64,000 nt of DNA from Blastocladiella emersonii ATCC 22665 (lineage: Eukaryota; Fungi; Blastocladiomycota), in the NCBI GenBank assembly GCA_025594325.1, contig JANHCV010000013.1, positions 868,001 to 932,000 of the forward strand, given 5' to 3'. Positions 1 to 64,000 of the stretch are shown here, piece by piece; within the stretch, counting starts at the first letter, position 1, and every line of letters starts with the position of its first letter. The translations under genes were made by a program, and so were the position numbers. The notes below the pieces were generated by a model. It did no database searches, was not told the origin of the DNA, and saw only the letters and a program-made list of their open reading frames with translations.

Positions 1-810
1 CAAACGCGTACGCTTGAGTGTCGGCGACCTTGCCGCCAGCTTTTGGGCATTCGGCGCAGTTTGGGGGACTCGTAGCGGTGCGGCCAGAGCTGGTGCAAAC
101 AGCCGCGGGTCGGCAGCTGGCCTGCGAGCGCGCGGAGCTGGAAGCACGGGAGCGAGTTCGCGGTGAGGGACTCGCTCGGGTGGATGCGGCGCGTGCTGCC
201 CCGAAGCGCAGTGACAAGGGCTGGGACATCGATGGGGGAGGACGTGATGCCAGCGGACGCGGTCAGAGCGAGCAGCGGGTCGTGTCGCGCGTCGTGCAGG
301 CGGCGGAGAGAGCGTCGCGGGACTGAGTTGAAGTCGCAGCCGCGCCTGCGCGCCGTGAAGGGCGCATCGAGGTCCGCGCGGACGGCGGCGGCGATTCACA
401 GCGGGAGATGCGCGGCAGCCCTTGTTGGCGAGCGCGTCGGCCTCCTCATTCTCCAAGTTCACGGCGTGGCCACGGACCCACTCGACCTGGAGCTCGCGGG
501 CCGCGATGATCCAGCGGAGCACGGCCCACTCGAGCGAGCACGTTGCGCGGACCCGCACCCACGCGAACAGCGAGTTCCAGCGATCCGCTCATGAAGACGT
601 CTGCGCCCGCTGCAAAGTCCGGCAAACCCAAGCCACGGAGCGACCCGTCCGTGCAACGGACCGCAACTCAAAGAGCGGATCTCTCGACCTCGCAGTCCTC
701 ACTCGAACTCAAGTCCATGGGACCTCGCAAGTCGTTCTCGGTGCAACCGTTGAACTCGCGCCCACGTCAACGAGCCTGCGCTAGCGGCTCCCAGGTGAAC
801 CGCGTCGTTT
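1..810 (-). mobile_element. Degenerate non-LTR retrotransposon (LINE-like) fragment: RNase H followed by a C-terminal CCHC-type zinc-finger region, frameshifted
   Basis: Minus-strand translation across frames gives CTDGSLRGLGLPDFAAGA (RNase H TDGS motif) and LEWAVLRWIIAARELQVEWVRGHAVNLENEEADALA (RNase H WVxGH...NExADxLA motif). It then gives FQLRALAGQLPTRGCLHQLWPHRYESP and, after a frameshift, NCAECPKAGGKVADTQAYAF (CxxC...ET..H-like). Several frameshifts and a stop; runs off the window edge. Confidence 0.7.
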
Positions 811-1469
811 AAGGATGTGCACTGAACACGGGCTCCGTTTTCCAACACGCACTCCAAGCACGGGCTCCGCTAGCGGCTTACCGCGCTTCTGCATCTCTCA
901 CGCTTTCATGTGCTCGGAGTCTCGCGGGCCTGGTCGAGGGTCGGTGCAAAGCGTTAAACGTTCCGCGATGGCCGAGCGGAACAGCGTCAAGCGACGCGCT
1001 TCCGGGGGTTGGGCCGAGGCCGATCACGTGCACGGCCAGGACGCGTTGCGCCACAGCGATCACATGAGAAACGACGCGTCTGTCACGCGTTTTCGGCGCT
1101 CACGTGAATCGCGCTCACGTGAGCGTCGGCACCCTATCCGGCCGCGACGCGGTCTAAAAAGAGGGCTTTAGCCCTCGATGTCAGAATCGGCCGTGTCAGA
1201 GTGCGCCGCGACACGCATCGTGTTCCGGACGGTGATCACAGACGAGATATGTATAAACGAATCACGTGCGGATGAGCGACACGAGGAAACCCTCCACGAG
1301 TCTCAAAAAAGCACAAGATGCCTGTTGCGGAACCCAAATCGAGGCACCGCTCATTCGGAGCAAGTTGTGGCAGTGCACTCACTTGATGAAAACGAAGGTG
1401 TGCCACTACACGATCAGATCGAGCCGTAATTTTAAGGTGAACCGCGCGACTCGCTTAACGCGGACCCGT

Positions 1470-1895
1470 ATGAAAGAGAGCCATCCACGCGCCCTCTCGC
1501 TCCACCCGAAAACACTTGACAACCAACGTAATCAACAGCAGTATCCAAAGAAAAATGCCTCGGCAACGGTTTGTGTCGGGATGAGCAACGGCGGCGACTA
1601 AGCGGCCTGCGTCGCGGACCCGAACAACTTGGCCACGCTCGCGGCCAATGGCGGCGCCGACTCGATTGCCACATTCACCAATGCCGACGGCGGCATCGTG
1701 ACAAAGGATTCCGTGCTCGGCGCGCTCCGCGAAATGATCGAGTCCGCGCAGCCCGGCGACCAGCTACTTTTTTCGTTCTCGGGCCAGGCCGGTGAGCAGA
1801 CCAGTGGCGACGGCAACATGATCCAGCTCGGCGACGGCCAGACCATCACCACCGACCAGATCCAGGGGATTGTTGGCTCGCTTCCCGTCGACTGT
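1470..1895 (+). pseudogene. Metacaspase (peptidase C14) pseudogene fragment
   Basis: Reads TVCVGMSNGGD*AACVADPNNL...TKDSVLGALREMIESAQPGDQLLFSFSGQAG...IQGIVGSLPVDC, matching the metacaspase pattern L.GC.ND / T..NI..AL..LV..AQPGD.LFF.FSGHG. In-frame TAA at 1599-1601, catalytic His position is Gln, and the sequence breaks before the DxCHSG motif. Confidence 0.75.
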
Positions 1896-2610
1896 GGAAC
1901 GTCTCGTTCTTCGCAACGTTTGCAACGAGCTTGCTGCTCTCATCCGACTTGCTAGCCGTGAGCGCTCTTCACTGAAGTATTTTGAATTCTCCCGAACAAA
2001 CATGTTTTCTTACTATGACGACGTCAAGTGTACCCTCAACGAGTGTCGTGGATCGCTGCCGCTTGACGTGGTCGTTCTTCCAGCAATCGAAGAGCTCAGT
2101 TTTCATGATGTCCGATTCGAGACTCCGGATCACGCAGCAGCCTTGCTCCCGCGTCTTCTCGGGCCAAACCTCAGCCATCTGTGTCTGTGCCGCTGCGCGA
2201 TTGGAGACGCGGGTGCTGAAGTTGTCATCCAGTGCGCTACGCTCGCTCTCGAGCACATCGCGCTCTTCAGCGCCGAAATCGGCAACGCTGGAGCGGCTGC
2301 CATTGCCGCGGGGCTGCCCGCGTCCGTCACAGTCTTGAACTCGTATGACAGCGACGCGAACGAGCAGCTCTTTTTGATGGGTCTCGGGCGCATCCCAGCG
2401 TTTCGGGCATTTCTGCATTACGAGTACGCTGACAGCGTATCTGAACCACTGCGAGCGCATTTCTACGAGCTTCGAACGCCGTATCCGGTGTTCTACTCTT
2501 TCGACATGGACTACTCGAGCAACTCGGGATACGACGAGGCCGAGATTGCAGCGGAGCTTGGCTACTTGGCAGTCGAGCCGGGCGACTTGGCGTCCGAGAG
2601 CGAAGAGTGA
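1870..2610 (+). CDS. RNI-like leucine-rich-repeat protein, apparently 5'-truncated
   Basis: 246-aa ORF with LRR-type repeats (IEELSFHDV, LSHLCLCRCAIGDAGAEVV, LEHIALFSAEIGNAGAAAIA, LPASVTVL). No ATG start; it begins inside the metacaspase relic. Confidence 0.6.
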   Translation: MLARFPSTVERLVLRNVCNELAALIRLASRERSSLKYFEFSRTNMFSYYDDVKCTLNECRGSLPLDVVVLPAIEELSFHDVRFETPDHAAALLPRLLGPNLSHLCLCRCAIGDAGAEVVIQCATLALEHIALFSAEIGNAGAAAIAAGLPASVTVLNSYDSDANEQLFLMGLGRIPAFRAFLHYEYADSVSEPLRAHFYELRTPYPVFYSFDMDYSSNSGYDEAEIAAELGYLAVEPGDLASESEE

Positions 2611-2974
2611 GTGTAAGTGTATCTCGCAGATCGGTTTAGTGAAGTATGAATTTCCATCGTCAAATAAAAGAATTTGGAAGATTGCTGCCGTTTCAGCAAA
2701 TCAGATGCGCCTGTCTACGCCTAGTGCAGGTGGCGCGACGCGTCGCACGCGGTTCCGGTGCTGATGGTTCACCTGATCCACGCCAACGAACGTGGAGCTC
2801 GTTTGGTTGTTCAAATGTATGAGTTTTGAGAAAATCGCGAGATGGGAGTGCACAAATATGGGATTGAAACGAAGAGGCAACAAACTGGAAGTTTTTGATT
2901 CAAACGCTAAAGACAACGCGTCGCTCAAGTCGAGCAGATAGCACAGCAACATTTATAGTTGCAAGACGCTGCGC

Positions 2975-4096
2975 TCAGAGCCAGCACAAATCCTCCCACC
3001 AGTTCTGCGTGTCCAAGTAGTACTGGTGCATGTTGCGTTTCACGAGGTTCGTGTCAAAGTAGTGGAAGCCGACCTCGTCGATGACCTCGCTGAGAATGTC
3101 CGTGTGCCCGACGAGCGAGATGGTGTGTAGGGCGTTCTTGGAAATCGGCGTGTCGGGGTAGTTGATCCACCAGTACGCCGCCTCGATCGCGTCGTTGCGC
3201 GCCGCCAGCACGATCGGGTTGGCGGGCATGGAGTCGTCGAGATCGAACGCGCCGTCGAGCAGGTCGAGCATGGCCGTGTCGTCGTTCTTGGTCGCGTCCT
3301 CGACCGCGTCCACCGTCAGGCCGAGCGAGATCCCGCTCGTGTAGAGCCACCACTTGACCGTCTTGACGTGGCCCTTGCTGACGGCCCAGTTGAGCGCGTC
3401 GTCGGTGCACTTCATGTCGGTGCCGTAGGCCGACTTCCACCACGACAGCGTCGCGTTGTCGCCGCGGGCTGACGCCTCGTCGACGGCGTTGGCCGTGTAC
3501 AGCATCTCGAGGCGCGGGTCGCGCTGCGCGTGCCACCACTTGAGCACGTCGAGGTGCCCGTTCTCGGACGCCTTGTCGAGGGCCGCCGCCGTGTACTTGA
3601 GCTTGCCCTTGACCTTGACCCACTCGCGCAAGACTGCGAGGTTGCCCGTCGCGGCGGCCTCGTCGATCGACATGGTCGGCGCGACGGCCACGACCGCGGG
3701 AGCGCCGTTGGCGTTCGAATTACCCGCGGCCGCCGGCGCCTGATCGTAGGGCGCGACGCTGAGCAGCTTGGCACGGAGCACGCCGATCTCGGCCTCGAGC
3801 TCGCACGCACGCGCCATGTCGTCGTCGTGGATCGACCACACGTCCTTGTTCTCGCGCTGCAGCAACTCCATCTCGGCGCGCAGCTCGGCGGCCTTGGCCT
3901 CGAGCTCCTTGTTCTTGGCACGCAGCCCGCGCGCCTGTATGCCGTCGCAGGGTGAGTGATGAACAATTGAGGAGGGCAACGGCGGGCGAGTAACGCACCT
4001 GGTTCTCAAGGCGGCGGCGGTCCTCGCGGGCGAGCTCGAGCTGAGCGATCGCGTCAGGCAAGTTCATGGGCGGCCAGGCCAATTTGTGAGATGCCA
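2975..4096 (-). CDS. Coiled-coil plus ankyrin-like repeat protein (2 exons)
   Basis: GT-AG intron 3935-3998 joins MASHKLAWPPMNLPDA...LENQ in frame to ARGLRAKNKELEAK. Repeats: YTAAALDKASENGHLDVLKWW, YTANAVDEASARGDNATLSWW, CTDDALNWAVSKGHVKTVKWW. Confidence 0.8.
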
Positions 4097-4550
4097 TGGT
4101 TGCTACGTTGCAGGTCGAACGGCGTCTAGTGAAGAGCTCAGTTTGGAGACGAGGCGAACGTTGTGGCGATCGTGAAAATCGGGGAGTCACCATTTTCATC
4201 GTTTCAGCGACTTGGCTCACGTGTGACGGTGGACAGTTCGGCGCGCCGCGCTGCGAGCCGGCGGTCGGCGGCTACTGCATCGCGGGCCCCAAGTCATGTC
4301 ACGAAAGTGCACAATCTCCTATTAAAACGCATGCTAATCGACACGCCTATGACCGGCCCGCGGCCGGACGATGCCTTGCAGAAACATCTGCCTGGCGGAC
4401 CTCCTAATTGTTGGCGGGGGTGATGGCGCCTTTCGAGACCTTCTTGAAGGGTCAACAGCAAGAAATTTGCAGCGGAACATTGCTGAGCGGTTCCACGGAG
4501 CGCACGTCGCGGTAATCGAGCGCTGGAGGCTTGAAACAGGCCGCTTGTGC

Positions 4551-4574
4551 ATCACGTGAGTGGCGCGACGCGTC
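4551..4574 (+). promoter_or_regulatory. Best copy of the recurrent intergenic motif ATCACGTGAGTGGCGCRACGCGTC
   Basis: Near-identical copies at 13625, 21801, 22947 and 24264 (+) and at 31579, 33529 and 39915 (-). Core-only copies at 1040(-), 2729, 19047 and 26279. Regulatory function is inferred. Confidence 0.55.
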
Positions 4575-5063
4575 CATCTCAGCCCGCTCACGTACGAGAC
4601 GACCATCGCCAGTGCCTCCAACCATCACTCGGTTCGGGTGTCAATGCCCAAGTGACCCCTCGCCGCATGGCCCGTGTCTGAGCCAAAGACGCGTCGAGCG
4701 AGCGGAGCTTCTGAGCCCTGATGGATTTGCAGCGGCAAGAGCGACACGCTTGGTGCCGACCCATGTAGATCACGTGTCCCCGTGCGCACGCGCACTTGGT
4801 TTTGGGCAAGTTAATATTAATGCCGGACTGGTTGGTCGTGTCCTGTCAACGGCTCATTTCGGGTGCAGCCGATCCGCGTTAGATACCTGATCGACGCGGG
4901 CGGGGGATGACTAGATCTGGAACACACCCTTTTGCTTGCGCCTCGATTTAATTTGTTGCCATTTCTCGGCCTGGATTTGTTTTCCCCCCTTACGTTTCGC
5001 TAACTGTTCATCTACATCTGTTATTTACTCCTGTATCCACGTTTTCTAACGTGTTCAAGAGAG

Positions 5064-6288
5064 GTGCGAGCCTTGCTCGCTCACTCGTGTCTCAGCACCA
5101 TGCGTCTGCAAATGGATGCTGAGGCGGGCGGACGGCGTCCTTTTTACCTCGACCATCCCCTCGGTCATGCCCTCGCTGAACGATTCCGCTGCACCGTGAT
5201 CGTCGTCCTCAGCGCTGTGGCACGCGCTTGGGGCGCAGCTGTCATAGTCAATCGTGTTTACCTGTCGCCGGGCTCACCGTGGACCGCCCGGCAAACTCGA
5301 GCTCACGCACACCGCGCAGCTGTACGCTTCCGTCGCCAAGCCGGCAAGCGCTGACAGCGCAGCTCCGCTCCCCCGCGACGGCCCAGCCCACGTTCGCCAC
5401 GCCCGCTTTCAACGTCCCCGTCGTCGCGGCAACCACCAAGCACAGGTCGTACTTCATCTTCGGCCCGCACTCGTACCAGCTCATGATGCGGTACGTTGCG
5501 CAGGAAGCGGGTCTGCCCAAACCACTAGGCACGGGCGCAACCGCCGCGCGGTATCCGAATGAGAGCAGTAACGCGGCTGCGGGGTAGCCTCGCGGTCGCC
5601 CAGTGCGCGTTGATGTCGATCCCGCAACCGATTCGGCCCACACCGGTTACTCGCGGCGGTGTCGATTGCAAGGAGGAAGACTCGTGGCTGATTACGGCGT
5701 TTACGGGCAACGACAAGCACGTCTTGCACAGCTGTCGCGCGGGCGGCGTGTGCGCGGCGGGAGACGACCGGATGGAACGGGATCGACGCGGGCACCAGCA
5801 GCGGCGACGACGAGTCGGACGCGAACGGGACCGGATACGACACCGTAGGTGACGTCGGATCCAACACGGCGGCCAGCGCCACGTACTACCTGACGTGGCG
5901 CGGCGACGCGCAGATGATCGTCCCCCGCTCCGAGTGACCGCTCATCTTCCGCGCGGCGCACAAGCACATCGAACACCGCGCCGGGTGCGCGGACGGGACC
6001 GACGCGGGAGCGTGCGGGCGCGTAGTGCGGCATCGATCGCTGCGCGACACGCTCCAGGGCATCCGGCAGTGGTACCAGACGCGGTGGTCCCGGTGCGAGA
6101 TCAGGCACGGCGCCGTGCGCTGCATCTTCGTGCAGTGTGCGTGCTGCGCCGCGCGCCCGCTCGACGGACCCGTGTCCATCGGTGCCGCCACCGCGACAGC
6201 CGCGCTAACTGATCCCGAAGACCGGAGCAAGGATTACGAGCTTGCCGAGGAGAGAATGCATCCGATGCCACGTGTACTAGACCTTTAA
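5064..6288 (+). mobile_element. Degenerate transposon-like relic: possible OTU-like segment followed by an integrase-type H2C2 zinc-binding domain
   Basis: 5880-6160 reads MIVPRSE*PLIFRAAHKH...RHRSLRDTLQGIRQWY...VQCACCAARP (H..H..CxxC pattern of integrase zinc-binding domains, with an internal TGA). Upstream LDHPLGHALAERFRCTVIVVLS...FIFGPHSYQL loosely resembles transposon-associated OTU domains. No DDE core follows. Confidence 0.4.
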
Positions 6289-6866
6289 TAGCTGATACAT
6301 TGGCGGGAGGGAGAGTGGGAGACGCGGCGGCCGGCCGACTTGGTTGCTCGCCGCGGCGGATCGCGGCCCCCCCTACCTTCACCAATCATCGGATCGCGTG
6401 TGGGCGCGGGCCCGACTGCATGCAAAATGTTAAAGAAACACATGGAACCCATTTTCTTGCTGTATACGCCGAGAGGGCGGCGTCCGCTTCGAGCCGTCCG
6501 CGCAAGCTCGCCCAGCAGGCAAGACGCGCTGCACCACCATCTCACCTATTCGCCGCTTCCCGTCTTGTCGCATCAGAATAGTCCTACTTCTGCCGAGTGG
6601 TGTTCTCAATCTGCACCGACTCGTCCCTCGCACGTTGAAGCGCTCAGGGGACTGCGCGAAGTTGAGCACCCGCTCATTGCAGCGCTCTGGGACCGCCAAC
6701 ACTCCGCAACGCGGGCCACTTGAATATGCTCGTCTTGCACCCGAAATCTCGATTCATTGGAGCTCATCTTGAGATGGTGTGGCGAAACCGCGGCTATATC
6801 CAACCTTGAAAACAGAGTTGGGCGGGATGCTTGCTCTCGCCGCTCTCATGGAGCACTATCGCAACC

Positions 6867-7801
6867 ATGTCAATATTACTCGAGCTCACGCTCATCACCC
6901 ACACCACGCACCGCCAGCCCGTCCGCGTGTACCTGTCCGACGCGCGGGATCAGGTGGTGTGTTCGACGCAACTCGCTTCGCCTCATGTCGACGGCGACGG
7001 CAACGTTGTCGTAGTGGAAGATGCAGCGAATCGAAAACGTACGACTCAACAGTGCCCGCGCTTTTCACAGCAAACAAACTGATCGTCTTGCCATCCAGTC
7101 ATCACCACGCTGCACGCCAACCTGACCATTGGCGCGACCCACGCCGGCCAAGGCGGCGACCCGCTCGGACGCGACCTTGCGGCCGCTCCCACCGCGTTTA
7201 CAGCTGCCCGCCTGGCGACTCCGCCGCCGAGCGCCATATCGCCGTACACGTCCTGCGCCCCACTGCTTACCCGCGCCCAGCCACGGGCGTCGACACGCGC
7301 CGCCCGCGCTTCGAGTCGTGGACCTTTTGCGCGCCGTCCATCGAGGCCGCGCATGACGCGCGACGCTTGCTGCGGCAGTGGCTGGCCGTCGACCGGGCGC
7401 GCGACGCCACGTACCTCGCCATCGTCAACCCGCACGTGGGCAAGCGCCGCGCGTCGCGGATCCTGCGCACGATTGTCGAGCCGATGCTCGCGCTCGCCAT
7501 GGTTGGTGCCGAGACCGTCGTCACGCGCGGACGCATGCGCGCTTTCGAGGTCGCGCGCGACACCGACTTGGCCGCGTACCGCGGTGCACTGATTGTGGGC
7601 GGCGACGGCGTCGTTCACGAGTTCTTCAATGGGCTGCTCGCGCGAACCGATGACCGCGACGCGGCGCTTCAGTTCCCCGTGGCGCACGTCGCGGCGGGGA
7701 CGGGCAACGGGCTCGCGGCGTCGCTCAACGCGGTTCCTGCCGAGTACGCGGTTCTCGCCGCGCTCAACGAGTGGACGCAGCCGATTGATGTGCTCGATAC
7801 T
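6867..7801 (+). pseudogene. Sphingosine/long-chain-base kinase, N-terminal half (PH-like region and DAGK catalytic motifs)
   Basis: Motifs YLAIVNPHVGKRRA, LIVGGDGVVHEFFNGLL, VAAGTGNGLAASL and QPIDVL. Intron 7039-7098. The reading frame shifts around 7100-7205 with no rescuing intron found. Confidence 0.85.
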
Positions 7802-8618
7802 CGTCACTGCTTCCCATCGCCTTCTCCGCCACAACCGGCTGCGCATCACCCGCCGGCTCACGCTTGAGCCGAGAGAGAAACATGTTCTCATCGAGGCCGC
7901 GTGGTGCAAAAACACTGCACAGCCCGTGATGCACGACGATGCGCACGTTACCGAACGCCTCGGGCTCGCCGTCAGCCACCATGTGCCCGACTGGCCGTAC
8001 ATTGCTCCACTTGGGGTCGTCGCGCGCCAGGCCGGGCACGGCCGCGCTCGCCGCCCGCCCACCAGCTGCGTCACGATAGTGCTCCTCAAACACCTCGGCC
8101 CGCGTCGGGTGGGTCGGCTCAATGACGATAGCCGTGCACGCGACGTCGAGCACCTGCGGGTTCTGCACGACGTGGCCCGACGGCTGATCGAGCAGCGTGG
8201 CGAGAATGTCGCTGGGCTTCATGGTCGCCGAGCACACGAGCCGCATCGCGCCGTCGCTGAGCCGCGCGTACGGCGCACCGTTGAAGGTGGTCGTCAGGTG
8301 CGCCACGTTGTGCACGTTGAACCACTTGTACGCGTCGGGCGGGAGGACCATCCATCCCGTAGGTACGTCGTGCGGCGAGTGGAAGATGGCGTCACGTGGG
8401 GTATCAATAAGCGAGCCACCGTCGTTTGCCGCAACCGCAGTCGCGTGGTTGGCCGGCTCAACGTACGCGACGCGCAATCCGAGAAACCGGAACGCCTCAC
8501 TCTCAATGTCGAGGTCAGCGACGAACGCGTGCGTGAAGCTCAGGTGCATGAACCCGGTCCGCGCCGCCGCTGGGTTAGCGAGCCCCGTCGCCGAAGCGAT
8601 CGGCGTGATGCGGTACGC
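7802..8618 (-). pseudogene. Sphingosine kinase C-terminal half, inverted relative to its N-terminal half
   Basis: Minus-strand ORF contains AFVADLDIESEAFRFLG, APYARLSDGAMRLV, GHVVQNPQVLDVACTAIVIEP and GHMVADGE, all canonical SphK C-terminal motifs. Bounded by TACT (7798-7801) and AGTA (8619-8622). Confidence 0.85.
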
Positions 8619-8748
8619 AGTAACAATGAAGAGCGATTTAGATACATTTATTCATGACGTCTCAGCGAGATGAGCGGCGCGTCCGACGCGTGACTCAGAC
8701 TCGCGATCGGCACGGCGAGTCGCGCTCCCCTCAGCGATACTCACTACC

Positions 8749-10074
8749 ATGGAACACATTTCACGAAGCTCTCACCTCATGCAACGTCTTCCCTACGAGG
8801 TCGTCGAGATGATCCTGCTGTGGGCCATCCGCGTCGACCCGCGCGGCATCGACCCGTGGCCGCTGATCCTCGTCTCGCGCGACGGCGCGTCACGGGTGAC
8901 CGCGGCCGCGCTCGGCTGGTCCCAACACGAACGCGCCTTCCAGCGAGGCAAACAGAAGCTTCGCGACATGCTAATTGCGCACCGCAGCGAGCAGCCGCCG
9001 GTTGATTGGAGCGAAGCGCACTTCTACCTCTCGCTGCTCTGTGCGGGCGGTCGCGCTGACCTGTTTGTCGACTGGCTCCGGCTGGGCCACATGGCGCCGA
9101 ATTCGCCCGACTACATGGACCTTGCGTCCATGCACGGCCAAACCGAGATCATCAAACTGCTCACCATCGTCTGCTCTCCACTCCTGTACACGGAGCGTGC
9201 TGTGGACGAAGCTGCGCGCGCGGGCGAAATTGCGACGCTGGAATGGTGGCGTACGTCGGGCCTACCTATCCGAGCCTCGCCTCGCGTGTGCAACGAGGCC
9301 ATCGAACGCGATGACCCAGCCGTGCTCGACCTGCTTATCGCATGCAAGCTCTTTCCGCTTGACGAGGATTCGCGCGGGATCGCTCAGGAAATTGACTTGG
9401 CCATCTTGGCCGGCAGCTTTCGCGTGATCGCGAGTCTTCGCTACTCAAAGGACGAACTCATCACGATTCCAGACTGGAACGGGATCCTGCCGCGCCTTGT
9501 CGAGAACGGGCGGGTGGACGTCTTGGCGTGGATTTACTGCACGTTCAAACACGGGTGTCTTCCTTGCATCCGCCACGATTCGGAGTACGTTGTTCCGGCT
9601 GAAACTTTCGATCTTGAGCACGGCGCTCCAGGATTCCTTGTCCCAGTCTTTTCAACGGATCTCCGTGTCGAGCAAAACGACTCCCTCGATGCCCTCGACG
9701 AGCTGCACGACCAGGACGAAGCAGTCGACGATGAACACGAGGCTTTGTTCGCCGCGCCGCCTTCTCTCTCACTCGAAGGCCACATGTTCTGGCTCTCTAT
9801 CTTCTTGTACGCCAACCGGAAGAGCAAAGTGCGCGTCCTCGACTGGCTTCTCAAGACGCTCCCGCCCGGAACGATTGTGTGCCCGAACGAGTGGCTCAGC
9901 GTCGCTGCGGGGGACGACGAAGACGAAGTTCTCGCGCGCCTCGAATCGTGGATGGGCTCGGGCCTCATGCTTCCGCTCGTTGGTGCCCTGCACGCTGTCC
10001 ATGCTGCGGCTGAGCTTGGCTTGGATCGGATTGTTGCGTGGTGGCGCGAGTCTGGCTATGTGCCTCGTTTGTGA
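8749..10074 (+). CDS. F-box-like N-terminus plus ankyrin-like repeat protein
   Basis: Intact 441-aa ORF. Starts QRLPYEVVEMIL (F-box-like) and has repeats YMDLASMHGQTEIIKLL and YTERAVDEAARAGEIATLEWW. Paralog at 26421-27687. Confidence 0.75.
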   Translation: MEHISRSSHLMQRLPYEVVEMILLWAIRVDPRGIDPWPLILVSRDGASRVTAAALGWSQHERAFQRGKQKLRDMLIAHRSEQPPVDWSEAHFYLSLLCAGGRADLFVDWLRLGHMAPNSPDYMDLASMHGQTEIIKLLTIVCSPLLYTERAVDEAARAGEIATLEWWRTSGLPIRASPRVCNEAIERDDPAVLDLLIACKLFPLDEDSRGIAQEIDLAILAGSFRVIASLRYSKDELITIPDWNGILPRLVENGRVDVLAWIYCTFKHGCLPCIRHDSEYVVPAETFDLEHGAPGFLVPVFSTDLRVEQNDSLDALDELHDQDEAVDDEHEALFAAPPSLSLEGHMFWLSIFLYANRKSKVRVLDWLLKTLPPGTIVCPNEWLSVAAGDDEDEVLARLESWMGSGLMLPLVGALHAVHAAAELGLDRIVAWWRESGYVPRL

Positions 10075-10276
10075 CGACGTTGCGATGACTCTCTTTTCTA
10101 TGTATTTTGAGTATTGATCCTCAAAACTTGTTGTTCCACAATTGCGGATATTACCCGGCCCGTCAGTGATGAACGCGTTGCGCCACACTTGGCTCTTGAT
10201 AGGAGTGACAGGGATGACGTGGAGCCCAAAATCGAAGGCGGACCGCCGCCGGAGCTCCACCTCCCCCGCCCACGCA

Positions 10277-13200
10277 ATGAAACCAAAGAAGCTGATGCAT
10301 TTAAAGCCCGCCACTGGCGGCAACCGATCGGGCTCCGCCAACAAGGCTGACCAGCCGGACGTGCAGATCCCGACGCTCTTGACGTGTCGCACGCCGTACC
10401 GAACCGGACGCTTTCGCCCGTTCCGCCATCGGCCTCCGCACGACCTGTTCCTGCACCACGATGCTTCTACGCGTACCGAGCTGAAAGCGCTCCTGTGCGG
10501 ATGCGGCGACCTGGCACAAGTAGCTCGGACCGTGTCTGTCGCAGCGGCCAAGAGTACTACTGCGACGCTCTCGTTTACGCTCAACGACTGGGAGTCCGAG
10601 GTGCTTGCGCGGAACTTTCTCATCCTGCATGCCATTGCTCACGTTTCGCCAGGCGAGGTCGGTCTGTCGACGCTCGCCCGCTGGGTCGGTCGGCTTTGGT
10701 ACTCGCACTTTCTCGATCCCGACGCTCGCAACTTTTGGAACAATCAGCTGCGTGCTTGCCTCGATATGGACTGGCTCAACGTTCCGGCGGACTCGTCCCT
10801 GCGTGTTGCAAACGAGTCGACCTTGCTCGAGCTCCGCCGCTGCTGGAGCGCTTGGCTTGAAGTTGACTGGTCCGTCGATGCTCTCCTAGCCAAACGGGAT
10901 CAGTTCAACGAGGAGTGCGGTGACAGCTGTTCTGCACCGGGTTACTATTTTGCGGATCTTACAGCTGACTCGACCAGCAAGATGGAATCTCAATACCGCG
11001 GTGTGCTTCAGCGCTCGCAACTTGCGCGCATTACGTCCAACCTCGGGCGCCTGGCAGATTCGGGTGCCTTCACTCTTGCAGGTCGCGGCCAAGCGGACTT
11101 TGAACCGGTTGTGAATCCGACGATGCTTCTCATCGCGAGCGACGGGGCTCCGTATTTTGCTGCCATGTCGGACTATCCTCCCAGTCACTTCTTTGATCTC
11201 CTACTTTTCCGTGGCACTCCCGAGTCGGCCATTCTCGCCACGCTTCGCGAGTGGGTCGGCGCGCTTCGTGCCGCCATGCAGGGTGACGGCTTTCGGGTTA
11301 GCATCTCCTTCATTCACGGACATGCAGTTGCAGTCATGGAAGCGCTCGCAGCGGATCCCATGGCGCGGTTAGACGTCATTAATACCGACAGACTCAAGGT
11401 CGACTGCGGTCTTTTAACCATTCTCATCCACGGATCCGTGTTGCTCCGTCACAGCGACGACTTTGCCGAGCGCGCTCGAATGTTTACGTTTTCCATCGAT
11501 GAAAAAGATTACGACCTGGGCGGCTACAAAAAGCATTTTGATTTCACCACCGGGCTTCCACACGAAGCCTTTCCTGCGCTCTTTGGCGTTGCGCTCGTTG
11601 AACAATCAAGCGTGGCCAATGCGGCGACTTGGTTCCAGCCCTTTGCGTGGATGTTTGATCCCGAGGACGATGGCACCGTTTACAGCTTCACATTTGCAAA
11701 GCTGCCGCACCCTGCTGTCCCGACGGCGCTTGATTCTTCCCCATTCTTGCGCACCGCGTTGCTCAATTGCACGCACCAACACGCACTGCAAGCCTCTCGA
11801 TGTACGATCCGTTCTCTGTTGACACGAACTCGTAATGAGATGTTAACCATGAGCACTTTAGTCGGGCAGACCACTTTGTCCGTCGTGGTCAAACTTCTGG
11901 CATTCGCGCTTGCCTCGGGCAGGCTCGTTTGGTCTGGATCGACCCCTTACACTTCGGCGCCTTGGCCAAAGGACTTGACAGACTTCCTCTACCACCTTTA
12001 CACACCCAAGGGGGCTCTCGAGCAAGCACAGAGTGGCATTCCTTTCGAATTCCACCATTTGATCAACTCTTATGGGTTCCCACTGCGCGAGATGCAGACG
12101 GGTACGCTAAAGCAGACTCTCATTGAGCTTTCCGTTTCCGCGTGCGACGTGCCAACATATTGGGAGTCGTACTTGTCGCTTGAAGTCGACTGGACCTTTC
12201 AATCGGTCCGTCTCGACGCGCTTCACGTTGAGCCGATCCACGGCGATTCTCCACGCCTGCGCGCGATGGCGCTCCTCCCCTGGACCTTGCAAGCTACTTC
12301 GGCCGTAACCAGCTTTGGCGTGTATCGTGAATGGGGGTACGGTGGCAAACGTGAGCTTGTTGGCGGCAAGCTCTTCTCGCTTTCTGAAATCAAGTACTCG
12401 CATGTTCCTGTGAAGCCCAACGCGAAGCTTTTGAACGCGCTTGTGCAGTCTCGCCCAGTGCCGGCCGACCAGGATGACTGGCCGCTCACCGTCGAACACG
12501 TCGCCGAGACGAGCGACCTGATCGAGCTCACTCTCAGGTTTACGCCTGGCGCGTTGACCAAGTTTGGCTTGCTTTCGAAATCGGATGCCAAGTATGAGCG
12601 CGGCGCCGTGACGATTCTTGTTGACGGCGTGCGCCAGACGATGCGGGTCTCGACGCCAGTCTTCATCACCAACGTCCAGATTGCGCGCAAGCAGGGCCGC
12701 GTGATGCTCTCGCTCAAGCGCATCATGAACGGATCCAGCGCTGCGGGCCTTGCACACGCGCCGCTTCACATCGGCCGCACGGTGCCCGCTTCACCCAACA
12801 GTCGCCTTCTCACGCACGCGATTAGTGCCTTCATGCACTCGGCCCGCGATTTGGTCCATTCGCTTCACCCATCGGCGCCTCGCACTTTGCGTGACGGCGA
12901 GTCCATGCTGCGCCTTCTCAAGCTCGACCCGGCCAACACGCCCGCCAAGCGCGCCGCGGCGGGCGTCGTGGAGCTTACCCGCGAGCTCTTTGACGCGTAC
13001 TCGGCGGGAATCGAGATCGTCTCGTTGCGCCGCTCAACGGGCGAGCCCGTCGCATTCATTTTCTTTGATCGCGCTGTCTTCTTCCCGTCAGCAGGTGCGG
13101 GGATGGTTCCGACTCCCGCGCTCGAGTGCACCGTCTCACTTGCTGTTTTTTCGCGACGATCTGTACGGCGAAGATGCGCTGCCGCTGTCCGAACGCGAAG

Positions 13201-13484
13201 CGATTCTTGCTGACTACGGCCGCGTACTTCTCGACCAGCGATCGGCCGTGCGCGAGCTGCCGTGGGAGGCGCTTCTGCCCATGTGCCAGATCCCCCTTTA
13301 CGCCATGCCCAGTAGCGCCGCCGCCGTTTCCGATTCGGACCCGCGTGTCGACGCGCCGACTTACGTGGCGCTGCGCAAGGTCATGAAGCGGGTCCTCGTC
13401 CTGCCCGCGTATCCAGTCGGATGCGGTCAAGGCATCGACACGCTCGGCCCGCTGTACCAGGAGTTCATGCTCTTGGGCATCTGA
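10277..13484 (+). CDS. DUF4470-family large protein, copy 1 (one frameshift near the 3' end)
   Basis: Motifs LLCGCGDLAQVARTV, FTLNDWESEVLARNFLILH, GRLWYSHFLD and DVINTD..DCGLL. In-frame 60-nt intron 11802-11861. An extra T in the T6 run at 13146-13151 shifts the last ~110 codons (real mutation or sequencing error). Confidence 0.8.
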
Positions 13485-14057
13485 TCGCGGGACGCGCTCT
13501 GAACCATCCTGTTATGTTTAGTTGCTCATCAATTTGTCTGTCTAATTTCATGCTCGCATCTGTTTCCAACACTCTGCGCGCCAGCTCGTTCACTCGCCTT
13601 CTCGTTGACCAGACGCGTCACGAAATCATGTGAGTGGCGCAACGCGTCGTATGCTCGTTCATGATGTTCAGCTCGGGTCAGATCGCGGTGCTTCGCCCGC
13701 GCAACGATCATCCCCGAGACGTACCGCGTCACATCGTACTCACCCGCTTCACAACGTGCCGGAATCAACGCCCGCGATGCCAACGTTGAGACCGCCGCGT
13801 CGCCAACGTTGCTCGATCTGCGCGCCTTCCGCCGGGCCTCTGTGACGCTGACCGAGCAACACGAGAAGACTCGTGACTCCGAATTGGCAAAGCTCATTTT
13901 TTCGCGCTTCTCCGTTGAATTGGGTGAGGAAATCAATCAGGTTTTTTTTTTGAACAACGATCAGAACAACAACAACAATCTCAAGGGCAGGCACGGTCTC
14001 GATGACCGAACCCCACCCGTCTTGATGAGCGCGCGCACGCCGTGCAGCGACGTCTCC

Positions 14058-15218
14058 TTAGAGGTTGATAATATCCGACATGAACTCGGCGGGGATGTTG
14101 GCGAAGGCAAAGTCGTCGGCCGGGTGGCCGCGGTCGTCGATGACCAGGGGCAGCACCGCGTTGAAGATGACCTCGGCGGTAGCCACCCACAGCTTTTTGT
14201 GAGCAAGGACGATGCCGGGGAAGGCCTTGCCGCCGAGCCCGCGCACGATGTCCGAGACGAGCTCGGTCGCGGCCCTCGGCGTCATACGGTTGGCGTAGAT
14301 GGCGCGGATCGCGGCCGTCGAGCCAAAGTACTCCTGCCCGCCGACGACGCGCAAGCGCGAGTTGATGCCGAAGTGCGCGGTGAGCCCGAGGATGAGCGTG
14401 CGGCGATTGGCGGCGATGGCCTCCTCGGCCGCGTCGTCGGCCGCGACGATCTGCTGGATCAAGAGCGGGATGGGGACCGGCGCGTCGTCGAGCTCGGCCG
14501 TGGCGGTCGCGGGACCGACGTCGTCGCTGACCTGGTCCTGCGCACCGACGTGACCCACGTTGCCCTCGATCTCGCCGCCGTTGAGCTCCGAAATCGCGTC
14601 AGCGGGACCGACGTCGTCACCGACCGTCTCCTGCGCACCGACTTGGTTCACGTTGCCCTCGACCTCGCCAACCTCCGACGCCGTGTCCGTGTCCGAGTGC
14701 GAGTCACCGCCGTGCTCGAGTGCCTTGACGGCGGCCTGGTCGATTCCGAGATCGAGCGAGTCCTCGTCGTCGCCGACGACCGACCACTGGTCGTCACCCG
14801 CGTCAATCGAGTCGTGGATGGCGAGGCCCGACTCGGGCGCGAGCGCGTCTTGGTCTTGAGCGGCAGCGGCCGAGCCAGGACCCGCCGAGTCGCCGCCGGC
14901 GTCGGCCACGGGGGCAGCGGCGGGAACCGGGTCCTTGGTGACGGCCTGGACGTCGAGGTCGTGGATGGCGAGACCCGACTCGAGCGCGAGCGCGCCTTGG
15001 GCTTGGCCGTGGACCGAGTCGATGCCGTCGTCGCCGTCAGCCGCGGTCTCAGCAGCGACGGGCGCCCAGTCGTGGTCGATGACGCGGGACGAGACCTTGT
15101 CGTCGGTCAGCGGGCCGGGGAGGCGCGTCATCTCGAAGACGACGACGTGGCGCGAGGTGCCGACGAGCAGGGTGGCGTCGTCCAGGTTGAGCGGGGGGAA
15201 GGGGATGCGGGCGGTCAT
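14058..15218 (-). CDS. Hypothetical acidic protein with internal repeats
   Basis: 386-aa intronless ORF from ATG 15218, GC-rich codons, TATAAAA about 90 bp upstream. Duplicated ESGLAIHD and EGNV..VGAQ..V.DDVGPA units. Confidence 0.6.
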   Translation of the reverse strand: MTARIPFPPLNLDDATLLVGTSRHVVVFEMTRLPGPLTDDKVSSRVIDHDWAPVAAETAADGDDGIDSVHGQAQGALALESGLAIHDLDVQAVTKDPVPAAAPVADAGGDSAGPGSAAAAQDQDALAPESGLAIHDSIDAGDDQWSVVGDDEDSLDLGIDQAAVKALEHGGDSHSDTDTASEVGEVEGNVNQVGAQETVGDDVGPADAISELNGGEIEGNVGHVGAQDQVSDDVGPATATAELDDAPVPIPLLIQQIVAADDAAEEAIAANRRTLILGLTAHFGINSRLRVVGGQEYFGSTAAIRAIYANRMTPRAATELVSDIVRGLGGKAFPGIVLAHKKLWVATAEVIFNAVLPLVIDDRGHPADDFAFANIPAEFMSDIINL

Positions 15219-15908
15219 GGTGTAGTAGGGCGAGGGGAAGCGGAGGGGCAGGTGCGTGCTCGCTTGAGGGAGAGAGGATGGGAGGGCGGGGGCGCGGGCG
15301 GGTTTTATAGTCCCGCGGCGACGGCGGCCTACGGTGCGCGTGCGCGTGCTGGACGCCCGCTCGACGCCCGCTCGACGCGCGGGCTTCGCTCGCGTTCGCC
15401 GTCGCCGTTCGCCTTCGATGAAGGAAGCGGAACAGTAAAGCCGCGCACCGCACCGCACCGCACGGTGGCGTAATTTGGGCGCATGGGTCATGCGGTCGGT
15501 CACGCGGGCGCGCTGCTGCGCCGCGATTGGTTGCGCGTTGAGCCGCTGTGGCGTCATGTCTCCCACACGCTCTTTACTGTGGTCTCACGGGCGCACGGAG
15601 CGGAGCGGGTCGGCGCAGCGGATCGACCAGCAGCTCGTCGCCCGTGAGGGAAGGCCACGGCCGCTGTTCTCGCCGCCGTTGACGGCCGTGCTGGGCGCGC
15701 GACCCTCGCCGCGTCCCGGCGAGGCCCCACCGTGATGCTCGCCGGGTGCGGGTGGTGATCGCGCTCGCTCATGGGTGTGGGTCCCGAGCATCAGTTTCGC
15801 TCAGCCCGCCTGCCACGTCGCGGCACGACCCTCTCACCGCGACCGAGTCGAGTCGAGTAAACGTGTTATGTATGATATCCCCTCCACCCGCGCGCGTGTT
15901 GATCCCCG

Positions 15909-17117
15909 CTACCCGCTCTTGCCGCACGCCGTGGTCGCCCCCGCCGCCGCCGTCCCGGCCGCGTCGAGCTCGCGGCAGCACTCGCACGTGAGGTGGTGGT
16001 CGGGGTCGTCGAGGAACAGGGGCGGGAACAGGTCTACACTCACCAACGCGTCAGTCGCCCATCGTCACCGACCCGACGCAACCGTACCGCGCAGCTGCTC
16101 GAGCTGCTTGGCCGTGAGCTTGTCCGTGACCGTGGCAAAGTACTCTGCGCCCGCACCAGCCGTTGTCGGAGCGGGCGCGGCCTTCTGCTTCGCACGCAGC
16201 TCGGCGTTCTCCTTGCGCAGCTTGGCCGCCTCGGCCGCGAGCTTCCTGTTCTCGTCGGCGAGCCGCTTGTTGTCGGCGGCGAGCAGGGCGTTGGCCGCGG
16301 TGAGTTGCGTGTTGGACTCGCGCAGGCCCGCGTCCTACGTTCTCTCGTCAGCTCCTTCGCACGCGCCATGGTCCCCATCGCGTCATCGTACCCGACTAAC
16401 GCGCTCCTCGAGCTCGCGACACTCGCGCCGCACCCTTGCGATCTCGTTCTCGGTGCGCCGCATCGCGATCTCGGCCTGCGCCACCGCCGCCGCCGCCGCA
16501 GTACCCTCGTCGTGCACCGCCGCGGCCGGGACTGGAACCAGCAGCGCGTGCCGCGCGCGGTCGAACTCGCCGCGCATCAGCTCGACCTGCTGCCACAGGT
16601 GAAAGTTCTCGAGCGCCAGCGCGTCGAGGTTCCCGCGCACGTTTGGCGGCGGCGGCACGGGCGGCGCGGTGTCGGTCGCCATCCCGCCGGTCCCGGCGGC
16701 GGCCTTGCGCGTGTGCGGGAGCTGGAGCGGGCCGGCGATGGGGTCAGACGAAGCCGGCGGCGGTGCAGAGGCGGCGGCGGGCGCGGGTACGGGTGTCGCG
16801 GTCGCCAGCCCACCGGCGCCGGCACTAGCCCTGCGCGTCTGCATCTTCAAGAACTGGAGCTGGAGCGGGCCTGCGGGGGAGACGGACGAAGTCGACGGTG
16901 CAGCAGCTGTTGCGGCGGCGGGGGCGGGTACGGGTGCCGCGGTCGCCATCCCCCCGCCGTTACCGGCGCCGGCCTTGCGCGTCTGCGGGAGCTGGAGCGG
17001 GCCGGCGAAGTGGAAGGTCGGCGGCGGCGCGGCGGCGGGTGCGGTCGCGGTCGCCGCGGGTGTCGCGGGCGGTTTTACGGCCTTGGGTAGTTTCTTCATG
17101 GGCCTGGAGGGTTTCAT
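15909..17117 (-). CDS. Hypothetical coiled-coil protein (3 exons) with a triplicated N-terminal unit
   Basis: Two canonical GTACG...CTGAC...TAG introns (~16335-16390 and ~16035-16085) join the frames. AGPLQL..TRKA.AG.GGMAT occurs three times, followed by a long heptad region and a C-terminal CECC. Confidence 0.65.
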
Positions 17118-17298
17118 TGCCGCGAGTCGACGGACGCGGGGAGGGAGAAGCGAGCGGCGGCGCGCGCGTCCGTTTCGGGCACCCGCCACCTCGCGTCGCG
17201 TCGAAGCCGCACACGTGGCCGGCACCCGCGACGCGTCTCGCGCGTCTCGCCCTCTCGCTTCGCGGCGGTTGAATTCAACGCTCTCGTGTATTCACGGG

Positions 17299-18883
17299 CT
17301 ATACGACACCCATCCCTCCACCGCGTTCGCTCCCGCCTGCTCGCTCCACTCCCGCTGCCGCTGGCGGACGCATCATCGGCTGCCGCCACTCGGCGCCGGC
17401 CGCCGCGCTGGCCGACCACACGCCCGCCCCTGGCGCGGCCACCTCGCCGCCATCCCCTCCCTGCCCGCCGCCGTGGAAGAACGCGACCCACATGCGCTCA
17501 AGCCGGTGCATCCCCTCGGCCGCCTGCGCCTGCGTCATGGCCGCGGGGTCGAGCGCCGCGGGCTGGTCCGCGGGGGCGGGGGCGGTGAGAAGCGTGTCCC
17601 ACGCGCGCACCAGGCGCTGGTTCAGGTCCGCGAGCCCGCGGACGACCGGGTCGGCGGCGGCGTCGAGCGCGGGTGGCGTTGCAGATGTGACGAGCCGCGG
17701 CGCATTGGCGGGCCGAGGCTGTGGCTGCGGGAGAGGTTGTGGAGGCCACACCGCGGCGCTCGTCCCCGCCTGACTCGGCGGCGGTGGGGTGAGGGACAGG
17801 TCCGCGATCGACGACGCGAACGAGGACGGCGCCGAAGATACCGAGGATGACGAGGCCGCGAGCGAGCCGAACTCGCCGCCCGCCGCAGGCGCGAGCGCGA
17901 GCAGCGGGAGGTCCGCCGCGCTGCTTCCCGCCGTCGTGGACTGCGTGCGGCCGAGGAGCTGCACCGACGGCCCCTCGGTGCCGCTGCCGCTACCGCTGCT
18001 CGCCGCCGCGACGGCGGGCGATAGCGGGCCGGGCGGCGACGCGCGGTACGCCGGTACGGGACTCGCGAACGGCTGCTGCTGCCCCGCGTGCGCGAACCCC
18101 ACCGTCGTCGGGACCGCGACGGGCGGGTGCACCAGGTCCCAGTCCGCGGACATGAGCGCCTCCCACTCGAGCCCCGCCGATGCCGGCCGCAGTTGCTGTT
18201 GCTGGGACGCGGAAACGAGTCCGCGCGCGGCGGCGACGGACGGCGGGATCAGGCCCGCGTGGGGTTTCGGCGTGGGCGCGGGGTGGTAGTCCATGTACGC
18301 GTGCGGTACGGGCCCGCGCGAGTACCCGATCGCGGGGCCGTGGTACAGCCCGCCGTAGTGGGCGCCGGCGTCGAGCTGCGCGTGTTGCTGCTGTTGGTGC
18401 TGGTACGCGGGCGCGGGGAGAGAGGGTGACGCGGTTGAAGAAGAAGGTGAAGGCGCGGTGGCGGGTGAGGATTTGGTCTGTTGCATGAACATGGCGAGCG
18501 ACATCTACACAAGCTCCGAGCTTAAGTCAGCGCGAATGGAACGTGTGTACGGCGCAGGGTACCTTGACGGGCTTCCCGCGCTTCCTCGACCCGCCACCGC
18601 CGCCTCCGCCGCTGCTCGTAGACGCGGACGGGCACGAAGGGGTCCCGCCTCCACCGTGCGCGCCGCCGCCACCGCCGCTACCCGTCGACTAGATAACCCA
18701 GATCGCGCGTGAGCGTGAGCCACCGCCTCACGATGCACAGCACGCAGTAGTACAGACATGGTCCGACGCTTGGTCGTTCAACTCCGAGGCCGACGACGCG
18801 ACCGACGACGACGTCGACGAAGTCCGAGTGCTCGCCGGGAGCCCGTGATGCGAGTGTGGGCCCGGCAAGGACGCGGAGATCAT
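17299..18883 (-). CDS. Hypothetical low-complexity (Ser/Pro/Ala/Gln-rich) protein, 3 exons
   Basis: 401-aa terminal exon preceded by a GTACCC...GCTGAC...GTGTAG intron, giving ...GSRKRGKPVK|MSLAMFMQQT, plus another intron starting at 18757. Confidence 0.55.
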
Positions 18884-19407
18884 GGTGTGCGCTTCACCGC
18901 GGTTTGATCGTGTAGGCGTTGCATTCAGCGTGCGCAGGATGGGTTGCTGCGAGTTAAGAATTCATTCGACCGATGAGGGTGCGTGAGGGAAGGGGAGAGG
19001 AGGGGAGGGGAGAGAGGAGACGCGTCGAGAGCCGCGCGGTTGCTGGGTGTGGCGCAACGCGACTCGCGCGATCGCATGACCTCTCGGAAGGGTACGTACG
19101 TTCGCTTCTCTCTCACGCGAAGAGATGCTGAACGCGATGTGCGCAGCACAGGTCTAACCCAAACGCGCAACTCTGTCAACTTTCTCGCTCACAGACTGGG
19201 TCCTCGCCGACGCGCCTACGCGACGGGAGACTCACTCGCCTCACACGCGCGTCGCGCGACGCGACGCGCATGAGCGGCACCGTCATGTGACGTGGGAGAC
19301 ACTCCACCTCGGCGCTCGCCGATCCCGATGCACAGCCGCAGATCGGCCACTAAGGCCGTGTTTATGCCACGAGGAGTTCGTACGAGAATAAGGCGGCGCG
19401 CTCACGC

Positions 19408-19768
19408 TCACGCCTGCTTGCGCGCCAGGTACTCTTGCCGCTTGGCGTCCTTTTTCGCGTCCGTGGTGCTACACACATGTAGGGTCAGCACACGAACCAG
19501 CGGCGAGAGAGGGAGCCGACGTCAGCGTACAGCGGCAGGAGGCACTCGTTCATGGCCTTGAGGTGCGGGCGGCACTTCCACACCACCGACAGGTACCGGT
19601 CCCTGCAGCACTCGGTGTAGGCTAGATGGTTTGGTTATCCAGTCAGCGAAGGGAACCGTTGGACCGCCGCGGGAACGCACCAACGACAAGGTCGTTGCAC
19701 GACATGAGCGCCTCGCGCTTCACCTCGCGGAGCACCTCCTCCTCTTCCTTGCGGGTCAGCGTCTTCAT
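19408..19768 (-). CDS. CMC1: Mitochondrial twin CX9C protein, cytochrome c oxidase assembly factor (Cmc1 family)
   Basis: Three exons splice to MKTLTRKEEEEVLREVKREALMSCNDLVVAYTECCRDRYLSVVWKCRPHLKAMNECLLPLTTDAKKDAKRQEYLARKQA*, with the twin CX9C pattern. Confidence 0.85.
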
Positions 19769-19965
19769 TGCGATGAGTGGTGGGTGGCGCAGTGCGAGTG
19801 CGGCGATGGGGGTCGGGAGAGGTGGGGCCGTGGGGCCGTGCGAGAGCGCAACACCGCCGAAGCGAGATCTGCGCCTCCCACGTGATGCCTACTTCCTACT
19901 CTTCTTCTCGTCTCGCGTCTGTGGTGCTCAAAAACCATCCGATACATTTGCTCCTCACTCAGAAC

Positions 19966-21436
19966 TTACATGCCGAAGGCCGCAAACGCCGCCGCGACGG
20001 CCGCGCCAATCGCGGCCTTGCCGAGGGCACCCGCATCCACACCGGCCGCCGCCGCGACCTGGCTCGCCGCGTCCTGGCTCCCCGTCGCACCCTGCTGGTT
20101 CTGACCCTGCTGGAGCTTCTTGACGCCGTCGGGGGTCCAGGCGTTGTTGCCCGAGATGTTGCGGAGGTCGGCGAGCGTCGGGATCGGCTTGCCCTCGGCC
20201 TTGAGCCGCTGGAGGTAGGTCAGGACCGACCGAAATGCGCGGTTCCACCCCTCGATCATCTCGGGCGGCATGTTCATGCCCATGGCCTTGAAGAAGGACT
20301 CGGGGATCGTCTCGAACGGCGGGATCCACGTCGACGCGTCCGTAGAGGGAGCCGAAGAGTCCTTGCCGCCGTTGGCGCCGTCGGTCGGCGTGGCCGTGGG
20401 CGCGGCCGACGTCGTGGTGGCCGTGGCCGAGGCGGAGGTGGTCGAGGTGGCGGCAGCCGACGAGGACGAGGTGGACTTGGGCGGGTCGACGGCCGACGGC
20501 GCGTTCACGTTGTCGTACGTGTAGCACTCGGAACCCGACGAGTACGCGAGCAGGGCGCCGACGGACCGGCCGAGGAACGACTGGTTCATGTCCATGTTGG
20601 CCTTGCTGTTGACGTTCTGCCACATGGCGAGGTACCGGTCGAGCCCGATGTGGAACGGGTAGAAGAGCGGGTCGGCCGTCGACTGCGTCGTGTAGAAGAG
20701 CGGCGAGTCCGGGAACGACGAGTGCACGCGGTTGTGGCACACGCCCTCGAGCTGCGTCGAGAAGGCCGTGTACTCGGGCGCACCGCGGATCATGGACGCA
20801 ATCACGGCGCTCGCGCACCCGCCCCAGTTGCCCTGCGGCGCCACGCGCTTCAGGCAGGCGCCGTTCAGCTTGAACGAGTCGTACGGCGCACCCACGCAGT
20901 CGCCGTTCGCGCCCAGCAGGTCCGACGCGAAGATGCCCGACGCCGCCGGGTTCGCCGCGTCCGCCGAAAGGTCAATGTACGGCGCACCGCTCAGACCGCC
21001 GCCCGCGGCCGCCAGCAGCTCGTTCTCGAACTGCAGGTTGAAGGCGCGGTGCCTAAACGTGGGGGCGGGAGAGAGCGGAGGGTGTGAGTTCAGGGACCAC
21101 CGGACTCGAAACGTGGCGTCGTCGTCGCCGACCTCGACCACCGCCACGGCGCCGCCAAGAATCAACGCACCACAGCAGAAAGTTGGGCGACCCGTGCGCA
21201 ATCCCGACGTTGGCCGTGTGGGTAGCGCGGAGCCGGTCCATGGCGCCCGACGTGTACAGGTTGGTGAACCCGCGGCGCAGCGCGGCCCGCTCCGACGACG
21301 ACAGGCTGCGAATCTCCTTGCGCACGCGGCACTGCGCGGCCACGGGGTCGGCGGCCGCCGCGAGCAGCGTCGTCACGACGGCGAGCGCGGCCAGGAGGGC
21401 GAGGAGAGGGGAGGAGGTGCGGCGGGAGGTGGCCAT
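19966..21436 (-). CDS. Secreted tyrosinase / di-copper centre protein with a Ser/Thr-rich stalk and hydrophobic C-terminus
   Basis: Signal peptide, then CRVRKEIRSLS, CuA HTANVGIAHGSPNFLLW|HRAF (intron inside W-H), and CuB HNRVH...TADPLFYPFHIGLD. C-terminal AAIGAAVAAAFAAFGM is a possible GPI signal. Confidence 0.9.
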
Positions 21437-21949
21437 CTTGGGGGAGAGAAGGGAGAAGGGCTGCTGGTCTATAAAGGGGGATATCTCACCGGGCTGCACA
21501 CGGAGCGGCACCGGGATTCTATGAAGGCGGGAGGGTGGGAGGCGAGGTGTGTAGACCGGCTCTATGAAGATGCGGACAGGGACGAGAGAGGGAGAGAGAA
21601 GGGACGACCGAAACGGGCGCGGTCCCTGCAGGGACGACGCCGGATCGCAAGGGACGGGCGCCGCCCGCATGTGACCCGAGCCAGCGGACTCGAATGAGGC
21701 GGCGTGGCGTTCCGCAGCACCCTCCCCCGCCTGATTGGTCGCACCAGCCACCTCCACCCAGTGGTCATTTCGCGCTTCCGGTTCATTTCGGGGGGCACCG
21801 AACGTGAGTGGCGCGGCGCGTCGAGTCGTCGCGGCGGCGGAGGGCCGGCGTGGTTCGGCTCTCATCGCTCGAGCCCCTCTCTCGTAACGCTGAAGGTGGT
21901 GAGCAAACAGAGCCGAATGTATTCATCCCCGCCGCGAGCGCCCGAGTCG

Positions 21950-24900
21950 AGCCAGCACGCGACCCGCGCTGCACCCGCCGCGGCCGGACCCGAGCACCGA
22001 CCGATCCACCGCACACACGCGACCTAACCGTTCCCGCAGAACCCGCGCGGGCGGCGCGCAACTTTTCACGGCGCCCGCGCGGATGCTGCGCTTACGTTCG
22101 TCGCACATGTGCGGGTTCAAGTCAGAGTACCAGGCCGGCGGTGCGTCGCGACGCCCGAGTGCGGGTCCGGTCGAAACCTGTGGATGGCGGTGAGTTACGT
22201 GACCGACGCGGGAAGTGTCACTGCTGAGCTCTCATACATGCGCGAAACGGCGGTGGCCAGCACGAGAGGATAAGGTGGAGTGGGGTCATGAGATTGACGC
22301 CTAGAAACGTTCGAAAGCGCGGTGAGCGACGCGAGGCGCGCGGTTAGCGCCTGCACATGCACTGGCGGCATCACATCCGCGTACCGTTCCATCTGAGTCA
22401 AGCGCTCCGAGGCTCCGTGCAATCGAAACCCTCCCTGCGCATTTGCGCCGATTTTATATCGCGGTCTCCAGCAACGCGCTGACAGGTGAAATGTGACCTT
22501 GTCGAGTGTCCACATCCAAGTGCTCGAGCATTAAAAGGGCGCGCGGGCTGTGTGCCAAACGTCACCAGATTGTGGTAGAGCAAGCGCGCAGACCTTCAAG
22601 CACGCGCGCAGAGGAGGAAGTGAGTGTGCAGCTCATGAGTGGACTCGAGTGCGGGACTTCACTCACGTCTCAGGAAGCGTCGGAGAAGCGTGTTGCATGA
22701 AGTCTAAGGGACAACGCCGTAACATGGGATGAGGTGTAAGAGAGCGTGAGGGGGATGCAGGCCGGCCAGCTCACAAAGCGGCAAGACGGGTTCATCAACA
22801 CGTGATGCAAAATCACGCGTTGATCTTCTCACCTGCGAGCTCCGCGGGTAGCGGCGAGAGTACATCGGCCTGAATCCATGGCAATCACGATGAAGCGACA
22901 ATCGCAACCAGCGTCTCGAAGTTGGAGCCCGTGACGATCGTCACCGCACGTGAGCGGCGCGGCGCGTCTGTCGCCCCATAAGCTGGTTCGGCCGACCGAT
23001 GGACGCGCGCGCCCTACATTCGCCACACATAAGTGTTGTAGATCGGTAGTGCTTCGCAAACCGTGATGTCTATATTGCTCCGTGTGAGAGAGCGACTCCA
23101 ACCCGCCATCAACGTGAGCGAGCGCGCGACCCCGCACTCCATCCGCCCTCGACATAACCAAAGCACCAGTGGTCGCACCGCATTCCCACTCGGCCAGACC
23201 GGAGCACCGACCGACCAACCACACACGCGGGACGCGATTGTTTCCACAGCATCCGCGCGAGCGGCGCGCAGCTTTTCACGGCGCCCGCGCGGGTGCTGCG
23301 CTTACTAGCGTCGCGCGTGTGCGGGTGCAGGTCAAAGTACTCGGACGGCGGTGCGTTGCGGCGAGGGCATGGGAGAGAAGCGCTAACCAGCACTCACACA
23401 TGCAGAATGCGATGTCGTCCGTCACGAGATGGAAAAGTACCGATCCTTGCCCAACTTACCATCTTGAACTATTTGGAGGCGCCTCTAACGACACTCGCAG
23501 GCGTACAGTCAGCGTCCACGATCTAGACGGCGGCGCCGCGGTCACATACTTGCTGAGTGTGGACCACAAGTTTTCCTGTGGACCTGGTCATAGTTGCGGT
23601 CCTCAAACTTGCGCGGATGACTTGGAACCGCGCCCAGCAGCGCGCGCACGTGCAGGCAGGCAGTTCCCCGCCGAGGTACTCATTCCACAGCGTGCACGAA
23701 ACGCGTTGGTGCCGACCTTGAGTTTGGAGAATCATTCGGGTTTGGTCGACTTGTCGGATCGGCACTTGAACGCGCGCGCGCGTGGAGTGAGTGCGCGGGC
23801 ACGACCGACCTCGTTGCACGGACAACACTCACGTCTCGGCTACCATGTGAAAAATGAATTGCAAGAAGTCTAAGGGCCGACGACGTTACATGAGATGCGA
23901 TGGAGGAGAGCGTGGAGGCGGCGCACGCGACCGCGAAGAAGCGAAAGCCGTGCGAGATCGCCCGGGTTCATCAACACGTGATCCAACATCACGCGCTGAT
24001 TTCTTCGCCTCGCTGAACGCGAATTTGGCGGATGAAATCGAAAAGGCACGAGCTGGAATGGATCGAATCTAATCGTGGAGAGGTGAAGAGGGGGAGCCGC
24101 AAATGGCGGATGAGCGTCGCTGTTTCGCGCAGTCAAAGCTTGCTACAGGCTCTCGGATGACCTCTCAGGAGACTATTTGCTGAGTTCAGACTTCTTATAC
24201 TACAGGATACTCGTCAAGAAAACAAGCGTTTCGGATCGCGCTCGTACCTGCTGGTCGTCATCGCACGTGTGTGGCGCGACGCGTCCATCGCCGGGTCAAC
24301 GAGCTTTTCCGGCACACCGGTGCACCTCGAAGGCGATCTGGGCCTGGATTCAGCTTCTGTACACGAGAGCTATCACCATGGACTGATGTTGCTACGCGCA
24401 ATTTAAGCTATCTGTATTCCTCAGTCCAAACGACCCCAACCCCCCACCATGCGCCGCTCTCGCTGGCCCGAACGGCTTCGCGTGTCCGCGCCATGCTCGC
24501 ACGATACGGGACCAGAGCATCGACCAGCTCTATAGCACACGCGTGTCATGATTGTTCACGCAGCACCCGCGCGGGCGGCGCGCAGTTTTTCACGGCGTCC
24601 GCGCGGGTGCTGCGCGAAATCACGTTGCCCGTGTGCGGGTACAGATCAAAGTGTTCTGGTGGCGGTGCGCAACGGTCCTTTCGACGCGGCGGGAATGACC
24701 AGGTATTGGGTGCGAGGGATCTCGATCTATAGCAACCAGGTCACGCAACAATTACGCCGTGTCGAGCTCAAGCCGTCGTTGCCAGTAGCGTCGAGTCTTT
24801 GTCGGTCTTGGGCGGAAGGGAGTCGGTGTTCTTGCACGGAGATCCGTGAATGGTTTAAGGAGGGCCCGAGGGACAGTCGTTGGACGGTTTCGACGACGGG

Positions 24901-26310
24901 CACAGCGGGAGGTTACACGTCGGCTGCGAGAAGAGTGGTCAAGTCGAGCGCACGCGCGCAATCAGCATCGTAACAGTGACTAAAACGCGATAGCGCACCT
25001 TGTCGCGACTTGTTCAACATCCGTGTGCGCCGACGAAAACAAGTTCTTCACGGACATAGCGAAGCGCATGCATGCCACGCGAACTGGCATAAACATTACT
25101 CGCGTGCCACTCTTTTCTTCACCTGACCATACACACGTGTTTGACATGCCCGGACGGGGATTGTGCGGAAAGTGCGCGATAAACTGAACTCAACGCGACG
25201 CCGCGCTTGAACAGGCTCTGATGACGCGCAGGTCATGAGCGTGGGGTTGCAGTCGAATACGAGTAAGCAAGCGGTACTCATATCACGAAGGACGTCATAA
25301 GTATATGTTGCACTAGGTCTAGAGGCAATGGCCGTTACATGGGGATGTATTGGAGGAGACCATGTAAGCGGTGCGCAACTGCTCGCGTCAAGCTGCTGCG
25401 GCGGAACGCTTCAGCTCTTCGACACGTGTCAGCGATTACCTTTTTCTGACTCGCTCAGTTAATGGCGACGCCCAAGTGCGGGTTCCAGCCGAAGCGCCCA
25501 GCTGCCGGTGCGTCACAACTGGATAGTGAACGCGTGGTGCGCTCGGCAGGACGTGGACATTGTCGGTGAGAGAACCGTTGCCGTGCGATTCGACTGGATG
25601 TGCGCGAGTGAAGATAGCAGTTCCAGGCGGTAAAGTGATTCGAGGATTTTGTCTAGGGAATTGACCCAAGTGTCGTATAGGAAACGTGCGACGCGGCAAA
25701 GTTGACACGGCGAACGTGGTTCACGCGGATCGAGCGATCTAGGATTACGACAAGAAACTCGACTAGGGGCAGTTAAATGTCGTGTTGAGACGTAGCAGGC
25801 ACTTGGTCAGCGTCCAGGCTCAATTGAGCGAGTGAGACGTAGGATAATCGCGTACCTGCGCGCATGAATCACACTGCATTCCCCGTCGAAAGAAATCCAG
25901 AATTTCCCCTTCGAAACGTGTACACAGTACCGCAGATCAATTTCAACACGCTTGCGAAGGATCGTCCAGACCAAGAATAGGCGAGCGCAGGTCCAGCAAG
26001 CGCCGCAAGGAAGTGATTTTACAAGCGACGACGCTTGTGGGTGGGACACGCGCACGAAGGGAAGTTGAGTGCGTGCTCGCGAACAGCCTCGAGGAGGAGG
26101 CGGCACGCACGTCATGGCAGCCGTTAAAAACGCATAATGCAAGAAGTCTAAGGGTGGGGAAAGCTTCATGGAGTGCGTTGGGGAGAGCGTGAACGCGGCG
26201 CGAGACCGTTGGCGTCAAGGCGGCGGCAGCGGAATCAGCCGAGTTCATCAACACGTGATGAAAAATCCTGGCTGAAACGTGGCGCTGCGCGTCCGCGCAC
26301 ACTCATGAGA
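21950..26310 (-). repeat. Three degenerate tandem copies of an unidentified gene-like unit (starts near 22850, 24050 and 26300)
   Basis: Shared blocks: TTCATCAACACGTGAT (~22790, ~23967, ~26244), GAAGTCTAAGGG (~22699, ~23865, ~26143), and a ~110-bp block at ~22036, ~23247 and ~24560. Minus-strand translations HHVLMN...LRLLA and APP...DL.PH...RS.RA.AVK.CAPPARVL are conserved but broken by stops and frameshifts. Confidence 0.7.
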
Positions 26311-26420
26311 CCACCAGCAAACTCGGTCCGCTCTGTATGAGTGACCGAGTCGCAAGCGGAACACGAAGCTCACAACTTCAATGTATCAAAAAAAGTCCCG
26401 CTGCAAGCGTGGAATCACTT

Positions 26421-27687
26421 TCAAATGTCCGTGCCCTGAGGCTGCCGCTCTTCGAGCCCCGACTCGCGCCACCACTGCGCAATGCGACGGAACCCAAGCT
26501 CCTCGGAAAACTCCTGCGCGCATCGAACGTGGTGGCGTCCTAGCTGAAGCGAGACACCCGAGTCGAGCCACCACCAGAGTCGCGCGAGGACCTCCTCCTC
26601 GTCATCGCCTTCTTCAACAATGGACCATCCAAGCGGGCAGTAGGTTTGCGAGGAACCAGTCAAGGACCGAGATCCGATTCCACTTGCTCGCGTAGCCGAT
26701 CATGTAGGCCCAGAAACCCGATCGGCCCCAGTCGTTGTCGGCGAAGTGGTCGTAGTCAAAGTCGTACTCGCCCGTGTCAGCGTTGCTCTGGATCGAGTCC
26801 ACGCCGTAGAGTTCGCTCTCGTACTTCGGCTCGGAAACGTAATCAAGGAGGTCTTCTTCGACATTTTGGCGGATCCAGTCGATCAACGCAACCTGCTCCA
26901 GTTCAATGGCAGACTTGATATGCTCGGTCCAGTCCGCCGTCTCCAGCTCCATCTCCCACGGTAGCCAGTCGCCGCACTCGTCGAGCACCTTGGCGCTGCC
27001 GTGTTGGAATGCGAGATTGACGAGATAAGTCTTGAAGTCGCCATGGAGGCACGCAGGAAAGTCGATCGACTCGCAGCTGCCGCAATGACGGATGAGCCAC
27101 TTGAGCACGTCCGGATCGTCGCGCTTGATGGCGTCCTCGAACAAGTCGTCTGAGAAATCGAGTTCGAGCTCGGCCGCCTCCCACCAATCGAGCACATCAA
27201 TGAGACCCGCCTTTGCGGGTCGATTGATAGCCGCCTCGGTGTAATCGTTGTCCAAGCCATGGTCGAACAGCCACTGTAAGACGCCGATCTGGCCGTGCGC
27301 CGAAGCGAGATCCATGTACAGATAGTTGGACGGAACTTTGCGATCCGACTTGAGCAACTCATCAAGCAGGTCGACTCGGCCAGTGACGCACAGGCATGCA
27401 AAGTAGAAGGACGCTTCCGTGAGATCAGACAGCGGTAGGGATCGGCGGCGTTCAATCAGCTCGTCCAGGACGTCAATATGCCCAGAGTCGAGTGCTTCCC
27501 AGAAGCGCTTGTGAAGGGAGTGGGCGAAGACGATGCGGCGGAGACTCGATAGACCGGGGACGACGCGAAGGAGCGGGACGGGGTCAATGCCCGTCACGTC
27601 GCTCAGGACGACGAAAGCGAGGATCTGCTCAATGAGCTCGGCCGGTAAAAGTTGCATGGAGTGTGATTTGTTCATTTCGTGCTCCAT
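26421..27687 (-). pseudogene. F-box-like plus ankyrin-like repeat paralog of 8749-10074, frameshifted near the 3' end
   Basis: MQLLPAELIEQIL, YMDLASAHGQIGVLQWL and IKRDDPDVLKWL align by eye with the 8749 protein. The C-terminal GDDEEEVLARL...ELGFRRIAQWWRESG lies in another frame after ~26620. Confidence 0.75.
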
Positions 27688-28021
27688 GGCAGCCAGGTCG
27701 TTGGGTGGGGAGCTGCAGCATCGATCGACGACGCGTCAGAGCAAGTGGCGCTCGCTCTCGCGGGCGCGCAACGAGGCAGCCGACCCGCCCCGCTCGCTCA
27801 AACGCCCTGCTTCCAACCTCCCGGGAGCGATCGTGCGCTGGATCGACAGCGAGAGACACGACAACTCGACGCGTTTCGATATCGCGTGATCTATGCGAGG
27901 GCTGCGGTGGAGGAGGCGCTGCAAGCAACGGCGCGGCCAAGCGCCACCTTCGCGGCTGCCCAACAGCTCTGCTCCCCCTGCAGTGCGACAGCCATGAAAA
28001 CGAATGAAGTAACTTGGCGCA

Positions 28022-31000
28022 ATGAGTAAGTCACCCATGTTCTCGCCGCCTCAGACGAGCGCAACGCTTCTCATCGCCGACGGCCTGGAACGCTTCCCGC
28101 CCTTCCGCGACTCGTATGCCGAGGACCTGTTTCTCTACCACGATGCCACGATTGCCGACCGCGGGCTCAGCGCACTCTCATGTGGCTTCCACGACCTGCG
28201 ATCGGTCGCCTTCACGCTCGCCGAGGCCGAGCGCAAGCGCTCCCGTGCCGCCATGTCGTTCGTGCTCAACGACCTGCGCCCCGAACGGATTGCTCGCGCG
28301 CTTATGGTTCTTCATGCTCTCAACCAGTCTTCGCTTGATCGCAACACACTCGACCGCTTCATCGGCCAGCTCTGGTTTTCGGAGCTGCTTGAGGCCGATG
28401 CGCTTGCTTTCTGGATCACGCAGATGCGTGATTGTATCGACTTCGACTGGCTCTCGTCTACTTCCAAAGTCCGTGTCCTCAACGACCACACGCTCAAAGG
28501 CATTCGCGTCTGCTGGGAGCAGTGGCTCGATCGGAGCGAGGGCCCGCCCTTGTCGACCGAACGTGCCGCCAAGGCGCGCGACGGCCTCATGCGCTCACCG
28601 TTGTCGGACTACCCTTCGCTCGCCGATGACGAGGAGTTCGATGCGGGCAGCGATTGGGACGCCACGACCGTCGGCGAGGTCGAGACGCGACGTGCCGCTT
28701 CCGCCGTCTTTATGGATAGCGAGGAGGTGGTCGGACGGTCCAAGGTCGCACGCACGCGCTGCGAGCTCGACCGGCTTGTCGCGCACGGAACCGTTTTTCA
28801 CGCAGCGACCCGCGACGCTTCGCTCGCTGTTGTCAACCCGACCTTCACTGGCTTCGAAGCCGACTTGCCAGGTCCAAGTTCGGCGGTGCTGATAACTGGC
28901 TTCTTTGTCGATCCGAGCCGCGACAGTCTCGAGCGAGCGATGCTGGATCAGCTCCAGGACTGGCTTCGCGCACTCGAGCGTGTCATTGCTCCCGCTTCGC
29001 GCCATCGCATCTCGTTCATTCTTGGACATGCTGTGGCTGTTCTGGAACAGCTCGCGGCCGACCCCCAGCAGCGCTTCGATATCATCGACACGTCGACGCT
29101 CATCGACTCGTGCGGCCTGCTCAACCTCGTCCTGCACGCCTCGTTCATCCTCAAGTACAACCACCCGACCGCGGGCGACAAATCGATTCTGCGCGCGGCC
29201 TCGAACAAACACGTCGCGCCGGCTTCGACCATCGATCAATTCGTCATTGAGTCAACGAATGTCTTGCCCGAATGGTTCCCGGTGCTTTTCAGCTTGACGC
29301 TTTACGGCCACACCAACCCCGCGAACGATCCTTGGCTTGCCCGCGTTCAGCCCTTTGCCCCTGCCGCTCACGAGTCGTCGCGCACCATGCCTTACCGCCG
29401 CCTCACCTTTTGTAAGGCAGCGACGCCCACGTTGACAGTGTCGCTTCGGAATGCGGTCGGGTTCGTTGATGTGATCCGCCATATCATCGAGCGCCAGAAT
29501 CGCGCGCCCGCTTCGAGCAAGTACTCGCACAGTACGCTAGCTTTGATTGTTCTCGCGCATCTTCCTGAGCTCACCTCCGTCCCGTCCCAAATGTAGCTGG
29601 TACTTTTCCGACGCCTTCTTTCATCTTCAAACTGCTTGGCTACGGTTTTGCCGCGCGCAAGTTCGTCTTCGGCGCCGCCGACCCGTGCACGAAGCTTCCG
29701 TGGTCCGACTTTGGTCTTGGTGAGCCTTGGCTTTCGCAGCTCGAGCTGGGCGCCGCGCGCGAGAATCTCTCGGAGCGGTCCCTCTACGCACGCATCTACG
29801 GCTTCTCGAGCGGGCCCCGTGACGACCTGCCGCGCGCGCACCTCGTCCAGGCGACGTTTACGCTTCTCCATCCTGAATCCCTGCCGCCCGCTTCCGCCAT
29901 CCACGTTCTCGTCGAGTCTGGCGGCACGACCGCGCAGTACCACAGCCTGACCACCGCTTTCGACCGCGCGAACGGCGTCGTCCACGTCGGCTGGTACATG
30001 GCGCCGTACGACGAGTGCGTGCCCGGGACCTGGGTCTCGCTGCACGCCGTCCCCGCGCTCCTGCCCCGCGACGCGTTCCCCTTCACGAAACCCGTTCTTA
30101 TCAGCGACCGCGTCCGCCTGCGCAGCTTGGTCAACGTGAAGAACGACACGGAGAAATTCGTCACCGTCACGCACGTGCAGGTGACCGACCTGCAGGCCGG
30201 GCTCCGCGGCGTCATGGCGTCCGCCGCCGCTGCCGCGATGGCGCAGCCGCGCGATCCGGCGTGGTACCTTCCCGTCCTGCACGCGACCGAGACGTTCGAC
30301 GAAATACGAGTGTACTACGAGCCGCACTTCCGCGGCCAGAAACTCAAGCTTGAAATTGTGCCCGAGGCCGAGCTCGCGCAGTACGGCGGCGCGATTGCCG
30401 TGCGCGTCAACGGCAAGGTCCAGACGGCGACGCTTTGGGGGCCGGGTCGCGTCACCGAGATCCGCTCGTTCCCGCACATGATTATCGTGTTTGTCGAGCG
30501 CATTCCGCTTGCCGTCGTGCCCAAGCTTGGGGTTCCGCCGCTCGTGCCGCGGTTCGCGTTGCCTTCGGCGGGCGCGAATACTGCGCTCGTGTCCTCGCGC
30601 TTCTTCGACGCGGCTGCTTTCCAGCGGTTCCGCGAGCTGTCACTGGCTGCCGAGTGGGATGCGAATTCCTCCAACGCGTCGAACCGTCCCCGCAGCGACA
30701 CTGGCGCCGCGCTCATGCAATTCTTCGAGCAGGTCTACGCGGCGGCCCAAATCGGTGGCTACGACACGTCCATCACCGTTTTGGCCAACGCCAAAGGCCT
30801 GGACGATCGACTTGGAATGATTGTCATCGACGGCACCCTTGTGGCCTCGCCCCAGGGCAAGTGCTTTGGCGTCACGCCGCTCGTCACTGCGAGCTTCCAC
30901 CAGTTTACGCCGCTTCGCGCGGGCTTCACGAAGCGGTCCTCGGCCAAAACCGGCGGCAAGGACAACCGCCCTCCCTTGAGCGAGGATGTCATCCAGATCA

Positions 31001-31188
31001 AGTGGCCGCACGATGATGTGAGCGCGCTTCGCGAGTACCTTGACTTCTGCGAGACCGCGCTTGTGAAGACGGACGAGACTGACGCCCTCATGGCGCCGAC
31101 GCTTTTCGTTGACGGGCAGCTCAGGCGCGGGCTGCTCGTGCCGCCGTATTTGATTGATTCTGTCGGCGGTGATGCGACTGAGGAATAG
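28022..31188 (+). CDS. DUF4470-family large protein, copy 2 (appears intact, ~1033 aa)
   Basis: Motifs LSCGFHDLRSV, FVLNDLRPERIARALMVLH, FIGQLWFSELL and FDIIDTSTLIDSCGLLNLV. Intron 29532-29596 (GTACGC...ATGTAG) joins the exons into one frame. Confidence 0.85.
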
Positions 31189-31280
31189 ATTTTGTTCAGT
31201 TCTTCGTATTGTTCATCGTAACGAAGCCTTGTCGCTTGACTCTCCGCGCCCTGTCCAAAAATCATGCTCATTGAAAGGGA

Positions 31281-31364
31281 GAGGTGCCGCGTCAAGAGTG
31301 GGCGAAAAGTGAGGTGCCGCTTCAAAAGTGGGCGAAAGATGAGGTGCTGTGTAAAGAGTGGGCG
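31281..31364 (+). repeat. 30-bp tandem repeat, 3 degenerate copies
   Basis: GAGGTGCCGC.TCAA.AGTGGGCGAAA..T units start at 31281, 31311 and 31341. Confidence 0.85.
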
Positions 31365-31369
31365 GCGCG

Positions 31370-31760
31370 GTGGCCCAGAAGCTGTTGCGTTCGAACACGT
31401 CGACACGCTCTCGCCGCGCAAGTTTTAGCTCGGAACGTCTTGACGCAAATTGCAGCAAAATTACACGCGGGCGGCGGGGGTCGCGGTGAACACGGACGAG
31501 TTTACGGTGATCTTCAAGGAGGGTCGTTTACCACCGGCGTGCTTCGTGATGCTCGCGTCGCTGGTGTGTGGCGCAACTACGCGTTGCGCCACTCATGTGA
31601 TCCCCCGTGTGGCGATCAACGGCGCGCGACAGCTCGGGGTTCGCAATGTAAGGAGGCGATAACCACGTGCGGTGCGCACCATACGCGGACGGTGTTCACT
31701 CCTGCGGTGCAGCGGTGCGGTGTGGTGCGGTGCAACGTTTGGAGGCGCTGGGTGCAAACG
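31370..31760 (+). pseudogene. Possible decayed SET-domain fragment
   Basis: Frame of ORF 31284 reads GRVYGDL...RDARVAGVWRNYALRHSCDPPC...KEAITT...RCGVVRC, resembling SET EY.GE / DA...GN..RF.NHSC.PNC / GEE.T / post-SET C.CG...C with many substitutions. Confidence 0.3.
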
Positions 31761-31818
31761 AGGCTTCAACCCCCGCTTCCGCTCCCGACGCTTGTTGACG
31801 TCAACACCATCTGTAACC

Positions 31819-33418
31819 ATGAAACTACACACAAGAGACGACGCAACGCCAAACCGATCGGCGGAATGGGGCAACATGCACGGCAACCGCAACGGCTGCG
31901 ATTCGAACATAGCAGCTGATCCAGAGGACTTCAAGGCGGCGCCGCTTTCTACTATACTGCGTCGCCAGTCCGACCAGTGTTCCTCTCTCGAGCAATCGAA
32001 TCACCCGTGTGACGCTGATGCCTGGAAGGACTTGGGCAATCTGCTGCTCCAGGGCTGCTTCGGCCTTCCCGCCCGATCAAAGTCGTCCGTCCTTTTCGTC
32101 TGCTCTCCCAAAAACGACGGAGCTGCTCCTTTGTCCAAGTTTTTGCGACCGGAGTGCCTGTGTGACTCTGGCGCGCCCTGGACCCAGCACCTTCAAACCG
32201 AGACCGGTTTCCTTCAAGGTTGTCTGTTGACGGATTCCAAGTCATCGCCTACTCTCAAGGCGTGCGGCTGGACGTCCAGCTTCAGCCAGACTTGCACCAC
32301 GCCGTTGAACGACAACTTTGCGCTGTTCACGGTTGCTCGCAATCTCTTGGCCAAGGTCACCCCCAACACCGCTTCTCCGTCCAAAGTCAGTTCCTCGTTG
32401 TCTTCGGACGAAGCTTCAAAAGCTTCAAGCTCGAGATCGGGGGCAGTTTTTCCTTCCGGTCCAACTGCGACTCTGCCCGCTATCGCGGCTTCGACGACGG
32501 CTTCAGACGGCGCTTCAAGCATCCCGCTTGTCTCGACCTTGGCTGTTGTGGGCGGCGCTCTCGGATTCATTGCGGTATGCGTCTCACGCCTGCTCCACGA
32601 TCGAGTCAACTAACGTTTAACGTCTTCGGTAGCTCGTTGGTCTCGTCCTTGCTGTTCGGGCACGCCGAGACAAGTCTCACCTCGATGCCTCCCACGTCTC
32701 AAAGCCTCTCATGGTTGAGTCCACGCGCGGGGCGCCGACTGACAACCACGTTGCCGTCAACATTTCCGCGCCTCCGGTCCTCGCGCCTTTGATGGCTTCC
32801 CCTACCCTCTCCACCAAGTCGCTCCCGCCGCCGACGTACTTCTCGGTCCTCCCTCTTGCGAGTATCTTTGCACCCGCCTCTGCCGACACGAAGCAGTCGT
32901 CTTCTGGCGACCTGCTTGACGAATGCTCGCTTCAAACCCTCGCCGATGAGTGGGAGTCGCTCTTCATGCAGCTCGAGCATGCCGCAGCGCGCTCGCTTGC
33001 CCCGACCGCGGCGCCGCCCAACGTGCGGTCGGCCGACAAAGCCCTGCTGCTCATGTCCGAGTTCCGCTCGCGCCGCGCCCGCCACGTTGCCGAGCTGGCG
33101 ACCGCGATTTGGACGGACCTCGAGACCCAGTCGAGCTGTGCAGTTATTGACCGAGAACTTTCCGAGATTGCCGACGCGATGCGCCAGGTCCTCACCCGGC
33201 TGCACGCGCGCTACCCGTCCATCGCGCTGATTCGGCTCGGATCCGGCGAGCCGCTATGCGAGCTTCCGGCGACAGCGTACAACGTGTACTTTGACGCGAC
33301 CGAGTCGACTTCCGCCCAAGCAGCCGCGAAGCAGGTCGTCGTCGGCTGCGTTTACCCCGGCTGGTTCGACGCGCGCGCTGGGCAGGTCGTTATCGCGCCC
33401 CGCGTCGTTGTCGAGTAG
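31819..33418 (+). CDS. Single-pass receptor-like membrane protein: Cys-rich ectodomain, Ser-rich stalk, TM helix, cytoplasmic helical region and GrpE-like beta tail
   Basis: Intron 32575-32632 joins LVSTLAVVGGALGFIA to LVGLVLAVRARR (TM helix plus basic stop-transfer). Ends VVVGCVYPGWFDARAGQVVIAPRVVVE*. Start and signal peptide are uncertain. Confidence 0.6.
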
Positions 33419-33705
33419 CGGCGCGCATTTTTTCGAATTTTGTTTTGTTCGCCCATGTTCAATTTTAGTTACATTAGTTTGCTCCAAAGCATGTTGTTCA
33501 GTTACTACTCAAAGTCGATGAGCAGGCTGACGCGCTGCGCCACTCACGTGCGTTTGAGTAACGCGTCGGAGCCCAAGCAGGAAAATTGCCACCATGCCGC
33601 CGACCCGAAAACGCGATGAATAACAACCTCGAGCTTAAATTTCAAAAGCACGGCACTGGAGGACGTAATAACGAGGCATTTGTATATCGGCTTACCAGCA
33701 CTTCG

Positions 33706-36700
33706 TCAGCTCCCCTTTGCCATGAACGCGTTGAGCGCTGGCCCGAGGATGTCCACCCCGCTACCACACACGGGGTACACGGGAGTGAGGAGAACGCGCT
33801 TGAGGATCGGCCGCAGCGACGTGTAAAGCGCAGCGTCGAACCGCGGATCCTCCTCGGGCACGGGTCCCTTGATTGGGAACATGTCAGCGGCAGAGATCGC
33901 GGGGAAAGCGTTGGTCGAGAGCTCGTGAACGGACATGCGGCCAGCAATCGCTTGCGCGCACTGTTTGATCACATCCAGCCGGGAGTTGATATGGATCACA
34001 GTGGTCGAGTTGCGGGTCGAACATGGCCACGGTGCACTCGAGGCCGGGCGTCGGGATCATACCCGGTCCAGCCGAAGGAGCATGACGGCGCGGTCAAAAA
34101 AAATGAGAGCGCGACAGTCGCCCGCGTCATCGCGAACCGAGACCGCCTGGTTCCAGCTCGCAAACGCATCAAAGACTTGTCGGGTGGCCTCAACAAGGCC
34201 AGCAACTTCGAGCTCGACTTGTTTTCCGTGGACCGAATGACCCAGAATTTCAAGTGCATTCGCATCACGGCGCCGCGCATCAGCGCCCGCCGGGTGAAAG
34301 GTGTTGAGCATGTCCGCAGCCGTGCAGCTGGCCGCGCGGATCGAGTGCTGCATAATCGGTTGTTGAAAGCGAGAGGAAAGCGGCGCCCGGCTGGGGGCGG
34401 AACGGGTATGAACGAAGTGTCGGCGAGGGCGCACACAATACGTTCGAGTGTAAGCTTGACGCGTCGTTGCTTGCGGGCGACATGGATGTTCGTCACGCGA
34501 ACAGGCGCCGTGACGTGCATCGTCTGCGGGGCGCCGTTGATGAGCAGCGTCGCTCCGCCGGCACCGTCATCGAGCTCGGTTGACCCAATAACGATTTTGG
34601 GCTCGTCGGGCTTCGGAAGTGTGAATCTGGTCCTCGCGGCAGGCACGTTGGATGGAATTCGCATGACGATCTCGATTTGGTCCACGGCTTCGGCAACATT
34701 CTCAACAGGCAGCACCCAAGCACGCTGAATCTGCTGAAAGTAATCAAGCGGAGGCAGACTCAACGGAGGCATGGGACACGGGAAGCGGATGGCAGAGGAA
34801 AGCGGCACAAGTTTCCCTCCAAGGAGCGAGCGCTGGGGCGTTTCATCGTACCTCCGAAGTTTCTCGCGGTACACACCAACCATTGTGGTGTCGGGTGGCA
34901 ATGACTGCAAGCGCGCAACCGAGAGATCCGCACTGACGCGCAAGCTCGGAGGATGACCGTAAACGGGTTCAACGCGAAGGCTCTCGAGCCGGATAGTCAC
35001 ATCGCCGCTAACAAGCTCGAAGCCCAAGTAATCTCGATCCACTAAGGCGCCGTCATCGTCGGCGGGAACTACAAGCTCGACGCAAGAATAGCGACCCTTT
35101 TCGCGCCTCGAATAAAACCCATACTTGTCCAAAGCAGCTGAAATCTCGCCTGATCCGGTGATTGGACACCTGACACGCTCCACGAGACCCATAACGAAGT
35201 CGGTGAGCCCAGTCAACTTGCCATCGACGGGCAGGAAACAAGTCTTTGGATCAGTTGTTGTAACGCGGCTGGAGTCCATGGCGAATCGGATAAGTTTGGG
35301 AAGCAGGCTTGCCGTCGTAAAACTTTGGACTATACGGACAAACGTGAGCGGATCGCATAGGACCCAGTGGATCTGCATGACACACTTGATGTGCTCGAGT
35401 AGGAGGTGTAAAGAATGCATGTCACAAGGGTGTTAGTGAGAAAGGGCGATTTGTCAAGCATCGTCGGCACCGTTGGCTGACGCAGCTTGACGAACGTGAG
35501 ATGGCGCGTTTGGATGGGCATCGAGATGGTCGAGGCTCCAGGCCGACGATTGATACCAGGTATGTGAGCTCTTGGAAGTTGACATCTCGGCGAGTGCGAC
35601 GCCAAAAAGGCCGGGAAAGCCGCGTGTGGGAGACCCGACTTGAGCTTAAGGTAAGTATCAAGGCCGCCACCATAGTCGATTCCGGCCGAGGACGTCGAGG
35701 AGGTGAACAAACGCGCGCGGTCTGGGTGTTCGTCGCGCTCGCGAAGGAGAGGGGACCCGTGAACGAGGACGTTGATCAGTCCACAAGAATCGGTGAGATT
35801 GTTGGTATCGACACCGTCAAACCGCATGATCGGGTACAGTTTCATCAATTCCATGGTGACGATAGCATGGCCGTAGATAAACATGGCGCAGAAGCGTGGG
35901 TTGCTGTCAGTAACACTGCGGTAGAGCTCGGTGACCCAGTCGCCAAGTTCTGCCTGCATGGCGGCTTCGGGAAGCCCGCGTCCAAGAAGCACGTCAAAAG
36001 GGTCCGATGGCAGCGTGTTCGGTTCGACAGCATAGTATGACTCGTTGTCGATCGAGAGCAGGAGAAACGCGGGATTGACAACGAGAGCTGACTCCTATGT
36101 GAAGGCGCTCGACTCGGCAAGGCGTTCGATTGAGCAAGCAGTGCGCGCGGGGTCGCCGCCCTTGAGCACTCCACGGTACTGTGAGTTAAGCCGGTCCATG
36201 AACGAGACCACCGAGCTCGAGGCACTCGAGCAGAAAGTCGGGTTCGCGGCCGAAAACGACGCGTTGTACCGAGCGCGCTCCTCGAGCAACTTGTCGACCG
36301 ACCAGTCCACTTCGAGCCAGGCACACCAGCATCGGCGCAGCTCATCGAGAGTCTCAAAGTTAAAAAACGGAGAACGGCGACTTTTCTGAGACGTTCATCC
36401 ACTCCTTTACTAAACAGGCGCGCAACTGGCCGTTCCAAATCTCTCGGACATCGGGATCAAGCAGTGGAGAATACCAAAGCTGGCCAATGTAGCGTGTGAG
36501 CGACGCCAGGTCGAGCTCGTCGTGCGATGTGAAAGCGATTGCGTGAAGAATGACAAGGTTTCGCGCAAGCACCTCGGGCTGCCAATCGTTTAGCATGAAC
36601 ACGAGCCTCGCCGCCACACCCCTCTCTGCAGCTTCGTAAACGGTCCGGGCGACCTCGGCAAGATCGCCGCAGCCGCACAGCAAAGCGCTCAACAGGGATT

Positions 36701-36884
36701 GAGTGGACGACCCGTGCGAGCGAAACAGGTCGCGTGGCTGTACGTGGCGGAACGGGCGAAAGCGGTTGACGCGGTTCCCACGATACAGCGTGCGGCACGT
36801 CACCAGCGGAAGTGCCGGCCCCGCGCAGTTGTCGGTCATATTAGCAAGTTCGGACGTAATGCCGCCAGTTGCGGGTAGATTCAT
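33706..36884 (-). pseudogene. DUF4470-family copy 3, pseudogene
   Basis: LLCGCGDLAEVARTV and FMLNDWQPEVLARN. Conserved intron 35330-35385. Frameshift at the T6 run near 36360, a nonsense TAG where copy 4 has CAG (~36095), and further frameshifts in the 3' half. Confidence 0.85.
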
Positions 36885-36900
36885 GTATTCAGGCGTGCAT

Positions 36901-39832
36901 TCATTGGGACACCGAGAGGTGGAGAGGGAGAGGGAGGGCCACGGCAATCCGAGACCGGCGATGATTCAAGGGGAGTGGAGCGAAAGGAGAGAACGTCAAG
37001 GCCATGGTGCACTCGAGACCAGGCGTCGGGATCATGCCTGGTCCAGCGGAAGGCAGCAGGACAGCGCGGTCAAGGAAAATGAGAGCGCAGCAGTCGCCCG
37101 CTTCAGAGCGAATCAAAACCGCGCGTTTTCCGCATAAAAACGCGTCAAAGAGCTGCTGAATGACTTTGACCAGGTCACGAAGCTCTTGCTTGACCAGAAA
37201 TTCAGCAGCCGGACGCAAGGCTCTGACCAAGTCAATGCCCGCACAGCGAGCTGCGAATAGCGAGTGCTGCATGATCGAGCTCCAAAGTGGCATGGGGAAG
37301 CGGCGACCGGCCCGAGGCGTCGATATCATCAGCGGACAGTCTGCTTGAACATAAAGTGCGCGTTCAAGAATGAGAGTGACGCGGCCCTCCTTGCGGGCGA
37401 TCCGGATGTCGGTCACGCGGACGGGAGCGGTGACGCGCATAGTTTGGGCGACCCCGTTGATGAGAATGATCGCTTGGCCGAGTCCGAAGTTGACCTTGGT
37501 GATGTCTCGGGTCGGGGAGCAAGAAGTAGTCGGCGGAAGGGTAAACTTGGTCTTCGCGGCGGAGACGCCTGGAGGGATGCGCAAGACGAGCTCGATCTGG
37601 TCCAACTTTTCGGCCACGTACTCGACGGGTAGCCCCAATTCGCGCTGGCCAGTTGGACGACAAGTTTGCTGAAGCGGCTGACGCGGCTGAGCACAAGGGT
37701 AATGTGAGACGCATGCAGCGGAAAGCGGGAGCAGTTTCCCTCCGAGAAGCGTATGCTTGACCTGGCCGTCATGTTGTCGCAGGAGCTGCTCGCGGTATAC
37801 GCCAAGCGTCGTTTCTGGTGGCAAGGATTTGAACACGGGTCGCGAAAGCTTTGCCGAGACGCAGATGCGCGGAGGGTGGCCGTATACCGGCTGGACGCAA
37901 AGATCTTCCAGTCTTAGGATCCCGTTGGGACGGGAAATAACGAGAACAAGATGCTCCGGCTGCAGAGGGGTGTCGTCACCAGCAGGGACCACGAGCTCGA
38001 TATGTAAAGACGAAGCCGATTCTGGGAGAGCAAAAAACCTGTAGCTTTCCATGGCGTTACAAATTTCAGCCTCGGCCCTCGGAAGTAGAGTGCACTTTTC
38101 CAAGGTATGAACGAGGAAGCGAGTGATTCCGGTGAGAAGTTGAGAATCGGTGCGTGGGGCGCATGGTATGGGATCTGTCGTCCGGACACGGCCAGAATCA
38201 ATGGCAAATCGAAGAAACTTCATTATCAGACTCGCAGTTGTAAATCTGGGAACTGTGTGAAATACGTTAGCAATTTAACCCAAGACCGAGATTCAATCAA
38301 CTAAAGCGCACCTGTAGCGCTTGGGAGGGAGGAACGGTGAGTGATGCATGTCACAAGCGCGTCGGAGAGAAACGGAGACTTGTCCAGAAACGTCGGCGAG
38401 GTCGGCTGAGTCAGCTTGACGAAGTTCAAGTAGCGCGTCGGGTTGATGTCGAGGTGATCGAGACCCCAAGCGGAGCCTTGATACCAAGTCGGCGAACGCT
38501 GTGGGTTCGACTTTTCGGCGAGGACGACGCCAAAGAGGGCCGGGAACGCCGCGTGCGGGAGGCCCGACATACGTTGAAGATACCGGTCAAGATCGCCCGA
38601 CGCTATATCAGTCGCTGCCTTCGAATAAGTGAGCAGCCGCGCAGGCTCCGAGTGCATGTCGGTAGCCCGAAGCAGAGGTGACCCATGGACAAGGATGTTG
38701 ATCAGCCCACACGAATCGGCGAGGTTATTCGTGTCAACGATGTCAAATTGTGAGGAAGGACGGGTTGCGATTCGTTCCATGTGCGCAATCGCGTGACCGT
38801 GAGCGAAAGCGAAAATCAATCTTGGCTCAGCTGGAGTGAGGCCGTCACGGAGCGTCGAAACCCAATCGCCGAGCTCGGCCAGCATCGCCGACTCAGGAAG
38901 TCCACGACCAAGAAGCAAGTCAAAGGCATCCGACGGCAGCGTGTTCGGGTCGACGGCGTAGTACAGCTCGTTGTCGATAGAGAGTAGGAGAAACGTGGGA
39001 TTCACAACAACGGTCGACTCCTGCGTGAATGCACTCGAATCGGCAAGACGCTCGATTGAACATCGGCAAGACGCTCGATTGAACATGCCGTGCGCGCCGA
39101 TTGGGCGCCCGTAAGTACACCTCGATACTGTGCCTCGACACGGTTCATGGAAGCCGTCGTGGTTGAGGTGCTCGGACTGGCTGTTGTGTCTGCAGTGGAG
39201 CAAGCTTGGCGGTACCGAGCCCGATGCTCGAGCAGCGCGTCGACAGACCAATCCATGTCGAGCCATGCGCTCCAGATGCGGCGCACCTCGTACCGGGTCG
39301 ACTTGCTTGCTACGCAGAGTCGTAAGCCGGGTGCGGAGTCCAACCAATCTTTTTCGATGCAAGCGCGCATATGGCCGTTCCAGAACTCGCGAACCTTGGG
39401 ATCGAGAAAGTGCGAGTACCAGAGCTGCCCAACATTGCGGGTCAGGGTCGGCAAATCGACCTCGTCAGCCGGCGCGAAAGCGATTGCGTGGAGAATTAGC
39501 ATATTACGCGCGAGAACTTCGGGTTGCCAGTCATTTAGAGTGAAGACAAGTTTTTGCGGCATTCCCCGCGCTGCGGCCTCGCACACGGTCCGAGCGACCT
39601 CGGCCAAGTCGCCGCAACCGCACACGAGTGTGTGCAGGTAGACCTGCTTGAGCGACCCGGTCAACAGAAAGAGGTCCCGCGGCGGGTGGTTACGAAACGG
39701 TCGAAAGCGGTTGATGCGATTGCCGCGGTACTGCGTGCGGCACGTCACGAGCGTCGGACTCGGCGCCTTTGGTTTGTCGACCAGACTAGTCGCCGAGTCG
39801 GATCTATTGCCGCCAGTCACGGGTGGTTTCAT
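36901..39832 (-). pseudogene. DUF4470-family copy 4, pseudogene, 3'-truncated
   Basis: LVCGCGDLAEVARTV. A 23-bp tandem duplication at 39039-39084 shifts the frame. Intron 38253-38311. Homology stops after GLECTMA (~37000), directly against the upstream region of copy 3. Confidence 0.85.
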
Positions 39833-40186
39833 GGTTCTAAACGTGCATTCATGGGTTGGGAGGGAGAGTGCGAAAGTCGCGACGCGTTCGGTTCGAAGCG
39901 TGGGAACCGAGGTCGCGCGCGTTGCGCCACTCACGTGATTGCCCGACGCGTCTCGCGGCTTGTCTCCCCGCGTCCCTCTCGCCGCGACTGAACGCCACAC
40001 GCGCGGCGACCTGTATCCCTCCATCGCTGTGCTGACCCAGTGGTCGCCGCGCTTGGACACGGCAACGCTGGTTCATTTCACTAGAAACTTTCTCCTGTTA
40101 CGCGCCTAATTAGAGTACACTATTTCTTCGCGCTAGGTTTCATAAATAATGAATGAAATCACTTGAATAGAGTATATTTGCGACGC

Positions 40187-41677
40187 TTACTCTTTGTTGG
40201 CGTGCTCCATGATGGTCTTGTATAGCTCCTTGCGCATGACGAAAACGGCTCCACCCTTGCACCCGTTGCGCAAGTACCCGCTGACCCCACCCTTGCCCGT
40301 CGGCAGTGACATACGTTCTGGGGTCGGGACAAAGTAGTTGGGGTTGGCGTGGAACGTGGTGGCACCGTCCCGGACGACAAAAAGCCCCTCGATGTTCCGA
40401 GGCTGGATCCTGTCCAGGATACTGACCTCAAACTCGTGCGCGTACCGGCTTCCAACGCGCAGCAGCTTGGACGACACGTTCAAATCCAAGCCGTTGATGG
40501 CGCGGGCGCGGAGCACAGCGTAATCACTAGGATTCGTGCCCGAGGCGCCAAACCGGCGCGCAACGGACATCTTGTGCGAGGTGCTCACGTAGCAGCTCTC
40601 CATGACGATCCCGCTCTGGTGCATAAAGGCGTCGGCATCCACACGCCCACGCGGAGGGACGCCTGAGTTGAAGAGCCGGTCCGGTGCGCCGTCCTGCAAG
40701 TAGATCTGGTCACCGCGGTAAACGACGTCTTGACCGCCAGTCAGGGCTTCATGAGGGAACGGGTTGTTGTTGTACGTCGCGTCAGGAAGCTCGTCGACGG
40801 GTGTCGGGACATCGGTGAGCTTGGACTCGGCGTACTTGGAAATGATTTCCTGCGCCTTGAACGCTTCCTCGGACGAGACAAGACCTTCTCCCGCGCGGAA
40901 GTCCTCGAGGGTCTTGTAGGCCTTTTTGACGAGCCGCTTCTGGACAAGCTTACCGGCCAGTTGACCAGCCAGGCCATCGAATACGGGCGTAACGATAGCG
41001 CCAATGAGGCCGTCGAGGACCGCGTCAGGCGAGTCGTTCTTGACCACCGCGTCCCACGCCGCGATCTGCCCTGAGGGCGTGAACTCGCCGTTGATGGCGG
41101 ACTCGACTCCAGTGATAGCACCATCCATGGCCGCTCCCGCCGCCGTCCCGCCAGCGATGGCACCGACCGGCCCGCCAGCAAAGAAGCCGGCCACCCCGCC
41201 CGCCATGACGCCCGCGGCCCGCATCCCGCTGCGCATCGCGCGGTCGTCCGCTTCGCGGCAGCCCGCGGCGTACGAGATGCACCCCTTGACGTGGGCGACG
41301 ACAGGGATCGACTCGAGCGTGCTCTCGGCCACCTCCAAGGCTAACCCGGCAGTAGTTGAGCCCGACTTGGCCGTTGCCTCGGCGCACTTGACCACGGTCT
41401 TGTTGAGCGCATCAATTTGGCCAAGCGTCACGCCGGCGGCGACCGATACTGCGGCTGTAGCGACGGCGGTGCCCGCGGTTTCAGCGACGTGGCGCACGAT
41501 CGTCTGCTCGGCCTTCTTGGCGGTGAACCTGGCGCAACCTTCCACAGCATCGTTGAGCTCCTTGACCTGGCCAAACGTCACGTCGGCAGTGAAGGCGGTT
41601 CCCGCCGTGGCGATGGCACCGCCGATAGTGGAAATTTCGTTGCCCGTGGCGATGTTTTGTGACAGGGAGAGGTGCAT
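40187..41677 (-). CDS. Polymorphic-toxin-like protein: N-terminal repeats and glycine-zipper hydrophobic region, C-terminal cholera/pertussis-type (R-S-E) ADP-ribosyltransferase domain
   Basis: Intact ORF. VVYRGD (R at ~40715), YVSTS (~40577-40585), YAHEFEVS (ExE at ~40427-40435) and closing ANPNY. Central GVMAGGVAGFFAGGPVGAIAGGTAAGAAMD. The first ATG (41677) is tentative; an upstream exon is possible. Confidence 0.8.
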   Translation of the reverse strand: MHLSLSQNIATGNEISTIGGAIATAGTAFTADVTFGQVKELNDAVEGCARFTAKKAEQTIVRHVAETAGTAVATAAVSVAAGVTLGQIDALNKTVVKCAEATAKSGSTTAGLALEVAESTLESIPVVAHVKGCISYAAGCREADDRAMRSGMRAAGVMAGGVAGFFAGGPVGAIAGGTAAGAAMDGAITGVESAINGEFTPSGQIAAWDAVVKNDSPDAVLDGLIGAIVTPVFDGLAGQLAGKLVQKRLVKKAYKTLEDFRAGEGLVSSEEAFKAQEIISKYAESKLTDVPTPVDELPDATYNNNPFPHEALTGGQDVVYRGDQIYLQDGAPDRLFNSGVPPRGRVDADAFMHQSGIVMESCYVSTSHKMSVARRFGASGTNPSDYAVLRARAINGLDLNVSSKLLRVGSRYAHEFEVSILDRIQPRNIEGLFVVRDGATTFHANPNYFVPTPERMSLPTGKGGVSGYLRNGCKGGAVFVMRKELYKTIMEHANKE

Positions 41678-42074
41678 GAACGAGTGGTAGGACTCGGCCA
41701 AGGTGGCTACTTAACATACGGAGTCGCTTCAACACCTCAACAGTAGAGCGTAGCGCATCCGACGAGCTACAGGCAAGTAAATCCCAAGCGTGCCAAGAAT
41801 TACTGTCTAGCTTCGCTGCTCCTTGGGTTTCACTGTTCATTTCATTTCCACTGTCAAACGAGGTCAAACTAAAAACATTAAGGAAGCTTCGCAACTTCCC
41901 TGGAAAACCAAACAACTTTCCAGCTGTCAGGGCGAACAGTCATCCGATACGGCTGCATCACCCATGCGAGCAGCGTGCTCGCGTCACGATAGATCAGAGC
42001 AGCGTGGCAGATTCTTACGCGTGGATTAGCAGCGGGTGACCTGCCGTGCTCCCGCGCGTTTGCCCGGAAGCCGA

Positions 42075-42090
42075 GAGACGCGTCGCGAAA
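42075..42090 (-). promoter_or_regulatory. 16-bp motif TTTCGCGACGCGTCTC, one of three perfect copies
   Basis: Identical copies at 55215-55230(+) and 56891-56906(+), all outside recognised coding sequence. Confidence 0.5.
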
Positions 42091-42226
42091 TGGCGTGGAA
42101 ATCACATGACCACGCCCTGCGAGACACGACGCGTTGTGCAGACCCCATGGCGTCGCGGCTAAGTAACCGGGTCCAAACGCAGAGCCCAGAGCATCAAAAA
42201 ATCCGAGTATATCAGCGCCAAATCAC

Positions 42227-45200
42227 TCACGCCTCGCCGCGAGCGAGCGCCGCCCGCGCGGCGACCTGCATCTCCTTCATGGCCGCGAGATCCCACGCGT
42301 CGCCCCCGCGCTCGGCCATAGCGAGGACGCGGGCCATGTTGGCGAGATCGACGAGCTCGACGCCGTCCTCCTCCTCGCCACCCACATCCTCGTCGCGGTG
42401 CTGCGCGCGCTCAAACTCGTCCGCGACCCGCTCAGCGTGGTCGACGACGTCCGCAGGCACGCCCGCCATGCGCGCGACGTTCATGCCGTGGGACCGTGGA
42501 CTCGCGCCCGGCGCGAGCGTGTACAGGAACGTGACCTGCTTGCTGCTGGCGTCTTCGAGGACGGCCATGTGGACGTTGTTGACGGGTCCCGCGGTGAACT
42601 CGGTGGTGAGTCCGTGGTAGTGCGTGGCGAAGACGACGCACGGGCGGACGCAAGTCGCGAGGTGGTGCAGCGTCGCAAACGCGATCGCGTGGCCGTCAAA
42701 CGTGGCGGTCCCGCGGCCGAGCTCGTCCATGAGCACGAGCGACCGCGGCGTCGCGACGCGCAGGATGCGCGCGGCCTCGTGCATCTCGACCATGAGCGTC
42801 GACATGCCCTGGACGACGGCGTCGCGGGCGCCGATGCGCGTGTGGACGGCGTCGAAGGGCGCGAGCGCGCACCGCGCCGCGGGGACGGGCGACCCGAGCT
42901 GCGCGAGGACCGCGAGCAGCGCGACCGTGCGCTGCGCCGTCGACTTGCCGCCCATGTTGGACCCGGTCAGGAGAAGCGACCGCGGCGTGCGGGCGTGGCC
43001 GAGCGCGACCGTCGTCGGGATGAACCACGGCTCGCGCGCAAAGCACGGGTGGCGCGCGTCGACGAGGTCGATCCACGCCCCGCTGCTGGTGTCGTCAGCG
43101 ATCTCGGGCGTGCAATCGAACCCGTTATCGTCCGCGGCGACCGCGAGCCCAGCGAGCACGTCGATCTCGGCGACGACACCCGCGAGCGCACGCCACGTGG
43201 CAGCGTGCTCGGCGAACTGCGCGAACACGGCGCGCGCCGCGGTATCGAGGTGCTGCGCGCGCACCTCCTTGTGCTCCTCGAGCTCCTCGTTCATCTTGGC
43301 GACCTCGGGCGCCATGTACCGCGCAACGGCTTTTGTCGCGGACACGCGGCGCCACGCGGCGGGCACCGTGGAGGTCGAGACGGGCACCTCGATCGTGTTC
43401 TTGTCCTTGCCGACGTCCTTGAACACGGCCTTGGCGCGCAGCTGCTGGCGCGCCGTGGTGAGGAACGTGCTGAGCCGGTCCTCGACGTCGCGCACCTGCT
43501 CGCACGCCGCGTCGTATTCGGCGACGACGCCGGGGCGCGGCTCGAGGTGGCCCGAGGCCGCGGCCGCGGCCGCATCGAACGCCGTCTCGAACCGCGCCAG
43601 CGTCGTGTCGGCGGCATCGATCACGGCCGAGTTGCCGACGAGCGCCGCGACACGCGCGGACGCGAGCGCGCCCGAGTCCACGAGCGCCTGGACCTCGCGC
43701 ACCGCGGCGACGGCGGCGCGGAGCCCCGCAAGCGTGGTGCAAAAGTCCTTGACCTTGCACCGGGCGACGACGACGGCGCGCGCGATACACCGATCGAGGT
43801 CCGGCACCCCGCGCATCGCGTTCCGCACCGAATCCCGATCCCCCGAATTCGCGCGCCACGCAGCAATCGCCTCCTGCCGCTCGCGGATCTTGCCCGCGTC
43901 GCGGAGCGGGTGGCACACCCAGACGCGCAGAAGGCGTCGGCCCATGGGCGTCGCGCACCGGTCGAGCGCTGGAAGCAACGCGCGCTCGCCGTCGAGGACG
44001 CCGAGGTTCGCGAGCGCGGCGCCGTCGAGCGCGAGGTACCCGGCGTCGCGTACGGGGTCCCACGCGGCCGCGGTCGCGCCCGCCAGGATGTCGTCGCGCT
44101 TGAGCCGCTGCAGGTACGCGGCGAGCCCGCCGAGCGCCTGCGCGGCGAGGTCGTCGCAGTCGGTCACGACCGCCGGTGCGCCCGCGGGCCAGATACCCGA
44201 CCACGCCGCGCGCGCGGTATCGGCGGCGGGGAACGAGGGCAGCGTCGCCCACTCGGCGTCGGGGCACACGGCTTTCGCGAGCCGCGTCGAGGCCGCCGCG
44301 AGCCCGCCGCGTGGGACCACGAGCTCGCGCGGGCGCACCTGCATCAGCAGGGTTTCGAGGGCGGACCGCGCCGGGTCGTCGGTGAACGAGGCGAGGTGCA
44401 GGGCGCCGGTGCTGGCGTCGAGGAAGGCGGCGGCGACGGCGCGTTCGCCGTTTTCGGAGGTCTCGGATTCGAGCAGGGCCATGCAGTACGTGGCGGCGTC
44501 GGAGGCGAGGAAGGCCGGGTCGACGAGCGTGCCCGAGGTGAGCACGGCCGTCAGCTCGCGGCGCATCACCTTGTCCTTTTTCGCGGTGCCCTTCTCGCGC
44601 AGCGCCTTGCCCGCGGCGGTCTCGGCCTGCTCGACCTTGGCCACCTTGTACCCGCGCGCGACGAACTTGATGGCCCAGTCCTCGAAGGCGGTCATCGGGA
44701 AGCCGGCCATCCGCATCGCACCGCGGCCGTTATCCGCGACACGCATGTCGAACTCGCGCTGGGCAATATCTGCGTCCCGTTCGTACAGCTCAGCGAACTT
44801 GCCCTTTTGGTATGCCAATATGGTGTCGAAGTACTGCGACTTGACCTCCCAGTAGTGGCGCTCAAAGTCGGAGAACTTGGCCCACGCCTCCTTGGGCACG
44901 TACAGCGACGACGGGTCGTAGTCGGGCTCGCCGGGCCGGCGGCCGTCGGCGTCGCGGATGTCCTCGAGCCACGCGTAGTTGTTCTTGTTGGTCTCGGCGA
45001 ACTTGGCGGTGCGCGCGTCGCGGCGCGCCGCGGACGTCGTGGTCGGCGTCGCCGCGACGCTGCCGCTACCCGAAAGCAGCGACGGCGTGCGCAGCGTCGC
45101 CTTGGGCGTCGGCGTGCCGCGGCGGCTTGTGCTCGGGGTGGTGGTGCGGCTCGGGGTACGGCTCGGCGTGCGCGACGCTATGTTTCGGGACGGGAGTGTC

Positions 45201-45862
45201 AGCGAGCGATCGGGCAAGTGGAGGGCGTGGCGAAAGCGTACACTTGGGCGTCATATCCTCATCCTCGTCGTCGTCGTGGGCCGCGTCGACCATCATAGCG
45301 TCGTCGTCTTCCGCATCGTGCGCCGACACGGCCGGCGGGCGGTAGTCATCGTCGTCGCCGTCGTCGTCCGAGTCGATGACGCGGGCGCGCTTTCGAGCGC
45401 TCGGCGTGGTTGGCTACAGGCTCGAAGGGTTAGTGCGTCTTCTGTGGCTCGCTCGCGCGATCGACCAAAGTGAGACCGTACCGTGGCACTCGCCGCGCGC
45501 TTGGCCGGGACCGACGGCGTCGTCGCAGCTGGCTTCCGAGCCGCTGGCGCCAGCGAGGGAGCCGGGCTCGCGGCGGGGACAGGTGCCGGAGCGGGCGTCG
45601 GGGTTGACTGAGACGGCACCGCCGCCGCGGAAGCAGCCTGCGACGCCGAGACCGACGGCTGCGAGGCCGAGACCGACGGCTGCGACGCCGAAGCCGACGA
45701 CGACGGCTGCGACGCAGCACTAGCCTGCGACGGCGTGGGCGTCTTGCGGCCAAAGAACTTGAACAGCGACGACTGCACGCGCTTGTCGGTGGGCGTGCCG
45801 AGGCCGAGGGGCTTCTTGGCGGATCCGCCGCCCGGCGTCTTAGAGCCCGGTGCGGACGACAT
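42227..45862 (-). CDS. MSH6: DNA mismatch repair protein MSH6 (MutS family)
   Basis: RRPGEPDYDPSSLYVP, KGKFAELYE (F-x-E mismatch motif), GSNMGGKST Walker A, DELGRGTATFDG and SHGMNVARMAG. Two short canonical introns near 45415-45480 and 45177-45240. Confidence 0.95.
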
Positions 45863-46000
45863 GGTGCATGGGGTTACGTTGCGTCGTTCGTCGTCGCGAG
45901 GGCGGTGGTGGTCAAGTGGAGCGAGGGGAGGCCGGTGGATGATCAACATGAAATGCCCGTCGCCCACCCGCCGCCAGGTCGACGACGACGTTCGCTCGCC

Positions 46001-47134
46001 ATGAATGCCATGAACCTGACCTACTCGGTGCACCGCGCCGCGCGCCTCGCCGTCGGCGTGCGCACCATCGCCGCGTCGCGCGGTCTCTCGCACTCGGCGC
46101 CGGTGCCGTCGGCGTCCGATATCGACCTGGCGCACGGCTCGCCGCGGGCGCAGGCGCTGAGTTCGCTGCTGTCGCACTTCCGGGCGCCGATCCGGTTCGC
46201 GTTCGCGTACGGGTCGGCCGTGTTCCCGCAGGCGGGCTACACCGCCGCCACCGACGCCGACGCGCCCATGGTCGACCTGGTCTTCGGCGTGACGCACGCG
46301 GCGCACTGGCACTCGATCAACCTGGCGCAGAATCCGGGTCACTACTCGGGCCTCCGCCATCTCGGCAGCTCCGCGGTCGCCGCGGTGCAGGACGCGGGCG
46401 CGGGCGTGTACTACAACCCGTACGTGACGCTGCCGTGCGGGACGAGCGTCAAGTACGGCGTCGTCTCAATCGACCGGCTCACGTCGGACCTGGCGCGGTG
46501 GGACTCGCTGTACCTCGCGGGCCGCATGCACAAGCCGATCCAGGTGCTCCGCCACGACTCGCGCGTGTCGCTCGCGCAGTGGGCGAACTTGGCGCACGCG
46601 CTGCGCGTCGCGTTCCTCTCCCTCCCCCCAACTTTTGCGACCGACGACCTGTACCGCGCCGTCGCCAGCATGTCGTACCGCGGCGACTTCCGCACCGCGA
46701 TCCCGGGGCTCGAGAACCCGCACAAGGTCACCAACTTGGTCGCGCGCCAGGCATACTACTTCGCGCACATCTACCGCCCGCTGATCGCCCCCGGCCCCGA
46801 CGCCGAGTTTTCCGAGATCGCCGCGTGGAATGGGGATACGGTCGAGGTCAGCGCCGAACCCAAGACGCGCGCCGCGATGCTCGCCGCGCTCCCGCCCAAG
46901 TTCCTCGCGCGCGTCGCCAACGCGTTCGGGCACGTGGGCGAGGTCGACCACGCGGCGGCCATGACGATGGCGACGTCGCCGAAACTGCGGGATGCGATTG
47001 ATAAGGCCCTCGTGCGCACGATCGCCCGCCCCGCGCTCGTCCAGTCGGCCAAGGGCGTGCTGACCGCGGGCCCCGCCAAGACGGTCGCGTACGCGGCGGC
47101 CAAGATCCGCAAGGGCGTGGCGGCGAAGAAATGA
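46001..47134 (+). CDS. TAM41: Mitochondrial phosphatidate cytidylyltransferase Tam41
   Basis: Mitochondrial presequence-like N-terminus, then FAFAYGSAVFPQ, VDLVFGV, VYYNPYV, KYGVVS, LYLAGRMHKP, SYRGDFR and KGVLTAG. Confidence 0.95.
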   Translation: MNAMNLTYSVHRAARLAVGVRTIAASRGLSHSAPVPSASDIDLAHGSPRAQALSSLLSHFRAPIRFAFAYGSAVFPQAGYTAATDADAPMVDLVFGVTHAAHWHSINLAQNPGHYSGLRHLGSSAVAAVQDAGAGVYYNPYVTLPCGTSVKYGVVSIDRLTSDLARWDSLYLAGRMHKPIQVLRHDSRVSLAQWANLAHALRVAFLSLPPTFATDDLYRAVASMSYRGDFRTAIPGLENPHKVTNLVARQAYYFAHIYRPLIAPGPDAEFSEIAAWNGDTVEVSAEPKTRAAMLAALPPKFLARVANAFGHVGEVDHAAAMTMATSPKLRDAIDKALVRTIARPALVQSAKGVLTAGPAKTVAYAAAKIRKGVAAKK

Positions 47135-47146
47135 TTGAATGGATGT

Positions 47147-50100
47147 CTATTCTTCACTACTACGCTGCGCCAGCATCGCCGCCGCCTCGTCCAACATCTC
47201 GGACGGGGGTGAAGTGAACGCGAACTGCGCAACCGTACGCGCGGCCGCGAGCCACGCTGCGTCGTCGCCTGTCATGGCCGCGAGGCGCGCTTGCGCGAGG
47301 GCGTGCACGCCTGCGAGGTCGGACGCGGTGCCTGGCGAGGTGGCGAGGGAGAGGGCCGACAGGGATTTGGCGGCGATGGCGTGGAGGTCGTCGGTCGTGG
47401 ACTACACGCGCGAGGGGAAGGAGGGTGGGTGAGTGCGGGCGGGGTCACTGACGAGAGAGAAGCAGGGGGCGAAGGTGATGATGGGTTTGAACTGTTTTTG
47501 TCTTTTTTTTTTGTGATGTGATAGCGGGGCGGGGTACAGCGAAGGGAGAGGGAACGATTTCAACGGAATCAAAACGGCGAGAAACGAGAGCAGCGACCAC
47601 GGCCACGACCATGGCCACGGCGGACGCGACGCAGACGAGCGCCGCCGCCCGCCGACCACGACCACGGCCACGCCTCGGGGGGAGCAAGGGAATCAAACCA
47701 TGTTCGCAACCGCATCCTTGGCGGCTGTAGCAGTACTTACCTCGTTGTTGGACCGGTACAGCGCGCGGCGGAGCGACGCCGAGATGGACCGGAGCGTCGA
47801 TGTCGCGGAACTCGCCGCGCTCGTCGTTGGCGCAGGCTCGGGCCGGCGGGACCAGTCGTGCACAGGCGTCGGCGTCGTGACATCCTCCTCATCATCATCC
47901 TCGTCCCCCTCGTCCGACCCATACACCGAGTCGGGCCGGCGGTGCCGCCGCCCGCCGAACTCGGCGTACACGGGCGAGTACAGACTCCCCGCGTCCCCGT
48001 CCCCGTCGACACCCGGGTACGCCGCGTCCGCGTCCGCATCAAACTCGCCGCGGTACAGGTGCATCGACGACCGCGAGTACTCGGTGGCGGTATCCGCATG
48101 GAACGACGCGGCGGTCGGGGTCCGCGCCGCGCGGGTAGCGGGGGTCCGGCCGCCGCCGCTTGCGCTGGCGCTGGCGCTGCCCGCGCCGCCCGTGTGGATC
48201 TCGGTGCGGACCGAGGACGTGGAACTGGACGAGTCGTACCCGGCGGTCGCGGCGGCGCCGAGACTGTGCGGGCCCGTCGCAGCGTGGCGGTGAGACGCGT
48301 TCGACCCGGACCCGGACCCGGACCCGCGGCGCGACGGCGCGCCCGAGTGCAGCCTAGGCATCGACGCGATCGAGAGGGTATCGAGCTCCACATCTTCCTC
48401 GCCCGCACCTTCGTCACCTCCATCGAGCCGCTGCATCTCCTCCTCCTCGCCCTCCTCCGCGTCATCCCCCTCATCCTCATCCACACTGAGCCCACCAAAC
48501 TCGGCCGCCTTGATCGCGCGCGCGTCGAGGTCATCGTGCGACACGGCGCGCGCGTGGTGCATCATGAGGTGCGGCCGCGGGAGATGGCTCGCGACGAGGT
48601 GGTACTTTCGCGGCGAGTGCGGCAGGCCCATGCGGCCGTACGGCAGCGAGCGCGCGGGGGACGCCATGCGGCGGCGCGACCCGCGGAGTGTCGCGGCGGT
48701 CGAGATGCGGAGCTGCGGCGGGAGTCGGCGCTGGCGAGGGGTGAGCAGGCCGGGGTCGGTGCAGATCGACTCGTCGTCGTCGTGGGAGTCGAGGTCGCCG
48801 GCCTCGGCGTCGTCCGTGTACGCGTCGGACGTGTCGTCGTACTCGTCCTCGGTCGTCGACACGGGCGGGCCGGGCGCGGGCGCGGGCGCCGTGTGCCGGC
48901 GGATGTGGTGGGGGTGGATGGGTTCGGGGCTCGCGGTGCGCGTGAAGCCCGTGGCGGCCGGGGTGGGCGTGCGGACCGACTTGAACGGCGATCCGCCGCG
49001 GCGCCCACCCCCACCGGTACCCATGAACCGGCGCATCGGGCTGCGCGGGATCGGCGGGACGGGCGGAACCCCCGCCGACCGCGACAGCGGCTGCTGCGGA
49101 ACCGTCTCGGTCGTCGTCGGCGGTGGCGTCCGGGTCAGCACCCGCTCGCGCTGCCCGCCTCCGGCGACCGCCGCCGTGTGCCAGTCATGCAGCCGCGCGA
49201 GATCTTCGGAATCGAACGTAGCGAGGGACCACCGCGACGTCCCCCCTGCCGCCCTCAACCCCGTCCGCGGGCGCGGGACGGGGACCGGCGGCGCGTCGGC
49301 GTCGGGCGCGAACACGGACCCTCCGGCGGCGGTCGCGAACGTGGTGCCCGAGTGCGAGTGCGAGCGGGACCGCGGGAAGTCGAGCGTCGTGTCCAGGGTC
49401 GCGGCACGCGCGGGCGGCGGCGGCGGGGGAGCGACGCGCGAGGGAGGCGCGCCGAGGAAGGTGCGGTAGTCGCGCGGGGCGAACTCGTCGGTTGCCGATG
49501 AGGATTTTTCGGGTTTGCCGGAGTCGCCCGCGAGCAGTGGTGTGTTTTCGCCGCCGCGGCGGTTGCCCGCGAACGCCGACGCGCGGTCGCCCCCAGCGGT
49601 GCGCCTTGACGAGCGGACGGACGCGTACCGCGACGAGGAGTCGAGGTTCGAGGAGGAGGGTGGCGAGGCGGAGAGCGGGGCGGGGAGGAGCGCGGGTTGC
49701 GCGACGGTGGAGCCGGGCCACGGGGGCAGGACGGCAGCGCACGCGCGTGCATGGGCGTGCTCAAGTAGCGGGAGCAGCGACGAGACGGCGAGGTACGCGA
49801 GGACGGGCGCGAGGCGCGGGTGCGGCAGCGTCGCGAGGGTGATGGTCTTGGCGAGGGCGTAGATGGCGGTCACCTGTCCGACAAAGTTAGCGATGGCGGG
49901 CGGAGTTTGACAGAGCGGGGAACTGTACCAGCGTAACGAGCAGCGGCGACACCACAAACCTGCCCGTCACCATCCCCGCCGCGAGGAGCACGACGCGCGA
50001 AAAGTTCACAATGGCGAGATCGACAACGCTCGCCGGGTGCTTGCCCGTGACCGGGTCCGGCCCCGCGGCGGCGAGCGGGACGAACAGGGCGACCGAGCAC

Positions 50101-50618
50101 ACGAGGTCGAGGGCGACGAGGACGGCGAAGGCGCGGCGCGAGACGACGGCCGCGCGCATTCTTTCCCCCCAAAACCTTGGCGGCGCGGCGGCAGCGGCGG
50201 CAGGGCGCACGGGAAGCAGCGTGAGCGACGGCGTCGGCGACCTCGCCATGGTGGCGGGCGGGACGACGTAGAGCGGGTTGAAGGCGCCGATGGGCGCGGA
50301 CCCGTTACCCGCGGCGGTGCCGCCGTTGTTGGACAGGATGCGCGAGGTCGGCGGGATGCCGAGCAGGCTGTCGGACGGGTGCGGCGGGAACTCGGCCGAG
50401 GGGCCCGCGAGCGTTGCCGGCGCAGCGGCGGGGGGTGGTGGCGACGCCCGCTGCCTGCCGTTCCGTGGCGGCGCGGGCGGGGGCGGCGGGGGAGGGGACA
50501 GCAGCGGCGGGAAGTGCGCGCGCAGGTCCTCGTACGAAGACGCGGCGACGGGCCGTTGCGGCGCCGGCGCGGGTTTCGGGTGGCCCGAGGAGAGCCAGCC
50601 GGTGCTGGACGAGGCCAT
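47147..50618 (-). CDS. Membrane protein with a MENTAL-like 4-helix domain and a long disordered C-terminal region (3 exons)
   Basis: RRAFAVLVALDLVCS / DLAIVNFSRVVLL / LVTLVTAIYALAKTI / YLAVSSLLPLLEH match, in order, the four segments of the STARD3/STARD3NL MENTAL domain. Introns at ~49880-49930 and ~47405-47740; last exon ends at TAG 47147. Confidence 0.65.
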
Positions 50619-51547
50619 GGCTTCGGGGTGGGACGATGGGTTACGAGGGGGAGACGGATTCGAGGAACGACGGGCCAGCCGAAGACGGGAAGGAATGCAA
50701 GGGAGCAAGTGCGGCAAGTTGCGATGTCAGCGTCGAAGCTTCATGGGATAGGTTGCGGATGGTCGTTGGGAGAAGCGATGGGTTGCGAGACGAGGGTGGG
50801 AGGAGAAGCCCGGCCGGCGAGGCGGGGGCGGGCCAGCAAGCCCGCGGCGTGGGAAATCCGCTCTCTCCTCTGCTCTCACGTCAGTGCCGCTCTGCTCTCG
50901 CTCGGCAAACGTTCAGCAATCGGACGTGACCGGGCTGGGCAGCACGGCGGGGCGAGGTGAGGTGACCAACCTTATTCTTGGGCCGGGCCGGGCAGCAGCG
51001 AGGTGAGGCGGCGACCGCGACCACCGCAGCAGCAGCACTTGTCCCGGCGTCACGCCAGCCCTGCAGCTGCCTGCATCTAGAAGCCGCGAGTGGATCGGCG
51101 GCCGATCGTTCGCTCTCCGCCTCCCGAACGAACAACGAACGGATGGCGCCCATTCGGAGTGTGAGACGCGCCGTGAGACGCGACGGGAAACCACGCCAGA
51201 GTCGCGTGTTCTCACCGAGACGGTGTGCCGCGCGGGGTGGTCGCGGAGGGCAGGCAGGCGCGGCTGAGACGGGCGGCGGCGGCGGTGCGGCGCAACGCGC
51301 TTTCCAGGGGAAGTGACGCGTCGCTGAATCACCGTGACGCGCGCTGACCTCACCGCCTTCCGCGCGGGGGAGGTGTGGCCATCGCAAGGAGAGGAAAGCG
51401 GGTCGCGCGACTGGGCCACGTGGGCGCAGCTGACCCCGTTGACGCGCACCCTCGCCGACGCGTCGCGCTCATCGCTCCTCTCTCTTCCTCACCCGCAACT
51501 AATTACGCACCGAGACACCATGCAACGCACCCCATGAACCAACCGCA

Positions 51548-54135
51548 ATGAGCCTCCTCTCGCGCCTGCTCGCCGCCGTGCGCGACCCGGGCTCGGTCCC
51601 CGCCAGCACCGCCACCGTGGCCCCCGCTTCCGCTTCGCCGTCGCCGCTGCGCCAGGGGTACCTCGCCACGGCGGCTGCTGCTGCTGCCGCGGCCGCCGCG
51701 TCGACACCCACGAAACCCAATGGCGTCGGCAGCCCCGTCGGCAGCGACTCGGCCGCGCTGCTCGACCGGTTCCACCGCGCGTGGTCGCACATCCAGTCGG
51801 CCGTCTTCTACGCCGACACCGCCGACCGCGGCACCGAGGTCCCCGTCGACGACGCCGCGCGGCATCTCTCCGTGCTCGTCGCGACGCTCGTGCAGGAGGC
51901 TGGTCCCACGGATCCCGCCACAACGAGTTCAGCCTCCCCACTGCGCCGCACTTCGCGACGGAAACCGTGCCTCGACTACCTGCTGACGCACCACGTCCTC
52001 GACAAGCTCGTCGAGCTGTCGGAAAACGACCAGCCCGCGGGCCTGCGCGGCCATGTCATCCGCGCCTTCACCGCGCTCGTCGCGCGGCTCGACGACCGCT
52101 TCCTCATCCACGACCCCGTCCACCGCGCGTCCGTCCGCCTCATCCACTCGTGCCTCGACCACGTACGCCACGCCAACCTCTACGAGCACGAGCTGTTCGC
52201 CTTCGCCCACGTCGTCTGCGATAAGGTCCACCGCGCGCCCGAGCTCCTGTGGGTCCTGTTCCACGACCGCAGGCACTGGTCGCGAGAACCGGTGCCTGTC
52301 GCGGTGGCGGGGTCGCCGCATACGCCGTCGCGACGAACACTGCATCGGTCGTCGTCCAGCATCGCCTCGTCCTCCGATATCACCCCGCCCGCGCCGCCAC
52401 CACTCGACTTCCCCCTCTTCGAGTTCCTCCTGCGCGGCGTGCACCGCGACGGCTTCCCGGGCACCGCGTCGCGCGCCTCGCTCGTCCTGCTCCTCGCGCA
52501 CGCGACCGGCCTGTTCCGCGAGTACCTCCTCACCCGCAGCGAATTCCTCGACAACCTCGCCGCGTCGCTCTCCGCGCTCTTCGCCGCCCTGGTCTCCACC
52601 GACCCGCAAGACCGCAACACGTACGCGCGCCCGCTGTTCCTCGAGTTCGTTGCCTTCCTCGACCACGCCGTCCGCGCGTGTCCCTCGGCCACCGTCGTCC
52701 TCGCGCTGCTGGCGAGGATCCGGACGGTCGTCCTCGACGCCGTCGTCGCCCCGCTCCTGTGCCGCGCGCTCGCCACGCCGTGGGACGCCGAGCAGGTGTA
52801 CGATACCCTCGCGCACCTCGACGCGGTGCTGGGCGTGCTTGGGGTGGACGAGGAGGGTGGGCCCGTCGCGCGGCTCGTTGTCGAGTTTCTCCTCGCCGAC
52901 CCCGCCACCACGGCGTCGCGAGCGGGTGAGGCGGAGGCGGACCTACTCGCCCGCATCGAGCACGCCGTCGAAGCCGACGCGAAAGCGCACGCGCGCGACC
53001 CCGCGGCCTCGCTCCGCGAGTCGGGGCTTGCGCGCGCCGTCTCCGCCGTCTCCCTCACTTCTTCCGCTGATGCCCGCCCCGCCACCCCGCCAAGACGTAC
53101 CTCCCGCTCCCCGCGCACCGTCATCCTCGCCGAATTCGCCCGCCTCGCGTCCGGCCGCCCGCTGTCGTTCACCGGCCGACCCGATACCCCCGACTCGCGC
53201 GCGGGCTCGCCTGTTGACGTGACCACGTCCGCGGAGGAGATGGCGGGGCTCGAGCGCAAGTCGCGCATCGTGCTCGTCCTCCTGCACGGCGTTGTGAGAA
53301 GGAATCCGGGGTTCGCTGTGCCGCTGCTCGTCGGGACGGGGGCGGGGGAGGGAGAAGGGGTGGTGGGTCTGCAGGAGTACGCGGCGCGCGCGGAGAAGTG
53401 GTTCGCGGCGGCCGAGGCCGCGGGGCGCGTCAAGGCCGAGTTCTGGGCGGCGCGCGGGAGCGGGGTCGAGCCGTACCTCGCCGCGGCGGAGGCGGAGGTG
53501 GTTTTTGGGGGAGAGGACGAGGAGATCGATTTCGCGGCGGTGCAAGAAGAGGACGAGGACGCGATCGCTGAGCGGTGGCTCTCACCCACCTCCTCCGCCC
53601 CCGCCGCCGCTGCTGCCGCCACGCCGCGCTCCCCCAGCGCCGCATCGCCCACCCCCACACCCATGCCCAACGACGGCCAAGACCGCGACACGTTCCTCGC
53701 TCATCTCGTCTCCGCCGCAGCACAGTGGTCCGCGCGCCCGCCCGCCGTCAACCTGCTCGTCACGGGCATCCTCACCGCGCTCGCCGCCGGCCGGCCCGCG
53801 GGCGCGGCGAACGTGGCGAGGGTCGCGGGGGAGTGGGCCAGGGTCGTGGTCGCGGGGATCCCGGCTGCGGTTATGGTACGTGATGATGGTGAAGATTGGG
53901 TTGGAGTGGGTGGCTGACGTTTTGGCGGAACTTGTAGCTCCAGTTCGCGCACGACGAGGAAGGAGGACCAGGACCAGGAGGGGAAGACGGGCTGACGCGG
54001 CGCGAGCGGTCCGAGAACTCGCGCATCATGGCCGAGTTCGCCAAGGAGGCCGTCGCCGTGTTCCTCGTCCACGCCGCGCGGTGTGAGCGCGTTGTTGCCG
54101 TCTTGCCAGTGGCTGCGGCGGGGGTCGCGGAGTGA
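51548..54135 (+). CDS. FHIP/FAM160 (RAI16-like, FTS-Hook-interacting protein) family member
   Basis: PCLDYLLTHHVLDKLVEL, LFEFLLRGVHRDG...RASLV, QWSARPPAVNLLVTGILTALA, and after an intron (~53877-53937) ENSRIMAEFAKEAVA. Confidence 0.85.
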
Positions 54136-55491
54136 GAAGGGGGAATATACCGGGCAATGGGAATACTCGTATCACGACGCTAGCTGAGCGGTACGACGGG
54201 GGGCGACGCCGCGCAGCGCGCATGCACGTTCGCGCGTCTGGTGCGCGAGACACACCTCAGAACGTTCTCAGCGGTTGCACCCCCGCTTCCGCCAAATGTC
54301 CGTCTTACGTTGGATGATCTGTCGCGCACACCTCGAGTCGAGCGAGCTCAGACAACGGAGGAACCGGTACACGTCGCGTACCGTCGCCGCTCGTTTCCGC
54401 GGTAACGTAGCGCTGTTTATCGTCGTTGCTGCAGATCTGCGCCGCCTCGGCTTCAACAGCGTTAGTTATGAAGCGCTCTAGCTGAGGCGGACGGTGTCCA
54501 ACTTGGACTGCTGAAGCGGGTAAGCTCAACCTCGCGCAGGAAGGGAAGCAACGCGGTAATGGTCGTGATGAGCGCGTCGTCGCTTCACGTGCGGGTATGC
54601 GGTAGCCAGTAGGAGTGAGAAGCCGTCCTGGCACTCGCGTTGGCCGGACCGTTCCTGCGTTGATCACGTGAACACGCGATGTTCATTTCGCGAGCGCTTT
54701 GCACCGGTCGCTGCAACGCGATAGAAAAAAAGAGTTATAGCCTTCTTTTGCCTGTGTTCTGGCTTTCAAATCTACGTCAATTGCCGTTTTCGCGCGCTCC
54801 TGCTTCAAAAGCGCGAAAAGCAAATGCATTCAATCACGACACGAGTCCCGACACGGGCACAAACACCAACGCGTGGTTTGCTCAGTCCTCGCTCACCGGA
54901 AGGAGACCCGCCAACTTGCTCTTGGTCGGTGCAAGCCGCCGGAGCTCAGCGAGGTACGCGCAGTTGTTCACGCCGCCATCATGTACGAGGTCGTTTGCGA
55001 GCTCGCGGACCTGCTCGGGCGTCAAGCGGCCGTTGAGAGAGCGAGCGGGCAGCGCTTTCAGACCTCGAAGGGGAAGCGGAACCAGGAATCGCATGATCGA
55101 TCCGCGTCGTGCTCGAGCAGGGCGGTGAGAACGACCTCGGTCAGGCCCGCCCCGTGACGACACGGAGCGGTCGGGTCGCCGCCGTCAAAATGCATCGCGT
55201 GACTTGTCACTTGATTTCGCGACGCGTCTCCGTCACCTGTCTCGCGTCTCTCGTTCAACATGCTCATTGTGCCCGCTGCTGTAGGTAGCAGGAACGTCAT
55301 GGCGGATCCGTTTTGTCCACTCTCACATCATAGCACCCGCGTCCGTCTTAGGGAACTCAGTTGCGTCGGGCACGTCACAATCAGCATCGCAAATCCGTGC
55401 CTTGCGAATTTGCGGCCAATTTACATGGTTTGGAGGCAAATTTTAAACCTGAGCAAATTTGCACCAAATTGAGCGGCGGCCCGCGGTTCGG

Positions 55492-56760
55492 CTAGGACAG
55501 CAAATTTGCAACCAATTGCCGTTCAATCTGCTGCGACTTGATGGCAGATTTGATGGCCAATTGGTGAGGCGAGCAACCCGATTGGTGCACGAATTGATGG
55601 CATATTCTCAAGATGGGGACTGCGTTTTGTGCAAATTTGCGAGTGTATTGCGTACAGGGAGATCTCAGATACAGGTCAGGTCGCCACCGCCGCGGGTCGC
55701 GCGGCATGCGAGTCGGAATCCCGGCCCATGCGCGACGACGATGCACGACAAGCAGGTACCCGAGCGGAGAGCAGACGCCGTCGCCAGCACCAGGTCTCCG
55801 CACTCGAAGCCGCCGACCGTGACCCAAACCGCGTGCGCGTCGCACTTGCTGCGATCCACGGTCAGGTCGCGCCACGACCCCGAGTACAGAAACCGGCCGG
55901 GCGAGATGGTCGTCAGAGATCGCTGCTACAAGCAAGAAAGGTCCGAGAGCTCATGTGAGTCGCGCTGCGCCTCGAGCGGCGTGTGACGAGGGCGTACCGA
56001 GTCGCCTCGAATACGGCGCCGTACAGCTTGCGGATGCTGCGCGCCAGTTGTTCATCCGTTGAGAGGCGGCGGGTCGATAGTGTAGCGAGAGACCAGTGGA
56101 TCACGAGGGGCTACGAGGAGCAATGCGAGCGAGCATGTCAGTCGCGCGCCAACTCTTGCGCAGCGACGAGAAGTGTCAAGCGTACCTGCGACTGGGACTT
56201 GACGCACGCGGTGGCCGCGGTCGAACCGCTTGAGCGAGCCTGTCGGCGCTACTGGCGCGAGCGTGCAGCGTGAGTGCATGAGACACGCGGAGACGGCGTA
56301 CCGTCGCGAGCGAGGCTGGCTCGATGGTCTCAGGTCCATGAGTCGCCAAATGTTGAGTCCCTGGTGGCGGACGCGCGCCGGCGGCTACATGGGCACCGCA
56401 CAGGTGTCAGCACCTTTGACGAGCGCGCACGCGGCTGGTAGCCCGGTGGGGTCCCCTTGCGCTGCGCCGTGCTGCGCCCGAGGAACGAGCGCGGCGGAGC
56501 CCGCGTACGACGGTGCGCACGCGCGGCAGCGACGACACCGCTGGTCTCACAGCGCGTCGTCGACGCGCCAGAGCTGAGTGTGAAGGGCACCACACCGGGC
56601 GCACCGCCACGGGAGCGCAACACGACGGTCGGCGCGATGGGAGCCAAGCGCGCGGCGGCGGGCGCGGCAGCGGGATGTGACGCGTACCTGTTGACGGTGG
56701 CCGCGTGGTTGCCGCGCGTCGAGATCGTAGTGTGCTTCTTTGGTGGACGGGTGATACATT
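55492..56760 (-). pseudogene. Decayed multi-exon gene of unknown function
   Basis: Several canonical-looking introns on the minus strand (GTACGC...CTGAC...CTCGTAG at ~56110-56185; GTACGC...CTCAC...TTGTAG at ~55930-55998) separate protein-like segments, but splicing gives premature stops. Confidence 0.3.
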
Positions 56761-57118
56761 GCAGCGAGTGGTGATAAGCGAGAGAGCGGGGACCGACCGC
56801 GGCGTGGCGAAGAGTCACTCGCTCCCCCGACGCGCGCTCGCGGCAAAGTCCAAGCCAAGCTGTGTCACGTGCGGGTGACCGCACACGTGTTTTCGCGACG
56901 CGTCTCGCACCCCGTCTCGCAACCCGCCGTGCCACGACTCTCGCTCAGTTTCGCTAGCCTTGAAACGCCCGGTTAAAAAAAAAACGACAAGCTGCACTTA
57001 AAAGCAGGACTGCGAGGGGAGGAGGGAGGAACTGGGCAAGCACGGCGCGTTTGGGGTCGTGACGCGGCCGCGCGGTTACCCCCCTTTGTTCTCGAGTCGA
57101 TCAAAGCTTAGATGTTGG

Positions 57119-57450
57119 TTAGGCTTTGGAAGCGACGAGACCCTTGTCATGACAGTTGCTGGGGTCGCAGCTCGCCGTCCCATTCCACGCATTCGTGTCC
57201 ACAGCGAGCACCCACCGTTTCCTTCGTGAACTGGGGCCGAGAAGCGAGCCGGGTCTGATAACCGTGTAACGGTCGTACGAACATACTAAGAGCGAGCTCA
57301 TGCCTTCGGCTCTCTTGCCTGCGCGACGACAGCCGGATGTTACGGATGCGGCTGGACTCAGCCGCAAAGGTCATCCATCGCGGATTGAAGGGGACCTTGC
57401 GCCTGAACGAGCTCGCAGGCCAAGCGTGAACGGACGCGGCCAACGTGACC
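57119..57450 (-). pseudogene. Fragment of a TIP30/HTATIP2 (Fmp52)-like atypical short-chain dehydrogenase
   Basis: KRAEG...SYDRYTVIRPGSLLG resembles the TIP30 K..E...FDRYSVFRPGVLL motif. The upstream part is broken by stops and frameshifts. Confidence 0.4.
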
Positions 57451-58918
57451 CTGCGGTGGCGTCGGACGGTGGAGTTTACACGCTCGCCACAGCTCGCTGA
57501 TTTGCTCCATCCACCTTCCGTGCATGTTTTACGCATGCTGTAGATGCCAGTTGATGCAATGTATTCAACCCATGGATTTCTTCCAAATTGCGCCTAGTTT
57601 ATGTCTACTTGCGTGATTCGAGCGCCGCGCTGAACCCGTAGCACAGGCACCGCCAGCCGCTGACGAGCCGCGCCTGTCGCTCCCAGCGCATCAGAAGAAG
57701 TCATGTCCGCTTTGGATTTGACCGCCGGTAGCTTCAGCTAGTTGATAGGGCCGCTCGCCAAGTCGGAGACCCGCCCTTGAGTGACGAACAGAATGTCGCC
57801 TACTGATCCATGACTCTACCATGAAGCTGGAAACGTTCACGTCGCGTTTCAACTCTAAAATCGTCGCGTGGCAGATAGTGAAGCTCGATCACGGGGTGTT
57901 ACATGTTCTACCAGCGTCAGAGGCAGCTCGAGCATGGCCGTTCCGCGACCCTGTGTTCAAGCAAAGGAATAGCACCATTCGCAACTCTCTGAAGTGGCCT
58001 TTGATGCGTTCCAGGCGCTCAATCGCACCGACTGGATCGCATGCACCTCATTCAGGTCTGGAAAGATTTGCAACGTGCCGGTTCAGCGCCGTGGACGTGC
58101 TTCACTGGTTGGGCGACCGTCCCGCGCGCTCTCGCTGAAGCGCTGAATTGTGAGCAAGCTAAGTACCAGGGCTCACCAGCTTTACTCGAGGCTGGCAATT
58201 GTTGTCCATTCGTGCTAGCGGAAGCGGTCCTTCACTCGCTCGCTCTCGTCAACTTGTACGAATCGGGCCAGTATGCGGCCACGTACAAACAATTGAAGAA
58301 AATCAACTTTCTTTGGCCGCTTGGCCTGCCGCGCCAGTAGGCGTCCACCTAATAAGCTCGATCCGCGAGCGCAATCCGCAACAGCATGCGTGCCGCAAAC
58401 CCCTTCAGGCGAACATAGGTTTCGCCCTCTTTAAACTGCAATCCCGGCCAGGAAACCAAGTTTATCTACCGAGGTAGAGGTAGTTGACCAGTTTGCCGCC
58501 AGGAGAAAGCCTGTTTACCCTCTGGATTGGATGCTGTACTCGATTTGCGACCCCATGAATTCAAACTGTGTCTATCGTTTCCGTGCTCCTCTGAGCGCTA
58601 AATATATTTCCGCGAGTCACATCCTTCACTCCGTTGCGCAGGAACGACTTTCGGTTAGCTTCTTGAATCAACCCTGGCGGTGTGTTAGCGTTGAGAATCC
58701 GATCGCCATTTTTTTCTTGACACCCGGCTTCCAACCACCCCAACGCTTAATTATCTCTTTTGTAGCTCTTAGCACGGTCAGTCCATCACCTTCGAGAACA
58801 GCGCAATCGACTGAGCCGTTGTGATGAAAAGTCCAACTTACTTCAAGGGCGACTATAACCACCACGACCACCAGCAAAAAATCCCCCTGACCTCACCCAT
58901 CACGCTCATGTATCGCAT

Positions 58919-61900
58919 TCACCAGAAATCCTGATATGCGATTTCGACCCTCACCCGACCCGGCCCAAGAATTGAGTGCAAATTTGCAGCTGGCCGCACA
59001 ATTTGTGATCCGCGATTTCCGATGGATGCGCTCGACTTGGTCCGCTGTTCGGGCACCAGCATGTAGCTGACATCAAAAGCAGGCGTGATGCCAAGCGACT
59101 TTCGCTGAGGCGGAAGAACGACGAGCTGTTTGATAAAGACAATCGCGCAAAGATGCCCAAAGAGGTCCATGACCTTGACGACGATCGAGCAGTTGGGCGA
59201 CTGGCCGGCCGTGTATACGATGTTGTGGAACATGGACTTGATGGTCAGCGTGTTACACGCGCCCTCGTTGCTCCGGTCTTTTGCAAGCTGTTGAAACTCG
59301 GGTGATGCGTGACCCGGCGGAAGCTCGTACTGCGTGTACATGCAGTTAGTTTGCTCGAGTGCAGCGCTGGCGAGCAGGCGTGAAGTAGTCACCCGTCCGC
59401 CATCGGAAACGGAGGCGGCAACATCTGAGGGATGAGCGGGCCAAGTCCAAGCGATGGGCGATGGCCCTGAAGACTCAAATGGACGAAAACGCGTACAACT
59501 CGCGCTTCGTGATCGACCTCGGTACCGATCGCGCGGCCTGGGTAAGGAAGCTGGAAAAGCTGCAACTTCCCGTCAATGTATAGCGCAACAGCGCCGCGGT
59601 ACTGGGCGAGTTCGCTCGTGGGCGCGGGCTTAACTCGCACCTTGTCGCGGCCACTTGGTAACGCAAAAACGACTTGGACGGAATCAGCTGCAAAGAACGC
59701 CAAGTGCGAGACTGGCAAGGGGGAGCGCGCAGGACTCCCAGCTGCACGAGCGGATGCAGCAGACTTCATGATTCCGCGGACTGCAAGCTGAAGGTCAGAA
59801 AGCGGAACCCGCGTCGTTTCGATCAGGTCCCAAGCGAGCTCGTGGCTGATCGCCTCTGGTTCAACGTCCGTATCGAGAAAGTCGGCAAAGTACACGTGGG
59901 CGGGGACGTAAAGCAGCTTGAAGCGAGTTTTTGAGCAGGAACTCAACGCTGACATGTACCACAGCACTTTGAGAGTGCCGAGCGAAGCATCATAGGTCAA
60001 ACGGAGACATTCAAAGTCGGACATTCCATCGCCATCAACTTGCCTCAAGAAAATGCAAAATGCAGCAGTCGGAGGCGAGGCGGGTACAAGGAGCCTGAAG
60101 GTGGCCTCTGCGCGATACACAAAGTCGGTTGCGCTACCATGAGTTTCGTGCCGCTGAAAGCCGTGGATGCGGGCAAGAAGACAAGTCTCCGGGCAATCGC
60201 CAAACGGGATTCTGCTACTCAAAAGTTCGATCATCCCATGGTCCGCGGGAGGCCACGGAAGCGAAGTGTACGGCATCGCGCCATTCCAAGTTAAGCGGCC
60301 TGCAGCGAAGGCGTGAGAGAGCGCCTTGAACGGAAAGGCTCCAGTGAGGAACGAGCCACCTGGAGAGTCAAACGACGGTGCGCGGGGAGGGGAGGGGAGG
60401 CACGGTCAGCAGCGCAAATGTCAGGAAGGTCGTGGGTACGAATACTGTACCATGGTAGCAGTTGAAGCCTGGGTCGCGGCCGTTGTTCAACGACAAGAAT
60501 TCCTTGAGCGTTTTGAGCAAGTGCGGAGAATCGGCGAGAGACACAGGAACCGCGGGAGCTGCAATTTTGCGGAACGTATACTCTCGGTAAGGGAGTAGCC
60601 CTGGAAGAGGCTGCGTAGCCCGCACAAAGGGCTTCGTGCGCAACTGCCATTCATCGTGCGCAGACTCGCCAGCTTCGCAAACTGCAACACCGTAAATGGC
60701 GGGGAGCGCCTGAATCGGTACACCAAGCGAATCCCTGAGAGCCTTGATGGCGCCCTCATCGCTGCTGGCCTGCTTGTTTGAGCAAACACGCATCAGTGAG
60801 GAGTCGCCCAATTTGCAATCGTTGTACTTGAGGACAGCAGATCCGTGCAAGACCAAGTTTGGGAAACCGCACCGGTCTGCCAGCGTGGACGTTTCAATCA
60901 CGTCAAATCGAAGCGTGGTGTCCGCGGCCATCTCGTCCATGACGAGGACGGCGTCGCCGAGAACAAAGGTGAGAGCATACGGCGACGCGCTGGTGGTACC
61001 TGGTCCAAATGCAACGAGAAGAGCGCTGATCCAGCGAGTCAGGTGATCCATGCAACCGAGCTCGATGCTCTGACTGCTCACGTCGATGAAGAATCCGGCA
61101 AGCTGGGCGCTGAGAGCGGTCGCTGAGCGGCTCGAGTTGCCGCGAAGAAAGGTCGGGTTCACAGCGATTGCCGCGGGCAATTTCAAGTCGAAAGTGCCGC
61201 CATTTGCACTTGGGCCCTCGGGCAGCTGGCGACGATAATTGCGAACGAAGTATGCGCCGTCGTCAACAAACCGACTCAGCTCGCAACGCGTACGAGCGTT
61301 GACGGACGCCTCGAGCGGAGGGCTGAGCGGTAAATCTAGACACAAGTGAGCCTGCGACCGGAGGGTGAGAGCTTCCAGAAGAGTATTGGGTGTACTGGCT
61401 TCGTCACAGTCGTCCATGGGAAAAAGGTCGAAATTGAGGCGCGGGTGGTTCGACGCTGCGGAAGCGAGAAGTTTTGCGCGTATAACCGCCTGCTCGGCGG
61501 ACGATGGGAGCGAGTCGCATCGCTCGAGCCAAGTTAGCCAGCAAGTCCGAATGCCTTGGAGCGTCGCGTCGTTGGTGACGCGAACCCGCGGGTAAGCCGC
61601 GAGCCAGTCGACTCGAGGCAAGTGCGCATCTGCTCGATCCAGTACGCAAGCGCGGCCGTCTCGACATGCTCTGAAAACCAGAGCTGACCGATGAAGCGAG
61701 CGAGCGTCGGGCGGTCCAGCGTCGAGTGCATGAGAGCGTGAAGAATGAGGAGCGTACGCGCGATCGGCTCAGCGCGCAGGTCGTTGAGCGTGAAGGACAT
61801 GGTCGCACGCGACCCCTTGCGCGCGGCCTCGCCAATCGTGTGCGCGACCGAGCGCAGGTCGTTGAAGCCGCACAGAAGCGCGCTGAGCTTCCGGCCGGCA

Positions 61901-62031
61901 ATACTGGCATCGTGGTAGAGGTAAATGTCGGCGGCGTGCGAGTCGCGGAACGGATCAAAGTGCTCCGCTGGGTCCAAGTGAAGAACCGTCGCGCTTGCCT
62001 GCGTAGGCAGGAAACGTTGCGCTGAAGCCAT
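58919..62031 (-). pseudogene. DUF4470-family copy 5 (copy-2 subtype), frameshifted
   Basis: LLCGFNDLRSV, FTLNDLRAEPIARTLLILH, FIGQLWFSEH and FDVIETSTLADRCG. Intron 60360-60450. Frameshifts near 61610 and 59390. Confidence 0.85.
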
Positions 62032-62251
62032 TGCAGCAAGTTAGTTCATCAGTTTGGCATCCTTCGTTTACAGGTCGCCCCCGCACAGGAGCTTCAGTGG
62101 CGCTAACCCGGCGAGCGAGGCGGCGAGCGGTGTGGCGTTCGAGATCATGCGATCCTCCGTCACATGATATCGGAACGCGTCTCGCGTTCGAGGCACTCCG
62201 GCCGCCACGTAGGGGCAAGATGGGGTCTAGCAGAAACAATAAATTCGGTAT

Positions 62252-64000
62252 TTAGATGTCGTGCAAACTCTTCGTCGTCCAGACTGTCGGGAAGGGCGGG
62301 AGAAGGAGGGCGCGCTTGAGCTCCGCCTTGAGAATGTCAAAGGCCGCGATCGTGCCCGCGCCAAGCCTCGATTCCGGTCGATACCGCATCAGATCGTGTA
62401 GGTCCGGGTTCGAGTGATCCGTCGTGGCCGCGCTCCGTCGTGGCCGCGCTCGAGTATTCAAACAACTGTCCAAGTGCGCGGGCGTTACGGCCGCCTGGCC
62501 ACTTGACCACGCGAAACGGCTTTCCTTCAGCACACCTGTACGCCTGCTCCAAAGCGTTGACGAGCTGACGCAGTCGAGGCAGAGAATCGGCTTGGGGACC
62601 AGAGTCCAGCGAAGGTGACGTCGAAAGCAGAAGAAAGCTCACATCGTACGCGACCCTGCGGTGGAATGCCAATCGACTGGTTGACAAACAAGACTGCAAG
62701 TGGTTCGGTCGAGCCCGCAGGCACAATCTTGATGACACCAGGTCGATTGCCCATTGTGCGGACGAGTCCACCCAGATCAAGAAACAAGGTCTTGATGAAG
62801 GCGGCTTTGGCAATGGGCGCCACGCCAAAGTCGACTGGCGCGTCCCGATCTGCGAGTACTTGACGATGAACCTGCTCGGTTTCAGGAAGCGTCATCAAGT
62901 AACCGATCGTGGAAAGCGATCGCTCAAAAGCATTGGAGACGAACTCTCGACCCTGCGTTGGAGGACTGAACGGCGCAAATCGCGGGAGCAGCGGGCCTAG
63001 ACCAAGGTGGGGGGGAATCACCGCTTGAGAGGCTGTTTCAACCTCAACAGTCAACATAGAACGGGAGGTCGTGAGGAATGTCACCTTGACGCCTACCGCG
63101 CGCGTGGGGAAGGGAAGTCTGACGAGGCACACTGTGCCGTTGCAGTGCACTGCAACGGCGCCACGGTAAGGCGCGAGCTCTCTTTGCTGGATTGGCTTGA
63201 CAATCTTGCCCTCAAGGTCGCGAAACACGATCAGGCCCAGCATCATTGAGGAAGCGCCTTGTGTGAGCAAAGCGCTTGCAAAAATCTCCTCTGCCCCCAG
63301 AACGAGGTAAAGCGAACTACTTGCACAAGGAGGGCGCTGCCGATGCCATGACGCCGCGAACCGCGCCAAGCAGATCCAAGATCAAGATCCGAGTTGATTT
63401 GACGATCGGCTCTGCCGTACGCGGCCGACACCCCATCAGATCATGACCAAGTGCGGGACTGATGGCCACAAAGTGGGTGAAGCAATTTGTATCAATCAGC
63501 CCAAACGCACGCGCTGGGACTGCGGCGAGATCGAATTAAGAGTCACCATCCGCAAGGTCCTCGGGATACATGTACCAAACCACGCGGACAGTATCACAAG
63601 ATGGATCGTGCGCGAAGCGGAGTGATTCAAAGGTCATAGTTCCTTCAAGTTGAACACGGCTCGCCTGAACCACCCAAAAGCAGGCAGCGGACCAATGAGC
63701 AACAACAAGCTTGAGAAGAGAAAAATCCGCTTCCATACGATACACGAATGCCGTTGCGTGATCGAGCTCGGTCCAATAGAAGCCGTGTGCGCGCGCGATA
63801 AGCAGGCCCTCGGAGCATTGCGTCACTGGAAGCCCCAGCTAATGAAGCTCGGACCAGGTTCCGTCCGCATACGAAGTAGGCCAAGGGAGCGACGTGTATG
63901 GAACAGCGCTGGACCAAGTCAAGCGACGACCAGCAAAAGCGTACGCCATCAATTTGATGATGAAAGCGTGAGTTGGAAACGATCCACCTACGCGTGAGGG
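62252..64000 (-). pseudogene. DUF4470-family copy 6, 3' half only (5' half beyond the window), decayed
   Basis: RELAPYRGAVAVHCNG, PPHLGLGPLLPRFA, VRGVMASAA and KRALLLPPFP parallel copies 2 and 5. Stops, frameshifts and a 16-bp tandem duplication at 62419-62450. Confidence 0.8.

Follow-up and report, generated by a model that had tools for sequence, protein, structure and literature searches.

A Blastocladiella emersonii gene in which a Scabin/TreX-type ADP-ribosyltransferase domain follows a eukaryote-wide N-terminal module with diverse tails

Results

The locus and its reading frame

The window, i.e., the whole stretch of 64,000 nucleotides that was analyzed, derives from Blastocladiella emersonii ATCC 22665, phylum Blastocladiomycota, in agreement with the fungal source proposed in an earlier note made from the letters alone. 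The gene under study and its immediate neighbors all lie on the minus strand:

42227..45862 (-), intact annotated MSH6-type MutS gene, 1167 aa; upstream neighbor (annotation and homology)
40187..41701 (-), whole open frame, 504 codons from TTG plus stop (ORF listing and reading of the DNA)
40187..41677 (-), public single-exon gene model P0001, 496 aa plus stop (NCBI GCA_025594325.1, JANHCV010000013.1)
36997..39823 (-), unannotated DUF4470-family copy with two frame changes; downstream neighbor (frame-broken homology)
33937..36875 (-), second tandem DUF4470-family copy, unannotated, with three frame changes (frame-broken homology)

The reading frame is uninterrupted, as had been noted for a length of ~497 aa: 504 codons are open on the minus strand, and the first ATG of the frame, at 41677 (-), gives the 496 residues of the public model P0001. 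Frame length is weak evidence by itself, because antisense ORFs as long as 966 aa occur in the GC-rich flanks, and 40187..41701 is taken to be a real gene because homology spans its whole length. P0001 and a 471-aa protein of Riccia fluitans match at E 2e-102 with 45% identity, and of the 25 alignment columns with a conservation of 90% or higher among 109 relatives, P0001 retains 24; the gene is presumably expressed. The exact protein is recorded from one contig only, and no second assembly with the protein was found. The GC3 of the gene is 0.79, against 0.88-0.92 in housekeeping neighbors.

Two bacterial origins, contamination and a recent transfer of the entire gene, were considered and rejected: the N-terminal module described below is eukaryotic in all named hits, fungal genes flank the locus on its 1.38-Mb contig, and, when family members were compared, the base composition of each copy was like that of its own host.

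The description of the frame as surrounded by pseudogenes holds on the downstream side, where both DUF4470 copies are broken, but not upstream, where the MSH6-type MutS gene is intact. No adjacent immunity gene had been evident from the letters and none emerged here: the downstream neighbor is a frame-broken DUF4470 copy, and no called gene within 10 kb gave an ADP-ribosylhydrolase, macrodomain, or NADAR match.

The N-terminal module

The front part of the protein is made up of two repeats and a conserved core, and is joined by a linker to the tail:

41501..41629 (-), repeat 1, aa 17-59; Ala/Gly/Thr-rich, predicted helical (repeat alignment and predicted model)
41351..41479 (-), repeat 2, aa 67-109 (repeat alignment and predicted model)
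40943..41326 (-), conserved core, aa 118-245; pLDDT ~90 or more (family alignment and predicted model)
41126..41218 (-), glycine zipper, 31 uncharged residues, aa 154-184, central G-G-P (sequence)
40742..40942 (-), junction or linker, aa 246-312 (conservation profile)

The two-copy internal repeat seen earlier withstands a shuffling test; the 43-residue units score 90 against each other, whereas shuffled sequences score 26.6 +/- 4.8 and none of 2000 shuffles reached 90. The core contains a P-V-V-x-H-x-K-G motif, the glycine zipper, and a T-P-V-x-D-G-L-x-G end motif. The IPVVAHVKG-type motif followed by a zipper, to which the earlier note had drawn attention, is thus present, and conservation across the family is highest in these two elements. 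The zipper is bounded by Arg and Asp and is of moderate hydrophobicity, with a 19-residue Kyte-Doolittle mean of about 1.0-1.2. In a whole-protein model built from a 110-row alignment, the module is predicted to be all-helical, with pLDDT >90 over aa 140-290.

Fold searches with the module gave no match, the best E being 0.5 in the PDB and 0.06 among viral models, and a sequence-profile search of the PDB was likewise empty, with no pore-former or translocation domain matched. The module has no Pfam, NCBIfam, or PADLOC match, no recognized secretion or trafficking domain was found in it, and no sequence or structure match pointed to a membrane function. It is not described in the literature searched, a scope outside which lies a 2016 Crinkler survey that lists helical headers. 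Binding of the module to a membrane is probable, and it may be either held on the membrane or inserted into it. Over the zipper, sub-threshold Pfam matches occur among the 110 relatives to the C19orf12-like family PF20721 (26/110), microcin V (10/110), and DUF456 (10/110); none reaches a curated cut-off, the best PF20721 match (E 0.0029) lies under the 30-bit Pfam cut-off and covers the zipper only, and likeness over ~50 residues of low-complexity zipper is no evidence of homology; homology to C19orf12 was considered but is unproven.

Taxon spread and tails of the family

The module defines a family of at least 473 representative proteins at E<=1e-3, all named members of which are eukaryotic. 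Carriers include animals (corals, nematodes, rotifers, and an ostracod), a liverwort, protists, and oomycetes, among them the mycoparasite Pythium oligandrum. The distribution is extremely patchy, and only one named fungus is found among the hits. Conservation across the family drops sharply at aa ~245; identity of P0001 to its relatives is 46-59% in the module and at most 35% in the tail. BLAST sorts the 103 tails that reach a length of 80 aa into 50 groups, which bears out the statement of the earlier note that the module occurs in other eukaryotes with different tails. Pfam domains of at least seven kinds are found in these tails: Scabin-like, Exo_endo_phos, Endonuclea_NS_2, LRAT, U-box, RING, and KH. 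The family thus has the layout of polymorphic toxins, a constant N-terminal part followed by many unrelated C-terminal enzymatic tails. Strictly speaking, the U-box, RING, and KH tails are not toxins. Within the window, tblastn with all fetched relatives detected no second copy, spare tail, or family fragment.

The start of the protein

Sixty-one of 113 relatives with complete N-termini begin with M-G, and the N-myristoylation pattern fits 55 of the 113; these relatives are predicted from their sequences to be lipidated. The window copy keeps the family's Gly and the residues that follow it, without a Met codon before the Gly. Because there is no Met codon at the family start, the P0001 model begins 11 codons upstream of it and would not be myristoylated: position 2 is His, and the combination of Met, Gly2, and a small residue at position 6 is absent. 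Gly2 is also missing in several relatives. An upstream exon that might supply the family start was considered and rejected, as the conserved Gly codon has no acceptor-like site before it and a single exon encodes the Riccia, Pythium, and coral relatives. A signal peptide-like start was not seen in P0001, and the N-myristoylation-type start of the family favors the cytosolic face of a membrane over classical secretion.

The ADP-ribosyltransferase tail

The C-terminal third of P0001, judged by its sequence profile and predicted model, is an ADP-ribosyltransferase (ART) of the R-S-E clade, in the TreX/ScARP/Scabin (pierisin) group:

40328..40741 (-), ART domain, aa 313-450 (profile search, predicted model, fold search, and alignment)
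40190..40327 (-), C-terminal extension, aa 451-496, with a terminal helix; not conserved in relatives (alignment and predicted model)

The catalytic residues are R321, S365-T-S367, and E415-F-E417 in P0001 numbering. They align with the equivalent residues in relatives, TreX, ScARP, and Scabin, and the closing N-P-N-Y of the domain lines up with the motif at the C-terminal end of ScARP and Scabin. An ART with an intact R / S-T-S / E-x-E signature was the central claim of the earlier note, and on it the aligned residues, profile matches, and fold matches agree. The linker at aa 246-312 is conserved among ART-tailed relatives only.

A profile built from 10 sequences, the window ART and its ART-tailed relatives, was searched against the PDB. 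TreX was its best sequence match (8s2m_B, E 8.7e-10), followed by ScARP (5zj4, 6.9e-8) and Scabin (8e-6); MTX and pierisin-1 were also matched, and the cholera, heat-labile, and pertussis toxins weakly so (E 0.02-0.2). By itself, the window ART scores 16.8 bits against the Scabin-like family PF22596, below the 27-bit gathering cut-off (E 0.0064, profile positions 8-130 of 130), and 8 of the 110 family members match PF22596, the best at E 2.3e-8. As a single sequence the window ORF had no match among PDB chains and nothing useful in NCBIfam, and no Pfam match of the window protein to Enterotoxin_a or Pertussis_S1 was obtained at E<=1. Searches with P0001 residues 290-496, or with a 3-sequence alignment of the domain, returned no proteins beyond the earlier relatives.

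The ART part has a pLDDT of ~30 in the whole-protein model from the 110-row alignment. An AF2 model of frame aa 300-504 that used the ART-tailed rows only reached pLDDT 67 and pTM 0.62, and the ART assignment is based on this medium-confidence model together with the 10-sequence profile. Foldseek matched the model to 76 PDB chains at E<=1e-3, and all top matches are R-S-E ARTs; TreX/TreTu, LT, CT, pertussis S1, ScARP, Scabin, and pierisin were matched with probability 1.00 and E 4e-6 to 1e-4. The earlier description of the domain as cholera/LT/pertussis-like is therefore right for the fold but not for the sequence, which on these comparisons is nearest to TreX, ScARP, and Scabin.

The glutamate pair of P0001 is the minority state in its subfamily: three of nine ART-tailed relatives have E-x-E and six have Q-x-E. 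In the TreX paper, E-x-E marks arginine-modifying ARTs, with E100 and E102 as active-site residues, and substrates are described as differing widely within the TreX/Scabin family, a group of roughly 2,200 homologs (PMC11606950).

Discussion

Comparison with known systems

The TreX/ScARP/Scabin mono-ARTs (PF22596) share with P0001 the R, S-T-S, and [Q/E]-x-E elements and a C-terminal N-P-x-Y within a compact domain of ~130-160 aa. They differ in that they come from bacteria, are secreted or T6SS/Rhs-delivered, and have immunity proteins as partners, and TreX requires thioredoxin (PMC11606950); P0001 is eukaryotic, with an unrelated helical module in front of its ART and no immunity gene found nearby. 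Pierisin-1 of butterflies and MTX belong to the same ART subgroup, and pierisin is the textbook case of a laterally transferred ART of this type in a eukaryote (PMC3482391). Both enter cells by means of ricin-type lectin repeats at the C-terminus and use signal or secretion routes, whereas the partner of the ART in P0001 is N-terminal, helical, and lectin-free. Pierisin has Q-x-E where P0001 has E-x-E, and the window copy thus lacks the ARTT-loop signature of the DNA-targeting pierisin subgroup. Cholera toxin A1, heat-labile enterotoxin A, and pertussis toxin S1 have the predicted fold and the catalytic triad in common with P0001 (Foldseek probability 1.00, E ~1e-5), but P0001 has neither an A2/B-subunit system nor ARF-binding elements, and the likeness to the cholera/heat-labile enterotoxin A family is at the level of fold only.

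Two kinds of modular effector resemble the family as a whole. Bacterial polymorphic toxins (e.g., Rhs, CdiA, and WXG) also combine a constant N-terminus with a sharply bounded, variable enzymatic tail that may be an ART or a non-specific nuclease. P0001, however, is without a secretion-system domain, Rhs/YD-type repeats, an adjacent immunity gene, or spare tail cassettes in the window, and the named members of its family are all eukaryotic. Crinkler (CRN/CR) effectors of oomycetes, chytrids, and other eukaryotes have headers with swapped enzymatic tails (PMC5289972); they occur also in non-pathogens, lack a true signal peptide, and are viewed as conflict effectors (PMC5289972; PMC12957317). 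Crinklers have a ubiquitin-like header with an LxLFLAK motif, whereas the P0001 module is predicted to be all-helical with a glycine zipper, and the ART of the ART-linked Crinkler AACRNL is diphtheria-toxin-like rather than Scabin-like. No CRN-related Pfam match was found in the window protein or its relatives.

Proposed function and alternatives

We put at about even odds (a probability of roughly 0.5) the proposal that P0001 is a two-part conflict or cell-death effector, comprising a membrane-held helical carrier and an arginine-type ART that acts from the cytosolic face of the membrane. The front half (aa 12-245), with its two Ala/Gly/Thr-rich repeats and a long helical pair bearing the glycine zipper, would hold the protein on the membrane or insert into it, helped in most relatives by an N-terminal myristoyl anchor. 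The back half, a predicted mono-ADP-ribosyltransferase of the TreX/ScARP/Scabin type with NAD-binding and catalytic residues intact, would move ADP-ribose from NAD+ onto a target, most likely a protein arginine because the window copy has E-x-E. The cytosolic membrane face is the most likely site of action, and secretion through the ER is not expected. The module appears to have stayed constant across a eukaryote-wide family while the tails were swapped repeatedly, which leads us to read the family as conflict or cell-death effectors, a eukaryotic counterpart of polymorphic toxins in which the B. emersonii gene would be the ART-armed member. There is precedent for such a reading in the adoption of bacterial toxin domains, including pierisin-type ARTs, as apoptosis or defense effectors by eukaryotes (PMC3482391), and in the constant heads and enzymatic tails of Crinkler-type effectors (PMC5289972). 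As to the earlier note, its observation is confirmed and its interpretation, a fungal polymorphic-toxin-like ART with an intact motif, is supported in every part that could be tested; the membrane-inserting delivery module, the part in antagonism or cell death, and the horizontal acquisition that it also proposed are putative.

The 'delivery module' of the earlier note implies an exported toxin, whose helical module would insert by itself, as a translocation or pore-forming device, and carry the ART into competitor, prey, or host cells. The sharp junction between a constant head and a variable enzymatic tail, as in bacterial polymorphic toxins and Crinklers, is consistent with this, as are the delivered toxins among the nearest ART relatives (TreX, an Rhs/T6SS toxin, and Scabin), the presence of the family in oomycetes such as the mycoparasite P. 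oligandrum, and a weak likeness of the zipper to microcin V and class IIc bacteriocins. We nevertheless consider export unlikely: the start of P0001 does not resemble a signal peptide, the M-G motif of the family predicts cytosolic lipidation, the liverwort, corals, nematodes, rotifers, and ostracod that carry the module are not effector injectors, the PDB yields no pore-former or translocation match, and no immunity gene is adjacent. Equally unlikely, in our view, is an enzyme that modifies guanine in DNA or RNA, as pierisin, ScARP, and Scabin do, and not protein arginine. That two of these three, ScARP and Scabin, rank near the top in both sequence and fold searches and share the N-P-x-Y motif, that Q-x-E, the state of DNA-targeting members, prevails in the ART-tailed relatives, and that substrates vary so widely within the TreX/Scabin family (PMC11606950) all argue for it; the E-x-E of the window copy, as in the protein-arginine modifiers TreX and MTX, the top rank of TreX, and the difficulty with which a membrane-held enzyme would reach nuclear DNA argue for arginine.

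Decay of the gene is less probable again. A silent former family member, left as a recent remnant in a degenerating, lower-GC patch of gene families, would fit the broken initiator and lipidation motif, the two frame-broken copies immediately downstream, the GC3 below that of housekeeping neighbors, and the failure to find the protein in a second assembly. Against it stand 504 stop-free codons, retention of all catalytic residues and of all but one of the highly conserved columns, an in-frame ATG 11 codons upstream that the public annotation uses, and the loss of Gly2 in other relatives too. Endogenous R-S-E clade mono-ARTs of course occur in eukaryotes, and P0001 might be one of them, a resident membrane-bound enzyme that reversibly modifies an endogenous protein, e.g., in zoospore signaling, and has no role in conflict. 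The U-box, RING, and KH tails would suit regulation, and the weak, sub-threshold likeness of the zipper to C19orf12-like organelle-membrane proteins points the same way, but this is the least probable of the readings given the extreme patchiness of the family, with one named fungus among the hits, its fast-evolving and swapped tails, some of them nucleases, the toxins that are the nearest ART relatives, and the lack of a reversing hydrolase nearby.

Beyond the two-part effector itself, a wider proposal is offered tentatively, with the odds somewhat against it. The module may represent an undescribed, eukaryote-wide family of lipid-anchored, membrane-inserting carriers with interchangeable warheads (Scabin/TreX-type ART, non-specific nucleases, LRAT-type lipid enzyme, and E3 ligases); such a family would be a eukaryotic analogue of bacterial polymorphic toxins, with a role in cell-autonomous immunity or in regulated cell death and a patchy spread between distant eukaryotes, and the Blastocladiella gene would be its first fungal, ART-armed member. 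Eukaryotic use of bacterial toxin domains is known as isolated cases (pierisin, CIDE, and Crinkler tails), whereas here one conserved head, which has no Pfam family, PDB match, or name and occurs in animals, a plant, oomycetes, protists, and a fungus, bears dozens of unrelated tails. The pattern suggests a general and unrecognized effector scaffold. B. emersonii, for which 23,370 public ESTs are cited (PMC9730499), is a model for zoospore biology, and this gene, with its predicted enzyme intact, is a candidate there for a role in conflict or cell death. The switch between Q-x-E and E-x-E within one small subfamily also constitutes a natural series for the choice of target by ARTs.

Gene and genomic surroundings

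The exact protein of the public gene model, P0001, whose residue numbering is used here, is encoded at one locus only, on contig JANHCV010000013.1 (1.38 Mb) of GCA_025594325.1. JANHCV is the B. emersonii ATCC 22665 assembly (PMC9730499), and the earlier note was therefore right to call the gene fungal (Blastocladiomycota, kingdom Fungi). The gene and its main neighbours are as follows.

40187..41701, reverse: whole open frame, 504 codons from TTG (ORF listing)
40187..41677, reverse: P0001, single-exon public model, 496 aa, first ATG at 41677 (annotation)
42227..45862, reverse: MSH6-type MutS gene, upstream on the same strand, intact, annotated
36997..39823, reverse: DUF4470 copy, downstream, two frame changes, unannotated
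33937..36875, reverse: second DUF4470 copy in tandem, three frame changes, unannotated
10142..13213, forward: intact DUF4470 paralogue
28022..31188, forward: intact DUF4470 paralogue
about 59200..62030, reverse: DUF4470 copy
about 63000..64000, reverse: DUF4470 copy

Antisense open frames in the GC-rich DNA of the window reach 966 aa, and ORF length is therefore weak evidence, or none, of a gene in this genome; the ADP-ribosyltransferase (ART) gene is judged real because homology spans its whole length. The 966 and 743 aa frames lie opposite the MSH6 gene (42398..45298, forward, and others opposite 42227..45217), with flanks of 70% GC. All of the features quoted in the earlier note (two repeats, P-V-V-x-H-x-K-G, a glycine zipper, and the C-terminal domain) were found in the translation, confirming its observation, and the two-domain gene is intact.

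Past MSH6 are Tam41 and a RAI16-like gene. The ART gene adjoins MSH6 at the margin of a patch of lower GC (57-62% vs about 70%), and its GC3 is 0.79 vs 0.88-0.92 for the housekeeping neighbours. Over 24000..42000, GC drops from about 70% to 57-62% and then rises again, the patch coinciding with DUF4470 copies. This family, some members of which are intact and annotated, has at least six copies in the window and occupies the lower-GC parts of it; one of the frame changes falls on a short perfect tandem duplication (TRF). A 138-bp tandem repeat (16683..17008; 2.4 copies, 70% matches) lies within a 73%-GC stretch. No hydrolase, macrodomain, or NADAR match was found on called genes within 10 kb, and no second family copy or spare tail in the 64-kb window.

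A constant N-terminal module

The N-terminal half of P0001 contains a 43-residue Ala/Gly/Thr-rich repeat in two copies (local score 90 vs 26.6 +/- 4.8 for shuffled sequences, 0 of 2000 shuffles reaching 90), and the zipper (aa 154-184) comprises 31 uncharged residues. Scanned in full, a set of 1.84 billion representative proteins yielded 473 matches at E<=1e-3, of which 224 reached E<=1e-10 and 39 reached E<=1e-30; nearly all of the 473 are restricted to the N-terminal half, with a core at aa ~118-245. Every match with a named source is eukaryotic. The closest relative over the full length comes from the liverwort Riccia fluitans (45% identity, with the same architecture); other carriers are oomycetes (Pythium oligandrum, Globisporangium polare), corals (Desmophyllum pertusum, Pocillopora damicornis), a rotifer (Adineta ricciae), nematodes (Caenorhabditis briggsae, Pristionchus fissidentatus), an ostracod (Darwinula stevensoni), and MMETSP and Tara transcripts. 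All are annotated as "hypothetical" or unnamed, and precomputed Pfam domains are absent from the module in every case.

Base composition of the copies tracks that of the host, which argues against contamination. The long-form Riccia (CM092408.1), Pythium oligandrum, and Desmophyllum (MU827356.1) genes are single-exon, as is the B. emersonii copy, and most sides of the liverwort and coral genes are free of other called genes for 6-8 kb, an unusual arrangement for intron-rich hosts. A nematode short-form gene has introns, and introns are likewise deduced for Pristionchus from 8.7 kb of gene for 693 aa.

The module is predicted to be all-helical, with pLDDT above 90 across aa 140-290. Its fold matched nothing in the PDB (best E 0.5) or among viral models, nor did its sequence profile match the PDB, or the module anything in PADLOC. 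Weak Pfam matches below threshold were confined to the zipper (of 110 members, 26 matched C19orf12-like, 10 microcin V, and 10 DUF456); their recurrence could reflect a remote relationship with zipper proteins of organelle membranes, or composition alone.

Among 113 relatives with module-first N-termini, 61 start with M-G and 55 have an N-myristoylation pattern. The P0001 copy retains the Gly and following residues, but no Met codon directly precedes the Gly, nor was a splice acceptor-like site found before it; the frame extends 11 codons further up to the public-model ATG, placing His at position 2. The copy is thus not expected to be lipidated if the annotated ATG is used. Gly2 is also absent from some relatives. 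By hydropathy, the first 40 residues contain no signal-peptide-like hydrophobic core.

Swapped tails

Conservation among 109 relatives, taken as the frequency of the most common residue, drops from about 0.56 to about 0.2 immediately past T-P-V-x-D-G-L-x-G (aa ~231-245). Tails of 80 aa or longer number 103 and form 50 BLAST groups, 37 of them singletons. Pfam recognises Scabin-like tails in 7-8 members, Exo_endo_phos in two, and Endonuclea_NS_2, LRAT, U-box, RING, and KH in one each; the majority have no assignment. The P0001 module is 46-59% identical to those of its relatives regardless of tail type, and no other tail is more than 35% identical to that of P0001. The polymorphic-toxin layout proposed in the earlier note is thus borne out as a constant head with swapped tails, and the family appears to be undescribed.

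The ADP-ribosyltransferase tail

The C-terminal domain (aa 313-450) carries Y-R-G-D, S-T-S, and E-F-E. Searched alone, P0001 had no PDB match, and its Pfam match to Scabin-like PF22596 (E 0.0064, 16.8 bits, profile 8-130 of 130) was below the 27-bit cut-off. A profile of P0001 and nine tail-sharing relatives (alignment A2) matched the PDB entries below.

TreX (8s2m_B): E 8.7e-10
ScARP (5zj4): E 6.9e-8
Scabin: E 8e-6
Mosquitocidal toxin: E 1.8e-4
Rhs toxin tail, pierisin-1: E about 3e-3
Cholera and heat-labile toxin A: E 0.02-0.2

The predicted domain model (pLDDT 67, pTM 0.62) matched TreX/TreTu, LT, CT, pertussis S1, ScARP, Scabin, pierisin, and MTX with probability 1.00 (E 4e-6 to 1e-4), and R321, S365-T-S367, and E415-x-E417 align to the catalytic columns of these enzymes. 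Profile and model together identify the tail as an ART with its catalytic residues in place, and the closest known relatives are therefore the TreX/Scabin family (pierisin group), nearer than the cholera and pertussis toxins whose signature had been read here. The tail belongs to an already known ART type, of which P0001 is a newly seen member.

One ART-tailed relative (Logan contig SRR15309551_148, 1741..3178) is split into three abutting ORFs (78, 305, and 96 aa), implying two frame changes; decay of the copy or faulty assembly may be the cause.

Function and origin

The testable parts of the earlier reading were supported. The E-x-E motif suggests that the enzyme would use NAD+ and modify protein arginine: E-x-E accompanies arginine-specific ARTs such as TreX, and Q-x-E the guanine-specific ScARP, Scabin, and pierisin (PMC11606950). 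The rival to arginine is a nucleic-acid target; six of the nine tail-sharing relatives have Q-x-E, two have E-x-E, and one ends before the motif, and substrates of the TreX/Scabin family are highly diverse (PMC11606950).

The lipidation motif of the relatives, the zipper, and the helices suggest that the head binds or enters membranes. From the toxin-type tails, patchy distribution, and precedents (PMC3482391, PMC5289972), we infer a role for the family in conflict or cell death; a housekeeping regulator is the rival role, to be set against that same distribution and those tails. An exported toxin is a further rival, but a protein acting at the cytosolic side of a membrane is favoured over classical export because there is no signal peptide, the family starts with M-G, and carriers include a liverwort, corals, and nematodes. 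P0001 might instead be a relic, a reading to which the Met missing before its Gly and, on the other side, its uninterrupted two-domain frame are relevant.

At the subfamily level, the ART tail was likely derived horizontally from bacteria, because the closest known ARTs are bacterial. B. emersonii alone represents the named fungi in the match set, and the full-length protein closest to P0001 comes from a plant.
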